From contig JAJYKK010000001.1 in the NCBI GenBank assembly GCA_021788645.1, positions 71,743 through 135,742 on the forward strand: 64,000 bases of DNA. Reading direction: 5' to 3'. Source of the DNA: Pseudomonadota bacterium. GTDB taxonomy: Bacteria > Pseudomonadota > Gammaproteobacteria > Burkholderiales > JAKAFK01. Made by a program: the position numbers and the translations under genes. Below the pieces are notes generated by a model, which made no database searches, was not told the DNA's origin, and saw only the letters and a list, made by a program, of their open reading frames with translations. This document shows positions 1 through 64,000 of the stretch, in pieces (positions within the stretch are counted from its first letter, which is position 1; each line of letters starts with the position of its first letter).

Positions 1-181
1 CCTCGACAACCGTAGCCAATCCCTGTGGCCTGAATCCTCCTCGCGGCTCTGCGTGCGGGCTGGGCATAGGCGAGCCCAGGGTGATTCATAGAGCCGCTGG
101 CGCGGTTCTTGCATGAAATGGGGATAAAGGGCTCGCGTTATCGTGTGATTCGGCATTGATTGTGTCGAATTCCAGGAGGCA

Positions 182-979
182 GTGATGATGAAAACGCATC
201 GTATTCTGGGCCGTTGCATCCAAGGAAGACTTGCTATGGGGAGAGGACTGCTGTCGCTGGTCCTTGCTGGCGGTGTCCTCGCCGGGGCGGCGGCGTCGGG
301 GCCGGCCCTGGGAGGGGTGATTGATCCCCAGATCTTCGTTCAGCAAAGCGGAAGCAGCCCGGCTGGCGGTGATCCCAATCTTATTGTCGATCCCGGTGTG
401 TTCGTGGTGGGCGTCGCGGGCAACTTTGTTTTGCAGAACCCTTTGTTGCTGATCGTTGGGGCATACAACGGCATGGGGACGCCGTCAATCACCTATGGCG
501 GAGGGGTCAGCGCCGCGGCAATCGGAACGTACGGCTTGACCAAGGACAGCGCCGTTTATACCGGCACATCGAGCGGAACCGCCTACAGTCAGCTCGGGCT
601 TAGCGCCGGGGGGTCCGAGTCGTTCGGCAACTGGTCGAATGCCGACGTGGCGGATGGCTTTGCCAAGCCGAGCAGTTTTACGTTATATGCATTCGCGCTC
701 GATACCAATCTGACGTCCGGAAACCCCATCACGGTGGGAGAGAGCGGCGCGGCTAACGGGTCGTTCATCATCGGCTACGACTGCAGTGCGGGGACCGGAA
801 GTACGAGTGGCTGCGCGACGCGTGGCGATATTGGGCAAACGCCGTTTACCAATGCCGGGCTTGACGCGGTCACAGTGCCTGATCCAGGGACGCCTCTGCT
901 GGTAGGCATCGGTGCATTGGGGATGGGGGCCGCGGTTCGGCGACGTCGGACCAATGGGATTGCCAATTCGGTTGCCTAG
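182..979 (+). CDS. Secreted Gly/Ser/Thr/Ala-rich protein with C-terminal PEP-CTERM sorting signal
   Basis: AGGAGG RBS at 173-178. N-terminal signal-like LLSLVLAGGVLAGAAASG. C-terminus VPDPGTPLLVGIGALGMGAAVRRRR is a PEP-like motif, a hydrophobic span and an Arg cluster. A terminator follows. Start could be 182, 185, 188 or the internal MGRG. Confidence 0.7.
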   Translation: MMMKTHRILGRCIQGRLAMGRGLLSLVLAGGVLAGAAASGPALGGVIDPQIFVQQSGSSPAGGDPNLIVDPGVFVVGVAGNFVLQNPLLLIVGAYNGMGTPSITYGGGVSAAAIGTYGLTKDSAVYTGTSSGTAYSQLGLSAGGSESFGNWSNADVADGFAKPSSFTLYAFALDTNLTSGNPITVGESGAANGSFIIGYDCSAGTGSTSGCATRGDIGQTPFTNAGLDAVTVPDPGTPLLVGIGALGMGAAVRRRRTNGIANSVA

Positions 980-1005
980 TTGCGGCTGAACTTGGGGGAA
1001 TGATT

Positions 1006-1036
1006 GGCGCCGCCGGAGAGGCTGGCGCCTTTTTTT
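1006..1036 (+). terminator. Rho-independent terminator after the PEP-CTERM gene
   Basis: GGCGCC (1006-1011), a 12-nt loop, GGCGCC (1024-1029), then a T7 run (1030-1036). Confidence 0.7.
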
Positions 1037-1106
1037 ATGCAGATCCCGGTGGCCAAGCGCGAAGGCGCGCAAAGCGGCTTGTTGCCGCCCCAAACTATGC
1101 TATAAA

Positions 1107-1140
1107 TTTAAAAGGCAACCAGTCCTGTGTATAGTTCCAA
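1107..1140 (+). promoter_or_regulatory. Sigma70-like promoter (TTTAAA-17-TATAGT) overlapped by a degenerate LexA-like box
   Basis: An AT-rich island in GC-rich DNA. -35 TTTAAA at 1107-1112 and -10 TATAGT at 1130-1135. CTGT-N8-CCAA at 1125-1140 has 2 mismatches to CTGT-N8-ACAG. It lies about 400 nt upstream of lexA. Confidence 0.3.
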
Positions 1141-1537
1141 TACTGTCAACTACCCCGCCCGCAGGGACGCGTGCCGAGGGCGGCGGGTCGGTGAGGTCGG
1201 CAGACTCGGCGCGCCGGCTGCGAATATGGATGGATACGTCACGCCGAGGCGGGTGTCTCTTGCCCGGCGGGTGGAGCGGGCGAACGCAGGGCGCTGCCTT
1301 CGCCCGGACCCGGCAAGACTACGATGGCGCAGACGAAAGGCAGAAGGGCCGAAGGTTGCGGCCGGCGACCGAAGGATGCATCCTTCAGCGAAGGGGCGGC
1401 CACCGAACAATCGTAGATGGCGCTTAACATATGGAGGAAGCGGGTAAGGCCGCCTGACGGCGGGCGCTATCCCTCTCCGGCATGCTCCTGAAGGGGCTCC
1501 CTTCGATCCAGTGCCGGGGTTTCCCGCGCAGAAACGG

Positions 1538-2146
1538 ATGAAAGCTTTGACGGAACGGCAGGCACAGGTCCTGCAATTGATTCGCGAACGAATCGAGACG
1601 ACGGGGTACCCGCCCACGCGGGCGGAGATCGCTCAAGGGATGGGCTTCCGGTCGGTGAATGCGGCGGATGACCATCTTAAGGCGTTGGTACGTAAAGGCG
1701 CGATCGAGATCGCACCGGGCGCGTCTCGCGCAATTCGGGTGACAGGAAATGGCGGAATTCCCGTCATCGGGCGGGTTGCGGCAGGAAGTCCGATTTTGGC
1801 CGAACAGCAAATTGAGGATCATTACCAGGTCGATCCCGCGTTATTCAGGCCACGTGCTGATTACCTGCTTCGCGTGCAAGGGATGAGCATGCGTGACGCA
1901 GGCATTTGGGATGGCGATCTGCTTGCGGTGCACCGCGTGTCGGAAGCGCAGTCGGGCCAAATCGTGGTCGCTCGTTTGCACGACGAGGTCACGGTCAAAC
2001 GTTTCAGGCGGTCTGGCCATCACGTCTTTTTGATGCCGGAAAATCCAGAATTCACGCCGATCGAGGTCGATTTGCGGCAAGAGCCCCTGGTAATCGAAGG
2101 CGTGGGCGTAGGCATTCTGCGCAGGCAGCTGCCGCCTCCGGCTTGA
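1538..2146 (+). CDS. lexA: LexA repressor (SOS regulon)
   Basis: [49 protein letters not shown] is near-identical in pattern to E. coli LexA. Has the VAAG cleavage site, GMSM catalytic Ser and VKRF Lys. The ORF opens at GTG 1511, but ATG 1538 matches the family N-terminus. Confidence 0.95.
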
Positions 2147-2720
2147 AAGCCTATACCCTGGCGCCGTCGCCTGTTGCGCGAGAGGCGCCAGATGGCTTTC
2201 GCCCGCTTGTGGAAGAATCACGAAACCGCGGGCCGTGCGCTTTGCACAAGAATTTCTCCTAAGTTCAGCGCGGACGGGCCGTCCCGGGTTGCCGGGGAAC
2301 AGGCGGCACACCCCCCGCGCTACGCAGAAGTCAACGATCTGGCACGCGTCCTTGTGGCGCAGGTCGCGAATCCGGGGTTCGACGCGCGGGGCCTAGCCAT
2401 CCCGTGCGCGGCCGAGCTGCTGCCAGCGGCGTGATTCTCTGGTGCGGAGGACCATCTTTCGGGCCGATGAACCGTGCGTCTTGGACCTGCGCCGCTTCTC
2501 CGAACGGAAAGATATTCACCGGCGCCGTGCGACAAAGAACCTCAAGGGGGCGTTGGGCCTTGCTCCACCCCCACGGATTCACGCCGCGGGCACTGGAAAC
2601 GGCCATCGACCATGGCCACTGCTTCGTTTCGGCACCGCCGGTCGGCTCGACGCGGAAACCATTCGACGCGACATCACGCAATGCCCAGGCAAATGGGCTT
2701 GCGCCTCACGCTGCCCTCAT

Positions 2721-2741
2721 CCCCCGTCAGAAGATCGGGGG
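2721..2741 (+). terminator. Hairpin (CCCCCG-loop-CGGGGG), followed by a second weak AATTC/GAATT hairpin and TTTTAAA
   Basis: Seen directly in the sequence just upstream of the imuA SOS boxes. Could end a lexA-side transcript. The T tract is weak. Confidence 0.3.
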
Positions 2742-2775
2742 AATTCTCGCGGCGAATTTTAAAGAAGTATAGGTA

Positions 2776-2795
2776 TGCTGTATATATTGACAGTA
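2776..2795 (+). promoter_or_regulatory. LexA operator (SOS box) upstream of imuA, overlapping a TTGACA -35 hexamer
   Basis: TGCTGTATATATTGACAGTA contains a perfect CTGT-N8-ACAG and matches 17/20 of the E. coli consensus TACTGTATATATATACAGTA. TTGACA lies at 2787-2792. Confidence 0.85.
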
Positions 2796-2824
2796 TCAAT
2801 CGGCTGAACTACCATGAGGTTGAT

Positions 2825-2844
2825 ACCTGATTATATTATCAGGT
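2825..2844 (+). promoter_or_regulatory. Second, weaker LexA-like operator upstream of imuA
   Basis: ACCTGATTATATTATCAGGT keeps the CTG-N10-CAG core with an AT-rich spacer. It lies 49 bp downstream of the first box. Confidence 0.5.
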
Positions 2845-2935
2845 CATGGTGGACTGTCCTGCCAAGAGTTTTTATGTAAACAAGTGCTCGCCCTTGCTCC
2901 TTGTTTTCTCAAAGGTTTCCGCATAGGACTGTCAT

Positions 2936-3589
2936 TTGGGGGGCGAGGCTTCTCGCGCGAATCGGATGGGAAATGTCGGCGCCTTGCTTCAGAATCCTGC
3001 CATTTGGCGGGGCGATCAGTGCGCACGCCAGCTGCCGGGCATCTCGAGCGGTTTCCCGGAATTGGATGCCATCCTCCCTGGGGGAGGATGGCCGCAAGGC
3101 GCGCTGACAGAAATTCTTTTCGAGCAGGAAGGCATCGGCGAGCTGCAATTGGTGATGCCGGCCTTGGCACGTCTGAGCACCGCCGGCCATGGGCTTGCCT
3201 GGATCGCTCCTCCCCATGTTCCTTATGCGCCTGCCTTGACGGCTTTCCATATCCGGCTTTCCCGCCTCCTGGTCGTTCGCCCGAAGGAAGACAGGGAGCG
3301 TCTGTGGGCCGCCGAGCAGGCCCTGCGATGTGGCGTATGCAAAGGGGTGCTGGTGTGGGCCGATGGGGAGGACGGGCAGCGGCTGCGGCGCCTGCAGGTG
3401 GCTGCGGGAGAGGGGGGCGGGTGGGGAATCCTGTATCGGCCGCTCCGTGCAGCGGCTATGCCTTCGCCGGCCGTGCTGCGGCTGTCCGTAGAACGGGCGG
3501 GAGGCGGATTAAGGGTCCATGTCCTGAAGCGCCGAGGGAGTGCGGTGGCACCCATTCATCTGGATCTCTCCTTGCGGGTCGCGAGTTAG
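2936..3589 (+). CDS. imuA: ImuA, RecA/SulA-like component of the SOS mutagenesis cassette
   Basis: WRGDQ...GISSGFPELDAILPGGGWPQGALTEILFEQEGIGELQL is the typical ImuA signature. Sits downstream of the SOS boxes and upstream of imuB. Start is TTG 2936 or ATG 2966. Confidence 0.85.
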   Translation: MGGEASRANRMGNVGALLQNPAIWRGDQCARQLPGISSGFPELDAILPGGGWPQGALTEILFEQEGIGELQLVMPALARLSTAGHGLAWIAPPHVPYAPALTAFHIRLSRLLVVRPKEDRERLWAAEQALRCGVCKGVLVWADGEDGQRLRRLQVAAGEGGGWGILYRPLRAAAMPSPAVLRLSVERAGGGLRVHVLKRRGSAVAPIHLDLSLRVAS

Positions 3590-3607
3590 ACACTTACTGG
3601 AGGCGCT

Positions 3608-5053
3608 GTGGGGACCAAGCTTTGGCTGAGTGTGTATTTTCCCGATTGGCCGCTGGAGATGTTTTTCCAGGGAACTGCCGGGATTCGTCCGCTGGTTGTT
3701 GCGCAGGCAGGCGGGGGGGCGGCGAGAATCGTGGCATGCAATAAGGCTGCGCGGCGGTCAGGACTTCATCCCGGCATGACCGTTTCGGCCGCCCAGGCGC
3801 AGGTTGACTGCCTTGATGTCAGAGTCCGCGATGCGGAAAAGGAACAGCGTTCGGCCGCGAACATTGCCGCCTGGGCCATGCAATTCACGCCGGTCATCAG
3901 CTTGGCGGTGCCACAAGGGCTGTTGCTCGAGGTCAGCGGCAGCCTTTTCCTCTTCGGCGGCCTGGAGGGCATGGCTGCATGCATCCGGAAGGGATTGGAA
4001 GATATCGGCTATCGTGTTTTGCTGGCCAGTGCGCCGACGCCGTGGGCGGCTTGGCTCATCGCTCGCGCAGGAAAGGAGCGGCTCTTGACCGATGCGAGGG
4101 AGGTCGAGGCGCATCTGCGGCGGCTGCCGTTGGGTATCCTGGACCAACCGGCAGCCACCGTGGATGCCCTTGATGCGATGGGCATCCGGACGCTGGGCGA
4201 TTGCTTGGGGCTGCCGCGAGACGGCGTTGCGCGCCGCTTTGGACAGGAATTGCTGGATGAGTTGGATCGTGCTTTGGGACGCTTGCCGGATCCTCGGGCG
4301 CTTTTCGAGCCGCCCGTGCATTTTGAGGATGCACTGGAATTTCCGGCCGAGGTCTGGCAGGCGGATGCTTTGCTGTTCGCCGCCCGGCGACTTTTCGTCT
4401 TGCTCGAGGGCCTGCTTAAGAAGCATCAATGCGGCGTGCAGCACTGCACGCTGACGCTATGTCATGAGCATCATGCAACAACCCCCCTGACCATTGGCCT
4501 GGCTTCGCCCACCCGTGATGTCCAGCGCATGCTGGGGGTTTTGCGCGAGCGCCTGGGGCAAACCGAATTGCCTGCGCCCGTTCAATCGATGCAACTCGCC
4601 GCGCGCAGCATCGTGCCGCTCGAGCCCCGGAATCTGTCTCTTTTCCCGGATGCGGAGCAGGCAGCGGAAAGCTGGCAGATTTTTCTCGAGCGGTTGACCA
4701 CCCGGCTTGGGAGCGAAGCCATCCAGGGCATCGGCTGCTGCGCGGATCACCGCCCGGAGCGGGCATGGCGTACCGTTGCGCCCGGAGCCGCGCGAGAACT
4801 GCCCGGCGGGGCATCTCGACCGCTTTGGCTGTTGGATCCGCCGCAACGCATTGCGTCGAAGGAAGGGCGGCCTTACTGGCAGGGACCTCTTGTGCTGCGG
4901 TCGGGATCTGAATGCATCGAGAGCGGCTGGTGGGATGGGGCGGGTATCGCGCGGGATTATTTCGTTGCCGAGGGCCGGGCAGGCTGCCGCCTGTGGGTGT
5001 ATCAGGATCGGCGAAATGCGCGTGCGTGGTATTTGCACGGAATCTTTTCCTGA
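3608..5053 (+). CDS. imuB: ImuB, Y-family polymerase-like protein
   Basis: N-terminus LWLSVYFPDWPLE and overall Y-family/ImuB-like sequence. Begins 19 bp after imuA. GTG start. Confidence 0.9.
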   Translation: MGTKLWLSVYFPDWPLEMFFQGTAGIRPLVVAQAGGGAARIVACNKAARRSGLHPGMTVSAAQAQVDCLDVRVRDAEKEQRSAANIAAWAMQFTPVISLAVPQGLLLEVSGSLFLFGGLEGMAACIRKGLEDIGYRVLLASAPTPWAAWLIARAGKERLLTDAREVEAHLRRLPLGILDQPAATVDALDAMGIRTLGDCLGLPRDGVARRFGQELLDELDRALGRLPDPRALFEPPVHFEDALEFPAEVWQADALLFAARRLFVLLEGLLKKHQCGVQHCTLTLCHEHHATTPLTIGLASPTRDVQRMLGVLRERLGQTELPAPVQSMQLAARSIVPLEPRNLSLFPDAEQAAESWQIFLERLTTRLGSEAIQGIGCCADHRPERAWRTVAPGAARELPGGASRPLWLLDPPQRIASKEGRPYWQGPLVLRSGSECIESGWWDGAGIARDYFVAEGRAGCRLWVYQDRRNARAWYLHGIFS

Positions 5054-5062
5054 AGCCACTCG

Positions 5063-6100
5063 TCAGCTCCTCCGCGCGTCGCCGCCCCTTTTCGGTGCGT
5101 GTTTCCGGGTACCGACGGAAACGAGCCGGCCCGCCATTTTCCCCGTCGTCAGGGCAAAGACGGGGGCGCCGGCAAGCAGGTACCAATAGAACGTGCAAAA
5201 GCGCCACGTGACTAGAATGAACGCCAACAGCGCAGGATCCAGATGGGAACGCAAGAAGGCGCCAAAGCCCAATTCTACCCCGCCTCCGCCACCAGGCAGG
5301 AAGGTGACGATGCCGACGAGGTTCAAGATGATCTGGGCGACGAATAAATAGCCCCACGAAAGGGGTTTGCCCACGAACCAAAGCAGAATCGGCAGGATGC
5401 TGTAGCGCAGCACCCAGTGCATCACGCAGAAGAGATAAAGCAGGCTGAGGCGCCGCATGCCCATGGAGATCAATAGCCGAACCGTATGCCTGAACTGGAT
5501 GAGCCAGCGTGCCATACGGAAGCGCGCCTTGCGCAATCGAACCACATGATTGGACAGGCGCCCGATCCATAATGCGATTTTCCGATGTTGGCGAAATAGC
5601 CATACCAGCATGCCCACCCCCGTGATCATCAGTGCGCTGACCAGGAGCGCGAGCGCCCCGGGGTGGCCGATCCGGCTGTTCAGGGCGGAGACGAAAAACG
5701 CGATGGGCACGGAGGTCGTGAAAAAGATCAAATCCACGAATTGGTCGACGGTGCCCATGGCCGCCCCCCGGGCAATGGGAAGGCCGTGATGGCGCAGAAG
5801 GAAGACATAGGTGGGAGGGCCTCCGCTTCCGGCGGGCGTGGCAGACCAGGCGAATTCGGTCGATATGACCGTCGACAAGGCGTGAAGCGGCCTAATCCGC
5901 ACGCCCAAGCGGTTCGCCAAGAGCATGAGGCGCGCGGCGTTGCAGCACCAACCCAGCACGACCATGAAAAGAAGCAGGGGAATGGCCCATGCCGGGAGGC
6001 GTCGCAGCTCAGAAAACCCGCGCAGGCCACCATAAAGGACGGGCAGGCTCAGGCTGAGCGTCAGGCTGATAAGGATCAGAAGAGTCGCAGACTTGCGCAC
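5063..6100 (-). CDS. Multi-pass membrane protein, lysyl-phosphatidylglycerol-synthase-TM / flippase-like (UPF0104) family
   Basis: 345 aa with about 8 hydrophobic spans. The N-terminal pattern LLLFMVVLGWCCNAARLMLLANRLGVRI...STEFAWSATPAGSGG is typical of UPF0104. Antisense to and between imuB and dnaE2. Confidence 0.7.
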   Translation of the reverse strand: MRKSATLLILISLTLSLSLPVLYGGLRGFSELRRLPAWAIPLLLFMVVLGWCCNAARLMLLANRLGVRIRPLHALSTVISTEFAWSATPAGSGGPPTYVFLLRHHGLPIARGAAMGTVDQFVDLIFFTTSVPIAFFVSALNSRIGHPGALALLVSALMITGVGMLVWLFRQHRKIALWIGRLSNHVVRLRKARFRMARWLIQFRHTVRLLISMGMRRLSLLYLFCVMHWVLRYSILPILLWFVGKPLSWGYLFVAQIILNLVGIVTFLPGGGGGVELGFGAFLRSHLDPALLAFILVTWRFCTFYWYLLAGAPVFALTTGKMAGRLVSVGTRKHAPKRGGDARRS

Positions 6101-6306
6101 CTCGTTCCTCGGCTAAATGGCTTGGGAAGACGGTGCGCCCAGGGCGAGCGGCGGGATGTGCAGGATAATGACTGGGCTTGCCATGTTCGTTTTCCGTCAA
6201 GCGGCGATAGGGGAGTCACGTCGGCGCCGGCTGTTTCCAGCTTAGCACGCCGGTCGTGGCCAGGTGTTCGGCGGAACTGTGCATGATTCCAGGTATCGAT
6301 CAGTGA

Positions 6307-6326
6307 TACTGATAACATATTCAGTT
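6307..6326 (+). promoter_or_regulatory. LexA operator (SOS box) immediately upstream of dnaE2
   Basis: TACTGATAACATATTCAGTT has TACTG-N10-CAGT and matches 14/20 of the consensus. It ends 14 bp before the dnaE2 ATG. Confidence 0.7.
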
Positions 6327-6339
6327 ACCCAGAGCCGTT

Positions 6340-9300
6340 ATGATTTCTCCTTATGCGGAACTTCATTGCCTGAGCAATTTCACTTTCCTGCGCGGGGCGT
6401 CTCATCCGGAGGAATTGGTCCTGCGTGCCCATGCGCTGGGCTATTCGGCGTTGGCGCTGACTGACGAATGTTCTCTGGCGGGCGTGGTTCGTGCTCATGT
6501 GGCGGCCAAGCAATGCGGACTCAAGCTGGTGGTCGGGGCCGAATTCATGCTGGCCGACGGACCTCGTGTGGTCGCCTTGGTGAAAGACCGGGAAGGCTAT
6601 GGCAACCTTTCTGCATTGATCACCAAAGGGCGCCGTGCGGCCCCCAAGGGCGAATATCTCTTGCGCCGGGCGGATTTGGAAGGCAGCCTCCAGGGCTGCG
6701 CCTTGTTGCTCATCGAACCGGACCCGGCGCAGGCCCGCTGGTTTGCAAGCCGTGCCGAATGCCCGGTATGGCTCGCGCTGGGGCTCTTCCGGGGAGCGGA
6801 CGACGCTCTCAAGCTGAAACGGTACCAGGGCATAGGCCGCTCCAGCGGCTTGCCCCTGGTGGCGGCCGGCGACGTGCACATGCACATGCGTGCCCGGCGT
6901 GCATTGCGAGATACCCTCACCGCCATACGGATGGGCATTCCGGTGAGGGATGCCGGTTTCTCCCTGCATGCCAACGGCGAGCGCCATTTGCGTCGGCGCG
7001 AGAGCCTTGCGTCGATTTATCCGCCGGAGCTGCTGTCCGAAACCCTGGCCATTGCCGGGAGCTGCCATTTTTCGCTGGACGTCCTGCGCTATGAATATCC
7101 TCAAGAGCTTGTTCCTCCGGGACAGACGCCGACGAGCCATTTGCGGCATCTGACCGAAGAGGGTGCCAGGATGCGTTTTCCTGAAGGCATCCCCGAAAAG
7201 GTCGCGGCGCAGCTCAGGCATGAGCTGGCGCTCATCGAGGAGTTGGGCTACGAACCTTATTTTCTGACGGTCCATGACGTGGTTCGGTATGCACGCAACC
7301 GGGGCATCCTGGCCCAAGGCCGGGGCTCGGCCGCGAACTCGGCCGTCTGTTTCTGCCTCCACATGACGGAAGTCGATCCATCGCGCATGGAAATGTTGTT
7401 CGAGCGTTTCGTGTCGCGGGAGCGCAACGAACCGCCGGATATCGATGTCGATTTCGAGCATGAGCGGCGGGAAGAAATCATCCAATATATTTATGCCAAA
7501 TATGGGCGGGAGCGGGCGGCGCTTGCGGCGACGGTCGTCACCTACCGCCCCAAAAGCGCCTTGCGCGACGTCGGCAGGGCACTAGGATTCGATCTCGCGC
7601 AGGTAGACCGGTTGGCCCGCTCGGCGAACGGGTGGGATGACCGGCAAATCCTTCCGGAGCGGCTGGCTCAGGCAGGATTCGACCCGGAAAACCTCCAGGT
7701 CCGTCTAATGCTGCATCTGGCCGATACGCTGATCGGGTTCCCGCGCCATTTGTCCCAGCACGTGGGAGGCTTCGTCATCGCGCGCGATGATCTCTCTCGC
7801 CTCGTGCCCATCGAGAATGCGGCCATGCCAGAGCGCACGGTGATTCAGTGGGACAAAAACGATCTGGATGCACTGGGGTTGCTCAAGGTCGATGTGTTGG
7901 CCTTGGGCATGCTGACGGCGATTCGCAAGGCGTTGGACCTGATCGGGGATTACCGCGGCACGGTGCTGCGCATGGCGGATATCGCGGCGGCAGACCCGGC
8001 GGTCTATGCGATGGTCCAGCAGGGCGATACCATGGGAGTGTTCCAAATCGAGTCGCGGGCGCAAATGGCCATGTTGCCGCGCACCCGGCCCAGGCACTTT
8101 TACGACCTGGTCGTTCAAGTCGCGATCGTCCGCCCAGGCCCCATCCAAGGGGGCATGGTGCACCCTTATCTCCGGCGCCGCCAGGGACTCGAACCGGTGA
8201 CATACCCGAATGAGGCGGTGCGCGGGGTGTTGGAGCGCACGCTGGGGGTACCGATCTTCCAGGAACAGGTCATGAAAATTGCCATGGTCGCGGCGGGCTT
8301 TACGCCAGGGGAAGCCGACCAGTTGCGGCGGTCCATGGCGGCATGGCGGCGCAAGGGGGGTATCGAGCGGTTCGAGGCGAAACTGATCGAGGGGATGCGC
8401 GAGAGGGGCTATTCCGAGGCGTTTGCCCAGCAGATTGTCATGCAGATCAGAGGATTCGGAGAATATGGCTTCCCGGAGTCCCACGCCGCAAGCTTCGCAC
8501 TGCTGGTCTATGTTTCGGCTTGGCTCAAGTGTCACGAGCCGGCCGCCTTCGTTTGCGCACTGCTCAATAGCCAGCCGATGGGGTTTTATGCGCCAGCGCA
8601 GCTCATCCAGGATGCACGGCGTCACGGTGTGGCCGTGCGGCCGGTCGATGCGTGCATGAGCGCATGGGATTGCACGCTTGAACCTGGCGCACATGGGCCC
8701 GCGCTTCGGTTGGGATTGCGCCTGGTCAAGGGACTCTCCCGCCATGGGGCGCAACGCCTGGTGGCCGTGCGGAGGATCTCCCCCTTTGCCGGCATCGAGG
8801 AGGTCGAGGTGCGCGCCGGTCTTGGCCGGCGCGATATGGCACTGCTTGCGGCGAGCGGCGCATTCTCTTCCCTGACGCCTCATCGGCGCGTGGCATCCTG
8901 GATTGTCGCAGGCCAGGGGCCGAGGCCTGCGCTATTCCGGAATGTGGCGACGCGTGAAGATCTGCCGCGCCTCGCGCTACCCTCTGAGGGGGAAAACTTG
9001 ATGGCGGATTACCGCAGCCTCGGCTTGACGCTGGGGCGCCATCCCTTGGCGATGCTGCGGGAGCGAATGAAAGGCCGTCGCATGTTGACGGCCCGGCAAT
9101 TGCGTGAATTGCCCCATGGGCGTCTGGCCCGCGCGATAGGGCTGGTCATCGGACGCCAGCGCCCGGATACGGCCAGCGGCGTCATCTTCGTGACCCTGGA
9201 GGATGAGACGGGGCTCATCAATGCCGTGGTGTGGCGCGATCTTGCAGAAAGGCAAAGGCGCGAACTGCAGGGGGCACGCCTGCTGGGCATATACGGCGTG

Positions 9301-9402
9301 CTGGAAAGGGAAGGGGAGGTCGTGCACCTGATCGCCAAGCGTCTCGTGGACTATAGCGCGCTGCTGGGCGCGCTGCCTTGCCCGTCGCGCGATTTTCATT
9401 AG
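6340..9402 (+). CDS. dnaE2: Error-prone DNA polymerase III alpha-like DnaE2 (ImuC)
   Basis: MISPYAELHCLSNFTFLRGASHPEELV is the PHP-domain start typical of DnaE2. 1020 aa. Cassette context. Confidence 0.95.
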   Translation: MISPYAELHCLSNFTFLRGASHPEELVLRAHALGYSALALTDECSLAGVVRAHVAAKQCGLKLVVGAEFMLADGPRVVALVKDREGYGNLSALITKGRRAAPKGEYLLRRADLEGSLQGCALLLIEPDPAQARWFASRAECPVWLALGLFRGADDALKLKRYQGIGRSSGLPLVAAGDVHMHMRARRALRDTLTAIRMGIPVRDAGFSLHANGERHLRRRESLASIYPPELLSETLAIAGSCHFSLDVLRYEYPQELVPPGQTPTSHLRHLTEEGARMRFPEGIPEKVAAQLRHELALIEELGYEPYFLTVHDVVRYARNRGILAQGRGSAANSAVCFCLHMTEVDPSRMEMLFERFVSRERNEPPDIDVDFEHERREEIIQYIYAKYGRERAALAATVVTYRPKSALRDVGRALGFDLAQVDRLARSANGWDDRQILPERLAQAGFDPENLQVRLMLHLADTLIGFPRHLSQHVGGFVIARDDLSRLVPIENAAMPERTVIQWDKNDLDALGLLKVDVLALGMLTAIRKALDLIGDYRGTVLRMADIAAADPAVYAMVQQGDTMGVFQIESRAQMAMLPRTRPRHFYDLVVQVAIVRPGPIQGGMVHPYLRRRQGLEPVTYPNEAVRGVLERTLGVPIFQEQVMKIAMVAAGFTPGEADQLRRSMAAWRRKGGIERFEAKLIEGMRERGYSEAFAQQIVMQIRGFGEYGFPESHAASFALLVYVSAWLKCHEPAAFVCALLNSQPMGFYAPAQLIQDARRHGVAVRPVDACMSAWDCTLEPGAHGPALRLGLRLVKGLSRHGAQRLVAVRRISPFAGIEEVEVRAGLGRRDMALLAASGAFSSLTPHRRVASWIVAGQGPRPALFRNVATREDLPRLALPSEGENLMADYRSLGLTLGRHPLAMLRERMKGRRMLTARQLRELPHGRLARAIGLVIGRQRPDTASGVIFVTLEDETGLINAVVWRDLAERQRRELQGARLLGIYGVLEREGEVVHLIAKRLVDYSALLGALPCPSRDFH

Positions 9403-9610
9403 GCACGCCCCTTCCTTTCGGCACTGCCCGCATGCCGCCCCTCTCCCGCCCTCCCGGCCAGCCGTGCCGGCTCGCCCGATGCATGCGAAATATCTTGCAC
9501 TGTCCACTTGAATGCTTTATTTTGCCCTACTGTGCTGGTGGGCGATGCCGTTGGCAACGGCGTGCCTTCGCCGGAAGGGAAGACAGAAGCAGAAGAAAGC
9601 GGAATGCCGC

Positions 9611-11794
9611 ATGACGCGTAAGGACCTCAGGTCGCTGGTGGTCGCGCTGCTGATCGGTGGGGGGGCGCTTCCTCTCGCAGCCGACGGCGCAGGACTCGGG
9701 CCGTTGACCGTTCAGTCCGCCTTGGGACAACCCCTGCGGGCACAGATCGACATTCTAGCCGACGGCGTTGCGGGCGCGGGATCGCTGTCCGCGACGCTCG
9801 CCTCCCCACAAGCCTACCGGCGCGCCGATACGCCGTGGTCGTCAGCGCTGGCGGACGTCAAGGTCCGCATCAAGAAGCGGCCGGACGGGACGCCCTATCT
9901 GAGCGTCACATCACGGCACGCGATCACGGATCCTTTCCTCTACGTGATGGTCCGGCTGCATTGGCCAAGTGGCGTCCTCACCCGCCGCTACGCCCTGCTC
10001 ATCGATCCGCCCGGATTCACCGAGCCCGCGGACGCTTCCCGAATCGTCTCCCCCCGGCTTCCGGATGCCCAGAGGGCCGCTCCCGTACCGGTCGAACCGG
10101 TGCACAGGGCGCGGTGGCCCAAGGCGTATACGGTCAGGCCGGGGGATACCCTAACGACGATTGCCGCCCGACTGCGGCCGGCAGGCATCAGTGTCGACCA
10201 GATGATCGTCGGGCTGCGCCGCGCCAACCCAGGGCGCTTTGCACGGCAAGGCATCAACTGGCTGGAAGCCGGACGCACCCTGCGCGTCCCGGATCTTGAG
10301 ACCCTGCGTTCGATGCAGGCCACGGCGGCGACGGCCGCCGTGCAACGTTGGCTTGGGGCGGGCCGGCGTCCGACGGGTCCGGGCGTGCCCGCACAGGCTA
10401 CGGCGGGAAATTCCCCTGCGGCGCCGAAGGCCGCCGGCGCGTCGGCCGATCTCCTGACGCTCTCGCAAGCCGAAAGCCCCAAACCGGATCCAACGGCCGT
10501 CATGCAGGAAGAGATTCGCACGCTGCAAGGCGAAGTCGCCGCTGAACAGGCGCTCGTCGCGCAGGAGAGCGCCCGCATTGCCGCCCTCAATGCGAGCATT
10601 GGCGCGATCGAAGGACGCGGGGTGCCGCCGATTGCGCCTGCGCCCGTCACGCAGTCACCGCATGACTTCCAGGCGTCACCGGCGGCCAACCGGGTGGGCG
10701 GGCCCTCGCCGGCGATGCGGCGCGCCCCGGTCCAGGCCCCCGTGGTCGACAGGCCGCCGCGTTCGGTTCCGGCGGTCCCTGAGGCGAGACCGGCTTACTG
10801 GGGAGGAGGCTATTGGAGCCTTCTCGCCGCACTCGTCGCGGTGTTCGGTCTGGTGGCCGCTGTCCTTCGGCGGCGGCGCCGGCTGCAGGAGCCGGCGTTT
10901 TTCACCGAGCCGGCGGCGCCGAGGGGGACGGCCAGCGTGATGGCGAACCCGGCGCCGGCTGCCCGGAGCGAGGAGCGGCTTTCCCCCGTTGAGGCGGCCG
11001 CCCAATTGACCGACCTCGACCTGTCAGAGTGGGCACAGACGAACATCCACGCGCAGGATGTCGACCCCGTGGCGGAGGCGGAGGTCTATCTCGCCTATGG
11101 ACGGCAGGCACAGGCCGAGGAGGTGCTCAAGGATGCCTTGACCAAGTCCCCCGGACGCGAGGATGTGGCCTTGAAGTTGCTGGAAGTCTATGCGGAACAG
11201 AAGAACGTGGGCGCTTTCGAGGCGCTCGCCACCCACTGGGCTGCCCGGCTGGAAGACCCTTCAAGCGAGGCATGGCGCGCGGTAGCCCGGATGGGACGCA
11301 CGCTGGATGGGCGGAATCCCCTATACGGCGTGGCCGAAGGCGACGATGCCACCATGTCGGACCAAGGCCTCGGGGGAGGACAGGCCGCCGAGGCCGCGTT
11401 CTCCCCGCCGATAGCCGGGGCGGATGCGCCTCTTTCTGGTGACGGCCGGTCGCACCAAGTGCATCCGCATCATGCGCAGGATGTCGCATTGGCCGCGGCG
11501 CCCTCGCCGGATCGTGCGGCGGCGACGGGCGTGGAAGCGCTGCATTTCGAGCCCTTGCGCGATGCGCAGGCCGCCAGCGCGCTGCTCGGCGAGGTGCCGC
11601 CCAGCCTGGGAGCCTGTGCGCCCGCCGCCCAACAGCAAACGTTGGAATTGGCCCCCGAACACGATGACGTCGAGTCCGACACCGACCTCATCGAATGGGT
11701 GGATCTTGCCGAATCGCGCCCGGCGAATAGGGATAAAGCAGACCTTGGCGGGGACGATGCCAAGCTCTCGGAAGGCCTTCGCCCCGAAGAGTGA
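9611..11794 (+). CDS. fimV: FimV/HubP-type polar peptidoglycan-binding protein
   Basis: Signal peptide MTRKDLRSLVVALLIGGGALPLAADG. LysM domain YTVRPGDTLTTIAARL...LEAGRTLRVP. Central Pro/Ala-rich region plus a TM span. C-terminal FimV motif DPVAEAEVYLAYGRQAQAEEVLKDAL. Sits upstream of truA, as in many proteobacteria. Confidence 0.85.
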   Translation: MTRKDLRSLVVALLIGGGALPLAADGAGLGPLTVQSALGQPLRAQIDILADGVAGAGSLSATLASPQAYRRADTPWSSALADVKVRIKKRPDGTPYLSVTSRHAITDPFLYVMVRLHWPSGVLTRRYALLIDPPGFTEPADASRIVSPRLPDAQRAAPVPVEPVHRARWPKAYTVRPGDTLTTIAARLRPAGISVDQMIVGLRRANPGRFARQGINWLEAGRTLRVPDLETLRSMQATAATAAVQRWLGAGRRPTGPGVPAQATAGNSPAAPKAAGASADLLTLSQAESPKPDPTAVMQEEIRTLQGEVAAEQALVAQESARIAALNASIGAIEGRGVPPIAPAPVTQSPHDFQASPAANRVGGPSPAMRRAPVQAPVVDRPPRSVPAVPEARPAYWGGGYWSLLAALVAVFGLVAAVLRRRRRLQEPAFFTEPAAPRGTASVMANPAPAARSEERLSPVEAAAQLTDLDLSEWAQTNIHAQDVDPVAEAEVYLAYGRQAQAEEVLKDALTKSPGREDVALKLLEVYAEQKNVGAFEALATHWAARLEDPSSEAWRAVARMGRTLDGRNPLYGVAEGDDATMSDQGLGGGQAAEAAFSPPIAGADAPLSGDGRSHQVHPHHAQDVALAAAPSPDRAAATGVEALHFEPLRDAQAASALLGEVPPSLGACAPAAQQQTLELAPEHDDVESDTDLIEWVDLAESRPANRDKADLGGDDAKLSEGLRPEE

Positions 11795-12201
11795 CGCGAT
11801 GGCACTATGCGGCACGACCGCCTGATGCGACGTGCGGCAAAATCAACCATCGCGGCGTTCCGCTGCCTGATTCGACGTGCCGCCCGCAGTCAGGCGGCCG
11901 CATCTCCCGCAGCCGCCGGGACGGGTGGGCTTCAGCGCCATCTGCCCCGGGGCCCGCGGCGGGACCGGCTTGCGCGGCCTGATGAGGGGCGCGAGGAGGC
12001 TCCTTTCTTTGCGCCCCGTCGAGGTCTCGCCTGTCCCTGCGCACCGTGACGAGGCGCGGGCAAATCGGCCGCAGGCCTCCGGGCCGCGCTTTCGGCCCTC
12101 TTCACGCCATGAGGAGCGCAGGCGCATAGGGGGCCGTGACTCGATTTCCAACCGTCCAGAGGATCTTGCCCGTCATGCGTGGCCCGGTCAATACAGACGG
12201 C

Positions 12202-12813
12202 ATGCGGCTGCATGCCGCGACCAAGATTGTCCTGTGGATCGTGGTGGCCGCACTGGTCGGCCGCTTCCGCGTGGCTGAACTGCTGGGATTGAGCGTCGCA
12301 GTGGCATGGGGGGGGGTGCTGCGTGCAAGACCAGCTTTCATTCGCCTCATTCGCCGCACGCGGATACTGTTCTTGTCCATCCTCCTGATCGACGGGCTGA
12401 CCCTGCCCGGCGTGGCGCTTTATTCCCCGCTCGGGCGGTGGAGCCCGACCGTGCAGGGGTTGGAGGTCGGGGCGATGCAAGTCTGGCGGCTTGCGCTGCT
12501 CCTGGGCGCATTGGCTTGGATGCTGGCGACGGCGGGCAAGGAGGATCTGCTGCGCGGGCTTTACGTGTTGCTCCGGCCGCTCGAATGGGTGGGCGTTCAT
12601 CCCCGGCGGCTCATGGTGCGGATTTGGCTGACGTGGGTGTACGCCGAGGAGCTCGCCCGGTTTCGGGTCAAGGACTGGCGATTGATGAGTCAGGCCTTGC
12701 AGCGGCTGCGGGGTTCGTTGCAGGCTGTCGCATTGGAGCCAGGAAGGATGGGCGGTATGGATGCGGTGGCGCTCACGGCAGCCCTTTGCCTCGGCGGCTG
12801 GTTCCTGCGTTGA
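12202..12813 (+). CDS. Membrane protein resembling EcfT/CbiQ transporter T-components
   Basis: Hydrophobic 203-aa product. The segment LLRGLYVLLRPLEWVGVHPRRLMVRIWLTWVYAEE resembles the EcfT coupling-helix region. Its stop overlaps the truA start (TTGA). Start is ATG 12202 or GTG 12136. Confidence 0.45.
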   Translation: MRLHAATKIVLWIVVAALVGRFRVAELLGLSVAVAWGGVLRARPAFIRLIRRTRILFLSILLIDGLTLPGVALYSPLGRWSPTVQGLEVGAMQVWRLALLLGALAWMLATAGKEDLLRGLYVLLRPLEWVGVHPRRLMVRIWLTWVYAEELARFRVKDWRLMSQALQRLRGSLQAVALEPGRMGGMDAVALTAALCLGGWFLR

Positions 12814-13586
12814 GAATCGCGATCGGGCTGGAGTATGACGGCCGGGCCTTTTGCGGTTGGCAAGCGCAGCCGAACGGGTGCGGGGTGCAGAACGCGCTGG
12901 AGGCGGCGCTCGGGCGCATTGCGGGCCATCCGGTGCGCGTGGTGGCGGCCGGCCGCACGGATGCAGGGGTGCATGCGATCGGGCAGGTCGCTCACTTCGA
13001 TACCGATGCGCAGCGGCCGCTGACGGCTTGGATCCGCGGCGCTAATGCCATGCTGCCGCCAGCGGTCGCGCTAATTTGGGCGCGCGAAGTCCCTTCGACA
13101 TTCCATGCGCGCTTCAGTGCGATCGAACGCTGTTACCAATACCGGTTGCTGAGCCGCCCATCGAGGCCGGGGGTGGAGAATGCGCGCGTGGGATGGTTCC
13201 ATCGCCCGCTGGATCTCGAGGCCATGCGGGAAGCGGCGGGCTTGCTGCTTGGCGTGCATGATTTCAGTGCGTTCCGTGCCGCCGGGTGCCAGGCGAAGTC
13301 GCCGGTCAAGGACCTGCGCCGCCTGGAGATTGCGCGTTGCGGCGACCTGATGCTCTTCGAGTGCTGTGCCGATGCATTCTTGCATCACATGGTGCGCAAT
13401 ATCGTGGGCGCTCTCGTGTACGTCGGCAAGGGACGGCATGCGCCCGGCTGGGTCAAGGACGTGCTGGATGGCGGCAGGCGTTCGGCTGCAGCCCCCACCT
13501 TCGCGCCCGACGGGCTGTACTTCGTGCAGGCGAAATACGACGCCCACTGGGGGATTCCGGACCCCGCGCGGCGCTTGGCCGATTGA
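12810..13586 (+). CDS. truA: tRNA pseudouridine(38-40) synthase
   Basis: RIAIGLEYDGRAFCGWQAQ...AAGRTDAGVHAIGQVAHF...HHMVRNIVG aligns with E. coli TruA. TTG start at 12810. The 426-aa track ORF is an out-of-frame N-terminal extension. Confidence 0.9.
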   Translation: MRIAIGLEYDGRAFCGWQAQPNGCGVQNALEAALGRIAGHPVRVVAAGRTDAGVHAIGQVAHFDTDAQRPLTAWIRGANAMLPPAVALIWAREVPSTFHARFSAIERCYQYRLLSRPSRPGVENARVGWFHRPLDLEAMREAAGLLLGVHDFSAFRAAGCQAKSPVKDLRRLEIARCGDLMLFECCADAFLHHMVRNIVGALVYVGKGRHAPGWVKDVLDGGRRSAAAPTFAPDGLYFVQAKYDAHWGIPDPARRLAD

Positions 13587-14227
13587 ACCGACATAGCCCC
13601 GCGGGTCTTTGCGGCCTCCCGGCGGGGCGCGCCCGATCCGCGTCGTGCAGGCCCTGTTGTCAAGAAAGTGCAATGTGCATGTCATACATTGCTCGCAGTG
13701 CCGCACAGGAAAGCCCGGCGAGGCTTGCATGCGGGCACGAGAAGACGGCCGCCGGCCGTTCTCGTGCGCGGCGTCGCGCGGGCGCCTGGGCGGCGGTGAG
13801 GACGGTGCACCGTCTGGGGGAAGACGCTAACCCGGGCAAGCGCTACGGCCGTCGAGGCGCTGCTTCGCGCGCGTCGGGCCGAGAAGCGCTCATCCAGAAG
13901 CACCAGAGCGCGCTGCAGGCGCACAGGTGGAAGCGGGCCCTGTGCGATGCGGCCGGTGAGCGGAGCCGCGAGAGGCTCAATCACCAGCCGTCAGCAGCGC
14001 CCCAGCGGGGAGCGGCGTTGCGCTTCGCAAACACCCGGCGTCCGCTCGGAGAGCGAAACGAGGTCAACATGGGTCGCCACCAGCAGCGACCCTGTTCGAT
14101 CACCTGTTGAGGAACAGAAAGCCGAGCAATCGCTCGCCACGTGGTCAAGCCGCCATGCCGCGTGGGAAATGCGGGCGACGTGTGTATTTGACGAGACTAC
14201 GGCGCGCTTCGCGCGCCCACAATTTCT

Positions 14228-14250
14228 CCCGCGATTGAAATCGCGGGTTT
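14228..14250 (+). other. Perfect 8-bp stem hairpin (CCCGCGAT-TGAA-ATCGCGGG) plus TTT, 16 bp upstream of the GT4 start
   Basis: Seen directly in the sequence. Could be a terminator of an upstream transcript or a leader structure next to the GGGAG RBS. Confidence 0.35.
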
Positions 14251-14265
14251 CCTTGTGGGAGTTCT

Positions 14266-15483
14266 ATGAACATCCTCATGATTTCGGACGTCTATTTCCC
14301 TCGGGTCAACGGCGTTTCCACGTCCATCCTGACCTTCCGGGACGAGTTGGAGGCCATGGGGCATCGCGTGACCTTGATCGCGCCGGATTACGGGGCGCCG
14401 GCGGTTCGTGTCCCGGTTCGTGAGGACTGGGTGATGCGCATTCCGTCGCGGCGCGTTCCCTTCGATCCGGAAGACCGCCTCATGCGGTGGAACGTCCTCA
14501 TGGGGCTCGAGGGCGAACTGGCGCGTGCGGCGTTCGACCTCGTCCACATCCAGACGCCTTTCGTTGCCCATTATGCAGGGTTGCGCCTGGCGCGTCTCTT
14601 GGGCGTCCCGTGCCTCGAGAGTTACCACACGTTTTTCGAAGAGTACCTGTATTGCTATATACGTTTCGCGCCCAAGCCTTTGATGCGCCTTCTTGCGCGG
14701 ACCTTCTCCCGGAGCCAGTGCAACCGGGTGGACGCTTTGATCTCGCCGTCGCGGGCCATGCGCGACGAGTTGCTGGCCTACGGGGTGCGTACGCCGATTC
14801 ACGTCATCCCCACCGGCATTCGGCGCGAATCGGCGGTGCGCGGAGATGGGGTGCGGTTTCGAGCGCGGCATGGCATCGGCGCCGGGACGCCGGTGATGGT
14901 TTACGTGGGGCGCGTGGCGTTCGAGAAAAACATCGCATTCCTGCTGGAGGTGCTCTCGACCGTCAAGAAGCAGGTACCCGATGCATTGCTGGTCATCGCC
15001 GGCGAGGGGCCGGCTCGGGCGAGCCTGGAGGCGCACGCGCGCGCCCTGGGGCTCGCGCAGGACGTCCGCTTCGTCGGCTACCTCGACCGCCGCGCCGAGC
15101 TGCCTCATTGTTACCGGGCCGGCAATGTGTTCGTCTTCGCCTCGCGCACGGAGACTCAGGGACTGGTGCTCCTCGAGGCCATGGCGCTTGGCGTACCGGT
15201 CGTGTCCTTGGCCGTGATGGGTACGAAGGACGTCCTGCGCGAAGGGGAGGGGGTGCTCATCGCGGAGGACGATGTGACCGATTTTGCGGGCAAGGTGGAG
15301 CGCCTCCTGCGTGATCCCGTCCTGCGGCAATCCATGGGCGAGCGGGCCGTGGCCTACGCGGAAGAATGGTCTGCGGCGTCCATGGCAGGTCAGCTGGCGC
15401 GCTGCTACGGCGCCTTGAGCGCCCCAAAGCGGCGGCGCATCGGTGGAATGTCGGCTGTGCCGGGAGGCGAAGAGCGCGAGTGA
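14266..15483 (+). CDS. Glycosyltransferase, GT4 (group 1) family
   Basis: MNILMISDVYFPRVNGVSTS... N-terminus and the C-terminal FVFASRTETQGLVLLEAMALGVPVV (EX7E region). Confidence 0.85.
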   Translation: MNILMISDVYFPRVNGVSTSILTFRDELEAMGHRVTLIAPDYGAPAVRVPVREDWVMRIPSRRVPFDPEDRLMRWNVLMGLEGELARAAFDLVHIQTPFVAHYAGLRLARLLGVPCLESYHTFFEEYLYCYIRFAPKPLMRLLARTFSRSQCNRVDALISPSRAMRDELLAYGVRTPIHVIPTGIRRESAVRGDGVRFRARHGIGAGTPVMVYVGRVAFEKNIAFLLEVLSTVKKQVPDALLVIAGEGPARASLEAHARALGLAQDVRFVGYLDRRAELPHCYRAGNVFVFASRTETQGLVLLEAMALGVPVVSLAVMGTKDVLREGEGVLIAEDDVTDFAGKVERLLRDPVLRQSMGERAVAYAEEWSAASMAGQLARCYGALSAPKRRRIGGMSAVPGGEERE

Positions 15484-15697
15484 GTCGTCCTGTCCACGCG
15501 GCCCAAGGCCCGGATCAAGGGTGCTTTCGGCCGGCGGCGCGCCAGGGCGTCTACGACCTGAGCCGCGGCCGGCGCCCCTTGCCCGATTAGGATTGCGGAC
15601 GCCCCCGGACGGCGCCTGGTCCGCTTTTGCTTGAGGCGATGGGCATCCCGAGCCGGACTTTGATAGAATAGTCCGCTTGTCGCCGACAGGATCAAGC

Positions 15698-16321
15698 ATG
15701 CCGACGCGTGTCAAAATATGCGGGATCACCCGGCCGGAGGATGGCGCGAGCGCGGCGCGGCTTGGGGCCGATGCCATTGGATTGGTGTTCTATGAGCGGA
15801 GCCCGCGGGCGGTGTCGCGGGCGCAAGCGGCCGAAATCCTTGCGAGCCTGCCGCCGTTTGTCACCGTGGTGGGGCTTTTCGTGAATCCCTCGCAGGCGGA
15901 AGTCGATGTCACGCTGGATTGCGTGCGCCTTGATCTCCTGCAATTCCACGGCGACGAGGAGCCTTCATTCTGCGGGCGCTTCGGCGTCCCCTACCTCAAG
16001 GCGGTCCGTGTTCAGCCAGGCGTTGATTTGTTAGACTATTCGGCGCGCTATCGGGACGCCAAGGGGTTGCTGCTGGACGCTTTTGTGGAGGGCGTGCCGG
16101 GTGGGACAGGACATGCCTTTGACTGGCGGCTCATTCCGCCGGGGCTTCGGCAGGCGGTGGTGCTTTCCGGGGGCTTGAGCGCGCACAATGTCCGCGAGGC
16201 GATTCGGGCCGTGGCCCCGTGGGCGGTCGACGTGAGCAGTGGTGTGGAATCCGCCAAGGGAATCAAGGATCCCGACAAGATGGCTGAATTTATGCAAGGG
16301 GTGCGCGATGCGGAGGTATGA
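15698..16321 (+). CDS. trpF: Phosphoribosylanthranilate isomerase
   Basis: [16 protein letters not shown]...[15 protein letters not shown]; overlaps the trpB start. Confidence 0.9.
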
Positions 16322-17507
16322 TCTGCCTGACGAACGTGGGCATTTCGGCCCTTATGGCGGCCGGTTTGTGGCAGAGACGCTGGTTCAGGCTCTCGACGAC
16401 CTGAGGAAGCAGTATGAACGCTATGCGCAAGACCGCGAGTTTCAGGCGGAGTTGGCCCACGAACTCAAGCATTATGTCGGCCGTCCCAGTCCTATCTACC
16501 ACGCCAAACGCTGGTCGCAGCATCTGGGCGGCGCGCAGATCTATCTGAAGCGCGAGGATCTCAACCACACGGGCGCCCACAAAATCAACAACACCGTCGG
16601 CCAGGCCCTGCTCGCGCGCCGCATGGGCAAGCGGCGCGTGATCGCCGAGACGGGCGCCGGGCAGCATGGTGTGGCGAGCGCGACGGTGGCGGCGCGCTAT
16701 GGGCTGGAATGCGTGGTCTACATGGGCGCTGAGGATATCAAGCGCCAGGCCCCCAATGTCTACCGCATGAAGCTGCTGGGGGCGTCGGTCGTGCCCGTCG
16801 ACAGCGGCTCGAAAACGCTGAAGGACGCGATGAACGAGGCCATGCGCGACTGGGTCACGCATGTCGAGACGACCTTCTACATCATCGGGACCGCCGCCGG
16901 TCCGCATCCCTATCCCATGATGGTGCGGGACTTCCAGGCGGTCATCGGACAAGAGGCGCGCACGCAAATGCTCGAGCTGGCGGGGCGCCAACCGGACGTG
17001 CTGATCGCCTGCGTGGGGGGCGGCTCCAATGCCATCGGCCTGTTTTCTCCGTATCTCGAGGATGAGGCCGTGCGGCTCATCGGGGTCGAGGCGGGCGGCC
17101 TGGGACTGGACTCCGGCAAGCACGCCGCGCCCCTTTCGGCCGGCGTTCCCGGTGTCTTGCACGGCAACCGGACTTACCTCATGCAGGACGACAACGGCCA
17201 GATTCAGGAAACGCATTCGATTTCGGCAGGCCTCGACTACCCGGGCGTGGGACCCGAACATTCCTGGCTCAAGGACAATGGACGCGCAGCGTACGTCGCG
17301 GTCACCGATGCGGAGGCCCTTCAGGCGTTTCATGACCTGTGCCGGCTCGAAGGCATCATTCCGGCGCTCGAATCCAGCCATGCCTTGGCCTATGCAGGAA
17401 AGCTGGCGCCCACCCTGGACAAAGAGCAACTGCTGCTGGTGAACCTGTCGGGCCGGGGCGACAAGGACATCCCCACGGTGGCGGGCCTGTCGGGGCTTGC
17501 GTTATGA
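16308..17507 (+). CDS. trpB: Tryptophan synthase beta chain
   Basis: [15 protein letters not shown]...[16 protein letters not shown]...GGGSNAIG. Confidence 0.95.
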
Positions 17508-17553
17508 CCGCGGCTGCCAGCCGCGCCGGGTCCTAGGGAGGGAGCGTAGCCAC

Positions 17554-18369
17554 ATGTCGCGAATTCAACGCGTTTTCGAACAGCTTCGGCACCACGGGCG
17601 GCGCGCGCTCATTCCGTTCGTCACCAGCGGAGACCCGGACCTTTCCACGACCCTGGACCTCATGCACGCGATGGCGCACGCCGGTGCGGACCTGATCGAG
17701 CTGGGCGTGCCCTTCTCCGACCCGATGGCCGATGGCCCCACCATCCAGCGCTCGAGCGAGCGCGCGCTGGCTCAGGGGGTGGGATTGCGGGACGTGCTCG
17801 CGGTCGTGGCCGAGTTTCGGCGCAAGGACGACCAAACGCCGGTGGTGCTGATGGGCTATCTCAATCCGGTCGAACGGATGGGGTACGAGGCCTTCGCCCG
17901 GGCGGCGAGCCAGGCGGGCGTCGACGGCGTGCTCACGGTCGATTGTCCGCCCGAGGAAGCAGGCGCGCTCACCGAGGCGCTGTACGCCCAGGCGATCGAT
18001 CCTATTTTTCTCCTGTCCCCGACCACCCCGGAATCGCGCTTCCCGGAGGTGGCGAGGCTCGCGCGCGGGTTCATCTATTACGTGTCGCTGAAGGGCGTGA
18101 CTGGTGCCGCCACGCTCGATGTCGCCGATGCGCGCGACCGCATTCATGCCATGCGGGGACGGGTGGGGTTGCCGATTGGCGTGGGCTTTGGTATTCGTGA
18201 TGCCCAATCGGCGCAGGCCGTGGCCCGCTTCGCGGACGCGGTGGTGGTGGGCAGCCGGATCGTGCAAGCGATCGAAGAGGCGCCCGCGGGCGAAGCCGTG
18301 GACCGTGTGGCGGCCCTGATACGGGAGATTCGTGCGGCCATCGACAGCTGTGTGGGTCCGCTCGCTTGA
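17554..18369 (+). CDS. trpA: Tryptophan synthase alpha chain
   Basis: [12 protein letters not shown]...[18 protein letters not shown]...[10 protein letters not shown]; RBS GGGAGGGAG. Confidence 0.95.
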
Positions 18370-18463
18370 CCAAGTATGAGCGCAAGCCCCTGGCTTTAGC
18401 CATGGGGAGGTTCAGACGTGCGGGCCTGCGGCATGGCCTGCTTAGGAAGTGACGAGGACGTCC

Positions 18464-19336
18464 ATGAGTTGGTTTCAAAAACTGCTGCCGCCCAAGATCA
18501 AGCGCAAGGCCAGCGATAGCGGGTCCAAGAAGGCGGTGCCGGAAGGGTTGTGGAGCAAATGCCCGGCCTGCGAGGCGGTGCTCTATCGGGCCGATCTCGA
18601 AAAGAACATGGAGGTGTGTCCCAAGTGCGGCTTCCATACTCGGATCTCCGCGCGCGCACGGCTTGACATGCTGCTCGACCCTCAGGGCCGTTTCGAGATC
18701 GGCGCCGAGGTGATTCCGGTGGACGTGTTGAAGTTCAAGGATACCAAGCGCTATGCCGATCGTCTGGCGGAGGCGCAACGAGACACGGAAGAAAGCGATG
18801 CGCTCCTGGTCATGCAGGGCTCAATCGAGAATGTTCCGCTGGTCGCCGCCGCCTTCGAATTCAAGTTCATGGGCGGGTCCATGGGGGCCGTCGTGGGCGA
18901 GCGCTTCGTGCGCGGCGCGCAGGCCTGCCTGGAGCAGCGACTCCCTTACGTCTGTTTCTCTGCGAGCGGCGGAGCGCGCATGCAGGAAGGGCTGTTTTCC
19001 CTGATGCAGATGGCGAAGACGAGCGCCGCCCTTACGCAGCTGAGCGCGGCCGGATTGCCGTTCATCTCGGTATTGACCGATCCCACCATGGGGGGGGTGT
19101 CCGCGAGCTTCGCCATGCTGGGGGACGTCATCATCGCCGAGCCGGGCGCCCTGATCGGCTTCGCCGGTCCGCGGGTCATCGAGCAGACGGTGCGCGAGAC
19201 CTTGCCGGAAGGCTTCCAGCGCGCCGAATTCCTGCTCGAAAAAGGGGCGATCGACATGATCGTGGATCGGCGCTCGATGCGTTTCCAGTTGACGAGCCTT
19301 CTCAGCCTGCTGATGCGGGAGCCTACCCCGGCTTGA
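18464..19336 (+). CDS. accD: Acetyl-CoA carboxylase carboxyltransferase beta subunit
   Basis: [12 protein letters not shown]...[26 protein letters not shown] zinc ribbon and a CT domain. Confidence 0.95.
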
Positions 19337-19391
19337 GCCGGTGGCGGGTGCCCGACCCACGCTTGCGCCGAACGGGGGCCGCATTTCGAAG

Positions 19392-20681
19392 ATGGCCGAT
19401 CCTCATCCCCCCAGATCGGGTCGCTTGTCCGAGTGGCTCGATCATCTTTCCAACCTTCACCCGCAAACGATCGCGCTCGGCCTGGAGCGCGTTCAGGCGG
19501 TCTTGCGACACCTTGCGACGCCTCTCGAGGCGGTGGTCCTGACCGTCGGCGGGACGAACGGCAAGGGATCGACCTGCGCCATGCTCGAATCGACTCTGCG
19601 GGCCGCCGGCCTGCGCGTCGGGCTCTATACCTCGCCTCATCTGCTGACCTACAATGAGCGGGTGCGCGTGGACGCTCAACCCGCGTCGGATGCCGAGCTT
19701 TGCGAGGCGTTCGTCGCAGTCGAGGCCGCGCGGCGCGGCATTGCGCTCACCTATTTCGAGTTCGGCACGCTGGCCGCCGTGTGGCACTTCGCCCGCCACC
19801 GCGTGGACGTGGCGATTCTCGAGGTCGGCCTGGGCGGGCGTCTCGACGCGGTGAACGCCTTCGATGCCGATTGCGCCATCGTGACCAGCGTGGATCTCGA
19901 CCATACGGACTATTTGGGGAGCACCCGGGAGGCGATCGCCCGCGAGAAGGCCGGGATCTTTCGTGCAGGCAAGCCTGCCATCTGCGGCGAGCGCGACTTG
20001 CCGGAAATCGCACGCGATTATGCGCGTTCGCTGGGCACGCCGCTCCATCAGCTCGGGCGCGATTTCGATGTGGCGGCCACGGCGACCTCCTGGTCGTACT
20101 GGAGCCCCTGGGGGCACCGAAGCGATCTGCCCTTGCCCGCTCTGCCGGGCGCATGCCAACTCGGGAATGCGGCTTGTTGCCTGGCGGCACTCGACAGTCT
20201 GCGTTCCCGCCTGCCGGTGACCGAGGAGGCGATCCGGACAGGCCTCGCGCGAGCCTCTCTGCCGGGGCGCTTCCAGGTGCTTGGCGGGCGCCCGCAGACC
20301 ATTCTGGATGTTGCGCACAATCCGCATGCTGCCCGCGCCTTGGCGGCCAACCTGGCCGCTCGCCCATTTGCCGGAAGGACGATCGCCGTCTTCGCCATGT
20401 TGGCCGACAAGGACATCGAAGAGGTTGCGGGGACCCTATCGCCCCTCGTCGACCGCTGGATGGCCGCCGGGCTCGGTGAGCCAAGAGGCGCCAGCGCGGA
20501 AGAACTGCGGCGTCGCTTGAGCGGACTCCCCGCAGATGCTGTTTCCGTCTATCCCGGCGTTGAGCTCGCCTACCGCCGCGCACTCGCGCTGGCCGGCGAA
20601 AATGATAGAATACTTGTTTTTGGGTCGTTCCATACCGTGGCAGCGGTGCTGCGGCTGTGGGTCGACGAGCGATCCGAATAG
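19392..20681 (+). CDS. folC: Bifunctional folylpolyglutamate synthase/dihydrofolate synthase
   Basis: LSEWLDHLSNLHPQTIALGLERV...VGGTNGKGST P-loop; follows accD. Confidence 0.9.
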   Translation: MADPHPPRSGRLSEWLDHLSNLHPQTIALGLERVQAVLRHLATPLEAVVLTVGGTNGKGSTCAMLESTLRAAGLRVGLYTSPHLLTYNERVRVDAQPASDAELCEAFVAVEAARRGIALTYFEFGTLAAVWHFARHRVDVAILEVGLGGRLDAVNAFDADCAIVTSVDLDHTDYLGSTREAIAREKAGIFRAGKPAICGERDLPEIARDYARSLGTPLHQLGRDFDVAATATSWSYWSPWGHRSDLPLPALPGACQLGNAACCLAALDSLRSRLPVTEEAIRTGLARASLPGRFQVLGGRPQTILDVAHNPHAARALAANLAARPFAGRTIAVFAMLADKDIEEVAGTLSPLVDRWMAAGLGEPRGASAEELRRRLSGLPADAVSVYPGVELAYRRALALAGENDRILVFGSFHTVAAVLRLWVDERSE

Positions 20682-20700
20682 CCGCGCGGAATCAGCCACC

Positions 20701-21390
20701 ATGTCACGATCCATCGAACTTGAGGAGATCGCCTTTCGCCGACGCGCGCGCCGGCGGCTCATCGGCGCGGCCGCGCTGGCGGTTGTGGCCGTGGTGTTTC
20801 TCCCGATGGTGCTGGACCGGGAGCCGCCCGCGGTACGCTCGCCCATCGTCATCAAGATGCCTTCGCAGGCGGGACAAACCGCCGAACCGGCCGTCGCCCC
20901 TTTAGGCCCGCAGCCTCCGAATGCGCCTCGCCAGGCATTGGTCGCGCCTGCGGTGGACGGGCCCAAGCCAGGCGAGCATGCGCGGCCGGTGGCGCCGCCC
21001 GCCGTGGCGCTGAGCGCGGCGCGGCCGCGCACCCCTGATCGGGCGTCTCGCGATGACCCTGCGGCGGCACCGGCCGGCAGGCATGCGGCAACACCGGTTC
21101 GGGGTGCCCATCGGACGACATCCTCCGCTCGCGAAAGACCGCCCGTCGCCGCGCAGCCCGGCCGATTTGCCGTCCAGGTGGGCGTGTTCGCGGATGCGCG
21201 GCACGTGAAGCGGCTGCGAAACAGCCTGTCGTCGCACGGCATCCGTTCGTATGTCGAGGAGATGAGAACGGCGCACGGGGCGGCCACGCGCGTGCGCACA
21301 GGACCTTATGAGACGCGCGCCGAGGCGCGGCGTGCGGCGCAGACGGTGAAGGCCGCCGGCTTCAATGCCGTGGTGGAGACGCTCCCGTAG
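20701..21390 (+). CDS. SPOR-domain cell-division protein (DedD-like)
   Basis: N-terminal TM span (LIGAAALAVVAVVFLPMVL), a Pro/Ala-rich linker and a C-terminal SPOR domain FAVQVGVFADARHVKRL...RVRTGPYETRAEA. Occupies the conserved folC-dedD-cvpA-purF position. Confidence 0.8.
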   Translation: MSRSIELEEIAFRRRARRRLIGAAALAVVAVVFLPMVLDREPPAVRSPIVIKMPSQAGQTAEPAVAPLGPQPPNAPRQALVAPAVDGPKPGEHARPVAPPAVALSAARPRTPDRASRDDPAAAPAGRHAATPVRGAHRTTSSARERPPVAAQPGRFAVQVGVFADARHVKRLRNSLSSHGIRSYVEEMRTAHGAATRVRTGPYETRAEARRAAQTVKAAGFNAVVETLP

Positions 21391-21419
21391 CGCAAGCCCG
21401 TCTTTCTTCCGGGGGGGGC

Positions 21420-21977
21420 ATGACGTTCTTCGATTATGCGGTGCTGGTTGTGGTGGGCGTGTCGGTGCTCCTGGCCGTCGTCCGCGGAGCCGTTCGCGAA
21501 GTGCTGGCGCTCGGCGGCTGGGTGGCCGCGTTCTTTCTGGCAAACGCCTATGCTGGGACAGTGCAAGGCTGGCTCCCGGCCTCGATCGCCAATCCCGCGA
21601 TTCGCTATCTTGGGGCCTACCTGGCGATTTTCCTGGCGGTCCTGGTGGGGATGTCGTTGGTGTCCTTCACGGCGTCGAAACTGGTCAGGACGGTGGGACT
21701 GGGATGGCTTGACCGTTCGGTGGGGGCGCTGTTCGGGCTGGTGCGGGGCGGCGCGCTCGTGCTGCTGGGGGTCCTGGGCCTCGGCATGACGCAAGCGCCG
21801 CAGCAGCCCTTCTGGCGGCATTCGGCATTGGGTGCGCCGCTGGTGGCGATGGCAAGCCAGCTGAAACCTTGGCTGCCCGTGGAACTCGCGCGGCGCATCC
21901 ATTTCGAGCAAGGCCGCAGCGGTGCCGGCTCCCACGCGGGGCCTTTCCGCGGCGAGGCCGGTGTGCATGGCCGGTAG
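21420..21977 (+). CDS. cvpA: Colicin V production membrane protein CvpA
   Basis: MTFFDYAVLVVVGVSVLLAVVRGAVREVLAL...; four TM spans; upstream of purF. Confidence 0.85.
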   Translation: MTFFDYAVLVVVGVSVLLAVVRGAVREVLALGGWVAAFFLANAYAGTVQGWLPASIANPAIRYLGAYLAIFLAVLVGMSLVSFTASKLVRTVGLGWLDRSVGALFGLVRGGALVLLGVLGLGMTQAPQQPFWRHSALGAPLVAMASQLKPWLPVELARRIHFEQGRSGAGSHAGPFRGEAGVHGR

Positions 21978-22094
21978 AAGGAGGCTTCATCCGGCGCGCG
22001 ATCGTCGCCGTCGGTTCGGGCCGTCGAACGCGCGCCTATGCGCCGTTGGCGGTTGCGCAACGGATTTCGGCATATTTTTTGGGCAGGTGAGACC

Positions 22095-23612
22095 ATGTGC
22101 GGCATATTGGGCGCAGTAGCCAAGGGACCGGTCAACCAGCTGCTGTACGACGGCTTGCAGGTTCTGCAGCATCGGGGGCAGGATGCGGCGGGGATCGTCA
22201 CGGTTGAAGGCGCTACATTCCACATGCACAAGGGCAATGGCCTTGTGCGGGACGTGTTTCGCACCCGCGACATGCGCAACCTCCTGGGCAACATGGGCAT
22301 CGCGCATGTCCGCTATCCCACGGCGGGCAACGCATTTTCCTCGGCCGAGGCGCAACCGTTCTACGTCAATTCTCCCTTCGGCATCGTGCTGGCCCACAAC
22401 GGCAACCTGACCAACGTCGACCAGCTCAAGGTGGAGCTTTTCCAGGAAGATTTGCGGCACGTCAACACGAATTCCGATTCGGAGGTGCTCCTCAACGTGC
22501 TGGCGCACGAATTGCAGGCCGCGGCCTCCAATCACAAGCTGGATGCGGCCGCAATTTTCGCCGCGGTGGCAGGGGTGCACCGGCGCTGCCGCGGCGCCTA
22601 TGCCGTGGTGGCGATGATTGCGGGCTATGGCCTGCTCGCGTTCCGGGATCCCTATGGGATACGCCCCTTGGTCATCGGGCGCGCGCACACGCCGCGCGGA
22701 GACGAATACTTGGTTGCCTCCGAAAGCGTGGCCTTGGATACCCTGGGTTTCGAACGCGTGCGGGACGTGGCGCCGGGTGAGGCGGTTCTCGTGGATGAGC
22801 GCGGCGGATTCTCGGCGGCGCCTTGCGCGACGCACGCCAGCGCGAATCCCTGCATCTTCGAGTATGTTTACCTGGCGCGCCCGGACTCGGTGATCGACGG
22901 CATATCGGTGTACGAGACGCGCCTGTTCATGGGGGAGAGCCTGGCGGACAAGATTGCCCGGATCATCTCGCCGTTGGACATCGACGTCGTGATACCCATC
23001 CCCGACACGAGTCGCCCCTCCGCGCTCCAGCTGGCCAACAAGCTCGGGCTGTCCTATCGCGAGGGCTTCATCAAGAACCGCTACATTGGACGGACTTTCA
23101 TCATGCCCGGCCAGGCCATGCGCAGGAAATCGGTGCGCCAGAAACTCAACGCCATCGGCATGGAGTTCAAAGGGCGCAACGTCTTGCTGGTGGACGACTC
23201 CATCGTGCGCGGGACCACCAGCCAGCAGATCGTGCAAATGGCCCGCGAGGCAGGGGCGCGCAAGGTCTATTTCGCCTCGGCGGCGCCGCCTGTGCGTTTC
23301 CCCAATGTTTATGGCATCGACATGCCCACGCGGCAGGAGCTTCTGGCCACCGGTCGCACGGACGATGAGATCGCCGCCGAGATCGGCGCGGACCGCGTGA
23401 TCTATCAGGATCTCTCGGCGTTGATTGCCGCCGTTCGCAGGGTCAATCCTGCCCTCACGTCCTTCGAGACCTCATGCTTCGACGGCCACTATATCACCGG
23501 TGACATCACGCCCGAATATCTGGCAAGGGTGGAAGCGCGGCGTTCGGATGCGGCGGCGTCAACGTCGGCCGCCACGCGCCAGCTGGATCTGAGTCTTACT
23601 TCGGCGGGCTAG
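22095..23612 (+). CDS. purF: Amidophosphoribosyltransferase
   Basis: MCGILGAV N-terminal nucleophile Cys and the PRPP motif [13 protein letters not shown]. Confidence 0.95.
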
Positions 23613-26600
23613 ACGCGCCTTGCCGGAACGAGGACGGCATAGGGCAGGTGGTGGAACACCGCTTTCGCCTCGAGGATGCGCGTTTGGCCTTGCACGCGCG
23701 GGGCATGGACCTCGCCGGTGAGGATATTGAGCCATCGGGGGGAGGTAAGGGGGGTGACGTCGAGCCACGTGTCGCCCCAGATCGATCCGAGGGGGAGCTG
23801 CGCGCCATTGCCGGCAAGCAGCGCGAACCAGCGCGGAGCGAGGCAAAGGGCGACCTCCTTCTCATGGGTGCGGGCATAGGCGCACAGATGTTGCTTGCGC
23901 GTTCCCCCCGTTTCCAGAGGAGAATAGGCGCCATCGCCGAACAACGAAGGATGCGCCTGGCGGAAATTCAAGAGCTTCCAGGTGATATAGAGCTTGATCC
24001 GACCATCTTCCATCTGCTCGAGCAGGCTCTGGGCGCGGACCGCGAGCTTGCCGCGCTGCGGCGTCATGAACCGCTTCACGTCCCGTAGCAGTGCGCGGCG
24101 CAAGCCATAGTCCACCGGCCGGCGATTGTCCGGGTCGACCAAACGAAACTCCCAGATCTCGTTGCCCTGGTACATGTCGGGGATGCCGGGCGAGGTGAGC
24201 TTCAAGAGCACCTGCGAGAGGCTCGAGAGCATGCCGAAGTGGGCGACCCGTCGCTGGAAGGGAACGAAGCTCGCGAGGAAGGCATTGGCCTGAGTGGTTC
24301 GGAGGACTTGCCGCACGAACGCCTGCAACGCATCCTCGTAGCGAGGGTTCCGGTGCACCCAGGAGGTGTGGGTCTTGGCTTCCCGAATCGCCTTCAGCAT
24401 ATACTGCTCCATCCGCTCCCGCACCTCCGCAAGCAGCTCCTCGTCGACCTCGGCGAGCGGCCAGATGCCCAGCAGGCTCTGATAAAAAAGGTACTCGTCA
24501 TGGCGGCTCAGGGGCACTCGGTCGCTCGCTTCTTCCTTGGCTGTTTGATTGATCTTCGCCCAGCGGGTCACGTGCATGCGCCATTCGGCCGGCAACTCGG
24601 ACAGCACGTTGATGCGGGCACGAACATCTTCCGAGCGCTTGCTGTCATGGGTCGAGGAGGCCAGCAGGGCGTGCGGCCACTGCTTGGCGCGTTCCTGGGA
24701 TGCGCGATGAAACGCGCTCATGGAGACCCCGAAACGGCGCAGGTCGCCGCCCACCTCGTTGAGGGAGACAAGCCTGTGGTAGCGGTAGAAGGCGGTGTCT
24801 TCCATCCCTTTGGCCATGACCGGCGACATGTACTGCTGCGCTTTCATGGCGAGGTCGATGACCATCTCGCGGTAGGCATCGGTCTTGCCTTCTGCCAGTT
24901 CCGTGAGCAATGCCTCGCGCACGAAGTCGAAGATGCTGGGGTCGGCCGCCTGGACGCGTCGCTTTGCGGCGTCCACGGCGAGGGACAGCTCGCGCCGATC
25001 GTCCGACGAGACGTTTTGGCTGTTGACATAGGTGCGATAGACGGGGAACGACGCGATCACCTCGGCCAGGGCACGCCGCAGCCCATTGGCGGTGAAGTCG
25101 CTGGTGTGGCGGTCTGCCATCGCGATGCGCGCCAAGCGGTTGGCGAGGACGTTGAGTTCGCCGGTCAGCGCGGAAGCCATGATCAGACGCTTCGAAGCAT
25201 AGGCGAGCGCCTCCAAGTCAATGGCGTCATTGGTGAAGCGCGCATAGGTGCGGGTCATCTTGCCTTGCGCCGCGGCGTTGACGAACAAGCCGGTGCAAAG
25301 ATTGCAGAAGTCGTAGCCGGTGGTGCCGTGGACCGGCCAGTCCTGCCGTAGCTGCTCATGGCTCGCGAGCACCTTCTCCACGACGACGTAGAGCCCCATT
25401 TCGGCCGGCGGTGTTCCCGCCTCGCCCGCGGTGGTGGGCAGGGTGCGCAAGGCCGTGACTTTCGCCTGCAGTCGCTGGAAATACTGCACAGGGTCATATA
25501 ACCCGTCCGGGTGGTCGATACGCAGGCCGTCGACCGCGCCTTCCCCAATGAGCTTGAATACCAGCCCATGCGTTGCGTCGAAGACCGCCTCGTTCTCCAT
25601 TCGCAGGCTGGCCAGGTCATTGATGTCGAAGAACCGTCGATAGTTGATCTCATCGGCCGCCACGCGCCAGTAGGTCAGGCGGTAAGGTTGAGATTGCAGC
25701 AAGGCATGGAGCTCGTCGAAGCTCGTGGGCATCCCCACATCGCCATTCACGGCATGGACGGACTCCTGGATGAGCCACGCGACGTCGGGCGACTCGGCAT
25801 GAATCTTGGCCAGGTGCTGTTTATGTATCTCCTTGTCGCGGTTGCGTTCCGCCATGCGTGCGGGGGAGGCCTCGAAGGTGCCGGGCAGATGCCCAAAGGC
25901 GGTGAGCAGCGTCTGCAGCGCGCGCAAATGGGGATCGTCTTGCCCCACGCGCGCCGCCAGTGTTTCAAGCCTGCGGCCGATGATCGATGGGTATTGGGCG
26001 GGGTCGATGGGAAAGCGGTGGGGGGGGTGGTGAACGCTGAACTCTCCCCGCAGGGCGTCGAATGCGAGCCTCAGGTCGCCGCGTTCGAGGACGTCGCCAT
26101 AGTGGTCGCCGAGAACCGGCAAAAGGAGCTTTCCCCGCAGTTCCTCCTTCGGGGAGGTCCAATCGATGTCGAAGAATTGCGCATAGGCGGAGGCCTGCCC
26201 ATTCTCCAGCACGTCGAGCCACCAGGTGTTGTCGTCGTTCATGACCCCCATGTGGTTCGGCACCATGTCGAGTATCAGCCCCATGCGGTGGCCGTGCAGC
26301 GCATCCACCAGGCGGGCGAAGTCGTCCGCCGAGCCGATCTCCGGGTTGAGGCTGTTGTGATCGATGATGTCATACCCGTGACTGCTCCCCGCACGCGCCT
26401 TGAGGAACGGCGAGGCATAGCAGTGGCTGATGCCCAGCTCGTGGAGATAGGGAACAAGGGCGGTGGCTTGGCTGAACGTAAAGGCGCGATTGAACTGCAG
26501 GCGATAGGTGGACGATGGAATGCGCGCCGCACGGGCCTGCATGCCCGCCCCCTGCGGCGACGGTGCGCCGCTTTGGATGCCGCTGCCGCGCTCTTGGCGC

Positions 26601-28783
26601 AATATTTCGGCGATGCCGGCAATGCGCGGGTCGTTGGGCCACTCTTCCAGGTTGAGCGAGAGCTTATGGCGCCAGTTAGGATAATTCCCCGATGTGCCCG
26701 GCACATTGACGGCCTCGATCTGGCCCAGCATGTCTTCTGGCCGAAACACCGTGAGTCGGCAGGGTGAACGGGCCAGGTAGGCGTGGGCGGCCAGCGCCAG
26801 TTCGGTGGTCATCGCGGGCACCGAATTGGGGTGCACGCTAAGGCCTTCGGGAAGCAGCTTCTCCCGCTGCAAGGCGAGCAGGAGATGGGCGCGCTCCTCG
26901 GCGCGAGCGGCCACCTGCCCGGCCCATAGCGTGTCCGACGGAAACAAATGGAGCTCATTTCGCAGGTCGATGTCGCGCCCGATCCAATAGCCCGGCAGTG
27001 TCGGCATGTCGTGTGTGCCGATGGCGCCGAGCGCATTCGCCGGATAGGCCGCCGGCGAAGCCAGACGGCCGTTCGCATCGCGCTCGAAGTACAGGATGCG
27101 GTAGGACAAGATGCCGCGGTTGGCCAACGTCCGCCGCATGTCTTCGGGAACCGTCCCCAGGTCCTCGCCGATGATCAGGCAGCGGTTGCGGTGGCTTTCC
27201 AGCGCGAGGATCGAGAGCAAATCGTCGGACGGGTAGGTTACGTAGGCGCCCTCCGTGGCGGGAGTGCCTCCCGGAATCCAGAAGAGGCGAAAAAGCCCCA
27301 TCACATGATCGATCCGCAAGGCCCCGGCGCCTTGCATATTCTTGCGCAGCAACGCGATGAAGGGGGCATAGGCGCTGTCCACCAGGGCCTGGGGATTCCA
27401 AGGGGGAAGTCCCCAGTCCTGACCAGCCAAATTGAAATCATCCGGGGGCGCGCCAATGGCGGTATCCAGGGCGAAATGCGCTGGATTGGCCCAAGTTTCC
27501 GCGCCTCCACGATCGACGCTTACGGCGAGATCGTTGCAGATGCCCAGCCCCAGCCCTAAGCGGCGCGCCCGCGCATGGACGCTTTGCAGCTGTAATGCTG
27601 CCTGCCACTGGACATACTGGTAGAACTCGACTTCGACCCGATGCGTCGAGACGAAATTCGCGACGCGCCTGGAGCCTGCATTCCTGTAAGGGCTGGGCCA
27701 ACGGGGCCACCCCCACACGGAGGCGTCCTTATGATGGAAGAACGCCTGCAGGGCTTCAAAGGCCGCGAAGACCCTCAGGCCTGCGCCTTCTTCTTCCTGG
27801 AACAGGCGGAAGGCCTTGCCGCGTTTGGTCAATGGGTCCAGATGGTGCGTGCGGAAATGCTCGAACAAGCGCTTCAGGAGATCCCGCTTCAACGCGCCCA
27901 CCTGGGCGTAGTCGACTTGGGAATCCGCCCGCAGCGCGCGGAGCCGTGCCTGGAACCGCGGCTCCTGCGTGAAGGCCGCGATGGACTCCGACTCGGCGAA
28001 ATCGGCGATTGCCTCGACGTCAAGGTACAGCAGGTTGACATAAAGCCGGCTGGAGGGTGCGTAAGGGCTCGCGTGCTCGGGATTGTGAGGGAACAGGGCG
28101 TGCAGGGGGGAAAGGCCCACGAGTCCCGCGCCCTGTTCGGCGGCGAATTCGAGGAGTGTCTTCAGGTCGCTGAAGTCACCGATGCCCCAATTGCGCTGAG
28201 AACGCAATGCATACAATTGGACGCTGGGGCCCCAGAGGCGTGCCTCCCCGGAGGCGGCGGCAGGCGCATAGCATGTGCGGGGCGCGACGATCAGCGTGGT
28301 CGTGCCCTTGATCCCTTGCCCCTGCGCACGCAGTGAGAAATGGTGATAGCCCAGCTTGGGCAGCGTGGGCAGCTCGAATTGGAAGCGCGTGAAAGCGCCA
28401 TCATTGCCGGCCGTCGGATCTTCGAGCGGCTCCAGGTCGACAGGCGTCAGGCTTCCGCTTTCCCGCTCCCCGTTCTCCAGGTCGAGTCGCCATGCGAAGC
28501 GAGCCCCGGTCAGCGCCGTGGGCACGGACAGCGGAATTCGGGCGGCGTCTTCCTCGCCCTGATGGACAAGGACCGGGGGCAGGAGGTCGCGCGACTCTCG
28601 CGCCTTGATGGCCTGCAGGGAGTGCTCGATGTCTGCCGGTGTGGCCGCCGCGATGCCCTGGGCGGCCAGCAACCCCCGTGCCGTCGCATCCGAGATGGGA
28701 TGGCGGCCACCCCAGATGTCGGTGTACTCAAGGGCGATGCCGGCGAGCCGACACAGAGACTCGAGCTGCGCGCGCGCGATCAT
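23609..28783 (-). CDS. Fusion of 4-alpha-glucanotransferase (MalQ) and malto-oligosyltrehalose synthase (TreY)
   Basis: 1724 aa. The N-terminal ~730 aa are MalQ-like (LEYTDIWGG..., [23 protein letters not shown]). After a short Gly/Ala/Ser linker comes TreY ([35 protein letters not shown]...[10 protein letters not shown]). Confidence 0.9.
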
Positions 28784-29404
28784 CGTTCAGGGGCCTCGAT
28801 GCCGCGTGGCGGCGGATGAACAACGGCGTGTGTCGACAACCAAGCCGCATGGGCAGCGGACGGGTCACTACCCAGTGGGCTCCCGGAGGCGTTGCGGAAG
28901 GACACGCGTTGCCAGGAGCTGGACGGTCCAGTGGCGACACCCCGGTCCCTGAAGCGCGTCGTTTCGGTCCCATCAAGCTGGGAAACGAAAGGGCGCCGGA
29001 AAAGACGGCACCGACATGATTTGAGCGCCTTCATCGGTACGCGCGTGAAACCGCCTCATTGATGGGGAGGAGGCAGGGCGCCGACCGCAAGGCGGTCGAT
29101 GCCCTTGGCCGGTGCCTACTCACGCTCTCCTTTTTCGGGTTGGCCACTGAATGATGGTTGCCGGTCTTTTCCGGCTGCCGGCCGAGTACGCCGCACGCCT
29201 CTTGCGCCTATGTCGCTTCCTGCGCCACAGCCGTGTACGACGGCTGAACCCTTCGGCGCTTGAGCGTTCACCCGCATGATCCCAGTCTTGCCGTGTCCGG
29301 AACCGAGGCGGCATCCCGGCGTAGGTCTGCGCGACCGGTCGCGACCCCGCTTGGCGCTTTAGCCTGCGCACATCGGTACCGCTGTTTACCTCAATCGCCG
29401 CCGT

Positions 29405-31255
29405 TTACAAGGGCGGGCGCGTCGATTCGTTCTTTCCCAGGCAGAGGAACCAGAGTGCCGACCATGGGGGCAGCTGGCCGGCGTCATGCTCCTCGGGCAG
29501 TCCCGCTGAAAGGAGCCGCTCTCCCGCGGGTGGCAGGATCCCGGTGACGCATTGATCGCTCAGGTTGGCAAGCAGATGAAGTTCGACGCCGGGGGCCTTT
29601 CCCCATGTCACGCGCAAGGCCCGCTCGGCAAGCGGCTCGAAGTGCGCCGGGCCCTTCTGTAGCGTGCTCAGCCAGGGCTGCAGCCGTTGTGCGCGAAGAT
29701 GGAGCAGCGTTCGGTACCAGGTGAGCCATTCCTGGTGCGCGCCCTCCTGCAGGCACCGCCAGTCCAGTTTGGAACGCAGGAAAGTCGCCTCGGAATTGGG
29801 ATCGGGGATGGCGAGGCGCTGCCTTTCATCGGCGAACTGGCGAAAGCGAGAGAATTCGGACCGGCGCCCCTGGGTGACCGCCCCGCCCAGTTCGCCCGCA
29901 TAGTCGCAAAAATAGAGGAACGGCGACGGCGCCGCGAATTCTTCTCCCATGAACAGCAAGACCGGCAGGGGCGCGAGCAGCAGCACCGCCAACGCGCAGC
30001 GCAGACGGGAGGGGTCGGCGAGCCTCGAGATGCGCTCTCCGAAGGCGCGGTTGCCGACTTGGTCATGCGTCTGCGCAAAGGCAACAAATGCGCTCAGGGC
30101 GAGACCGGTGGTGGATTCCCCACGATGCTCCCCGTTGCGGAAGGCGGAAGCCTCGCCCTGATAGGCAAACCCTTGCGTGAGGCAGCGCCCCAGCGCGGCC
30201 ACGGGAGCTTCGGCATAGTCCTGATAGTAGCCGTCCGTCTCGCCGGTAAGCAGGACATGCACCGCATGGTGGAGGTCGTCGTCCCATTGCGCGTCGTATT
30301 GCGCGGCGTGAGCCCGAGGCGTGAGGTAATGCGCGAGGTTGCGGTCGTTCTCCAGCACCAGATGGACTTCGCGGCGGTGCGCGAAGCGGCTGCGCACCGC
30401 CTGTGCCAGTTCTTCCAGGATGTCCGGCCGCGTGTCGTCGAAGAGGGCGTGGACGGCATCCAGACGCAAGCCGTCGAAATGATATTCCTCAAGCCAATAC
30501 AATGCATTGTGGATGAAGAAATCGCGCACGGTGCGCGAGCTCTGGCCATCGAAATTGATCGCCGCCCCCCAAGGGGTTTCGTGCCGGGTACTGAAGAAGG
30601 AGGGCGCGTAGTGATGGAGATAATTGCCTTTCGGGCCGAAATGGTTGTAGACCACGTCGAGCAGGACCGCAAAGCCTTTCTGGTGGGCGGACTGGATCAG
30701 GTGCTTGAGATCATCCGGCGCTCCGTAGGCGCCATCGGGCGCGAACGGCAGGACTCCGTCATAGCCCCAGTTGCGCCGTCCCGGGAAATCGGCCACGGGC
30801 ATGAGTTCCAGCGCATTAACCCCCAAATCCGCCAGATAGTCGAGTCGTCCCTCAAGCGCCCGGAAGGTGCCCTCGGGCGTGAAGGTTCCCACATGAATCT
30901 CGTAGCAGACCGCCTGCGCCCAGGGCTTGCCGGCCCAGCCCTCGTCGTTCCAATCGAACCGCAGCGGGTCGACCACCGCGCTGGGCGCCTCGGCGTCGTC
31001 CGGATTAGAGCGCGAGGCCGGATCCGGGACCTCGATCGCGCCATCGATACGGAAGCTGTACCGGGTCCCGACGCGGGCGGCAGCGGTCGCGAGTTCGAAC
31101 CATCCGTCGGGAAGGTGGTTCATCGCCCGCGAGGTCCGTTTGCGTTCTCCCAGCACCAGATCCACGCGTTGGGCAGCCGGCGCCCATAGGCGGAACCTGA
31201 CGCCGCCATCCGCAAGAATCTCGCTGCCGAAGGGCATTGCATGCCGGCTTTTCAT
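29405..31255 (-). CDS. treZ: Malto-oligosyltrehalose trehalohydrolase
   Basis: GVRFRLWAPAAQRVDLVL...YEIHVGTFTPEGTF...VVYNHFGPKGNY...GLRLDAVH GH13 motifs. Confidence 0.9.
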   Translation of the reverse strand: MKSRHAMPFGSEILADGGVRFRLWAPAAQRVDLVLGERKRTSRAMNHLPDGWFELATAAARVGTRYSFRIDGAIEVPDPASRSNPDDAEAPSAVVDPLRFDWNDEGWAGKPWAQAVCYEIHVGTFTPEGTFRALEGRLDYLADLGVNALELMPVADFPGRRNWGYDGVLPFAPDGAYGAPDDLKHLIQSAHQKGFAVLLDVVYNHFGPKGNYLHHYAPSFFSTRHETPWGAAINFDGQSSRTVRDFFIHNALYWLEEYHFDGLRLDAVHALFDDTRPDILEELAQAVRSRFAHRREVHLVLENDRNLAHYLTPRAHAAQYDAQWDDDLHHAVHVLLTGETDGYYQDYAEAPVAALGRCLTQGFAYQGEASAFRNGEHRGESTTGLALSAFVAFAQTHDQVGNRAFGERISRLADPSRLRCALAVLLLAPLPVLLFMGEEFAAPSPFLYFCDYAGELGGAVTQGRRSEFSRFRQFADERQRLAIPDPNSEATFLRSKLDWRCLQEGAHQEWLTWYRTLLHLRAQRLQPWLSTLQKGPAHFEPLAERALRVTWGKAPGVELHLLANLSDQCVTGILPPAGERLLSAGLPEEHDAGQLPPWSALWFLCLGKNESTRPPL

Positions 31256-31324
31256 GGGACACTTGTCCGAGTCCTGGGCGTGCAGATCCCGCCCGGATCG
31301 CGGGCAGGGGCGCGGCGCCTCGCC

Positions 31325-34300
31325 TCAGAACGGTGGCTGCCGCTCCGACAGATGGGTCGCCAGATAGGTGATTGCCGGCGCCACCAGCGGGGGGTGGAGG
31401 GCATCCCGGAGAATTTCGTCACAGGCGTTCTCCATGCTGAACAACTCGATCAGGGCATCGGCTTGGGTGTCATCTTCAGGGTAGGAGACGGCGCCTTGCA
31501 CCCCCTCCCGGTACCCGTCCAGAAACGCCTCGGCCATTTGGTCTCGCCATTCCAGTGCATAAGGCTCGATGCGCGGCCGATCCTCGCTCCGCTCGGCGCT
31601 CAGGCGGGCCAGTGCCGCATGCGCGGTGCGGTCGAAGGAGCGCAGCATCGTGGCGACGTCGCGCAACGGGGAGTGCTTGCTGCGCCGGGCCGCCGGCGGC
31701 AGGCCCGGTTCCCCTTCGAAGCCGATGATCACGAAGTCGTTTTGGGTGACCAGGACTTTTCCGAGATGGAGATCTCCATGATAGCGGGTCTTCATGGGCC
31801 GCAATGCCGCCGGCAGGAGCCCCTTGATGCGCCTGCTCAGGGGTTTGTGCAGCCGGATCAGCTCGTCGGCGCCGTCCCGCGCCGGCGAGGGAAGATGTGC
31901 ACGCTGCCGTTTGAGTTCGCCGATGGCCTGGGCGAGTTTCTTGCCGACGGCGGCGACCCAGGCTCCGCGTTCTCGTGCGGCTACAGGCTCCGGGCTGAAC
32001 GCCGGATCTTCGAGATCCCGGCAAAAGGCCTTGTGCAGCGCCCCTACCCGCGAGCCCAGCGTCCGCATCAGCGCCCTTGCCGCCCCATGGGGGGGGGGCG
32101 GCGTGACCGGCTCCTGGTGTCCGAGCTTCGATTCAAGGAAGCGCTCGAGAGACTCGAGCGCATAATCCCAGGCGGTACCCTGATTTTCAATATAGGCATG
32201 CAGCAAGGCCAGCGCAATCGGAGCCCCGTCCGGCGGTTGGTATTGTGCGCTCCCCACGAACGGGGCGACGTGCAGGAATGCCGATTGGGCGGCAAGAAAT
32301 GCGCCGATCTCGATCTGCGGGTCGGGGCCTTCCTCAACTTGCCGCATCCCTTTCAAGAACAGGCGTTCCCCCAAGATCGCGGCGCGGTGCTCGCGGGCGC
32401 CGGATGGGCGGGTGACATTTCCGAGCCGGCCTTCAGCGAGGGTCTCGAAGGCCGGGGTGGAAGAAAAGCGCAGCGTTCCCTGGCCGAAGGGCGCGTCCAC
32501 GTTTCGCCCGATGGCGTCGACGAGCGCCGCGCAAAATGCGTCGTCGGCGAATGCATCGACCACCAGCCCGGTGCGCGCCTTTTGGCGCACGCGTGCAATG
32601 GCAAAGGCGGTGAGCGCCCGATGCGTGTCGTCGTCGCCATCGTCCCAGGACAGCGCCAGCGGCACGAAGTAGCTGCGGATGTCCCCTTCCGGTGCACGGG
32701 CGCGGACCAGGGTCAGGAACCAGTTGTGAGCGGGCGGGCCCCATTCCGCGGCGGCAACGAAGGCGCCGTCAGCCATCTGCTTGCCTGGCAGTCCGGACCA
32801 CGGTTGCTGGGACAGGAAGCTCGGCAAGACTTCTTTTTCCAGACGCAACGCCGTCTCGCGCTCCAGTTGCGTGCGCACGGCAGGCGCGCCTGCCTTCGGC
32901 GGCAAGAAAGTGCGCCAGCCGTCGAGCAGCACCAGCAGCGGCAGTTCGGGGGGCGCCACGGGCTCTTCCGGACGCTGGGCGAAGGGGGCATCGCTTAGCA
33001 ATTCGAACCAATAAAAGCCGTAACCGGGCAGCGTCAGCAGATAGGGCAATTCCCCGATGCGGGGAAAGGGCGTGCGTCCCATCAGTTCGACCGGAATACG
33101 TTGCTGGTAGGGCGCAAGATCGAGCTCGACGGGTTGTGCGGAATGGGCCAGGTTGGCGACGCACAGAATCACCTCGGTCTGATAGACACGCAAATAGGCG
33201 ATGATTTTGCGGTTCGCCGGATCAAGCATGATCAGGCTCCCTCTCCCGAAGGCTGCGTGCGCCTTGCGGACCGTGATGAGACGCGTCGTCCAATTGAGGA
33301 GCGAGGAGGGATTGCGCGCCTGGGCCTCCACGTTCAAAGCCTCATAGCCGTATACCGGGTCCATGATGGGCGGGAGATAGAGGCGAGCGGGATCGGCGCG
33401 CGAGAAACCCGCGTTGCGGTCCGGGCTCCACTGCATGGGCGTGCGTACCCCGTTGCGGTCGCCCAGATACACGTTATCCCCCATGCCGACCTCATCGCCG
33501 TAATAGACGATGGGGGATCCCGGCATCGACATGAGCAGGCTGTTGATGAGCTCGATCTTGCTGCGATTGTTGTCCATGAGCGGCGCAAGCCGGCGACGGA
33601 TGCCGAGATTGAGGCGGGCGCGTTCATCGGCGGCGTACATCTCGTACATGTAGTCGCGTTCCCTGTCGGTCACCATCTCCAGGGTGAGTTCGTCATGGTT
33701 GCGCAGGAAGATGGCCCACTGGCAATTTTCGGGGATATCGGGCGTCTGGCGCAGAATTTCCACGATCGGGTGCCGGTCCTCCTGCGCGACAGCCATGTAG
33801 ATGCGGGGCATCAGGGGGAAGTGATAGGCCATGTGGCATTCGTCGCCATCGCCGAAGTACTCGCGCACGTCTTCCGGCCACTGGTTGGCCTCCGCCAGGA
33901 ACATGCGGTTGCGATAATGCTTGTCGAGTTCCGCGCGCATGTACCGGATCACGCGATGGGTTTCCGGCAAGTTCTCGTTATTGCTGCCTTTGCGCACGCA
34001 CAAATACGGGACGGCATCGAGGCGCAGCCCGTCGACGCCGATGTCGAGCCAGAAGCGCATGACCCGCATCATGGCGCGCACGACGTGCGGGTTGTTGTGG
34101 TTGAGATCCGGTTGATGGGAGAAGAAGCGGTGCCAATAGTAGGCGCGCGCCACCGGGTCCCATGCCCAATTGGAGGCCTCGGTGTCCTTGAAGATGATTC
34201 TGGTCTCCGGGAACTGCGTGTCGGTGTCGCTCCAGACGTAATAGCTTCGTTTGGCCGATTTCGGGGGGGCCCGGCGCGCGGCCTGAAACCAGGGGTGCTG

Positions 34301-34627
34301 GTCGGAGGTGTGATTGACGACGAGTTCCGTGATGACCCTTAGCCCGCGGGCATGGGCTTGCCGGATGAAGCGGCGGAAATCTTCCAGGGTGCCGTAAGGG
34401 GGATAGACATCGCGATAGTCGGAGATGTCGTACCCATCATCGCGCATCGGCGAAGGGTAGAACGGAAGCAGCCACAGCGTATTGACGCCGAGGGTGCGAA
34501 TGTAGTCGAGCTTTTGTGTGAGTCCCCGAAAATCGCCGATTCCGTCGCCTGTGCTGTCGAAATAGGCCTTCACGTGCAGCTCATAGATGATCGCGTCTTT
34601 GTACCATAGCGGATCGTCTTCGATCAT
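31325..34627 (-). CDS. treS: Trehalose synthase fused to a maltokinase domain (TreS-Pep2/Mak)
   Basis: N-terminus WYKDAIIYELHVKAYFDS...VVNHTSDQHPWF...GLRLDAVPYL (GH13 TreS). The C-terminal ~450 aa carry the kinase motif YHGDLHLGKVLVTQNDFVIIGFEGEP. Confidence 0.9.
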   Translation of the reverse strand: MIEDDPLWYKDAIIYELHVKAYFDSTGDGIGDFRGLTQKLDYIRTLGVNTLWLLPFYPSPMRDDGYDISDYRDVYPPYGTLEDFRRFIRQAHARGLRVITELVVNHTSDQHPWFQAARRAPPKSAKRSYYVWSDTDTQFPETRIIFKDTEASNWAWDPVARAYYWHRFFSHQPDLNHNNPHVVRAMMRVMRFWLDIGVDGLRLDAVPYLCVRKGSNNENLPETHRVIRYMRAELDKHYRNRMFLAEANQWPEDVREYFGDGDECHMAYHFPLMPRIYMAVAQEDRHPIVEILRQTPDIPENCQWAIFLRNHDELTLEMVTDRERDYMYEMYAADERARLNLGIRRRLAPLMDNNRSKIELINSLLMSMPGSPIVYYGDEVGMGDNVYLGDRNGVRTPMQWSPDRNAGFSRADPARLYLPPIMDPVYGYEALNVEAQARNPSSLLNWTTRLITVRKAHAAFGRGSLIMLDPANRKIIAYLRVYQTEVILCVANLAHSAQPVELDLAPYQQRIPVELMGRTPFPRIGELPYLLTLPGYGFYWFELLSDAPFAQRPEEPVAPPELPLLVLLDGWRTFLPPKAGAPAVRTQLERETALRLEKEVLPSFLSQQPWSGLPGKQMADGAFVAAAEWGPPAHNWFLTLVRARAPEGDIRSYFVPLALSWDDGDDDTHRALTAFAIARVRQKARTGLVVDAFADDAFCAALVDAIGRNVDAPFGQGTLRFSSTPAFETLAEGRLGNVTRPSGAREHRAAILGERLFLKGMRQVEEGPDPQIEIGAFLAAQSAFLHVAPFVGSAQYQPPDGAPIALALLHAYIENQGTAWDYALESLERFLESKLGHQEPVTPPPPHGAARALMRTLGSRVGALHKAFCRDLEDPAFSPEPVAARERGAWVAAVGKKLAQAIGELKRQRAHLPSPARDGADELIRLHKPLSRRIKGLLPAALRPMKTRYHGDLHLGKVLVTQNDFVIIGFEGEPGLPPAARRSKHSPLRDVATMLRSFDRTAHAALARLSAERSEDRPRIEPYALEWRDQMAEAFLDGYREGVQGAVSYPEDDTQADALIELFSMENACDEILRDALHPPLVAPAITYLATHLSERQPPF

Positions 34628-34723
34628 GGCCGCCCCGATCCTTATGCGTTGCGCCTTCTCATGAGTATAGCGGGCGCTCCGCCGGGGTCGTGCCGGGCGG
34701 GAGAGGCGAAAAGGCGTGAGGCG

Positions 34724-35149
34724 CTAGTCCGACGGGCCCGGGGACCAGATGATGGACGCTATTCGCAGCCCCATGAGGATCGCCAGCATGAGGCCGACGG
34801 GAAGCACCTCGGACAGCGGCGGGTGTGCGGCATAGAACTCGATCACCGTGTCGCGCACGAGGAAGACGAGACCCGCGTCGATGATGAGCCGCAGGCGGAT
34901 CCGGTGGCTCTGGAAATAGCCGAAAAAGATGCGTGCAAGCTCGATCAGCACGAAGATCGACAGGAAGTCCACCGTTGACGAGGGCACGTCGATCGGTTTG
35001 CCCAACCGAAGCGGCAGCACGAGGTCTGCTTTGGCATACCTGTAGGAGGCGCTCACCATCAGGATGAGCATCACGAGACTGAGCAGGAAGACACCGAACG
35101 TGAGCGCGCCGTCATACCAGGTGATGATCTTTGCCGTCAGGCGGCGCAT
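34724..35149 (-). CDS. PsiE-family (phosphate-starvation-inducible E-like) membrane protein
   Basis: FLSIFVLIELARIFFGYFQSHRIRLRLIIDAGLVFLVRDTVIE parallels the E. coli PsiE core YFLYFEFIALIVKYFQSG...IVRLIIV. Start taken at MRRLTAKII. Confidence 0.6.
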   Translation of the reverse strand: MRRLTAKIITWYDGALTFGVFLLSLVMLILMVSASYRYAKADLVLPLRLGKPIDVPSSTVDFLSIFVLIELARIFFGYFQSHRIRLRLIIDAGLVFLVRDTVIEFYAAHPPLSEVLPVGLMLAILMGLRIASIIWSPGPSD

Positions 35150-35345
35150 AGGCGTGGGTTTCCTTCCAGGTGGAGCCGGCTGATGATGGTGACCTGAACG
35201 CGCCATGGGACCAAGCGCCATGGTAGGGGATCCTGGATGTTTGCGCAATGCTTCTCAAGGCGTCGAGGCGATGCTACGATGGCCCCTGCGCCTCTCGAAC
35301 GATAACAATGTGGGTGTGGTCGTGATTGAAAGGGAGGCTCAAATC

Positions 35346-36554
35346 GTGTGGAAAGACCTTGCCAAGAACCTCGTCCGGCCTTCGCGCGTCCATGGCGGGG
35401 GCGAACGTCCGCTGCCGCGTCCGGATGCGCAAGGGCGGCGCAGACCTCGACCGATCCCGGTCGTTTTTCCTGTCGTTCTCCTCGCCGCACTCCTCGGGGG
35501 ATGCTCGACCGTCGGCTATTATGCGCAGTCCGTCCACGGCGAACTCCAGATTCTCGATGCCTCCCGGCCGATCCGGCAGGTCATCAAGGATCCGCACTGC
35601 ACGCCGGCGCTGGCGCACAAGCTTGCCGAGATCCTCGCGATTCGCGCCTATGCGAGCCAGGATCTCGGCCTGCCTGACAACGCGTGCTATCGCAATTACG
35701 CCGATCTGGGCCGCCCGTATGTCACCTGGAACGTCTTCGCGACTCCGAAGCTTTCGCTTGCTCCCAAGACATGGTGCTTCCCGATCGCAGGGTGTGTCGC
35801 CTACCGCGGCTATTTTTCCGAGCGGGAGGCCGGCGCAGAAGCGGCGCGGCTGCGGCGCAAAGGATACGACGTATACGTGGGAGGCATTCCGGCATACTCG
35901 ACGCTGGGCTATTTCAACGATCCGGTGTTGAACACCTTCATGGGCTATCCCGACTGGGCGGTCGCGGAGCTCATATTCCATGAACTGGGGCATCAGGTGG
36001 CGTACGTGCCGGGCGAGACGGTCTTCAATGAGTCGATGGCCAATACCATCGAGCGGGAAGGGATGAAGCGCTGGCTGGCGGCCGATGGCACGGCGGCCGA
36101 GCGGCGGGAGTACGAGGTCGCGAGGCGGCGCAGGCAGGATTTCGACGACCTGGTCCTCAAGTACCAGAAGAGACTTGCGGCGCTTTACGCCTCCCCGCTC
36201 CCTGCCGAGCGGAAGCTCGCCGACAAGAAGGCGGTCTTCAAACGGTTGGTGGCCGCCTATCAAAGGTTGAAGGCCTCCCAGTGGCACGGCTACAGCGGTT
36301 ACGACCCGTGGTTCCTGGACGATCTGAACAATGCCAAGATTGCATCCATCGCGCTCTATACCCAGCTCGTTCCCGAATTCCGCGCGTTGCTCGCGCAGCA
36401 ACACGGCAATCTGCCCGCGTTCTACCGGCGCATTCGCGCGATTGCGCGGATGCGCCCGAAGGCGCGCGCCGCCGTCATGGCGTCCCTCGCGAAGGCGGCC
36501 CAACCGCCCACGCCCGCAGGGGTGGCCCTGGCGGCCGCCCGGCACGGGGGATAG
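35346..36554 (+). CDS. Putative lipoprotein zinc aminopeptidase (COG4324-like)
   Basis: Lipobox LLAALLGGCS and the HExxH motif IFHELGHQ. GTG 35346 is preceded by AGGGAGG at 35331-35337. The start is uncertain, since the ORF opens at 35205. Confidence 0.7.
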   Translation: MWKDLAKNLVRPSRVHGGGERPLPRPDAQGRRRPRPIPVVFPVVLLAALLGGCSTVGYYAQSVHGELQILDASRPIRQVIKDPHCTPALAHKLAEILAIRAYASQDLGLPDNACYRNYADLGRPYVTWNVFATPKLSLAPKTWCFPIAGCVAYRGYFSEREAGAEAARLRRKGYDVYVGGIPAYSTLGYFNDPVLNTFMGYPDWAVAELIFHELGHQVAYVPGETVFNESMANTIEREGMKRWLAADGTAAERREYEVARRRRQDFDDLVLKYQKRLAALYASPLPAERKLADKKAVFKRLVAAYQRLKASQWHGYSGYDPWFLDDLNNAKIASIALYTQLVPEFRALLAQQHGNLPAFYRRIRAIARMRPKARAAVMASLAKAAQPPTPAGVALAAARHGG

Positions 36555-36586
36555 CCGCTTTCCGAGGGGTGGGCGCCCAGGGGGCG

Positions 36587-39166
36587 TCACGCGTCCTTCG
36601 GAAGCAGCGCGCGCAATTCGTAAATCAGATCCAGCGCCGCGCGCGGCGTGAGCGAGTCGGGCTCGATCGCCTTGAGCCGTCGCGCCACGGCATCATCGGG
36701 AGCGGGGGGCGGGGCCGTTGCCTGAGCGGTGAACAAATCGCCTTGTCGGCTGGTCTCGATGCTTTGCTGCTCCAGTTGCACGAGACGGCGCCTGGCGGCC
36801 TGGATGACCGCAGGCGGCACGCCCGCCAGTGCGGCGACCTGCAAGCCATAGCTTTGGCTCGCCGGGCCTTCTTGCACGCTGTGCAGGAAGACGATGCGGT
36901 CGCGATGTTCGACGGCGTCGAGATGCACGTTGGCGACCGCCCGCAGTTCTTCGGCCAAGCGGGTCAATTCGAAGTAATGGGTGGCAAACAAGGCGAAAGC
37001 GCGATTGCGCTCGGCCAATGCCCGGGCGCACGCATACGCCAGCGCCAGCCCGTCGAAGGTGGAGGTTCCCCGGCCGATCTCGTCGAGGAGCACCAGACTC
37101 TTGTCCGTCGCATTGTGCAGGATGTTGGCGGTCTCGGTCATTTCGACCATGAAGGTTGAACGTCCACCCGCCAAGTCGTCGGATGCGCCGATGCGCGTGA
37201 AGATCTGGTCGATGGGGCCTACGCGCGCGGACTTTGCGGGAACATACGAGCCGCAGCAGGCGAGTAGCGTGATGAGCGCGGTTTGCCGCATGTAGGTCGA
37301 CTTGCCGCCCATGTTCGGGCCGGTGATGAGCAGCATCCGGCGGGCGCGGCCCAGTACCGTGTCATTGGCCACGAAGGTGTCGACCTGGGTCTCGACCACC
37401 GGATGACGGCCCTCGCGGATGTCGAGCACCGGCTCCTCGGCATATTCGGGGGCGACGAGTCCGAGCGTCTGCGCGCGCTCGGCGAGGCTTGCCAGTACAT
37501 CCGCCTCGGCGAGCGCCGCCGCGATGTCCTGGAGGCGCAGGACGTGGGGCGCGAGCAAGGCGAGCAGCGCCTCGTAGAGCTGCCGTTCGCGGGCGAGCGC
37601 CCGCTCGGCGGCCGACAAGGCCTTGTCCTCGAATGCCTTGAGCTCCGGGGTGATGAAGCGTTCGGCGTTTTTTAGGGTCTGGCGGCGCCGATAGTCGTCC
37701 GGCACTTTCTCGGCCTGGCTGCGCGGGACTTCAATGTAGAAGCCATGGACGCGGTTATATTCCACTTTGAGCGCCGCGATCCCGCTGCGGCCACGCTCGG
37801 CCGCCTCGAGGGAAAGGAGGAAGTCGCCGCAGTTCTCATGAATGGCGCGCAGCTCGTCGAGTTCGGCGTCGTACCCCTCGCGGATGACGCCCCCGTCCCG
37901 CAGCATGCTGTTCGGTTCCGGCTTCAGCGCACGTTCGAGCGCCTCGAGCAGCGCCTCGTCGCGCGTCAGGCGCAAGGACAATGCCTGGAGGCGCGTCGCG
38001 GGAAGCGGCGCGATCGTGTCCACCAGAGACGGCAAGGTCTTCAAGGTGTCGCGCAGGCCCGAAAGATCACGTGGACGTGCCGTGCCCAACGCGACTCGGG
38101 CCGTGATCCGCTCGACGTCGGCGCAGCCGCGCAGGACTTCATGAAGCGTGCGCCACGGAGGGCATGCGTCGGTTTGGGCACACAGGCCGTCGATGGCCTC
38201 GAGCCGGTCTTGCAGGGCCGCGCGGTCGGTCAGCGGGTGATGCAGCCAATGACGAAGGCAGCGGCTGCCCATGCTGGTCGCCGTGGTATCGAGCAGCGAG
38301 AGCAGGGTGGGCGAGGGCTCGCCGCGCAAGGTCTCGGAAATTTCCAGGTTGCGACGGGTGGCGCTGTCCATCGACACATAGGCGCCGGTCCGTTCCACGG
38401 CGAGCCCGCTGATGTGCACGAGGGCGGCGCGCTGGGTATGCTGGACATAGCCTATGAGGGCGCCGGCCGCGCAGGTCACGCTTCCTCCTTTGGCCACGCC
38501 GAAGCCGTCCAGGCTCAAGACCTTGAACTGCGTGCACAGCGCGTCATGGGTAGTATCCGGGTCGAATTGCCACAGGGCGAGGGGTTTCAGCGCGGACTTG
38601 AACGACGCAAGCCCCACGTGCTGAAAGCCTTCCGGAACGAGGAGCTCGGCGGGTCGGACGCGCTCCAGCTCGGAGGCGAGACGCGACGGTGAGGTCTCGA
38701 GCGCGCTGAAGCGTCCGCTGGCCAGGTTGAGCCAGGCGAGCCCGACCCGCTCCCCCGCCGGAAACAGGGCGGCCAGCAGGCTGTCGCGGCGATCCTCCAG
38801 GAGCCCCGCGTCGGTCAGGGTGCCCGGCGTGATGATGCGGGTGACTCGCCGTTCGACGGGTCCCTTCGAGAGAGCGGGGTCCCCGATCTGCTCGCAGATG
38901 GCGACCGACTTGCCCAACCGCAGCAGACGGGCTAGATATTGCTCGCAGGCATGGTGCGGGACGCCCGCCATCTTGATGGGCTGCCCGCCAGAGGCCCCCC
39001 GCTGCGTGAGCGTGAGATCGAGGAGCCGTGCCGCCTCTTCGGCGTCCCGGTAGAAGAGTTCGTAGAAATCCCCCATGCGGTAGAACACCAGCATGTCGGG
39101 ATGTTCAGCCTTGATGCGCAAATACTGCTGCATCATCGGCGTGTGCTGAGGGATGGCTTGATCCAC
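36587..39166 (-). CDS. mutS: DNA mismatch repair protein MutS
   Basis: [31 protein letters not shown]...[15 protein letters not shown]...[12 protein letters not shown]. Confidence 0.95.
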
Positions 39167-39206
39167 GCTCGCTAGGATTTTTCGGGGTGTGCGGGATCAT
39201 CATTCT

Positions 39207-39232
39207 AACATATTGTTATTACACAATATGTT
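39207..39232. promoter_or_regulatory. Perfect 10-bp inverted repeat (AACATATTGT-N6-ACAATATGTT) in the AT-rich mutS/sulfotransferase divergent region
   Basis: Seen directly in the sequence, 41 bp upstream of the mutS start codon. Operator-like architecture. No known motif assigned. Confidence 0.4.
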
Positions 39233-39368
39233 CACTCGTGACAAAGGTCTGCAAGGTCTTGAATGACTTGAGCAATCGGCCCCGGCCCCCTATGATGATT
39301 CCCGTAAACCCAATGATGGCGAACGCCAGCGCGCCCGCCGCCGACGGATAGGCAAGCTTCGTGCACAT
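39219..39368 (-). CDS. Candidate 49-aa small membrane protein
   Basis: MCTKLAYPSAAGALAFAIIGFTGIIIGGRGRLLKSF... has one TM span followed by a basic tail. GC3 is about 73% by hand count. No clear RBS. Overlaps the sulfotransferase start head-to-head. Confidence 0.2.
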   Translation of the reverse strand: MCTKLAYPSAAGALAFAIIGFTGIIIGGRGRLLKSFKTLQTFVTSEHIV

Positions 39369-40104
39369 GAACGCGTCCAGCCCTCTTTCGAGAATTTTCC
39401 TGCTGAGCCATATGCGGGCCTTCACCAGCCTGGCGGGGCATATTCTCGGTTCGCATCCCCGGATCAACGGCTATTATGAGATGCATATCAGCTACGCGGA
39501 TGCCCACGCGCTGGACAGGCAGGTCGAGCGGTTTCTGGAAAGCCATGCGTTCAAGGCAAACAGCCGGTATCTTTTCGACAAGCTGCTCCACAACGATTAC
39601 GTGGTGAGCCCCGAGCGGCTCAGCCCCGTCAAAGTGAAGATACTGATTGCCTTGATGCGGCCGGAGCACACTCTCAAGAGCATCGTGCATCTGTTTGCGC
39701 AAAAGGAGGTTGAGGACCCTTATGCCTCACCCATTGAGGCGGCAAACTACTACATCGCGCGTGTCCAGGCGCTCGCCGACTTCAGCCGGACCGCCCGGTG
39801 CCCCTATTGCTATTATGATGCCGAGCTGTTTCAACGCGCCCCGGAGAAGCTGCTTCGCGCGCTCTCGGACTGGCTGGAGCTGGATTCGCCACTGAGCGAA
39901 CGGTATCGGGTGTTCGATCATACGGGAAAATCGCGCATGGGGGACTCGTCGGAACGCATTCATCGTGGCGCCATCGATAGGATGCCCACTGATTATGCCC
40001 ATATCGCCATTCCGCGCGACGTGCTGCAAAGGGCGACTGAGGCGTATGAGGAATGCCGTCGGCAGATTGCACGGCATGCCGCCGATTCGCTGGTTCAGGA
40101 CTAG
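39367..40104 (+). CDS. Sulfotransferase-family protein (NodH-like size and architecture)
   Basis: About 245 aa. The N-terminal RIFLLSHMRAFTSLAGHILGSHPRINGYYEMH occupies the position of the PAPS 5'-phosphosulfate-binding loop of NodH-type sulfotransferases. Assigned by pattern only. Start is ATG 39367 or GTG 39361. Confidence 0.6.
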   Translation: MNASSPLSRIFLLSHMRAFTSLAGHILGSHPRINGYYEMHISYADAHALDRQVERFLESHAFKANSRYLFDKLLHNDYVVSPERLSPVKVKILIALMRPEHTLKSIVHLFAQKEVEDPYASPIEAANYYIARVQALADFSRTARCPYCYYDAELFQRAPEKLLRALSDWLELDSPLSERYRVFDHTGKSRMGDSSERIHRGAIDRMPTDYAHIAIPRDVLQRATEAYEECRRQIARHAADSLVQD

Positions 40105-40211
40105 AAGACGGGCGAAGGCAGCCACCATGCCGCCCCCCGCGCGCCTGGCTGACGGTATCGGGCCCGCGTGGCCAAGACATTTCGGGAGGGGCTTTCGCAA
40201 TCAACCATCTC

Positions 40212-41678
40212 ATGCAGTTCCCCCATCCTTTCTTCTCGTCGCGCCCGGCGTGGAAGTGGTTCATCCTGATCAACGTGCTCGTCGGGGCTACGATGTCCGC
40301 CCTGGACGTCAGCATCGTGAACGTGGCCATGCCGACCATCAGGACCGATTTTGGGGCGTCGATGGTGACCATAGAATGGGTGGCGATGGCGTACATGCTG
40401 ACCTTGACGGTCATGTTGCCGTTTTTTGGCAGGCTCGCGGACGTGATAGGCCGCGCGAAGCTCTATAACCTGGGTTTCGTCGTTTTCACCGTGGGCTCCG
40501 GTCTCTGCGGCTTGGCCCGCTCCGCCCTGTTCCTCATCCTTGCTCGCATGCTGCAGGCGATGGGCGCGGGCCTTTTGCAGGCGAACTCCGTCGCGCTCAT
40601 CACGCAGGCCTTTCCGAGCCGCGAGCTCGGCAGGGCGATCGGCATTCAAGGGGCTGTCCAGGCGATGGCGATGGCGGTGGGACCGTTCATCGGCGGGATC
40701 CTGATAGGCGCGATCGGCTGGCGCTGGATATTTTTTGTCAACCTCCCCGTTGGCATTGTCGGGACGGTGGTCGGCCTGTACGTCCTGCCCCGGCACGTCG
40801 GGACGGGCGAGAAGCCGAGGATCGACTATCTGGGCCTGATATGCTTCGCCGCGGGCCTGGCGGCCCTCGTGCTGGCAGTCAACACCCTCGAGAGGAGCGG
40901 CTGGAGGGCTCCGCTCGTCCTCGGTGGCCTTGTGGCCGCCTGCGTGTTCCTGCCGGCGTTCGTCTTGAGGGAACTCAAGACGGGATTCCCCATGATCGAC
41001 CTGAAGCTCTTCAGGAACTGGACGTTCACGACGGGAAACGTGACCGGCATGCTGTCCTATTATGTGATGTTCGCCGTGCTCTTCTTGATGCCGTTCTATG
41101 TCGAGGATGTGCTCCGCTTCGGGCCCGCGCTTACCGGTGCCCTCCTCACCCCGGTACCGCTTGCGATGGCCGTCGCGGCTCCGCTGGCGGGGCACATCTC
41201 CGACCGGCACGGCGCGCGGATCGTGACGACGGCCGGGATGGCCGTGGCTTCACTCGCGTGCTTCGCCTTGATGTTGCTGAGCACGCACGGCCGCCTTCCG
41301 GTCCTGGCGGGCGAACTGACGCTGCTCGGCATTGGCATGGGCCTTTTCACGCCACCCAACAACAGCGCCATCATGTGGGCTGCGCCGAAGGACAAGTTGG
41401 GCCTGGCCGGCGGGCTTCTCAACATGATGCGGTCCTTGGGGCTCATTTTCGGCGTCGACATTTCCGGGTTGGTCTTCACGCATGTGGCACATGGCTATCT
41501 GGCGAGTAAGGGGATCGCGGCCGTCCGGCACGTCTCCCGGAACACGGCCATTCCCCTGCCCGTCAGGGATGGCGCGTTCATGCACGGCTTCATGTCGGTC
41601 ATGGGATCGCTGCTGGCGCTCACGGTCCTCTCGACCCTCCTATCGATCATGCGCAGGCAATCACCCGCGCGCGACTAG
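40212..41678 (+). CDS. MFS transporter, DHA2 (EmrB/QacA, 14-TMS) family
   Basis: WKWFILINVLVGATMSALDVSIVNVAMPTIRTDFGAS...GRLADVIGRAKLY...LARMLQAMGAG, with about 14 hydrophobic spans. Confidence 0.9.
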   Translation: MQFPHPFFSSRPAWKWFILINVLVGATMSALDVSIVNVAMPTIRTDFGASMVTIEWVAMAYMLTLTVMLPFFGRLADVIGRAKLYNLGFVVFTVGSGLCGLARSALFLILARMLQAMGAGLLQANSVALITQAFPSRELGRAIGIQGAVQAMAMAVGPFIGGILIGAIGWRWIFFVNLPVGIVGTVVGLYVLPRHVGTGEKPRIDYLGLICFAAGLAALVLAVNTLERSGWRAPLVLGGLVAACVFLPAFVLRELKTGFPMIDLKLFRNWTFTTGNVTGMLSYYVMFAVLFLMPFYVEDVLRFGPALTGALLTPVPLAMAVAAPLAGHISDRHGARIVTTAGMAVASLACFALMLLSTHGRLPVLAGELTLLGIGMGLFTPPNNSAIMWAAPKDKLGLAGGLLNMMRSLGLIFGVDISGLVFTHVAHGYLASKGIAAVRHVSRNTAIPLPVRDGAFMHGFMSVMGSLLALTVLSTLLSIMRRQSPARD

Positions 41679-43480
41679 AACAGGCTGTCCCAGGCATCCC
41701 GCTCGGCCCGATAATGCGCCAATGCCTCGATGATCTGTCGTTTGCGCTCCGCGCGATGCTCGGCGGACTCGATCTTGCGCCACGCAACCGAATGCTCGCC
41801 GAAGTTGCGGTCGATGTTTTCGATGAAGGCGTGGACCTGCTCGAGCGCGTCGGACAGCTCCGCCCGGCGTAGCCACCAGTGGCCCGCGTTGAACACCAGC
41901 GCACGCAATTGCCGGCTCTTCGCGACGATCGCGTCGTGCTTTTGGCGATAGAGCGCCAGCAGGTCGCTTTCTTTCGCGGCGATGATCGCCTCGATGGTCT
42001 CCTGGGCGAAAGGCCGAGTCACGTCCGCTCGCTTGACCAGCTCTTCGGCCGAGAACAACATGAGGTCGCCGAAGAACTGACGCTCGAACTCGTCGGACAG
42101 ATCGATGTGTTTGCGTTCTCCATCCCGTTCGACGCCGGGACGGAAATTTCCGCCCAATCCCTCCTCGGTCGAGCGGCGATGGAGATTGGGCATGTTGAAA
42201 GAGGCGAACCGTGCGCCGATTTCCGCGGCAATCAACCGCCCGGCGGTCGGTCCGGACATGCGCAGTCTCAGGTGACCGAAAGGAATGATGTATTTCAGTC
42301 CGGCGTAGTTGACGACGTAATTGCCCGGATAAACTGTCCGAGCCGGCGTGAGCCGTGCAAAACCGCTGCCATAGGAGAACCAGGTCTTGCGCGTCAGGTG
42401 CTCGCCGAAGAAGAAGGCATCCAGCCTGTGCGCGAACGCCGTTAGGCAGTCGGCATGGTCGTGGCGGCCGGATAGCCTGCAGGCGTAGGGAAATGCCGCC
42501 GGTTGCTGGGCAAAGCCGAAGAGCCCCGCCAAGTCGTGATAGGCGGCATCGCCTGGAAGCGGGCCCTGCGCCCCGTGAAACCGGCAAGCGTCATGGCCGC
42601 CCAAAGTCGACAGCCGCTCAAGGAAGGCGATGACATCATCAAGGAAATTCGCCGCCATCACCGCGGGGGACACCGGGGGATCCCCTACCAGCTTACCGGT
42701 GAGCATCAGCGTGCCGGTGGTGCGGAAGATCCGGTCGATGACGTGGAAGTAATTGAGTGCATAGACGATTTCCTCGCCGGTGTCGGTTCGCCGGTTCACG
42801 CAGAAATGCTGGTCGCTGTCGACGAGGTAATACAGCGTCTTGGCCTTGTCTTCCGTCAACTGCAGGAACTTGAGGTAGCTCAAGTTGCGATTGGCGGCTT
42901 GTCCCTTGCGATAAAATCTGTCCCGCGGCTGGCGGGTGAGTATCCTGCCGAGGCGCTCGCGCTGGCCCTGGGGCAGCGCGTGCAGAAGCTCATACTGCTC
43001 GTCCAGCCCGAAATGAACGACCTGCAAGCCTTTCTTCCGATACTCGTCTACCAGCTCTCGGTGCCGGCGGATATGGTGTTCGTCGCGGCTGTCCTCGGCG
43101 ACGACCACCTTGATCTTTTCCCATGCCCCGGATGCGTGGCCGCCATAGTCATACAGCGCGCACAGCTGATAGATGCTTTCCAGGCAGGCGCGCAAGTGGG
43201 GTGGCCGGTCCGCCACCGGGATGCCGAGGATGAAATGGTGGCGCTGATCATCGCCCCGCCGGGACACCAGCGCCTCCTGCTCGCGGAAGAGGGCCTGATA
43301 GTCCGCGAGCAGCGCCGCGAAGTCGGCTCCCGAAGCCCACATTGCTTTTTCCAGCCAAGGGTAGCATTGCTCGTAGCGCTCGATGAGCCCATCGAGCCCG
43401 TTCGGATCGGCGAGCGCCGGGAGGGCGGCTTGGTGGCGCGCGAGGCATCGCGCGAGCTGCGTTGTCGCGGGATCAGGCAT
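41675..43480 (-). CDS. 601-aa protein of unknown function with a GT-A-like (nucleotide-diphospho-sugar transferase) core
   Basis: HHFILGIPVADRPPHLRACLESI (beta1 of the GT2 type), KIKVVVAEDSRDE, KGQAANRN, and YLVDSDQ (DxD-like), plus a helical C-terminal ~150 aa. The ATG lies 6 nt after the stop of the ThDP gene. That it is a gene is solid; its function is not. Confidence 0.75.
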   Translation of the reverse strand: MPDPATTQLARCLARHQAALPALADPNGLDGLIERYEQCYPWLEKAMWASGADFAALLADYQALFREQEALVSRRGDDQRHHFILGIPVADRPPHLRACLESIYQLCALYDYGGHASGAWEKIKVVVAEDSRDEHHIRRHRELVDEYRKKGLQVVHFGLDEQYELLHALPQGQRERLGRILTRQPRDRFYRKGQAANRNLSYLKFLQLTEDKAKTLYYLVDSDQHFCVNRRTDTGEEIVYALNYFHVIDRIFRTTGTLMLTGKLVGDPPVSPAVMAANFLDDVIAFLERLSTLGGHDACRFHGAQGPLPGDAAYHDLAGLFGFAQQPAAFPYACRLSGRHDHADCLTAFAHRLDAFFFGEHLTRKTWFSYGSGFARLTPARTVYPGNYVVNYAGLKYIIPFGHLRLRMSGPTAGRLIAAEIGARFASFNMPNLHRRSTEEGLGGNFRPGVERDGERKHIDLSDEFERQFFGDLMLFSAEELVKRADVTRPFAQETIEAIIAAKESDLLALYRQKHDAIVAKSRQLRALVFNAGHWWLRRAELSDALEQVHAFIENIDRNFGEHSVAWRKIESAEHRAERKRQIIEALAHYRAERDAWDSLF

Positions 43481-43486
43481 GCAAGA

Positions 43487-45154
43487 CTAACGCCGTGAGG
43501 AATAATTCGGATAGGCATCCTGATCGAGCATGATCTCGATGAGATTGATGCCTTGACGGAAATCCATCGTCGCGAGCTTCGCCACCTGCGTCCCGTCTTC
43601 CAGACGGCAGTGCCTGATGCCGAACGATTGCGCCAGCAGCGCGTAATCGGGATTGGTGAAATCGCAGTCCATGAAGCGGTCGTGATAGAGATGATGCTGG
43701 TTCTTGCGAATCAGCCCCATGGTCCGGTTGTTGAACAGGATGACATTGAGCGAGATGCGGTGATTGACCGCCGTCATGAGTTCCATCGCACACATCTGGA
43801 ACCCGCCGTCGCCGATCGCGGCAAATACCGGCATGTCGAGTTCGCAGGCGGCGCCAATGGCCGCCGGGATGGCGTGGCCCAGCGACGAGATGCCGGTATT
43901 GGGGTAATAGCGGTCCTTGGCGGACACCCGGTAAAAATTCTGCGCAAAGACGATGTTGTCGTCGAACAGGGCGAGGCCGTCCGGAAAATGCTGTTCGAGC
44001 CACGCGTAAAAGGCGCGCACATGGTCGAACCGGTGGTCGAAGATCGCCTCGCCCGCCGCATCGGTCCGGGCCCGTGTGGCGGCGATGAAGGCGCCGATGT
44101 CTGCCGGTTCTTTCGCGGGCACCTCCTGGGCCGCGAGGGCGGCGTCGAGCGCCTGCAAGTAGGCGCCAAGGTCGGCGTGCACCGCGAGGTCCGCGCGGAA
44201 TGACTTCCCCAGCTGCTGCGCACAATGGTCCACCTGGATGAGCTTCTTGCCCGCCAACAGCCGCCTGTCCCAGGCATAGCTCGTTCTCTCGCCGAAGGCC
44301 GCACCCAGCACCAGCACCAAGTCCGCCTTCTCTTCCAGGTAACGCATGGCGTAACCGCAGGACGTGACGCCGAGGCTGCCGAGCGCCCGCGCGGATCGTT
44401 CGTCGATCGCACCCTTGGCCTTGAGGGTGCTGGCGACCGGGATGTCGAGGCGTTCGCTCACGCGGCGCAGCGAGGCTTGCGCATCCGCCCGGACGCAGCC
44501 GTGGCCGGCGATCATCAACGGGCGTTTCGCTGCCTGAAGCAGCGCCACGCTCGCATCGATGCCGCGCGCAGGGGGCGCGTGCTCGTCAACGGGGCGCGTG
44601 AAGCTGATCTGCTCAAGGATGCCGGCATCCACGCTCTCCTGCTGCACATTGAAGGGAATGCTCAACACGACTGGTCCCGGCGCCCTGCAAAGGAGGTGTT
44701 GGGCGGCTTGGTTCAGGACCGTGGGCAGGTAATCCGTGCGTTCGATCAATTTGTGGTAGCGGGTGATGCCTGCGAACAAGGCGACCTGATCGATGCTGCC
44801 TCCCTCGCCGGAGCTCTCCTGCAGGCCGCCCTTGCCGAAAAAATGGGTGGAGGTCTCGCCCGTGATGACCAGCACCGGCTGCCTCTCCGCATACGCGTTG
44901 GCGATTCCGGTCACCAGATTGGTCGCGCCGGGACCAGCCGTGGTGATGCACGCCGCTATTCTTCCCGAGGCGCGCGCGAACCCGCCAGCCATGAAGGCCG
45001 CCCCCTGCTCGTGCTTGACGAGCAAAGTCGTGATCCTGGACTCGTACAGCCTGTCGTACACCGGAAGAATATGGGCGCCGGGCATGCCGAAGACATGGGT
45101 GATCCCCAGGCGCTCCATGAACCTGACGATCAATTCGCTGACGGTTGTTTGCAA
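43487..45154 (-). CDS. Thiamine-diphosphate-dependent enzyme, acetolactate synthase large-subunit-like
   Basis: LGITHVFGMPGAHILPVYD...ACITTAGPGATNLVTGIANAYAERQPVLVITGE...AIGDGGFQMCAMELMTA (ThDP motif GDG..N). TTG start. No small-subunit gene nearby. Confidence 0.9.
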   Translation of the reverse strand: MQTTVSELIVRFMERLGITHVFGMPGAHILPVYDRLYESRITTLLVKHEQGAAFMAGGFARASGRIAACITTAGPGATNLVTGIANAYAERQPVLVITGETSTHFFGKGGLQESSGEGGSIDQVALFAGITRYHKLIERTDYLPTVLNQAAQHLLCRAPGPVVLSIPFNVQQESVDAGILEQISFTRPVDEHAPPARGIDASVALLQAAKRPLMIAGHGCVRADAQASLRRVSERLDIPVASTLKAKGAIDERSARALGSLGVTSCGYAMRYLEEKADLVLVLGAAFGERTSYAWDRRLLAGKKLIQVDHCAQQLGKSFRADLAVHADLGAYLQALDAALAAQEVPAKEPADIGAFIAATRARTDAAGEAIFDHRFDHVRAFYAWLEQHFPDGLALFDDNIVFAQNFYRVSAKDRYYPNTGISSLGHAIPAAIGAACELDMPVFAAIGDGGFQMCAMELMTAVNHRISLNVILFNNRTMGLIRKNQHHLYHDRFMDCDFTNPDYALLAQSFGIRHCRLEDGTQVAKLATMDFRQGINLIEIMLDQDAYPNYSSRR

Positions 45155-45956
45155 GTGACCGCATCCCTTTCAAATGCGCCGGATGTGCCGGAAGCACCCC
45201 GCTGAGGACAGCCATCGAAAAGGATTATTTTTAACACAACCAGCGGCGGGCCACAACGACGCCCACGCGACGGCCTGGCTCCTGCGCGGGGCGAGCGTGC
45301 GGCTCACGTGGCCTCAACGGCCGAACGCTGGCCGGTGCGCATGCCCGCTGCGAGCGGCGATGAGCCGGCCGGCCCGCCAGGGATCGAAGGCCGGTGTCCG
45401 CAGCACATGCCATGCCGACGACAACGGCGACCAAAGCCATGCCCGAACGCTTGCCGAGCCGGGAGTCAAGGCATCCGGCATGGCCGTCGCTCCGGGGCAA
45501 GGGAGAACACCTCGGGCGGCGAGACGCGGCCGTATGACGGGAGCGCCGCGATGTTGACCGTTCGCTTGACGAAAGCGGGCCGCCGCCTCAACGGCGAGAA
45601 CAAGCGGCGGAATCGACCACGCGCACCCCATGCGGACAGGCTACCCGCGAGGCGGCACGAGGCGCACGCAGCGCAGTGCCCCACGCGGGTCGTCTTGCGG
45701 AAGTGGCTGGACCGGTTCCCGCCCGGCGTGCTGCCGTACCTGGGCGAGGGCGCCCGGTGGCGATCGTCTAACGGGGGATGGCTTGTGGCGAGAAACCCGG
45801 CACCATTTCTCGCGGTCGCCCCGGGGACGAAACCCTTCAACCGATCGGCCGAGATGCGCCGCGGCTTTCGTGGGCTGCGGCGCTACATTATACTGCTGTC
45901 ATGCGAGTGCCGTTGCGCACACAACGCGATTGGGATGGAAGGGAGGCCGATACGCC

Positions 45957-48164
45957 ATGGTTCTCGAACGCCTGCTCGATCTGTTGCCGATCGGAGCCGT
46001 CGTTGTATCCCGCGACGGCACGGTCCGGCATGCCAACCGCCATGTCCTGTCCCTGTTCGGATACCAGCCTTCCGAGCTGATCGGCCACCCGCTCGGGATC
46101 TTGCTGCCGGAGGAAGTGCGCGTCAAGCACGAGCAATTCGTGCGCGCATGGTTCACGCGTCCCGTAGGGCGCGGGATGCACACGGGGCGGGTGTTCGTCG
46201 CGCGCCGCAAGAACGGCGCGCGCTTTCCGGCGGACATTTCGCTGACGAGAGTCGCCGATGGCGGCGAAGAATACGGGCTCGCCTGCCTGATCGATGTCAC
46301 GACGCTGCACACCCTGGGGCGGGTGCAGCGCGCCTTGGCGTTTTTGAGCGGCAGCAACCGCATCCTGTTGCGATCGACAGGCGGCGACGTCATTTTGCAG
46401 GATGTTTGCCGCCTGGCCACCGAGACGGGAGGCTACCGACTCGCGTGGATCGGGGAAGCGCAGGCGCTTGAGGGCAAGCCGGTGCGCGTCTTGGCCCGAG
46501 CCGGTCAGGCCGTCGACTACATGGAAGCCCTCTCGGTCAGCTGGGCGGAGGATCCGCTGGGGTATGGCCCGACCGGGAGGGCGATTGTGCATGCGCGTCC
46601 CATCGTGTGCCGCTTCATCCGATCGGACCCGGCCTTTGCCCCCTGGCGCGAGCGGGCGCTGGCGCACGGCATCGAGTCGGCCGCGGCGCTGCCGCTGAAG
46701 GTCGACGGTCGGGTCTTCGGCGCGCTTTCCCTTTATGCGGATGTGCCCGATGCCTTTGACGGCGATGAGCTAAGGCTTCTGGTCGAGGTTGCGGATGACG
46801 TATCCTTCGGCGTCGAAACCTTGCGGCTGCGCGAAGCGCACCGACGGGCCGAAGCACAATTGCGCCGATCCGCCCGGGTCGATGCGGTCACCCAGGTCGC
46901 CAACCGAGCGGGCTTGTCCGCATTCCTGGAAGAGGAGATTCACCGCGGTAGGGGCGGTGCGCTCATTTTCGTGAACCTGCGCCGCTTCAAGGAGATCAAC
47001 CATACGCAGGGCTATGCCATGGGGGATGCCGTGCTCAAGGCCTCGGCGCACCGGCTGGCCGGCATCTTGACTCCGGGGGAGCAGCTTGCGCGAATCGGTG
47101 GCAGCGAGTTCGCGCTCGCAGTCCCCGAGGGTGACGAGGCCGCCGCGCGTCGGGCGGCGGAGCGCATCCGCAACGCGCTCGCCGAAAAGCTGCTGGTCGA
47201 TGGACTTTCCGTCTCGCTGGGGGTCAAGGTCGGCGTTGCCCGCTACCCGGCGGGGCGCGCGACGCCCGACGAGGTCTATGCCGATGCCGGGCTTGCCGCC
47301 CAGTTTGCCGATCCCGAGTCGGGCGGCATTCGGTTTTATTCGCCGGCGATGAGTTCCGCGTTCGCCCGGCGCCTGGATATCGCCCGGCGCCTGCAGGCGG
47401 CGTTGCGGGAAGAGGCGCTGGCGCTCTTTTACCAGCCGAAGGTTGACATCGCCTCGGGCCGGCTCGTCGGTGCCGAGGCGCTGCTTCGCTGGAACGATGC
47501 CGTGCTGGGTGCGGTCCCCCCGGATCAGTTCATCCCCGTCGCGGAGGAGCGCGGCCTGATGCCAGAGCTGGGCAACTGGGTGATCGCCAGCGCCTGCCGG
47601 CAATTGCTGTCCTGGCAAGACGCGGGCCTGCGATTCCCGGGCCGGGTGAGCGTCAATGTTTCCGTCGCGCAGTTCAACGTGCCGGATTTTGCCGCGACGG
47701 CGGCTCGAATCGTCGAGGCGGCCGGTGCCTCGGCGGCGGACCTGGAATTGGAGCTTACCGAAAGTCTCTTCGTCGGGGACGGCCCGGCGACCATCGAGGC
47801 GATGAAGACGTTGACGGCCAAGGGGTTTGCACTGGCTATCGATGATTTTGGCACCGGCTTTTCCTCGCTCGCCTATCTGTCGCGTCTGCCGGCCGGCACC
47901 CTGAAAATCGACGTGAGCTTTGTCCGCAACATGCTGGAAAGCCCCAACGACCACGTGGTCGTACGAGCCATCATCGGGATGGCGCGAAGCCTGGGGATGG
48001 ATCTGGTGGCGGAAGGCGTGGAGAGCGCCGCGCATGCGCAGGCACTGCTCGATCTGGGCTGTCCGACGGCGCAGGGCTACCACTACGGGCACCCGGAGCC
48101 GGCGGAGCCGTTTGCGCGACGCTGGCTTGCCGGAGGCGGCAGGTTCCCCGCGGCGGAGCGCTAG
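45957..48164 (+). CDS. PAS-GAF-GGDEF-EAL c-di-GMP signalling protein (GGDEF motif degenerate: GGSEF)
   Basis: RBS GGAAGGGAGG at 45938-45947. PAS ([23 protein letters not shown]), [14 protein letters not shown], and EAL ([32 protein letters not shown]). Confidence 0.9.
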
Positions 48165-48958
48165 CGGCGCAGGGCGTCCGTCAAATGGGGTGCGAGCATC
48201 TGGAGCAGTTGGACGAAGATTTTCGGATTGCCGGCCACGACGTTGCCGCGGTCGAGAAAATTCTCGTTGCCGACGAAGTCGCCGACGAGCCCCCCCGCCT
48301 CCTGGATGAGAAGCGCGCCGGCCGCGATGTCCCAAGGTTTGAGGGCGATCTCGAAGAACCCGTCGAGGCGGCCGGCGGCGACGTAGGCCAGGTCGAGGGC
48401 GGCGGAACCGGGGCGACGCACGCCCGAGGTCTTTTGCACCGCGTCGCGGAACATCGCGAGGTAGGGGTCGAGATGGGAAAAGTCGCGGAACGGGAATCCC
48501 GTGCCGATCAGGGAGTCCTTGAGCTTGATCCGCTTGGAGACCCGCAGCCGTCGATCGTTGAGAAAGGCGCCTTGCCCCTTGGAGGCCGTGAAAAGGTCGT
48601 TGCGGGTAGGATCGTAGACGACCGCGTGGGTGAGGGCCTGTTTGTGGAGGAGGGCGATCGAGACGGCGTATTGCGGAAAACCGTGCAAAAAGTTGGTCGT
48701 GCCGTCTAGGGGATCAATGATCCATTGGTACTCCGAATCCCCCTGCTCCCCTGATTCTTCTGCTAAAATCGCATGATTTGGATAGGCGCCCAGCAGCGTT
48801 TCGATGATGGACTGTTCGGCGGCCTGGTCGACTTCGCTGACGAAATCGTTTTCGCTTTTGTGCTTGACCGTGATCAGATCGAGGTCGAGGGAGGCCCGGT
48901 TGATGAGGGATCCGGCGCGACGGGCGGCCTTGACCGCAATGGTGAGCATGGGATGCAT
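48161..48958 (-). CDS. suhB: Inositol monophosphatase family protein SuhB
   Basis: [16 protein letters not shown]...EESG...[12 protein letters not shown]...[17 protein letters not shown]. Confidence 0.9.
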
Positions 48959-49026
48959 GAAGGGACCTTCGATCAGAGGGGTTGGGCAACGGATGGACCG
49001 GCCGCTATTGTAATGCGATTGGCGCG

Positions 49027-49764
49027 ATGACGAAACCGGGGGTGCTGGAGAATGTGCGCATCGTCCTGAGCCACACGAGCCACCCGGGAAATATCGGCGC
49101 GGCGGCGCGGGCCATGAAGACGATGGGGCTTTCCTCGCTCTATCTGGTGCGGCCCAAGCATTTTCCCGATGCGCAGGCCGACGCGATGGCCTCGGGCGCC
49201 CAGGATGTGCTGGCGCGCGCGCGCGTCTGCGGGAGCCTTCCGGAAGCGCTGCAGGGGGTGGTGCTGGCTGCGGCGGTGAGTGCCCGTCGGCGGGAGTTGG
49301 CCCAGCCCGCCGTCGATGCGCGGGAGGGGGCGGCCCAGTTGCTGGCCCAGTCGGGCGCGCACCCTGTGGCGGTGGTGTTTGGCACCGAGATGTCGGGACT
49401 GTCCAACGCCGACGTGGGCTTGTGCCAACTGCTGGTGCACATTCCGGCCAATCCCGCCTACTCGTCGCTCAACCTGGCCGCCGCCGTGCAGATCCTGGCC
49501 TATGAGCTTCGTCTGGCGGGGGGGCTCGATGGCGTTCTGGCGGATCCTTCGGCGGCCGCGCCGCTGGCGCCGTTCGAGGACGTGGAGCGCTTCTACGCCT
49601 ACCTCGAGGAGGTGCTGGTGGGTGTGGAGTTCCTCAATCCGCTTGCGCCAAAGCGGCTGATGGAGCGGCTGCGGCGGCTGTTTGCGCGCGCGCGGCTGGA
49701 GCGCGAGGAAGTCAACATTCTGCGGGGCATCCTGACCGCCGTGCAGAAAAGTAGAGAAAAATAG
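49027..49764 (+). CDS. trmJ: tRNA (cytidine/uridine-2'-O)-methyltransferase TrmJ
   Basis: [26 protein letters not shown]...[22 protein letters not shown] (SpoU/TrmH fold). Divergent from suhB, as in many proteobacteria. Confidence 0.85.
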
Positions 49765-49808
49765 TCGGGTATTGCATACTGAAATTTTCGAGGGCGTTGC
49801 GCGCACCG

Positions 49809-50561
49809 ATGTTTAACAGGCTGAGGGAAGATGTGTCGGTGGTTTTCGAGCGGGATCCGGCCGCCCGTTCCGCCTGGGAAATCCTCACGACCTATCCCGG
49901 CATTCACGCGATCGTCTTCCATCGGCTGGCGCACCGGCTCTGGGGCTGGCGCTTCCGCTGGCTGGCGCGTTATGTGTCCTATCTGGCGCGCTGGCTCACC
50001 GGCATCGAGATTCATCCGGCGGCGAGGGTCGGACGGCGCGTGTTCATTGATCACGGCATGGGCGTGGTGATCGGAGAGACCGCCGAAATCGGCGATGACA
50101 CGACCTTGTACCATGGCGTGACCCTGGGCGGGACGACCTGGAACAAGGGCAAGCGGCATCCCACCCTGGGTACCGGCGTGGTGGTCGGGGCCGGTGCCAA
50201 GATTCTCGGGCCGATCATCATTGGGGACGGCGCCAAGGTCGGGTCCAACGCGGTGGTCGTCAAGGATGTCCCGGCGGGGGCGACGGCGGTGGGTATCCCC
50301 GCCCGCATCGTCGATGCCGAGCATGAGAAGCGCAAGGCGCAGAAGGCCGAAACGATCGGCTTCAGCGCTTACGCCATCAGCCAGGACATGAGCGATCCCA
50401 TCGTCAAGGCGATCCACGGGCTGATCGATCACAGCGCGGAAACGGACTTGCGGATCGAGCGCCTGATCGAGCAGTTGCAGCGCCTCGGCGCCTCGGTGGA
50501 AGCGGGCCAAGCCGAGAAACCAGCCTTTGATCCTGCTTATCTCAATAAGATCGTGGACTGA
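49809..50561 (+). CDS. cysE: Serine O-acetyltransferase
   Basis: [29 protein letters not shown]...[30 protein letters not shown] hexapeptide repeats. Confidence 0.9.
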
Positions 50562-50576
50562 ACGGCCGACCGATTA

Positions 50577-50609
50577 ATAGTTGACCAATTTAATCGGGTA
50601 TTGTATAGT
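50577..50609 (+). promoter_or_regulatory. iscR promoter (TTGACC-17-TATAGT) overlapped by a type-1 IscR binding site
   Basis: ATAGTTGACCAATTTAATCGGGTAT (50577-50601) matches 23/25 of the type-1 IscR consensus ATASYYGACTRWWWYAGTCRRSTAT. -35 at 50581-50586 and -10 at 50604-50609. Confidence 0.7.
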
Positions 50610-50653
50610 TTGGCTGTGTCGATTTTAAGTGTTTCCTCAGAGGCGGGCAAGAC

Positions 50654-51121
50654 ATGCGATTGACAACCAAGGGGCGTTTCGCAGTGACAGCCATGATCGA
50701 TCTGGCCCAAAGACATGGGGAGGGGCCCGTGACCTTGGCCGGGATCAGTGACCGTCAGAAGATTTCGTTGTCTTATTTGGAGCAGTTGTTCGGCAAGCTC
50801 CGACGCCATGCGCTGGTGGAGAGCGTGCGCGGCCCCGGCGGCGGCTATTGTCTCGCGCGGCAGATGGGCGAGGTGTCGGTGGCCGACATCATCCAGGCGG
50901 TGGATGAGCCCATCGACGCGACGCAATGCGGCGGGCGGGAAAACTGCCGCGACGAGAGCCGCTGCATGACGCACGAACTGTGGACCAACCTGAACGCGAA
51001 GATTTTCGAGTATCTCTCCTCAATCACGCTGGAGGATTTGGTGGAAGGCCAGGCGCCGCGCAATATCGCCATTCTGGCCGACCAGCGGGAAGCCCTGCAG
51101 GGGCGTGCGGGGGCCGCTTGA
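50654..51121 (+). CDS. iscR: Fe-S cluster assembly transcriptional regulator IscR
   Basis: [18 protein letters not shown]...[14 protein letters not shown] (Rrf2 HTH) and cluster-ligand Cys residues (CGGRENC..C). Confidence 0.95.
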
Positions 51122-51218
51122 CGCGCGGGGAGGGGGCAAGGGGCGGGTGGGCGATGAACAAGCAACCTCCGGCGGCGCCTGGTTTTCGGGCCGGCGGATA
51201 TCAAGAGTGGAGAGTGTA

Positions 51219-52430
51219 ATGGTGAAGCTGCCAATCTACATGGACTATTCGGCGACGACGCCGGTCGACCCGCGGGTGGCCGAGAAGATGATCCCGTACC
51301 TGACGGATTACTTCGGCAATCCGGCCAGCCGTTCGCATGTTTTCGGGTGGACCGCGGAAAAGGCGGTGGAGACGGCTCGGGCGCAGGTGGCCGAGCTCGT
51401 GCACGCCGATCCCAAGGAGATCATCTGGACGTCCGGCGCCACGGAATCGGACAACCTTGCGCTCAAGGGAGCCGCTCACTTCTACAAGGGCAAGGGCAAG
51501 CACCTGGTGAGCGTCAAGACGGAGCACAAGGCCGTTCTCGACACGCTGCGCGAGCTTGAGCGCGAAGGATTCGAGGTCACCTATCTCGATCCGCAGCCCA
51601 ATGGCCTGCTCGATCTTGCAGCCCTCGAGGCGGCGTTGCGCCCGGACACCATCGTGGTGTCGGTCATGCACGTGAACAATGAGATCGGGGTCGTCCAGGA
51701 CATCGCGGCGATCGGCGAGATTTGCCGCGCCCGGGGGATCCTCTTCCATGTCGATGCGGCTCAGTCGACCGGAAAGGAGGCGATCGACCTGTCCCGGCTC
51801 AAGGTGGACCTGATGTCTTTTTCCGCGCACAAGACCTACGGGCCGAAAGGCATCGGCGCGCTGTACGTGCGCCGCAAGCCGCGCGTGCGGATCGAGGCGC
51901 AGATGCATGGCGGGGGGCATGAACGGGGTCTGCGCTCGGGGACGCTCGCCACGCACCAGATCGTCGGCATGGGGGAGGCGTTCCGGATCGCGGGAGAGGA
52001 GATGGCGGCGGAGAACGCGCGGATTGGTCGCCTGCGGGACCGGCTGCTGACGGGCTTGAACCGCATGGAGGAGGTCTATGTGAACGGGGACCTGGCGCGT
52101 CGGATCCCGCACAATCTCAATATGAGCTTCAATTTCGTGGAAGGCGAGTCTCTCATCATGGCGGTCAAGGACCTGGCCGTCTCGAGCGGGTCGGCCTGTA
52201 CCTCGGCCAGCCTGGAGCCGTCGTATGTCTTGAAGGCGCTGGGCCGCAACGACGAACTGGCCCACAGCTCGATCCGTTTCACGATCGGGCGCTTTACCAC
52301 CGAGCAGGAAATCGATTACACCGTCTCCCTGCTCCAGGAGAAGATCGGCAAATTGCGCGAGCTCTCCCCGCTGTGGGAGATGTACAAGGACGGCGTCGAC
52401 CTGGCCAGCGTCCAGTGGGCGGCCCATTGA
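51219..52430 (+). CDS. iscS: Cysteine desulfurase IscS
   Basis: [18 protein letters not shown]...[16 protein letters not shown]...SSGSACTS. Confidence 0.95.
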
Positions 52431-52486
52431 CGCGGGCGCAACGCCGGTTTGATTCCGCAGGCGATTAAACGGTAAGGAGATCATCG

Positions 52487-52900
52487 ATGGCATATAGCGA
52501 CAAGGTGTTGGACCATTACGAGAACCCGCGTAACGTGGGGGCTTTCGACAAAGGCGACGAGGGTGTCGGCACCGGCATGGTGGGCGCGCCGGCATGCGGT
52601 GACGTCATGAAGCTGCAGATCAAGGTCAACGACGAAGGCGTGATCGAGGATGCGCGCTTCAAGACCTATGGTTGCGGATCGGCGATCGCATCGAGTTCGC
52701 TCGTGACCGAATGGGTGAAGGGCAAGACCCTGGACGAGGCGCTCGCGATCAAGAACACGCAGATTGCGGAAGAATTGGCGTTGCCGCCGGTCAAGATCCA
52801 CTGCTCGATCCTGGCGGAAGACGCGATCAAGGCCGCCGTCGCCGATTATCGCGAGAAGAGCGCTCCCACGGGGCGCGCGAAGGCGGCTTCCAACAACTGA
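52487..52900 (+). CDS. iscU: Fe-S cluster scaffold IscU
   Basis: MAYSDKVLDHYENPRNVG...GAPACGDVMKL...TYGCGSAIASSS...LPPVKIHCS. Confidence 0.95.
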   Translation: MAYSDKVLDHYENPRNVGAFDKGDEGVGTGMVGAPACGDVMKLQIKVNDEGVIEDARFKTYGCGSAIASSSLVTEWVKGKTLDEALAIKNTQIAEELALPPVKIHCSILAEDAIKAAVADYREKSAPTGRAKAASNN

Positions 52901-52922
52901 CAAGGATTTTTGAGGTACCACG

Positions 52923-53246
52923 ATGGCTATTACGCTTACGGAAGGGGCGGCGACCCACGTCAAGAAATTTCTTGCCAAGCGGGGCAAGGGCGCGGGCCTG
53001 CGTTTCGGGGTGCGCACATCCGGATGCTCCGGCCTGGCGTACAAGCTTGAGTTTGTCGACCTGCCGGGAGAAGATGACCTTCGTTTCGAGAGCCACGGGG
53101 TGACCGTGTTCGTGGATCCGAAGAGCCTCGAATACATCGATGGGACAGAACTCGATTTCGTCCGCGAAGGCCTGAACGAAGGCTTCAAGTTCAATAATCC
53201 GAGAGTGAAGGATCAGTGCGGCTGCGGCGAGAGTTTTAACGTCTGA
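52923..53246 (+). CDS. iscA: Fe-S cluster insertion protein IscA
   Basis: [19 protein letters not shown]...[14 protein letters not shown]. Confidence 0.95.
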
Positions 53247-53304
53247 GCGCACGAACGATACGGCGCGGCTTGGGCCCCGATGGACCAAGCCGCGCCCATG
53301 CACG

Positions 53305-53841
53305 ATGAGCGACTACGATTTCCATAAGAACCACTTCGAGCTGCTCGGGCTTCCGCCTCGTTTCCATCTCGATTCTGCGCGGCTGGACCAGGCCTACCGG
53401 GAGATCCAGGCCCAAGTCCATCCGGATCGGGTGGCTCACCTGGGGGCGGTGGAGCGGCGGGTGTCCATGCAATGGGCGACGGCCGCCAACGAGGCGTATC
53501 AGACGTTGCGCGACCCGCTGGCCCGTGCGCGTTACCTGCTGCACCTGCGCCACGTCGATACGCAAGAAGAGACCAACACCGCCATGCCGACGGCGTTCCT
53601 GATGGAGCAGATGGAATACCGCGAGGCCATCGCCGAGGCGAAGGCCTCGCACGATGCGCATGCGCTCGAGCGGCTGGAAGGGCAACTCAAGGAGAAGATC
53701 GTCCATCACCTCGCCGAGCTGGAGCGTGCGCTCGACCAGGCCCACGACGATGCGGCCGCGGCGAGCCTGGTGCGGAGCCTTCGTTTCCTGAACAAGATTG
53801 CGGCGGAGATCGCGGATGCGCTCGACGCCCTGGAGCAATGA
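53305..53841 (+). CDS. hscB: Co-chaperone HscB
   Basis: J-domain NHFELLGLPPRFHLD...VHPDR; position between iscA and hscA. Confidence 0.9.
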   Translation: MSDYDFHKNHFELLGLPPRFHLDSARLDQAYREIQAQVHPDRVAHLGAVERRVSMQWATAANEAYQTLRDPLARARYLLHLRHVDTQEETNTAMPTAFLMEQMEYREAIAEAKASHDAHALERLEGQLKEKIVHHLAELERALDQAHDDAAAASLVRSLRFLNKIAAEIADALDALEQ

Positions 53842-55710
53842 ATGGCCTTATTGCAGATCGCCGAACCGGGCATGAGCACCGATCCCCATCGCCACCGCCT
53901 GGCGGTCGGGATCGATCTGGGAACGACCAATTCCCTGGTGGCGACCGTGCGCAACGGCATCTCGGTGGTCATCAACGACGAGCAGGGGAGAGCGTTGCTT
54001 CCGTCGGTGGTGCGCTACCGCCCGGAAGAGGCGCCGCAGGTGGGCTATGCGGCCCAGCGTGCCCAGAGCGAGGACCCCTACAACACCATCGTGTCTGTCA
54101 AGCGGCTGATGGGGCGCGGGCTTCACGATCTGGCGGACGCCGGCAACCTTCCCTATGCCTTCGTCGATGCGCCGGGCATGGTGCAGCTCAAGACCGCGTG
54201 CGGGATCAAGAGCCCGGTCGAGGTCTCGGCGGAAATCCTGAAGCGCCTGCGCGAGCGCGCAGAGCATGCGTTGGGGGGCGAGATGGTCGGCGCGGTGATC
54301 ACGGTGCCCGCCTACTTCGACGATGCGCAGCGGCAGGCCACCAAGGACGCGGCCAAGCTTGCCGGGCTCAATGTCTTGCGGCTGCTCAATGAACCTACCG
54401 CAGCCGCCGTGGCCTATGGGCTGGACAACGCGGCCGAAGGGATTTATGCGGTCTACGATTTGGGCGGCGGGACTTTCGACATCTCGATCCTGCGCCTTTC
54501 GCAGGGGATCTTCGAAGTCCTGGCGACCAACGGCGATGCGGCGCTCGGCGGCGACGACTTCGATCACCGCATTTACTGCTGGATCCTCGAACAATCGTCG
54601 CTGGCCCCGCTTTCGGCACAGGACACGCGCCTGTTGTTGACCAAGGCCAGGGAGGCTAAGGAGACCCTGACCGAATACCCCGAGGTGCGCATCACGGCGG
54701 TCCTGTCGACCGGGGAGATGGTCGATCTCCTGCTGACGGCCCAGGTGTTCGATGCGCTCACCGCGAGCCTGGTCGGCAAGACGCTCGGGCCGACCCGGAA
54801 GGCGTTGCGGGATGCGGGCCTCACCGCCGATCAGGTCAAGGGGGTGGTGATGGTGGGCGGGGCGACCCGCATGCCCCAGATCCAGCGCACCGTTGCACAG
54901 TACTTCAAGCAGGAACCGCTCAACAACCTGGATCCGGACAAGGTCGTGGCTTTGGGGGCGGCGATTCAGGCGAACGTGCTGGCCGGCAACCGGGTCGCCG
55001 ACGACTGGTTGCTGCTCGATGTCATTCCGCTGTCTTTGGGCATCGAGACCATGGGCGGGCTCGTGGAGCGCATCGTTCCGCGCAATTCCACGCTGCCGAC
55101 GGCCCGTGCGCAGGATTTCACGACCTTCAAGGATGGCCAGACGGCCATGAGTTTTCATGTGGTGCAAGGCGAGCGCGAGCTGGTCGCCGACTGCCGCTCG
55201 CTCGCCAAATTCGAGCTGCGCGGGATTCCCCCCATGGCGGCCGGGGCCGCGCGCATCCGGGTCACGCTGCAAGTGGATGCCGATGGCCTCTTGAGCGTGT
55301 CCGCACGTGAGGAAAGCACAGGGGTAGAGGCCTCGGTGGCCGTCAAGCCGTCGTATGGATTGACGGATGACGACATTACGCGGATGCTCAAGGATTCCTA
55401 CGTGCATGCCAAGGAGGATGTGCACGCGCGGGCGCTGCGCGAAGCGCAAGTCGAGGGCAGGCGCCTGGTCGAGGCGACGCAGGCGGCGCTGGCCGCGGAT
55501 GGGGACGCGCTGTTGTCCGCCGCGGAGCGCGCGGATATCGCCCAGGGGGTGAGTGCGCTTGCGGCAGCGCTGGAAGGCAGCGATCTGGCCGGTCTCAAGC
55601 GCGCGGTGGAGAAACTCAATGGCATGACCGTCGAGTTCGCCTCGCGCCGCATGGATGCGAGCGTACGCAAGGCGCTGTCGGGCCAACGGATCGAGGATGT
55701 GGAGTGTTGA
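53842..55710 (+). CDS. hscA: Fe-S cluster chaperone HscA (Hsp70 family)
   Basis: [15 protein letters not shown]...[19 protein letters not shown]...[12 protein letters not shown]. Confidence 0.95.
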
Positions 55711-55738
55711 TGGATGCACTAGACCGGGAGGGTGGCCG

Positions 55739-56077
55739 ATGCCCCAGTTGATCGTCCTGCCCCATGAAGAGTTGTGCCCCGAAGGCGCCGTCATCGACGC
55801 CGTCCCGGGTGCGTCGATCTGCGACACCTTGCTGAACAACGGCATTGAGATCGAGCACGCCTGCGAGAAATCGTGCGCCTGCACGACCTGCCACGTCATC
55901 GTGCGGGAAGGATTCGCCTCCCTCAATCCCTCGGAGGAGGAAGAGGATGACCTGCTCGACAAGGCCTGGGGCTTGGAGCCGACCTCCCGTCTGAGCTGCC
56001 AGGCCGTGGTCGATTCCGCCGACCTGGTGATCGAGATTCCCAAGTACACCATCAACATGGTCAAGGAGGGGCGCTGA
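55739..56077 (+). CDS. fdx: [2Fe-2S] ferredoxin of the ISC system
   Basis: MPQLIVLPHEELCPEG...EHACEKSCACTTCHV...SRLSCQ. Confidence 0.9.
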   Translation: MPQLIVLPHEELCPEGAVIDAVPGASICDTLLNNGIEIEHACEKSCACTTCHVIVREGFASLNPSEEEEDDLLDKAWGLEPTSRLSCQAVVDSADLVIEIPKYTINMVKEGR

Positions 56078-56271
56078 TGAAGTGGACCGACACGCTCGAC
56101 GTCGCGCTGGCGCTTTGCGAGCGCTATCCCGACGTGGATCCGCGGTACGTGCGATTCACGGATCTCCATCGCTGGGTGACGGCGCTTGAAGGCTTCGCCG
56201 ACGCGCCCGAGCGCTCCAATGAGAAAATCCTCGAAGCCATCCAGATGGCCTGGATCGAGGAAATGGACTGA
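56077..56271 (+). CDS. iscX: Fe-S assembly protein IscX (YfhJ)
   Basis: MKWTDTLDVALALCERYPDVDPRYVRFTDLHRWV...; 64 aa and acidic; 1-nt overlap with the fdx stop (TGATG). Confidence 0.85.
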   Translation: MKWTDTLDVALALCERYPDVDPRYVRFTDLHRWVTALEGFADAPERSNEKILEAIQMAWIEEMD

Positions 56272-56403
56272 GACGCATCGCCCCCGGGGGACCCGTTTGC
56301 GCCGGGTCCGCTTGCGCCCGAGCCGGCTGCAACCCTCCTTCAGGGTTTCCTCCAACAACCGAACCTAATTCGGTGTCATTAAACGTTTTGTCGCCAATGA
56401 CGA

Positions 56404-56420
56404 CGTGTTAAACTAACACG
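56404..56420. promoter_or_regulatory. Perfect palindrome CGTGTTA-AAC-TAACACG just upstream of the flhB RBS
   Basis: Seen directly in the sequence: a 7-bp arm hairpin or operator in the AT-rich flhB leader. A second 6-bp inverted repeat, GTCATT...AATGAC, lies just upstream. Confidence 0.3.
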
Positions 56421-56434
56421 CCAGAGAGGACGGC

Positions 56435-57577
56435 ATGGCAGATGACAGCGATCTAGAACGAACAGAGCCTGCGTCAGGCAGGCGCCTGGATGAGGCGCGC
56501 GCGAAGGGACAGGTTCCGCGCTCGCGGGAGCTGGGCACGCTTGCCGTCTTGTTCGCCGGCGGCGGGACGCTCATGCTTATGGGGGATAGCCTCATGGGGC
56601 ATCTCGAGGCGCTGATGCGGCAAGGCCTTACCCTGGCGCCCGGCGAGTCGTTGGGCGGCGCCGCGCTGTTCGAGCGCTTCCAGCACGAGGTCTATGGGAC
56701 CTTGCTCGCATTTCTCCCGTTCCTCGCGGTTCTCGTGGTCGCCGCGGTGGGTTCCTCGGTGCTCTTGAGCGGCTGGCTTTTCTCGTTCGAGGCCCTTCAA
56801 CCCAGTTTCTCCCGCCTGAACCCGATTTCCGGCCTGTCGAGGCTCGTCTCGCTGCATGGGCTGATCGAGCTCGTCAAGGCGCTGGTCAAGACCGTAGTGG
56901 TCGGCGGCATTGCCGCCTGGGTCATCTGGGGGCGGCTGGGGGCCCTGATGGGGCTTGCGCAGGAGCCATTTCGCCAAGCGACGGCCCAGATGGCCCACTT
57001 GACCGGCACGACCTTCCTGCTGGTTTCCGCCTCCATGGTGCTGATTGCCCTGTTCGACGTGCCTTACCAGCTCTGGGATTACAACGAGAACCTCAAGATG
57101 ACCAAGGAGGAGGTTCGCCAGGAAGCCAAGGAGAGCGAGGGCGATCCGCACATCAAGGCGCGCATTCGCGCTCTCCAGCGGGAGGCGGCCCGTCGCCGCA
57201 TGATGGCGGCCGTGCCCAAGGCGGACGTGATCGTGGTCAACCCCACCCGCTACGCGGTTGCGTTGCAATATCAGGATGATCGCATGCGCGCGCCGCAGGT
57301 GGTGGCCAAGGGCGAACGGCTGGTGGCCAGGCGCATTCTGGAGCTGGCCGAGGAGAGCCACGTTCCGGTGCTGCGTGCGCCGCCGCTCGCCCGTGCCTTG
57401 TACCATCATGCGGAACTGGGAGCGGAGATCCCGGCGGCCCTTTATACCGCGGTGGCGGAAGTGCTCGCCTACATCTACCAGCTGCGCCGCTATCACAGCG
57501 CCGGCGGGGTTCCCCCTGCGCCTCCCGAGGCCCTGCCTGTGCCGCCCGCTCTCGATCCGGGAGGTGAGCCCGCATGA
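56435..57577 (+). CDS. flhB: Flagellar type III export switch protein FlhB
   Basis: DLERTEPASGRRLDEARAKGQVPRSREL..., the NPTRYAVAL autocleavage site (NPTH variant), and KMTKEEVRQEAKESEGDPHIK. Confidence 0.95.
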   Translation: MADDSDLERTEPASGRRLDEARAKGQVPRSRELGTLAVLFAGGGTLMLMGDSLMGHLEALMRQGLTLAPGESLGGAALFERFQHEVYGTLLAFLPFLAVLVVAAVGSSVLLSGWLFSFEALQPSFSRLNPISGLSRLVSLHGLIELVKALVKTVVVGGIAAWVIWGRLGALMGLAQEPFRQATAQMAHLTGTTFLLVSASMVLIALFDVPYQLWDYNENLKMTKEEVRQEAKESEGDPHIKARIRALQREAARRRMMAAVPKADVIVVNPTRYAVALQYQDDRMRAPQVVAKGERLVARRILELAEESHVPVLRAPPLARALYHHAELGAEIPAALYTAVAEVLAYIYQLRRYHSAGGVPPAPPEALPVPPALDPGGEPA

Positions 57578-59658
57578 ATGCCCAGGTCAACACGCCATCC
57601 GTGCTGGGCGGCTTCGACTTGAGACGGCTTGCCGGCCCGGTGCTGGTCATCATGATTCTGGCCATGATGATCCTGCCCCTGCCGCCCTTCCTGCTTGATC
57701 TGCTGTTCACCTTCAACATCGCCCTCGCGATGATCGTGCTGCTGGTGAGCCTTTACACGCGGGAGGCGCTGGAATTCTCGGTGTTTCCCACGGTTCTGCT
57801 GCTCACCACGCTCCTGCGTCTGTCTTTGAACGTCGCCTCGACGCGGATCGTATTGCTGCGCGGCCACACGGGTCCGGCGGCGGCAGGCCATGTGATCGAG
57901 GCGTTCGGGCATTTCCTGGTCGGGGGCAATTACGCCGTCGGCCTGGTGGTGTTCGCCATCCTGGTCGTCATCAATTTCGTCGTGATCACCAAGGGTGCCG
58001 GACGGATCGCCGAAGTGAGCGCCCGCTTCACCCTGGACGCCATGCCGGGCAAGCAGATGGCGATCGATGCCGACCTCAATTCGGGCCTCATCGCCGAGGA
58101 CGAGGCGCGCAGGAGGCGCGCGGAGATCGCGCAGGAGGCCGACTTCTACGGCGCCATGGATGGCGCGAGCAAGTTCGTCCGCGGCGATGCGGTGGCCGGC
58201 ATCATCATCATGGTGATCAACATCGTCGGCGGTCTGGCGGTGGGGGTGTTCCAGCACGATATGCCGCTCGCCAAGGCGGTGAACAACTATACCCTGCTGA
58301 CTATCGGCGACGGGCTGGTCGCGCAGATCCCGGCGCTGGTGATCTCGACCGCCGCCGGTATCGTGGTGAGCCGCGTGTCCACCGAAGAGGACCTGAGCCA
58401 GCAGCTGCTGGGGCAGATCTTCCAGAGGACCCAGGTGCTGTATATCGCCGGTTCCGTGCTCGCGATCCTTGGCCTCATCCCGAGCATGCCGCACGTCGCC
58501 TTCCTGATGGTGGCCGCCCTTCTGGGCGGCATCGCCTACTACAGGGAACGCCAGGAGGAGCTGCGCGCGGCGGTGCCGCCTCCGCCGCCGGCGGCGCCCC
58601 CCGAGCCGGTCGAGGTCAGTTGGGACGATGTCCAGCCGGTGGATATCCTGGGGCTCGAAGTCGGCTACCGGCTCATTCCCCTGGTCGACAAGGCGCAAGA
58701 TGGCGAGCTGTTGCGCCGGATTCGCGGCATCCGCAAGAAATTTGCCCAGGAGGTCGGGTTCCTGGTCCCGGCCGTGCATATCCGCGACAATCTCGAACTG
58801 CGGCCGAACGGCTATCGGGTTCTGTTGAAGGGGGTGGAGGTCGGCTTCGGCGAAGCGTTCGCCGGCATGTTTCTGGCCATCAATCCGGGCCGCGTGCTGG
58901 GCGCCTTGCCGGGACCGGAGACGCGAGACCCGACCTTTGGTTTGCCGGCGGTGTGGGTCGACGCCGGGATGCGCGAGCAGGCGCAGGGCTATGGCTATAC
59001 GGTGGTGGACGCCAGCACGGTGGTCGCGACCCATCTGAGCAACGTGATCCAAGGCCATGCCGCAGAGCTCCTCGGGCGCGAGGAGGTTCAGCAGCTTCTT
59101 GATCACTTGGCCAAGGACGCCCCCAAGCTGGTGGAAGAGGTGGTGCCCAAGCTGGTTCCCGTGGGCGTCTTGCACAAGGTGCTGCAGAATCTGCTGGAAG
59201 AAGAGGTGCACATCCGTGACATGCGCTCCATCATCGAAGCGCTGGCGGAGACCGGGGCGCGCACACAGGATGCCGACGAGCTCACGGCGGCGGTGCGGGT
59301 CAAACTGGGCCGTGCTATCATTCACGAGATTTTTTCGGGCGCGGCCGAATTGCAGGTCATCAGCCTGGACCCCTCTCTTGAGCATGTACTGATGCAGGCG
59401 ACGCTGACCAAAGGCGCCGAAGGCGCGGGTTTCGAGCCAGGCTTGGCGGAAAACTTGCTCCGCCAGGCCGCAAGCCGCACCCAAGCCCAGGAGCAGCTGG
59501 GGCTTCCGGCGGTCCTGCTGGTGCCGGCCCCGTTGCGCAGCGTGCTTTCCCGCTTCTTGCGCCGCGGCATTCCGCAGCTTAAGGTGGTCTCCCACGACGA
59601 GATTCCCGATTCCAAGACCATTAAGGTGACAGCTGTGCTGGGAGGCCGCGCATCGTGA
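57574..59658 (+). CDS. flhA: Flagellar type III export gate protein FlhA
   Basis: FNIALAMIVLLVSLY...VITKGAGRIAEVSARFTLDAMPGKQMAIDADL...; ATGA overlap with flhB. Confidence 0.95.
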   Translation: MNAQVNTPSVLGGFDLRRLAGPVLVIMILAMMILPLPPFLLDLLFTFNIALAMIVLLVSLYTREALEFSVFPTVLLLTTLLRLSLNVASTRIVLLRGHTGPAAAGHVIEAFGHFLVGGNYAVGLVVFAILVVINFVVITKGAGRIAEVSARFTLDAMPGKQMAIDADLNSGLIAEDEARRRRAEIAQEADFYGAMDGASKFVRGDAVAGIIIMVINIVGGLAVGVFQHDMPLAKAVNNYTLLTIGDGLVAQIPALVISTAAGIVVSRVSTEEDLSQQLLGQIFQRTQVLYIAGSVLAILGLIPSMPHVAFLMVAALLGGIAYYRERQEELRAAVPPPPPAAPPEPVEVSWDDVQPVDILGLEVGYRLIPLVDKAQDGELLRRIRGIRKKFAQEVGFLVPAVHIRDNLELRPNGYRVLLKGVEVGFGEAFAGMFLAINPGRVLGALPGPETRDPTFGLPAVWVDAGMREQAQGYGYTVVDASTVVATHLSNVIQGHAAELLGREEVQQLLDHLAKDAPKLVEEVVPKLVPVGVLHKVLQNLLEEEVHIRDMRSIIEALAETGARTQDADELTAAVRVKLGRAIIHEIFSGAAELQVISLDPSLEHVLMQATLTKGAEGAGFEPGLAENLLRQAASRTQAQEQLGLPAVLLVPAPLRSVLSRFLRRGIPQLKVVSHDEIPDSKTIKVTAVLGGRAS

Positions 59659-61094
59659 TCAGAAAATTCCACGCGAGCACGACGCGCGAAGCCCTGCGTC
59701 AGGTGCGCGATGCGCTGGGCGCGGACGCCATCATCCTCTCGAACCGCCAAGTGGCAGGCGGCGTCGAGATCATGGCTGTCGCCGACATGGATGTGGCGGC
59801 GCTGACCGCCCAGCAGCTGCAGTTCGCCACCGCCCGTGTAGGGGATCCCGTGGCTCCCCGCCGTGAGCCCACCCGGCTGCCTGCGGAGGCCGACCCCCGA
59901 CCGCCGAGGCCGGTTGCGCGCGAGGCCCAGGCCCCCCCGCCGCCCCCCGTACCGCAGGCCCCGGCAGCGCAGGTCCCGGCGGCGGCGCCTGCGGTTCCCG
60001 AGATGCCGCCGACGCCTAACTTGGCGGCGGTGCCCCCGGCGCCGGCCGCTCCTGCCGCGGTGCCGCCGCCGAATGGTGCCGAAGCAATGTCCGGTGGCGT
60101 GTCCTACGACGAGTTCAGGAACGAGCTTTTCCGTGAAATCAGGTTCTTGCGCGGCCTCCTGGAAGGCCAGCTGGCGGGGCTTGCGTGGACCGACCTGCGG
60201 CGGCGCGATCCGGCCAAGCTCGAGATCATGCGGCGCATGCTCAGTGCCGGCTTCAGCGCGACGCTCGGTCGCCAGTTGCTGGACAAGATGCCGGAGGGAT
60301 GCGACTTCGAGCGGGGATTCAAATGGGTCAAGGCGGCACTGGCCCACAACCTGCACGCGGTGTCGATCGGCGAGGATCTGGTGGAGCGAGGCGGGGTCTA
60401 TGCGCTGGTGGGCCCGACCGGAGTCGGCAAGACGACCACGGTCGCCAAGTTGGCGGCCCGCTGTACGTTGCGGCATGGCGCCGCCAAGCTGGCGCTTCTG
60501 ACCACGGACAGCTATCGGATCGGCGCCCATGACCAACTGCGCATTTATGGACGCATCCTGGGGGTACCCGTCTACTCGATCAAGGACGAGTCGGATCTCC
60601 AACTGACGCTCGCCGATTTGAAGAACCGCCACCTCGTGCTCATCGATACCGTCGGCATGAGCCAGCGCGACCGCCGGCTCGCCGACCAGGTGGCGCTGTT
60701 GTGCGGCGACGGGCGGGAGGTCAAGCGGCTCCTGCTGATCAGTGCCGTCTCGCAGGGCAATACGCTGGACGACGTCGTGCGGAGCTACCAGGGAACGGGC
60801 ATGAGCGGATGCATCCTGACCAAGGTCGACGAAGCGGTCGGCGTGGGATCTGGGCTTGACGTCATCATCCGCCATCGCCTGAGCCTGCATTATGTGACCA
60901 ACGGGCAGCGCGTGCCTGAGGATCTGCATCTGGCCAATTCGACCTATTTGGTGGACCGAGCCTTCAAGTCGGGGCAGGAGCAGGGCCCGTTTGGCGTCGA
61001 GGAAGCCGAAGCGCCGCTCCTCATGGCCACGGACTTCGGGAGCCAGTTGGAGGAGGCGGAATCCCGCCGCCTCAAGGCGACGCGACAGGGGTGA
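59655..61094 (+). CDS. flhF: Flagellar SRP-type GTPase FlhF
   Basis: MIRKFHASTTREALRQVRDALGADAIILSNR... and the G-domain ALVGPTGVGKTTTVAKLA...LIDTVGMSQRD...TKVDE. Has a long Pro/Ala-rich linker. Confidence 0.9.
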   Translation: MIRKFHASTTREALRQVRDALGADAIILSNRQVAGGVEIMAVADMDVAALTAQQLQFATARVGDPVAPRREPTRLPAEADPRPPRPVAREAQAPPPPPVPQAPAAQVPAAAPAVPEMPPTPNLAAVPPAPAAPAAVPPPNGAEAMSGGVSYDEFRNELFREIRFLRGLLEGQLAGLAWTDLRRRDPAKLEIMRRMLSAGFSATLGRQLLDKMPEGCDFERGFKWVKAALAHNLHAVSIGEDLVERGGVYALVGPTGVGKTTTVAKLAARCTLRHGAAKLALLTTDSYRIGAHDQLRIYGRILGVPVYSIKDESDLQLTLADLKNRHLVLIDTVGMSQRDRRLADQVALLCGDGREVKRLLLISAVSQGNTLDDVVRSYQGTGMSGCILTKVDEAVGVGSGLDVIIRHRLSLHYVTNGQRVPEDLHLANSTYLVDRAFKSGQEQGPFGVEEAEAPLLMATDFGSQLEEAESRRLKATRQG

Positions 61095-61095
61095 C

Positions 61096-61980
61096 GTGGG
61101 GCAGGCGCCGTACGATCAGGCCGAAGGTCTGCGCCGGCTTCTCGCGCGCGGGGAGACGCGCATCATCGTCTTCGCCAGCGGGTGCAAGGGCAGCGGTCAG
61201 ACCAGTGCGATCCTGAACCTGGGCGCGGCGCTTTCAAGGGGCGGGCGGCATGTCGTCGTGCTCGACGAGGCGGGAGGCCGTCTCAGCCTGTCGCACGCCT
61301 TAGGGGTCGACCGTTCTCGGGACCTGGTGAGCCTGGCGCGCAGGGAGCACGCTTTGCACGAGCTGCTCGAGGAGCACGCGGACATCCTTCGCGTGATCCC
61401 CGTCGCGCACGGCCTGCGCGGGCTGTCTGAGCTGTCGTCGGAGGCGGTGGAGCGGCTTGCGCAATCGCTCGCCTCTTCGCCCCGTCCGATCGACGTGCTG
61501 ATGGTGGACGCCAGACCGGGGAGCGGGGTCGTTCCCATCTGCCTCGCGGCGCCTGAAGTGGTCGTGGTGGTGAGCAATTCCCGTTCGTCGATCAAGGAGG
61601 CCTATGCGTTGATCAAGGTCTTGAGCCAGGAGTATGGGAGGCATCGCTTCCATCTGCTGGTGACCCGTGCGGAACCGGGGGATGGGGAGACCATTTTCGC
61701 CAATATGGTGGAGGCGACGAGCCGTTTTCTCCAGGTTTCGCTGGACTTCATGGGCTGGGTGGCGCCTGACGAAAAGGTCGCCCAGTCGGTGCGGACCGGG
61801 CGTACCGTGGTGGAAGCGTGGCCCGCATCGGATTGCGCCAAGGCGTTCCGCGGCCTGGCCGATGTGATTGAGCGCTGGCCGTATCCGCGCGAAGAGGAAG
61901 GCAGGATGGACGTCTTCGTCCGTCGACTTGTCTATAGCAGTCGAATTGCGGCAAAAGAGTTGAGTTCGGCCTCGACATAG
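61096..61980 (+). CDS. flhG: FlhG/FleN (MinD/ParA-type flagellar number regulator) with a degenerate Walker A loop
   Basis: Collinear with P. aeruginosa FleN as I recall it: DQAEGLRRL..., AYALIKVLSQEYGRHRFHLL, FMGWVAPDEKV. The P-loop reads SGCKGSGQT instead of GGKGGVGKT. GTG start 61096 is inferred; the ORF opens at 60991. Confidence 0.8.
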   Translation: MGQAPYDQAEGLRRLLARGETRIIVFASGCKGSGQTSAILNLGAALSRGGRHVVVLDEAGGRLSLSHALGVDRSRDLVSLARREHALHELLEEHADILRVIPVAHGLRGLSELSSEAVERLAQSLASSPRPIDVLMVDARPGSGVVPICLAAPEVVVVVSNSRSSIKEAYALIKVLSQEYGRHRFHLLVTRAEPGDGETIFANMVEATSRFLQVSLDFMGWVAPDEKVAQSVRTGRTVVEAWPASDCAKAFRGLADVIERWPYPREEEGRMDVFVRRLVYSSRIAAKELSSAST

Positions 61981-62048
61981 TATTATGCTTGCGCCCGGGA
62001 GGAGCAGACGCGGGACATCTCGCATGCTCGCACATTAAAAAGACCGTT

Positions 62049-62762
62049 ATGCGTGACACTGCAACGAACCTCGACAAGGACAAAGCGGTCGCCGACTATG
62101 CGCCCCTCGTCAAGCGCATCGCCTATCACCTCATGGCGAGATTGCCTTCCAGCGTGCAGATTGACGATCTTATCCAAGCGGGTCTGATTGGCCTGCTGGA
62201 TGCCGCCACCCATTTCGACGCGTCGCAAGGGGCGCAGTTCGAGACCTACGCCGTGCAGCGCGTCCGCGGCGCCATGCTGGACGAATTGCGGCAGGCCGAC
62301 TGGCTCCCGCGCAACGTGCGCAAGTCCTTGCGCGTCATCGAGGCGGCGGTGTCCAAGCTGGAGCAGAAGAGCGGACGCCCCCCGACGGAGCGGGAACTGG
62401 CCGAGGAGCTCAACATGCCCCTGGCGCAATATCAGCAGATGCTCCAGGACGCCCGTGGTTGCCAGCTGCTTTACTACGAAGATTTCCAGGAGGCGGAAGG
62501 GGCGGATTTCTTCGACCACTACGGCGCCGAACAACGCGTCAATCCGCTCGACATCCTCTCGGATGGGCGTTTCCGGAACCAGCTCGTGAAGGCCATCGAG
62601 GGACTTCCCGAACGCGAGCAGCTGGTGATGGCGCTCTATTACGAACAAGACCTCAACCTGAAGGAGATCGGCGAGGTCCTGGGCGTGAGCGAGTCGCGGG
62701 TGTGCCAGTTGCACGGCCAAGCCGTTTCGAGGCTCCGCAGCCGCTTGCGCGACTGGACCTGA
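62049..62762 (+). CDS. fliA: Flagellar sigma factor FliA (sigma-28)
   Basis: YAPLVKRIAYHLMARLPSSVQIDDLIQAGLIGLLDA...ELRQADWLPR...LNLKEIGEVLGVSESRVCQLH. Confidence 0.9.
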   Translation: MRDTATNLDKDKAVADYAPLVKRIAYHLMARLPSSVQIDDLIQAGLIGLLDAATHFDASQGAQFETYAVQRVRGAMLDELRQADWLPRNVRKSLRVIEAAVSKLEQKSGRPPTERELAEELNMPLAQYQQMLQDARGCQLLYYEDFQEAEGADFFDHYGAEQRVNPLDILSDGRFRNQLVKAIEGLPEREQLVMALYYEQDLNLKEIGEVLGVSESRVCQLHGQAVSRLRSRLRDWT

Positions 62763-62828
62763 CGCCGCGGCCGGCGTCCGCGTTACCCCAAAGGGCCGTG
62801 CGCCCTAAGCCCGGCACCGGTCCGGCGG

Positions 62829-62855
62829 TCAAGAAACGCGCCGCCGCGCCGATAT
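62829..62855 (+). promoter_or_regulatory. Candidate sigma-28 (FliA) promoter for motAB
   Basis: TCAA-N15-GCCGATAT compared with the consensus TAAA-N15-GCCGATAA. It lies 83 bp upstream of the motA ATG. Confidence 0.55.
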
Positions 62856-62937
62856 GCTATTGACGCTAGAACAACCACGATAGGGCTTGCCGTACCTTGA
62901 AGTTTCCCCTGATTGACCTCCGGAACGGGCGCGCGCG

Positions 62938-63678
62938 ATGGATCTGACCAGCATCGGGGGCATCCTGGTTGCCTTGATCGCGATCCTGGGCGGGCAGCTT
63001 CTCGAGGGGGGGCGCATCGGCTCGCTGCTGCAACTCACCGCGTTCATCATCGTCATCGGCGGGACCATGGGCGCCATCATGCTGCAAAGCTCCCTGCCCA
63101 CGTTCCTCCTCGGCGTCAAGATGATCGGCTGGGCCTTCAAGCCGCCCAAACGCCCGCCCCAATCGCTGATCGACGACGTGATCCGCTGGAGCACCATGTC
63201 GCGCAAGGGAGGGCTGCTGGCGCTCGAGCCCTTGATCGAGGACCTCGAGGACCCTTTCATGAAGAAGGGCTTGCAACTCCTGGTAGACGGCGCCGAGCCG
63301 GAGGTGTTGCGCGAGTCGCTGGAGCTCGAGATCGGCGCCGCGGAAGAGCGTCTCCGGGCGGGCGCCAAAGTGTGGGAGTCCGCCGGCGGCTATGCGCCAA
63401 CCATCGGGATTCTCGGCGCGGTGTTGGGGCTGATCCATGTCATGGAGAATCTCTCCGATCCGAGCAAGCTGGGCGGAGGCATTGCGGTCGCCTTCGTGGC
63501 GACGATCTATGGCGTGGGATCGGCCAACCTGTTTTTTCTGCCGGTCTCCAACAAGCTCAAGGCCCATGTCGCCCACGAGGTCATGTTGCGCAACATGCTG
63601 ATCGACGGCCTGGTGTCCATCGCCAACGGGGAGAACCCCCGCGTCATCGAGACCAAGCTGCAAGGCTACCTCGCATAG
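62938..63678 (+). CDS. motA: Flagellar stator protein MotA (MotC/PomA-size, 246 aa)
   Basis: MDLTSIGGILVALIAILGG...YAPTIGILGAVLGLIHVM...GIAVAFVATIYGVGSANLFFLP. Confidence 0.9.
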   Translation: MDLTSIGGILVALIAILGGQLLEGGRIGSLLQLTAFIIVIGGTMGAIMLQSSLPTFLLGVKMIGWAFKPPKRPPQSLIDDVIRWSTMSRKGGLLALEPLIEDLEDPFMKKGLQLLVDGAEPEVLRESLELEIGAAEERLRAGAKVWESAGGYAPTIGILGAVLGLIHVMENLSDPSKLGGGIAVAFVATIYGVGSANLFFLPVSNKLKAHVAHEVMLRNMLIDGLVSIANGENPRVIETKLQGYLA

Positions 63679-63703
63679 CGGGTGCCCAACCGGGAGTCGG
63701 CCG

Positions 63704-64000
63704 ATGGCTCATCGCAAGCGCCATGAAGATCACGAGAATCACGAACGGTGGCTTGTGTCCTATGCGGACTTCATTACCCTCCTGTTTGCCTTTTTCGTCG
63801 TGATGTATTCGATTTCGCAAATCAATGTCGGCAAATACCGCGTGCTGAGCGAGTCGCTGGTGAGCGCCTTCCGCAATACGCCGCGATCGAGCATGCCCAT
63901 TCCCCTGGGCGCGGAACCCGGCGGGGAGCGCGTGCGCGCGCCGCATGCGGTGTTTCGCCCCACCCTGCTGGTGAGCCCGCACCAGGGCGGCCCCACGGTC
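63704..64000 (+). CDS. motB: Flagellar stator protein MotB, 5' partial (runs off the window end)
   Basis: My own translation from ATG 63704 (RBS GGGAG at 63692-63696) gives MAHRKRHEDHENHERWLVSYADFITLLFAFFVVMYSISQIN..., the canonical MotB plug/TM region with the conserved Asp. It is absent from the ORF track because there is no stop codon within the window. Confidence 0.85.
   Translation, partial: MAHRKRHEDHENHERWLVSYADFITLLFAFFVVMYSISQINVGKYRVLSESLVSAFRNTPRSSMPIPLGAEPGGERVRAPHAVFRPTLLVSPHQGGPTV

Follow-up and report, generated by a model that had tools for sequence, protein, structure and literature searches.

A vertically inherited three-gene module of sulfur-oxidizing Beta- and Gammaproteobacteria that probably makes a sulfated sugar-derived metabolite

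The functional unit of the locus adjacent to mutS in the window (the whole 64,000-nt stretch of DNA that was analyzed) is a module of three vertically inherited genes that is found in sulfur-oxidizing Beta- and Gammaproteobacteria. It consists of the genes of an acetolactate-synthase (AHAS)-like ThDP enzyme, a 601-aa protein with a GT-A-like core, and a sulfotransferase-like protein. The module is an uncharacterized pathway, the product of which is probably a sulfated sugar-derived metabolite.

Organization of the locus

The ORF check showed that four genes are located between mutS (36587-39166, - strand) on the left and, on the right, the gene of a c-di-GMP protein with PAS-GAF-GGDEF-EAL domains (45630-48164, + strand; public gene calls use a later start, which gives 735 aa) and suhB (48161-48958, - strand), in the order and orientation described by the first-pass annotation. 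On the + strand, the gene of the 245-aa sulfotransferase-like protein (39361/39367-40104, with the start at 39367, MNASS, favored by homologues) is followed 107 nt downstream by the co-directional gene of an MFS efflux permease (40212-41678; 488 aa in public gene calls, while the longest ORF, with its start at 40053, extends into the sulfotransferase-like gene). On the - strand, the gene of the 555-aa ThDP enzyme (43487-45154) leads a conserved pair and ends upstream of the 601-aa gene (41675-43480), with the coordinates bearing out the 6-nt gap reported earlier. The divergent intergenic region upstream of this operon (45155-45629) is very GC-rich (GC 0.72) and matched no Rfam family, and the ORF at 45174-45557 matched no protein family.

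Conservation of the trio across genomes

The co-occurrence of these genes as neighbors, which had been proposed as a check of the cluster, was compared across genomes. In locus counts that include many related MAGs, and are thus not phylogenetically independent, the ThDP gene was located directly upstream of the 601-aa homologue in 59 of 60 gamma-type loci, on the same strand, and in 35 of 69 beta-type loci, while the sulfotransferase-like gene was downstream of and convergent to the 601-aa homologue in 67 of 70 beta-type loci (within 500 nt in 46). The gamma-type 601-aa homologues are only ~40-45% identical to the protein of the window, and the ThDP protein is 54-58% identical in distant loci. 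The flanks of the trio vary; only lexA recurs (15 loci), and katG, toxin-antitoxin genes or prophage are found elsewhere. Most Thiobacillus loci have no adjacent ThDP gene, which suggests that these genomes either do without it or encode it at another site. None of the gamma-type loci has the window-type sulfotransferase-like gene; in 41-47 of them, the gene after the 601-aa gene encodes a different protein, of 177 aa. This protein contains PSB-like (GRCGSTT) and 3'-PB-like (HLxRDx6SF) motifs, and it has no profile-level similarity to the window-type protein (hhalign probability 0.1%). The gamma-type loci also often carry genes of a Methyltransf_24 protein and a PaaK/CapK-like adenylating enzyme.

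It could be argued that the genes are unrelated neighbors, kept adjacent by inherited synteny only and sharing no function, because related MAGs account for many of the loci, about half of the beta-type loci lack the ThDP gene, and the gamma-type ones lack the window-type sulfotransferase-like gene. This explanation is highly improbable, as the ThDP and 601-aa genes stay adjacent, 6-20 nt apart, at ~40% protein identity while all other neighbors change, and the sulfotransferase-like gene stays convergent despite inserted katG, toxin-antitoxin, MFS or other genes.

The MFS gene is a lineage-specific insertion

The MFS protein scored 281 bits against TIGR00711 (cut-off 230), which places it in the DHA2 family, and matched MFS_1 at 1e-57. 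Its earlier description as a 14-TMS efflux pump holds as to the family, while the crude hydropathy count gave 13 peaks. The gene is present only in the contigs of this organism itself (L001-L004) and at 0 of 165 homologous loci of other organisms, and in the nearest relative, a sister lineage, only a C-terminal remnant of 112 aa is left (residues 376-487, 72% identity). Hence, the DHA2 MFS gene, wedged between the sulfotransferase-like and 601-aa genes, is a lineage-specific insertion and a passenger of the locus, and the exporter is not a member of the conserved unit; the co-occurrence seen for the ThDP and 601-aa genes does not extend to the sulfotransferase-like and MFS genes. The two operons facing each other are indeed present in the window, but they are specific to this lineage, and the ancestral layout is ThDP->601-> <-sulfotransferase.

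Composition and the intergenic palindrome

The sulfotransferase-like gene, described as lower in GC than its surroundings, indeed has the lowest GC of any gene in the window (0.585; mean 0.644, sd 0.027), while its GC3 of 0.722 is inside the window range (0.743 +/- 0.062). The GC and GC3 of the ThDP, 601-aa and MFS genes are ordinary. The perfect palindrome noted in the AT-rich region was found in the intergenic region between mutS and the sulfotransferase-like gene as the inverted repeat AACATATTGT-N6-ACAATATGTT (39207-39232), a candidate operator. In the sister species (L007-L009), where the neighbor is a prophage and not mutS, the sulfotransferase-like gene is preceded at the same distance by a near-identical palindrome, ACATATTGTTATTAAACAATATGT. 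The palindrome is absent from more distant loci. In the sister species it is kept together with the sequence ahead of the sulfotransferase-like gene, which agrees with a promoter or operator element and not with an insertion scar.

The first-pass annotation had regarded these features as consistent with horizontal acquisition. This is not supported, because all four genes have native GC3 values, and there is no sign of recent horizontal transfer at the cluster. The trio is inherited across the Sulfuricellaceae and Thiobacillaceae at 55-89% identity, and in a Thiobacillus genome it is likewise located beside suhB and the isc operon. The explanation that the four genes form one horizontally acquired pathway, whose sulfated product is exported by the DHA2 pump, draws on the contiguity of the genes, the co-directional MFS gene and the low GC of the sulfotransferase-like gene. 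It is largely refuted by the native GC3, the vertical inheritance and shared position of the trio, and the missing or decaying MFS gene, and only a very slight chance is left to it.

Properties of the three core proteins

The ThDP enzyme has all three TPP domains (TPP_enzyme_N, M and C, E 1e-30 to 1e-38) and the HEQGA and GDGGF...NN motifs, as is the case for a complete enzyme. It scored under every NCBIfam equivalog cut-off (e.g., TIGR00118, 326 vs. 538), and the solved structures nearest to it are BbmA (282 bits) and E. coli AHAS I. Together with the lack of small subunit and ilv genes next to it, this agrees with its earlier description as acetolactate-synthase-like, and it is probably a 2-oxoacid decarboxylase or carboligase.

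The 601-aa protein matched no Pfam or NCBIfam family, and at 50% identity its own family forms only 293 clusters in a set of 1.84 billion proteins. The AF2 model (pLDDT 89, pTM 0.90) consists of N-terminal helices (residues 1-75), a GT-A-like core (~80-460) and a C-terminal helical bundle (462-600). The top Foldseek matches were all GT-A enzymes (MtdL 7xpu, hyaluronan synthase, MpgS 2wvm, MGS), which confirmed the core recognized earlier. The closest solved structures are GT75 MtdL, a weak best match (E 3e-4, TM 0.53 on target), and mannosyl-(phospho)glycerate synthases. The invariant residues include D130, H361, R364, R381, R407 and the DSD motif at 221-223, a DxD at the end of a beta-strand. 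Because many Arg, Lys and His residues are invariant, the substrate is probably anionic. Glycos_transf_2 was weakly matched by 12 of 46 members of the family, and DUF6271 by two.

The assignment of the 245-aa protein as a sulfotransferase is only moderately supported by sequence and model. Pfam Sulfotransfer_3 matched it below threshold (17.5 bits vs. cut-off 27), while this domain was matched by 42 of 43 members of its family (best E 3e-6), and a sequence search gave no solved homologue. The Foldseek matches of its low-confidence model (pLDDT 64) were headed by TPST1/2, the olefin-synthase and CurM sulfotransferase domains, and SULTs. The protein contains a PSB-like loop, SHMRAFTS, and a conserved RKGDSS loop, while the position of the usual 3'-phosphate-binding Arg is variable across the family.

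Proposed pathway and alternative explanations

The hydropathy analysis gave no hydrophobic segments in the three core proteins, which would fit a cytoplasmic product. The ThDP enzyme may decarboxylate or carboligate a 2-oxoacid to a small hydroxy-carbonyl compound or hydroxy-acid, or branch a keto-sugar. The 601-aa enzyme would hold a nucleotide-activated donor at its DSD-metal site, and couple or rearrange a sugar on the small, probably anionic, substrate from the ThDP step. The sulfotransferase-like protein would then transfer sulfate from PAPS, with the donor possibly supplied from the APS pool of dissimilatory sulfur oxidation, to give a sulfated, sugar-derived metabolite. Such a product of the operon and the convergent sulfotransferase-like gene, with the MFS gene as a passenger, is proposed tentatively, at somewhat less than even chances, with the chemistry read from folds only. 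Hence, of the modified, possibly sulfated and exported molecule or glycoconjugate envisaged at first, the conserved trio stands and the exporter falls outside the unit, and the best guess for the product is a sulfated, sugar-related compound.

Other roles of the trio are suggested by some of the same matches. AHAS-like ThDP enzymes such as YerE are able to branch NDP-sugars, and the trio could tailor a nucleotide sugar, with a YerE-like enzyme adding a two-carbon branch to an NDP-ketosugar and an MtdL-like 601-aa protein acting as a Mn-dependent NDP-pyranose mutase or self-glycosylating enzyme, to provide a glycan with an unusual sugar donor that is sulfated later. The similar domain logic of MtdL, the DUF6271 matches, and the Methyltransf_24 and PaaK/CapK-like genes, which are typical sugar-tailoring partners, are in agreement with this explanation. 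It is nevertheless rather unlikely, because no NDP-sugar dehydratase, nucleotidyltransferase, polymerase, flippase or membrane glycosyltransferase recurs near the trio, the TM-score to MtdL is low, the DDD of GT75 is replaced by DSD, and the self-glycosylated Arg could not be mapped. The leading TPST matches, and the protein-modifying enzymes among the GT-A matches (LH3, ColGalT1, NleB, XXYLT1), could instead indicate tyrosine sulfation and glycosylation of a protein or peptide. The chance of this is small, given that no small-peptide or target gene is conserved beside the trio, that the ThDP enzyme would have no obvious role, and that the sulfotransferase model is of low confidence.

The 601-aa family looks confined to sulfur oxidizers, as judged by the organism names of its matches (Thiobacillus, Sulfuricella, Chromatiales, symbionts). 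In one locus, that of Ca. Venteria ishoeyi, an APS kinase takes the place of the ThDP enzyme directly upstream of the 601-aa homologue, and in 19 loci aprA or aprBA is located within 10 kb of it, in several different arrangements. This link to sulfate activation, and the PSB-like and 3'-PB-like motifs of the 177-aa protein, are in line with the pathway proposed above. Together with the invariant basic residues and the sulfotransferase-like partners in both clades, the link could also mean that the GT-A-fold protein binds APS or PAPS, nucleotide-phosphosulfates that resemble NDP-sugars, and has a role in the sulfate or sulfite metabolism of sulfur oxidizers instead of glycosylation. This is very unlikely, as GT-A-fold enzymes are not known to use APS or PAPS, the DSD motif and the fold as a whole agree fully with ordinary NDP-sugar binding, and the proximity of aprBA is partly inherited synteny.

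Comparison with known systems

None of the characterized pathways matches the ThDP/601-aa/sulfotransferase-like trio, in agreement with the first impression. The GT75 enzyme MtdL (PDB 7xpu), which is a mutase and self-glycosylating enzyme rather than a classical transferase, consists of a GT-A domain, an extra core and a C-terminal helical domain, with a DXD motif and a His for Mn2+ (PMC9937993). The 601-aa protein has the same three parts, with the GT-A domain nucleotide-binding, and an acidic DxD-type motif and a conserved His predicted to hold a metal. It differs from MtdL (~375 aa, DDD) in length and motif, matches it in structure at a TM-score of only 0.34 on query and 11% identity, has no sequence-level similarity to it, and belongs to a family limited to sulfur oxidizers and paired with a ThDP enzyme. 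Mannosyl-3-phosphoglycerate synthase (GT55, 2wvm) and mannosylglycerate synthase (GT78, 2bo4) were matched by the GT-A domain with probability 0.99-1.0. Like these retaining enzymes, which use small anionic acceptors, the 601-aa protein is predicted to be soluble and cytoplasmic with a DxD metal site, and its conserved basic residues would suit an acidic acceptor. The similarity is at the fold level only (TM 0.45 or less), the 601-aa protein has extra N- and C-terminal helical domains and is outside Pfam and NCBIfam, and the GT55 and GT78 enzymes are so far known without ThDP or sulfotransferase partners.

The sulfotransferase-like protein resembles Sulfotransfer_3, TPST, CurM-ST and NodH-like sulfotransferases at the fold level, and its N-terminal strand-loop-helix with Arg-x-x-Thr-Ser resembles the 5'-PSB loop of PAPS-dependent enzymes. 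It differs from them in the replaced Gly of this loop (MRAFTS vs. PRSGTT), in the variable 3'-PB Arg, and in its score below the Pfam gathering threshold. The ThDP enzyme shares its three-domain architecture and its catalytic-Glu and GDG...NN motifs with IlvB/AHAS, glyoxylate carboligase, BbmA and 5-guanidino-2-oxopentanoate decarboxylase, at 280-330 bits. Unlike the AHAS large subunit, it falls below the equivalog cut-offs and stands apart from small-subunit and ilv genes, and unlike all these relatives, it is in a fixed partnership with the 601-aa gene.

Gene content between mutS and suhB

The ORF scan combined with Pfam and NCBIfam searches located all of the genes listed in the first-pass annotation, which had described the region as a four-gene cluster, possibly acquired horizontally, for an exported and possibly sulfated product. 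Both databases assigned the flanking genes, which were mutS (36587-39166, - strand), a PAS-GAF-GGDEF-EAL gene encoding a c-di-GMP protein (45630-48164, + strand) and suhB (48161-48958, - strand). On the + strand, a sulfotransferase-like ORF (39361-40104; 247/245 aa), which begins at MNASS (39367) in all homologues, is followed by an MFS ORF (40053-41678) of the DHA2 type by Pfam and NCBIfam, for which public gene calls give a start at 40212 and a length of 488 aa. The - strand carries a 601-aa ORF (41675-43480) without a Pfam or NCBIfam match and a 555-aa thiamin diphosphate (ThDP) enzyme ORF (43487-45154) with three TPP domains, the end of the ThDP gene and the start of the 601-aa gene being separated by 6 nt.

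A perfect palindrome, AACATATTGT-N6-ACAATATGTT, is located at 39207-39232. While the repeat proved as perfect as first noted, its reading as a transfer boundary did not hold, because a slightly altered copy recurs about 150 nt upstream of the same sulfotransferase-like gene in the sister species, where the upstream neighbor is a prophage. The palindrome was not found in more distant loci, and its position suggests that it is part of the regulatory region of the sulfotransferase-like gene. No riboswitch or other known RNA was matched in Rfam at E ≤1 in 38800-46300, and the promoter and terminator scan gave signals not in excess of the shuffled expectation. The divergent intergenic region between the ThDP and GGDEF-EAL genes (45155-45960) is unusually long and GC-rich (0.72), and an ORF within it (45174-45557) had no family match; the region likewise had no Rfam match. 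For the GGDEF-EAL gene two starts are possible, which give 844 aa (longest ORF) or 735 aa (public gene calls). Elsewhere in the window, a trehalose/maltooligosaccharide gene set on the - strand (23609-34627) encodes a 1724-aa fusion of a GH77 4-alpha-glucanotransferase with an alpha-amylase-family domain, a 616-aa TreZ-like protein (CBM48, alpha-amylase and DUF3459 domains), and a 1100-aa TreS-like protein.

Conservation of the gene neighborhood

The neighborhood was compared in two sets of loci from other genomes. For the closer, betaproteobacterial-like (beta-type) set, scanning a single genome from each GTDB species with the family alignment gave relatives in at least 560 species. The 80 best loci (≥64% identity) were retained, and genes were counted by tblastn of the window proteins against these loci, restricted to L009-L088. 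The distant (gamma-type) set consisted of 85 loci from a metagenome scan and contig look-ups. In 67 of the 70 beta-type loci with enough DNA, the 601-aa gene is followed downstream by the sulfotransferase-like gene in convergent orientation, within 500 nt in 46 of them. The ThDP gene is immediately upstream of the 601-aa gene in 59/60 gamma-type and 35/69 beta-type loci; in the latter set, Sulfuricella-like genomes and several Gammaproteobacteria have it and most Thiobacillus do not. In marine symbionts and large sulfur bacteria the partnership persists at identities as low as about 40%. The window-type sulfotransferase-like gene is absent from gamma-type loci.

The distribution of the MFS gene is different. 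Its product is a DHA2 permease by TIGR00711 (281 bits versus a cut-off of 230), with 13 clear peaks in a crude hydropathy scan of the 488-aa protein, where the DHA2 type has about 14 transmembrane segments. The gene is confined to the window organism's own contigs (L001-L004), and tblastn of the window protein found it in none of the beta-type loci (L009-L088). In the nearest relative, whose 601-aa and sulfotransferase-like proteins are 84% and 87% identical to those of the window, the MFS position holds only a 112-aa C-terminal fragment (residues 376-487, 72% identity; L007:11848-12183, also L008 and L009), which still overlaps the 601-aa stop codon. The full gene in one organism and the fragment in the other argue that the pump was gained in the common ancestor and is being lost in one lineage. 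Hence, the MFS gene is probably a passenger, and not the dedicated exporter of the pathway as first proposed, and in annotation it should be kept apart from the pathway of the other three genes. The expectation that genes within each of the two short operons would co-occur was thus confirmed for the ThDP and 601-aa genes, but failed for the sulfotransferase-like and MFS genes. The unit is very probably the trio of ThDP, 601-aa and sulfotransferase-like genes.

The adjacency of the trio could also be mere synteny. The right flank, suhB-trmJ-cysE-iscR-iscS and onward, is common to the window and its nearest relative and is found in Thiobacillus too, with lexA inserted. On the other side, mutS adjoins the cluster in the window organism only, and other flanks vary among relatives: Sulfuricella T08 has katG, Thiobacillus has toxin-antitoxin and restriction genes, and the nearest relative has a prophage; de novo clustering of neighbors in beta-type loci gave lexA (15 loci) as the sole other recurrent gene. 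With these flanks, mere synteny seems highly improbable. In the window, lexA belongs to an SOS mutagenesis cassette (1511-9402) together with a 217-aa ORF without a family match, an ImuB-like Y-family polymerase and a DnaE2-like error-prone polymerase, while in Thiobacillus genomes it directly adjoins the 601-aa gene instead.

Gamma-type loci contain further neighbors, which were a Methyltransf_24 gene (31 loci), a gene for a PaaK/CapK-like adenylating enzyme (17 loci) and one for a CxxCxxCC protein (19 loci). The Methyltransf_24 gene is convergent and the PaaK/CapK-like gene directly downstream (L094-L173, e.g., L113:8303-8920 and L153:3957-5261). The presence of these two genes suggests a larger tailoring pathway in the gamma-type clade.

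Base composition

The low GC content noted by eye at the sulfotransferase end was confirmed by calculation, as this gene has the lowest value (0.585) among about 40 ORFs (mean 0.644, sd 0.027) in a window of GC 0.647. Its GC3 of 0.722 is inside the window range of 0.743 ± 0.062, so the low value is explained by codon positions 1 and 2, and the composition does not support its reading as a sign of transfer. For the MFS, 601-aa and ThDP genes, GC is 0.627-0.641 and GC3 0.79-0.84. With GC3 native in all four genes, the composition gives no sign of recent transfer; among the ORFs scanned, the cluster borders showed no integrase, transposase or tRNA gene. Native GC3 (0.72-0.84 versus 0.74 ± 0.06 in the window) and the conservation of the trio in relatives led us to reject horizontal acquisition as a genomic island, and the region should not be annotated as one. 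The original reading, a four-gene island with an exported product, is compatible with the gene content of the window organism itself, and is highly unlikely given these compositions and the distribution of the MFS gene.

The ThDP enzyme

The ThDP enzyme matched PF02776, PF00205 and PF02775 far above their cut-offs, which defines a three-domain POX/AHAS-like architecture, and its translation contains the GDGGF...NN ThDP motif. It scored below every NCBIfam equivalog cut-off (326 bits versus 538 for TIGR00118). No ilvN/ilvH small-subunit gene adjoins the ThDP gene in the window or in related loci, as the first-pass annotation had stated for the window. A true ilv function as biosynthetic acetolactate synthase (IlvB/IlvI/IlvG) was rejected on the basis of these scores and the gene context.

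The sulfotransferase-like protein and sulfate-activation genes near the 601-aa gene

The 245-aa protein has 1062 homologues, the closest of which are 68-87% identical, with one UniRef name reading "sulfotransferase family protein." Its Sulfotransfer_3 score (17.5 bits) does not reach the Pfam gathering cut-off of 27, and the same family was matched below threshold by 42 of 43 homologues at E ≤1 (best 3.3e-6); a sequence search of the PDB found nothing. At the N terminus, a beta-strand RIFLLS is followed by HMRAFTS, which aligns with the PRSGTT 5'-PSB loop. In this SHMRAFTS loop M18, R19 and A20 are invariant and S16, H17 and T22 nearly so; compared with PKxGTT/PRSGTT the Arg and Thr/Ser are retained, but the Pro and Gly are lost. 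S107 is invariant, but where the 3'-PB Arg is expected (R100 here) most homologues have Glu, Gln or Asp. The role of this Arg might be taken by a conserved loop, R192-K193-G194-D195-S196-S197. The AF2 model was poor (pLDDT 63.6), and the top 18 Foldseek matches of this low-confidence model were sulfotransferases (E 3e-5 to 9e-3), including TPST1/2, the sulfotransferase domains of olefin synthase and CurM, and SULTs. The protein is treated here as sulfotransferase-like, with PAPS as the putative donor.

In 41-47 gamma-type loci (L094-L173, e.g., L109:4864-5397) a gene for a 177-aa protein is found directly downstream of the 601-aa gene on the same strand. Its motifs NTGRCGSTTF and YVHLxRDx6SFxxR look like the PSB and 3'-PB sequences with which sulfotransferases bind PAPS, and Pfam gave no match beyond faint hits to Sulfotransfer_3 in 2/16 and Sulfotransfer_4 in 1/16 members. 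The hhalign comparison with the window sulfotransferase-like family was negative (probability 0.1%), and the PDB profile search returned only spurious gp41 matches. The motifs make this protein a lead as a candidate sulfotransferase.

Genes of sulfate activation and sulfur oxidation are also found near the 601-aa gene. In Ca. Venteria ishoeyi, the one exception to the upstream ThDP gene among 60 gamma-type loci, an APS kinase gene (PF01583) takes its place 13 nt upstream of the 601-aa homologue (L091:9349-11815). Genes for dissimilatory APS reductase, aprA or aprB, occur no more than 10 kb away in 19 loci, with at least four arrangements that differ in orientation and distance (aprB/aprA near the ThDP-601 pair at L159:3144-5651, L086:3690-6193, L011:2643-5165, L145:15994-18481 and others), the beta-type L010, L011 and L086 among them. 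Together with the sulfotransferase-like gene, these associations suggest a use of activated sulfate beyond energy conservation and assimilation. In 2009 Gay, Segel and Fisher reportedly described an active APS kinase in T. denitrificans and left open what uses its PAPS. The 601-aa and sulfotransferase-like genes are both present in the type strain T. denitrificans DSM 12475 (L040), so the question is testable in a cultured organism.

The 601-aa protein family

Among 5.8 billion proteins, 1584 matched the 601-aa protein, and the top 120 of these are 69-84% identical and have no Pfam domain. Where a source is named, these close members, labeled "hypothetical," belong to Sulfuricella, Sulfurimicrobium, Thiobacillus and other related Betaproteobacteria; the family is 64-84% conserved among Thiobacillus, Sulfuricella and allied genera. 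Searching with a profile of the distant members brought up a second clade, which shares about 40-45% identity with the window protein. Its named members come from sulfur-oxidizing Gammaproteobacteria, namely the endosymbiont of Escarpia spicata, Ca. Thiodiazotropha and Ca. Venteria ishoeyi. The family is small, since only 293 clusters emerged when 1.84 billion 50%-identity representatives were scanned exhaustively with HMMER.

The window protein has no match in Pfam, Glycos_transf_2 included, or in NCBIfam; weak Glycos_transf_2 matches were obtained for 12 of 46 family members (best E 9e-4). A PDB profile search with the family gave nothing meaningful, the azoreductase match at E 0.004 being spurious. 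By sequence the family appears to belong to no curated family, and it is new in having no Pfam, NCBIfam or PDB sequence match. Its alignments show invariant IPVADRP, D130, D221-S-D223, DPPVSP, H361, R364, R381, R407-M-x-G-P and four Cys. The AF2 model, built from 75 sequences (pLDDT 89, pTM 0.90), starts with helices (residues 1-75), continues as an alpha/beta core (about 80-460) and closes with a bundle of helices (462-600), and D221-S222-D223, a motif of the DxD type invariant in the 75 sequences, directly follows model strand 215-220. Nearly all of the top 49 Foldseek matches in the PDB were GT-A enzymes, with a best E of only 3e-4; besides MtdL (7xpu; E 3e-4, TM 0.53 on target) they include Chlorella hyaluronan synthase, mannosyl-3-phosphoglycerate synthase, mannosylglycerate synthase, PcManGT, XXYLT1 and LH3. 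The matches and the DSD motif thus confirm, at the level of fold and motif, the GT-A-like core that had been proposed at the outset. The model points to a GT-A fold with a DxD-type motif, from which the use of a nucleotide-sugar is predicted. The four invariant Cys and several invariant or near-invariant His (C99, C107, C299, H302, C334, H340, C345), some of which fall in a loop (300-345) modeled with lower confidence, may form a structural metal site.

Proposed pathway and comparison with known systems

Each protein of the trio falls in a known superfamily (ThDP/AHAS-like, GT-A or sulfotransferase-like), none scores as a member of a curated family, and all three are predicted to be soluble. 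In the proposed pathway the ThDP enzyme would act on a 2-oxoacid to make or modify a carbonyl compound, the GT-A enzyme would use a nucleotide-activated donor at its DSD-metal site and act on a small, probably anionic, substrate, and the sulfotransferase-like protein would add sulfate from PAPS. Dissimilatory sulfur oxidation could supply the sulfate donor through its APS pool, as the APS-kinase and aprBA associations suggest. As a whole, this sequence of steps is possible rather than probable. It retains the three-enzyme core and the possibly sulfated product of the original proposal, but neither the exporter nor the horizontal transfer.

A bolder form of this proposal is that the trio, specific to sulfur oxidizers, diverts APS/PAPS from dissimilatory sulfur oxidation into an undescribed sulfated, sugar-derived metabolite, via an unrecognized GT-A-fold family possibly using a nucleotide-phosphosulfate instead of or besides a nucleotide-sugar; in this full form it is unlikely. 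That the GT-A fold itself handles APS/PAPS directly would fit the APS kinase gene in the ThDP position in Ca. Venteria ishoeyi, and is very unlikely. A protein-modifying system, for which TPST1/2 and LH3 among the Foldseek matches could speak, has a similarly slight probability. We favor the three-step pathway, and the trio is apparently a small biosynthetic module, specific to sulfur oxidizers and built on an unrecognized GT-A-like family. The literature searched held no account of a ThDP, glycosyltransferase and sulfotransferase set in sulfur oxidizers, and it gave nothing for the locus tags SCD_n0237x, SCT_243x or SKTS_0890. The conservation of the 601-aa family and its ThDP partner in this biogeochemically important guild of chemolithoautotrophs suggests a real, unrecognized piece of their physiology.

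Among known systems, the solved structure nearest to the ThDP enzyme is BbmA, and the best Foldseek match of the 601-aa model is MtdL, a GT75 NDP-pyranose mutase, which consists of a GT-A domain, a novel core and a C-terminal helix domain and holds Mn2+ by its DXD motif and a His (PMC9937993). A nucleotide-sugar tailoring route with a YerE-like ThDP enzyme and a GT75-like partner would agree with this match and is distinctly improbable. The domain layout of the 601-aa protein is comparable to that of MtdL, but its motif is DSD in place of the DDD that marks GT75 along with a conserved self-glycosylated Arg and a Mn-binding His, and it has no sequence similarity to any PDB chain.

Follow-up and report, generated by a model that had tools for sequence, protein, structure and literature searches.

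In the 64,000-nt stretch of DNA analyzed here (from contig JAJYKK010000001.1 of a Pseudomonadota bacterium; below, the window), the gene of a 601-residue protein lies next to the gene of a ThDP-dependent enzyme. What kind of protein is this, and what could the two enzymes make together? The initial annotation, made from the DNA letters alone, proposed a glycosyltransferase core of the GT-A type. We assessed this proposal by means of profile searches, structure prediction, and a comparison of loci.

The 601-residue protein and its family

The ORF runs from ATG to TAG on the minus strand of the window at positions 41675–43480, with the stop codon at 41675–41677. The strand had been left unstated in the initial annotation. 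The peptides quoted there, HHFILGIPVADRPPHLRACLESI, KIKVVVAEDS, KGQAANRN, and YLVDSDQ, and the C-terminal strings are all found in the translation. Homologs form at least 1,916 clusters at 90% identity and 293 representatives at 50% identity, mostly full length. Thus, the ORF is real, far beyond chance. The family is present in at least 560 species genomes, and nearly all of its members are named 'hypothetical'. Those hosts that have names are mostly sulfur oxidizers and chemosynthetic animal symbionts. Two members carry the JGI automatic label 'glycosyltransferase involved in cell wall biosynthesis', and a literature search by locus tag returned nothing on any member.

In Pfam, the window protein has no match at E ≤ 0.01, and 49 members of the family have no match at E ≤ 1. 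Even at E ≤ 1 the family fails the Glycos_transf_2 profile (PF00535, CAZy GT2). No match to the protein was found in NCBIfam, and phmmer and profile searches of the PDB sequences with three alignments of the family gave no match. Membership in GT55, GT78, or GT81 (MPGS, MGS, GpgS) found no match in Pfam, NCBIfam, or the PDB sequences. It turned out that none of the profile and structure searches claims the protein for a well-characterized family. The helical N- and C-terminal regions, which had been described as fitting no family, have no profile or sequence match, and they are common to all family members. The maximum Kyte–Doolittle mean over 19 residues is 1.31, which is below 1.6 and indicates no TM or signal-like segment, in agreement with the earlier statement that the protein has neither a signal peptide nor a TM span.

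Predicted fold and conserved residues

The first AF2 model, obtained with a shallow alignment, had a pLDDT of 71 and showed only weak GT-A matches. It was replaced by a model from a deeper alignment, with a pLDDT of 90.1 and a pTM of 0.91. Almost all of the top ~40 Foldseek matches to this model in the PDB library are GT-A enzymes with a probability of ~1.0, and the top matches in the BFVD library are mostly GT2/GT-A proteins, the matches themselves being modest (E ~1e-3 to 2e-4, identity 7–14%, TM-scores of at most 0.53). The PDB matches also include RmlT, LH3, and the synthases of hyaluronan and chitin. The GT-A fold proposed in the initial annotation is therefore well supported by the model, in which a Rossmann-like GT-A core is present. 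The best reading of these data is that the 601-residue protein represents a new soluble, probably metal-dependent GT-A family.

The model divides the protein into four regions (numbering in the model and in the alignment equals the true protein numbering minus 1). Residues 1–76 (43253–43480, minus strand) form an N-terminal three-helix region, with helices at 3–14, 27–48, and 50–74 in model numbering. This region is present across the family with an occupancy of 0.80–0.95 and is poorly conserved (mean major-residue frequency 0.24–0.34). Residues 77–223 (42812–43252, minus strand) are assigned to the Rossmann-like nucleotide-binding half by the order of predicted secondary structure, the invariant columns, and Foldseek. 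Here β1 (82–90) and β2 (123–129) are followed by D130, the stretch K192-G-Q-A-A-N-R198-N199, and β4 (215–220). Directly after β4 lies the DxD-type motif D221-S222-D223 (42812–42820, minus strand), recognized by its invariance and the predicted topology. Thus, the four motifs that had been read as ordered in the GT-A manner occupy the canonical places at β1, the end of β2, the helix, and the end of β4. D221 and D223 show no variation among 46 diverse representatives, nor in a set of 84 sequences. Likewise invariant are D130 and N199, and H434 is conserved in at least 90% of the 46 representatives, which reach down to 23% identity. In total, two dozen polar or catalytic-type residues of the family are invariant, the DxD among them. 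We consider D221-S222-D223 a candidate divalent-metal/diphosphate site. Both this motif and the His were assigned from the predicted topology.

Residues 224–461 (42098–42811, minus strand) form a family-specific core, defined by its invariant and near-invariant columns and presumed to be the acceptor side. It is the most conserved part of the protein, with 33 near-invariant columns in 341–460, and includes G266-D267-PPVSP, G359-E-H361-L-T-R364, R381, and H434-R-R436. The latter motif ends the strand 425–434 and is followed by a flexible loop, where the pLDDT is lowest (64–79, model positions 431–460). Residues 462–601 (41678–42097, minus strand) form an all-helical C-terminal domain with 33% charged residues, as judged from the AF2 model and the composition. 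Its helices (461–597 in model numbering) have a pLDDT of 90–97, and the domain is present in all full-length members.

The best structural match in the PDB is the GT75 mutase MtdL (7xpr), with E 9.9e-4, a TM-score of 0.53 on the target, and 12% identity. MtdL has a Mn-binding His287 at a strand end, a loop A, and a C-terminal helical oligomerization domain. The model resembles MtdL and the plant RGP/UAM proteins in several respects: the GT-A half ends in DXD after β4, the core is large and non-canonical, a conserved His at a strand end precedes a flexible loop that contains Arg, and the C-terminal domain is helical. However, at 12% identity there is no profile match between them, the motif is DSD instead of DDD, the protein has 601 residues compared to 376, the N-terminal helical region is absent from MtdL/RGP/UAM, and the genomic partners are different. 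In GT75, the self-glycosylated Arg lies about 50 residues after the motif; among the invariant and near-invariant columns of residues 224–363 there is no Arg. Proteins of the GT2 type (Chlorella virus hyaluronan synthase 7sp8, PcManGT 6yv7, and viral GT2; E 1e-3 to 2e-4) share with the model the β1 loop, the acidic residue after β2, G-x-x-x-R-N, and the DxD. In contrast to them, the 601-residue protein fails Glycos_transf_2, has no membrane domain, and carries its own 224–461 and helical domains.

The ThDP partner and the gene neighborhood

The conserved operon partner (43487–45154, minus strand) is a 555-residue ThDP-dependent enzyme, an acetolactate-synthase-like carboligase. Its three ThDP-enzyme domains match Pfam TPP_enzyme_N/M/C with E-values of 1e-38, 2e-34, and 2e-30. 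The motifs are intact: GDG-x26-NN (GDGGFQ...NN) starts at residue 448, and the catalytic Glu is in HEQG. Among the top 25 of the 52 NCBIfam equivalogs matched (acetolactate synthase, Gcl, Xsc, and others), the enzyme is below the cut-off, with the best scores being 329 bits versus a cut-off of 500 (PRK07524) and 326 versus 538 (TIGR00118). The nearest solved relatives are BbmA/CsmA, 2-oxo-acid carboligases of the CybE type, and they are distant (282 bits).

The stop codon TAG of the ThDP gene is separated from the ATG of the target gene by the 6-nt spacer TCTTGC (43481–43486, minus strand), and there is no SD-like tetramer upstream. The 6-nt gap of the initial annotation is thus present in the window, and the tight linkage is kept over 105 loci, with 8 nt as the median gap and SD-like tetramers at only 15 of the junctions. 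The ThDP gene is directly upstream of the target in 67 of 70 loci of the distant clade and in 43 of 89 loci of the close clade. The target gene is found without an adjacent ThDP gene in the Thiobacillus clade, which had been overlooked, and at two further loci (L087 and L170). Since the Thiobacillus clade gene has no adjacent ThDP gene, the two enzymes do not necessarily act on a common substrate.

Accessory genes vary by lineage around this fixed core. In the betaproteobacterial clade, the accessory partner is the gene of a 247-residue divergent sulfotransferase-family protein (39361–40104, plus strand), identified from neighbor counts and Pfam. It is convergent with the target, at a median distance of 124 nt downstream, in 71 of 89 loci of the close clade and in 0 of 68 of the distant clade. 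This conserved neighbor had also escaped the initial annotation. All 24 members of this family match the N-terminal part of the Sulfotransfer_3 profile (best E 3.7e-6). The copy in the window scores 17.5 bits compared to the gathering cut-off of 27, three relatives have a precomputed PF13469 match, and a search of the PDB sequences with the 247-residue protein gave no match. Other lineages have a 178-residue protein and a methyltransferase, or a PaaK-like ligase, instead. Across 48 loci, we counted the 178-residue protein together with the methyltransferase in 22, the 178-residue protein alone in 8, and the ligase in 12. The gammaproteobacterial 178-residue protein has no relative in Pfam or the PDB. 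Homology between it and the 247-residue sulfotransferase-like partner is not supported (hhalign probability 0.2%), and the likeness of its N-terminus 'GRCGS[T/S]T' is one of motif only. In the most divergent member of the 601-residue family, a ligase gene follows, and UDP-galactopyranose mutase and GT-B genes are nearby; GT-B genes are found near two divergent members.

Several further candidates were rejected. The 592-residue neighbor at L170 is not significant as a family paralog (probability 2.9%). A sulfation theme suggested by the APS kinase gene beside the Ca. Venteria homolog is a single case among 85 distant-clade loci. GGDEF-EAL genes occur at background density only (13 of 76 loci, about one per 97 kb). 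The Rfam search of the window revealed no riboswitch or other RNA, and scans of the window for promoters and terminators were no better than shuffles. The loci lie amid unrelated housekeeping genes. No genes for NDP-sugar synthases, dehydratases, or keto-sugar enzymes are recurrent in the ~170 loci (89 + 85), and flippase, polymerase, lipid-carrier, and envelope genes do not recur around them either.

What the two enzymes may make

We suggest, with a confidence that approaches but does not reach an even chance, that the GT-A enzyme, soluble and cytoplasmic, and the ThDP carboligase are the central enzymes of a pathway to a small metabolite. The two genes would be co-expressed, probably through coupling by termination and reinitiation. 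The ThDP carboligase would decarboxylate a 2-oxo acid and condense it with a second carbonyl compound. The Rossmann-like half of the 601-residue protein may bind a nucleotide-activated donor through D130 and a divalent metal at D221-x-D223, probably with H434, while the family-specific core (224–461) would form the acceptor site and the N- and C-terminal helices an accessory domain, possibly for oligomerization or as a lid. The enzyme would then transfer a sugar (or another nucleotide-activated group) to a hydroxyl of the hydroxy-keto-acid product or of its close derivative. Lineage-specific tailoring may modify the product, by the sulfotransferase-family protein here and elsewhere by the 178-residue protein with the methyltransferase or by the PaaK-like ligase.

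A precedent for such a transfer is given by soluble GT-A enzymes that glycosylate small α-hydroxy acids in the same way. Mannosyl-3-phosphoglycerate synthase (GT55, 2wvm) and mannosylglycerate synthase (GT78, 2bo7/2y4j) are likewise cytoplasmic, metal/DxD-type GT-A enzymes and stand among the top matches to the model, with a probability of 0.94–1.0. As acceptors they use small hydroxy acids, a class of compounds to which the products of ThDP carboligases belong. However, the resemblance is structural only (TM-score on the target 0.35–0.45): there is no sequence relationship, these enzymes are ~220 residues shorter and are not paired with a ThDP enzyme, and they turn central metabolites into compatible solutes. 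In the CybE/CybF furanolide module and with BbmA/CsmA, the carboligase product is also passed to the next encoded enzyme, and CoA-ligase and methyltransferase genes are nearby. CybF is a homolog of KAS III with the thiolase fold, not a GT-A protein, and for this reason the furanolide-synthase analogy was rejected. The initial annotation was reminded of YerE, an acetolactate-synthase-like ThDP enzyme of branched-chain sugar pathways. There, too, a ThDP enzyme is genetically linked to a protein of the glycosyltransferase fold. The absence of NDP-sugar genes stated there extends to the ~170 loci, in which neither NDP-sugar synthase nor 4,6-dehydratase genes recur. Chemistry of the YerE type is not supported by this context, and among solved structures the ThDP partner is closest to carboligases of 2-oxo acids (CybE type).

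Glycosyl transfer to a small acid has to be weighed against other explanations. The family has no sequence-level tie to any glycosyltransferase family in Pfam, NCBIfam, or PDB profiles, and the Foldseek values given above are modest (E only ~1e-3). In addition, the top structural match, MtdL, is a mutase and not a transferase, so the GT-A fold also supports mutase chemistry. The 601-residue protein could act on the nucleotide sugar itself, instead of passing it to a small acceptor, as a GT75/MtdL-like metal-dependent NDP-pyranose mutase or a self-glycosylating protein. The ThDP enzyme would then modify the NDP-sugar, which would amount to the YerE-like branched-sugar chemistry that the initial annotation brought up. 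The published architecture of MtdL, the single best PDB match, is indeed mirrored in the model from the GT-A half and the DXD through the novel core and the strand-end His with its loop to the C-terminal helices, and the UDP-galactopyranose mutase gene near the most divergent member points the same way. Nevertheless, we consider this explanation unlikely: the protein matches no Pfam model and so not the GT75/RGP one, its motif is DSD and not the DDD of GT75, NDP-hexose dehydratase and keto-sugar genes are not recurrent in the ~170 loci, and the closest solved relatives of the ThDP partner use free 2-oxo acids.

An ordinary glycosyltransferase acting on a macromolecule (a polysaccharide of the cell envelope, a lipid-linked glycan, or a protein), with the ThDP gene adjacent merely for co-regulation, would agree with the JGI label of two members, with the hyaluronan and chitin synthases, RmlT, and LH3 among the structural matches, and with the GT-B genes near two divergent members. 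It is quite improbable, as the protein has no TM segment, flippase, polymerase, lipid-carrier, and envelope genes are not recurrent, the loci lie in unrelated housekeeping contexts, and the junction of ~8 nt is kept across classes, which is difficult to account for unless the genes are functionally coupled. The genes ilvN/ilvH of the small subunit usually follow the large-subunit genes of acetolactate synthase. The 601-residue gene stands in place of such genes, the junction is tight and SD-poor, and the long helical termini could make protein–protein contacts, all of which would suit a non-catalytic regulatory or scaffold subunit of the ThDP enzyme that replaces the small subunit. We regard this as highly improbable because two dozen residues of polar or catalytic type, the DxD among them, are invariant and because the family persists without an adjacent ThDP gene in the Thiobacillus clade and at L087 and L170.

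A more specific form of the small-metabolite reading is conceivable, although on balance we doubt it. The ThDP carboligase and the GT-A enzyme would make a new glycosylated metabolite, derived from a hydroxy-keto acid and characteristic of sulfur-oxidizing chemolithoautotrophs, animal symbionts included. Betaproteobacteria of the Sulfuricella/Thiobacillus type would sulfate it, and Gammaproteobacteria would methylate or acyl-ligate it. The 601-residue protein would found a new glycosyltransferase family. The product could be, for example, a compatible solute of a new kind, a signaling molecule, or a scaffold for a redox or thiol cofactor. The module is small, and its cultured hosts include Thiobacillus denitrificans, Sulfuricella denitrificans (skB26), and Sulfuricella sp. 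T08.

If the small-metabolite reading is correct, at least 560 species-level genomes would carry a new family of the glycosyltransferase fold that is missing from Pfam and NCBIfam. Its members would belong to a compact, conserved two-gene pathway, and the genomes with names are mostly those of environmentally important sulfur oxidizers and chemosynthetic animal symbionts. Combining a carboligase with a GT-A enzyme would then be a new logic for making glycosylated small acids.

The ThDP-enzyme operon and its lineage-specific neighbours

The open reading frame at 41675-43480 encodes 601 aa on the minus strand, from an ATG at 43480 to a TAG at 41675-41677; every peptide string quoted in the initial annotation was found in its translation. 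Residues are given in true protein numbering, with Met1 counted. The protein has no transmembrane-like segment, as stated earlier (maximum 19-residue Kyte-Doolittle mean, 1.31). Directly upstream on the same strand, a gene at 43487-45154 encodes a 555-aa enzyme with three Pfam ThDP-enzyme domains. The spacer between its TAG stop and the ATG is exactly 6 nt (TCTTGC), the gap reported at first. This partner contains the GDG-x26-NN motif for ThDP and the context of the catalytic Glu. Against each of the top 25 NCBIfam families listed, with acetolactate synthase, glyoxylate carboligase, Xsc and AruI among them, it scored under the equivalog cut-off. Its closest match among solved structures is the 2-oxo-acid carboligase BbmA (E 8.5e-83); CsmA also matched.

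We compared a close clade of 89 loci (64-85% identity, mostly betaproteobacterial) with a distant clade of 85 loci (gammaproteobacterial or metagenomic, about 40-50% identity); a few loci in the set duplicate the same contig. In the close clade, 43 of the 89 loci have the ThDP gene immediately upstream in the same orientation, these 43 being Sulfuricella-like and not Thiobacillus proper; in the distant clade, it is the directly upstream gene in 67 of the 70 loci with room for it. Across 105 loci, a median of 8 nt separates the two genes, with 82 gaps of 0-29 nt, and a Shine-Dalgarno-like tetramer precedes the downstream start in only 15. In a member of 35% identity, the ThDP gene overlaps this start. 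The conserved junction supports the proposed coupling and speaks for a two-gene operon that is old and tightly coupled. It is consistent with termination-reinitiation, without proving it.

The downstream genes differ between the clades. A convergent gene for a 247-aa Sulfotransfer_3-like protein (in the window at 39361-40104, plus strand) follows downstream, at a median of 124 nt, in 71 of 89 close-clade loci and in none of 68 distant-clade loci. Each of the 24 members tested matches the Pfam Sulfotransfer_3 profile with a score under or close to the threshold (best E 3.7e-6). The collection version has 230 aa and begins at an internal Met; since the 17 residues upstream of this Met (window 39361-39412, …PLSRIFLLSH) are conserved in homologues and the Sulfotransfer_3 match begins with them, translation more likely starts at the GTG at 39361. 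Between this gene and the 601-aa gene lies a DHA2-family MFS efflux gene (40053-41678, plus strand), convergent with the latter and overlapping its stop by 4 nt. It occupies this position only in the window; the closest relative, L005, keeps a 112-aa MFS remnant, and the other searched loci have none.

Among 48 distant-clade loci with 2.5 kb or more of downstream sequence, the versions are mutually exclusive: a 178-aa protein with a convergent Methyltransf_24 enzyme (22), the 178-aa protein alone (8), a PaaK/F390-synthetase-like ligase (12) or none of these (6). Members of the 178-aa family share an invariant GRCGS[T/S]T motif at the N-terminus and are encoded directly downstream of the homologue (median gap 21 nt), at 7662-8198 of the homologous locus L108 and in 41 other distant-clade loci. 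No Pfam or PDB relative of this family was found, nor any significant relation to the 247-aa family. At the locus of the most divergent member found (L170, 28% identity), the ThDP gene is absent, a homologous ligase is next downstream (E 1e-17), and a UDP-galactopyranose mutase gene and a GT-B gene are near. The cluster there (1028-11254) is a different one; it encodes radical SAM/SPASM, 592-aa GT-B-type, UDP-galactopyranose mutase, PhyH, nitroreductase, PaaK-like ligase and aldo-keto reductase proteins, and could represent a separate locus for a glycan or natural product. In Ca. Venteria ishoeyi (locus L087), an APS kinase gene (7349-7987) takes the place of the ThDP gene, 13 nt upstream of the homologue. 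This occurs in only one of 85 distant-clade loci, and the sulfation theme is suggestive but anecdotal.

Elsewhere in the window, a trehalose/alpha-glucan metabolism cluster (23609-34627, minus strand) encodes a 1,724-aa fusion of 4-alpha-glucanotransferase (GH77) and alpha-amylase-family domains, a 616-aa TreZ-like CBM48/alpha-amylase/DUF3459 protein and a 1,100-aa TreS-like alpha-amylase-family protein. A PAS-GAF-GGDEF-EAL protein (45630-48164, plus) is divergent from the operon; with proteins of this kind close to homologues in 13 of 76 long loci, about background density, there is no specific link. An ORF at 53848-56358 (minus) with a Pfam NAD-GH (PF10712) match overlaps a 622-aa ORF at 53842-55710 (plus), one of them being a probable shadow ORF. 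The genes for a 1,020-aa DNA polymerase III alpha-family protein of DnaE2-like length (6340-9402, plus), a FimV-like protein (9512-11794, plus), FlhA (57574-59658, plus) and mutS (36587-39166, minus) provide no functional context.

Predicted fold and candidate active site

A first AF2 model, based on 49 close homologues, reached pLDDT 71 and gave weak GT-A matches. A deeper alignment (84 sequences, 38-85% identity) yielded pLDDT 90.1 and pTM 0.91. Using Foldseek against PDB, we obtained about 40 top matches that were almost only GT-A-fold enzymes, with probability about 1.0. They include the GT75 NDP-pyranose mutase MtdL (7xpr; E 9.9e-4, TM 0.53 on the 601-aa protein), Chlorella virus hyaluronan synthase, PcManGT, mannosyl-3-phosphoglycerate synthase, XXYLT1, mannosylglycerate synthase, COLGALT1, LH3 and RmlT. 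Matches in the independent BFVD library were likewise GT2/GT-A proteins for the most part (best E 2.3e-4). The model supports the GT-A core suggested initially; since identities to the structural matches are 7-14%, the protein would be a very distant GT-A.

In the predicted topology, beta1 (residues 82-90) is followed by a PVADRPPHL loop and a helix, beta2 (123-129) ends in A-E-D130-S, K192-G-Q-A-A-N-R198-N199 starts a helix, and beta4 (215-220) leads into D221-S-D223. The motifs first noticed would therefore occupy the expected GT-A positions, an equivalence that is topological and not atomic. D130, N199 and both aspartates of the DxD, D221 and D223, are invariant in 46 representatives with identity down to 23%. 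The most conserved part is a family-specific core (224-461) containing G266-D267-PPVSP, G359-E-H361-L-T-R364, R381 and H434-R-R436, with 33 near-invariant columns in residues 341-460. The flanking regions (1-76 and 462-601), confidently helical in the model, are present in all full-length members, poorly conserved and, as described earlier, without a family match.

In the published structure of MtdL, a GT-A half that ends in DXD is accompanied by a novel core, with the Mn-binding His287 at a strand end; next come the flexible loop A, which carries Arg289, and a helical domain for oligomerisation at the C-terminus. The 601-aa protein has a similar layout: H434 ends a predicted strand (425-434), the next loop, with the lowest pLDDT, would be flexible, R436 does not vary across the 84 aligned sequences, and a helical domain follows. 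Because of this parallel, H434 is a candidate third metal ligand, and the C-terminal domain may serve in oligomerisation or as a lid. Membership in GT75 was rejected: there is no profile match, the motif is DSD and not the DDD of GT75, and no conserved Arg lies at the expected distance.

Extent and hosts of the family

The protein belongs to a real family. A word-indexed search found at least 1,916 homologous clusters and a profile search at least 1,924; among 50%-identity representatives, searched exhaustively, there were 293 relatives, 118 at E<=1e-30. Lengths are mostly 545-653 aa, and alignments mostly run from about residue 30 to the C-terminus. A relative is encoded by at least 560 of 185,579 species-level genomes. 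The named hosts are mostly sulfur-oxidising Beta- and Gammaproteobacteria, including Sulfuricella, Sulfurimicrobium, Thiobacillus (with T. denitrificans DSM 12475) and Thiohalobacter, as well as Ca. Thiodiazotropha, tubeworm endosymbionts and Ca. Venteria (Thiotrichaceae). Nearly all members, a RefSeq entry among them, are named "hypothetical", and two carry the JGI automatic label "glycosyltransferase involved in cell wall biosynthesis". Sequence and profile searches of Pfam, NCBIfam and PDB gave no match, and the locus tags that could be traced had no mention in the literature.

Possible pathway

The most likely mechanism, which we hold tentatively, is a two-enzyme core of carboligase and GT-A enzyme. 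The carboligase would form a hydroxy-keto acid. The GT-A enzyme would decorate it from a nucleotide-activated donor, most simply by O-glycosylation, with D221/D223, and possibly H434, binding a divalent metal. Lineage-specific sulfation, methylation or ligation would follow. The structurally similar mannosylglycerate and mannosyl-3-phosphoglycerate synthases O-glycosylate small hydroxy acids. The main weaknesses are that no sequence bridge leads to characterised enzymes, that Foldseek E-values are modest, that NDP-sugar genes are not nearby, and that in Thiobacillus the gene stands alone. A furanolide synthase was rejected, since CybF, the next enzyme in the CybE-type carboligase system, is KAS III-like and not GT-A.

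An MtdL-like enzyme that modifies an NDP-sugar and supplies a YerE-like ThDP step would fit the MtdL match and is unlikely; the YerE-type chemistry of the initial annotation found no support, as NDP-sugar synthase and dehydratase genes do not recur in the 89 and 85 compared loci. Nor do envelope, flippase or polymerase genes recur there, and a macromolecular glycosyltransferase linked to the ThDP gene by co-regulation alone is more improbable still. A non-catalytic subunit of the ThDP enzyme, which the close junction would suit, is the most doubtful reading in view of the invariant aspartates.

Inside the GT-A fold, the family is new, widespread and unannotated; a three-part architecture sets it apart, and its carboligase partner is conserved. 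It is a large, ecologically focused family that places a chemistry we infer on a familiar fold.
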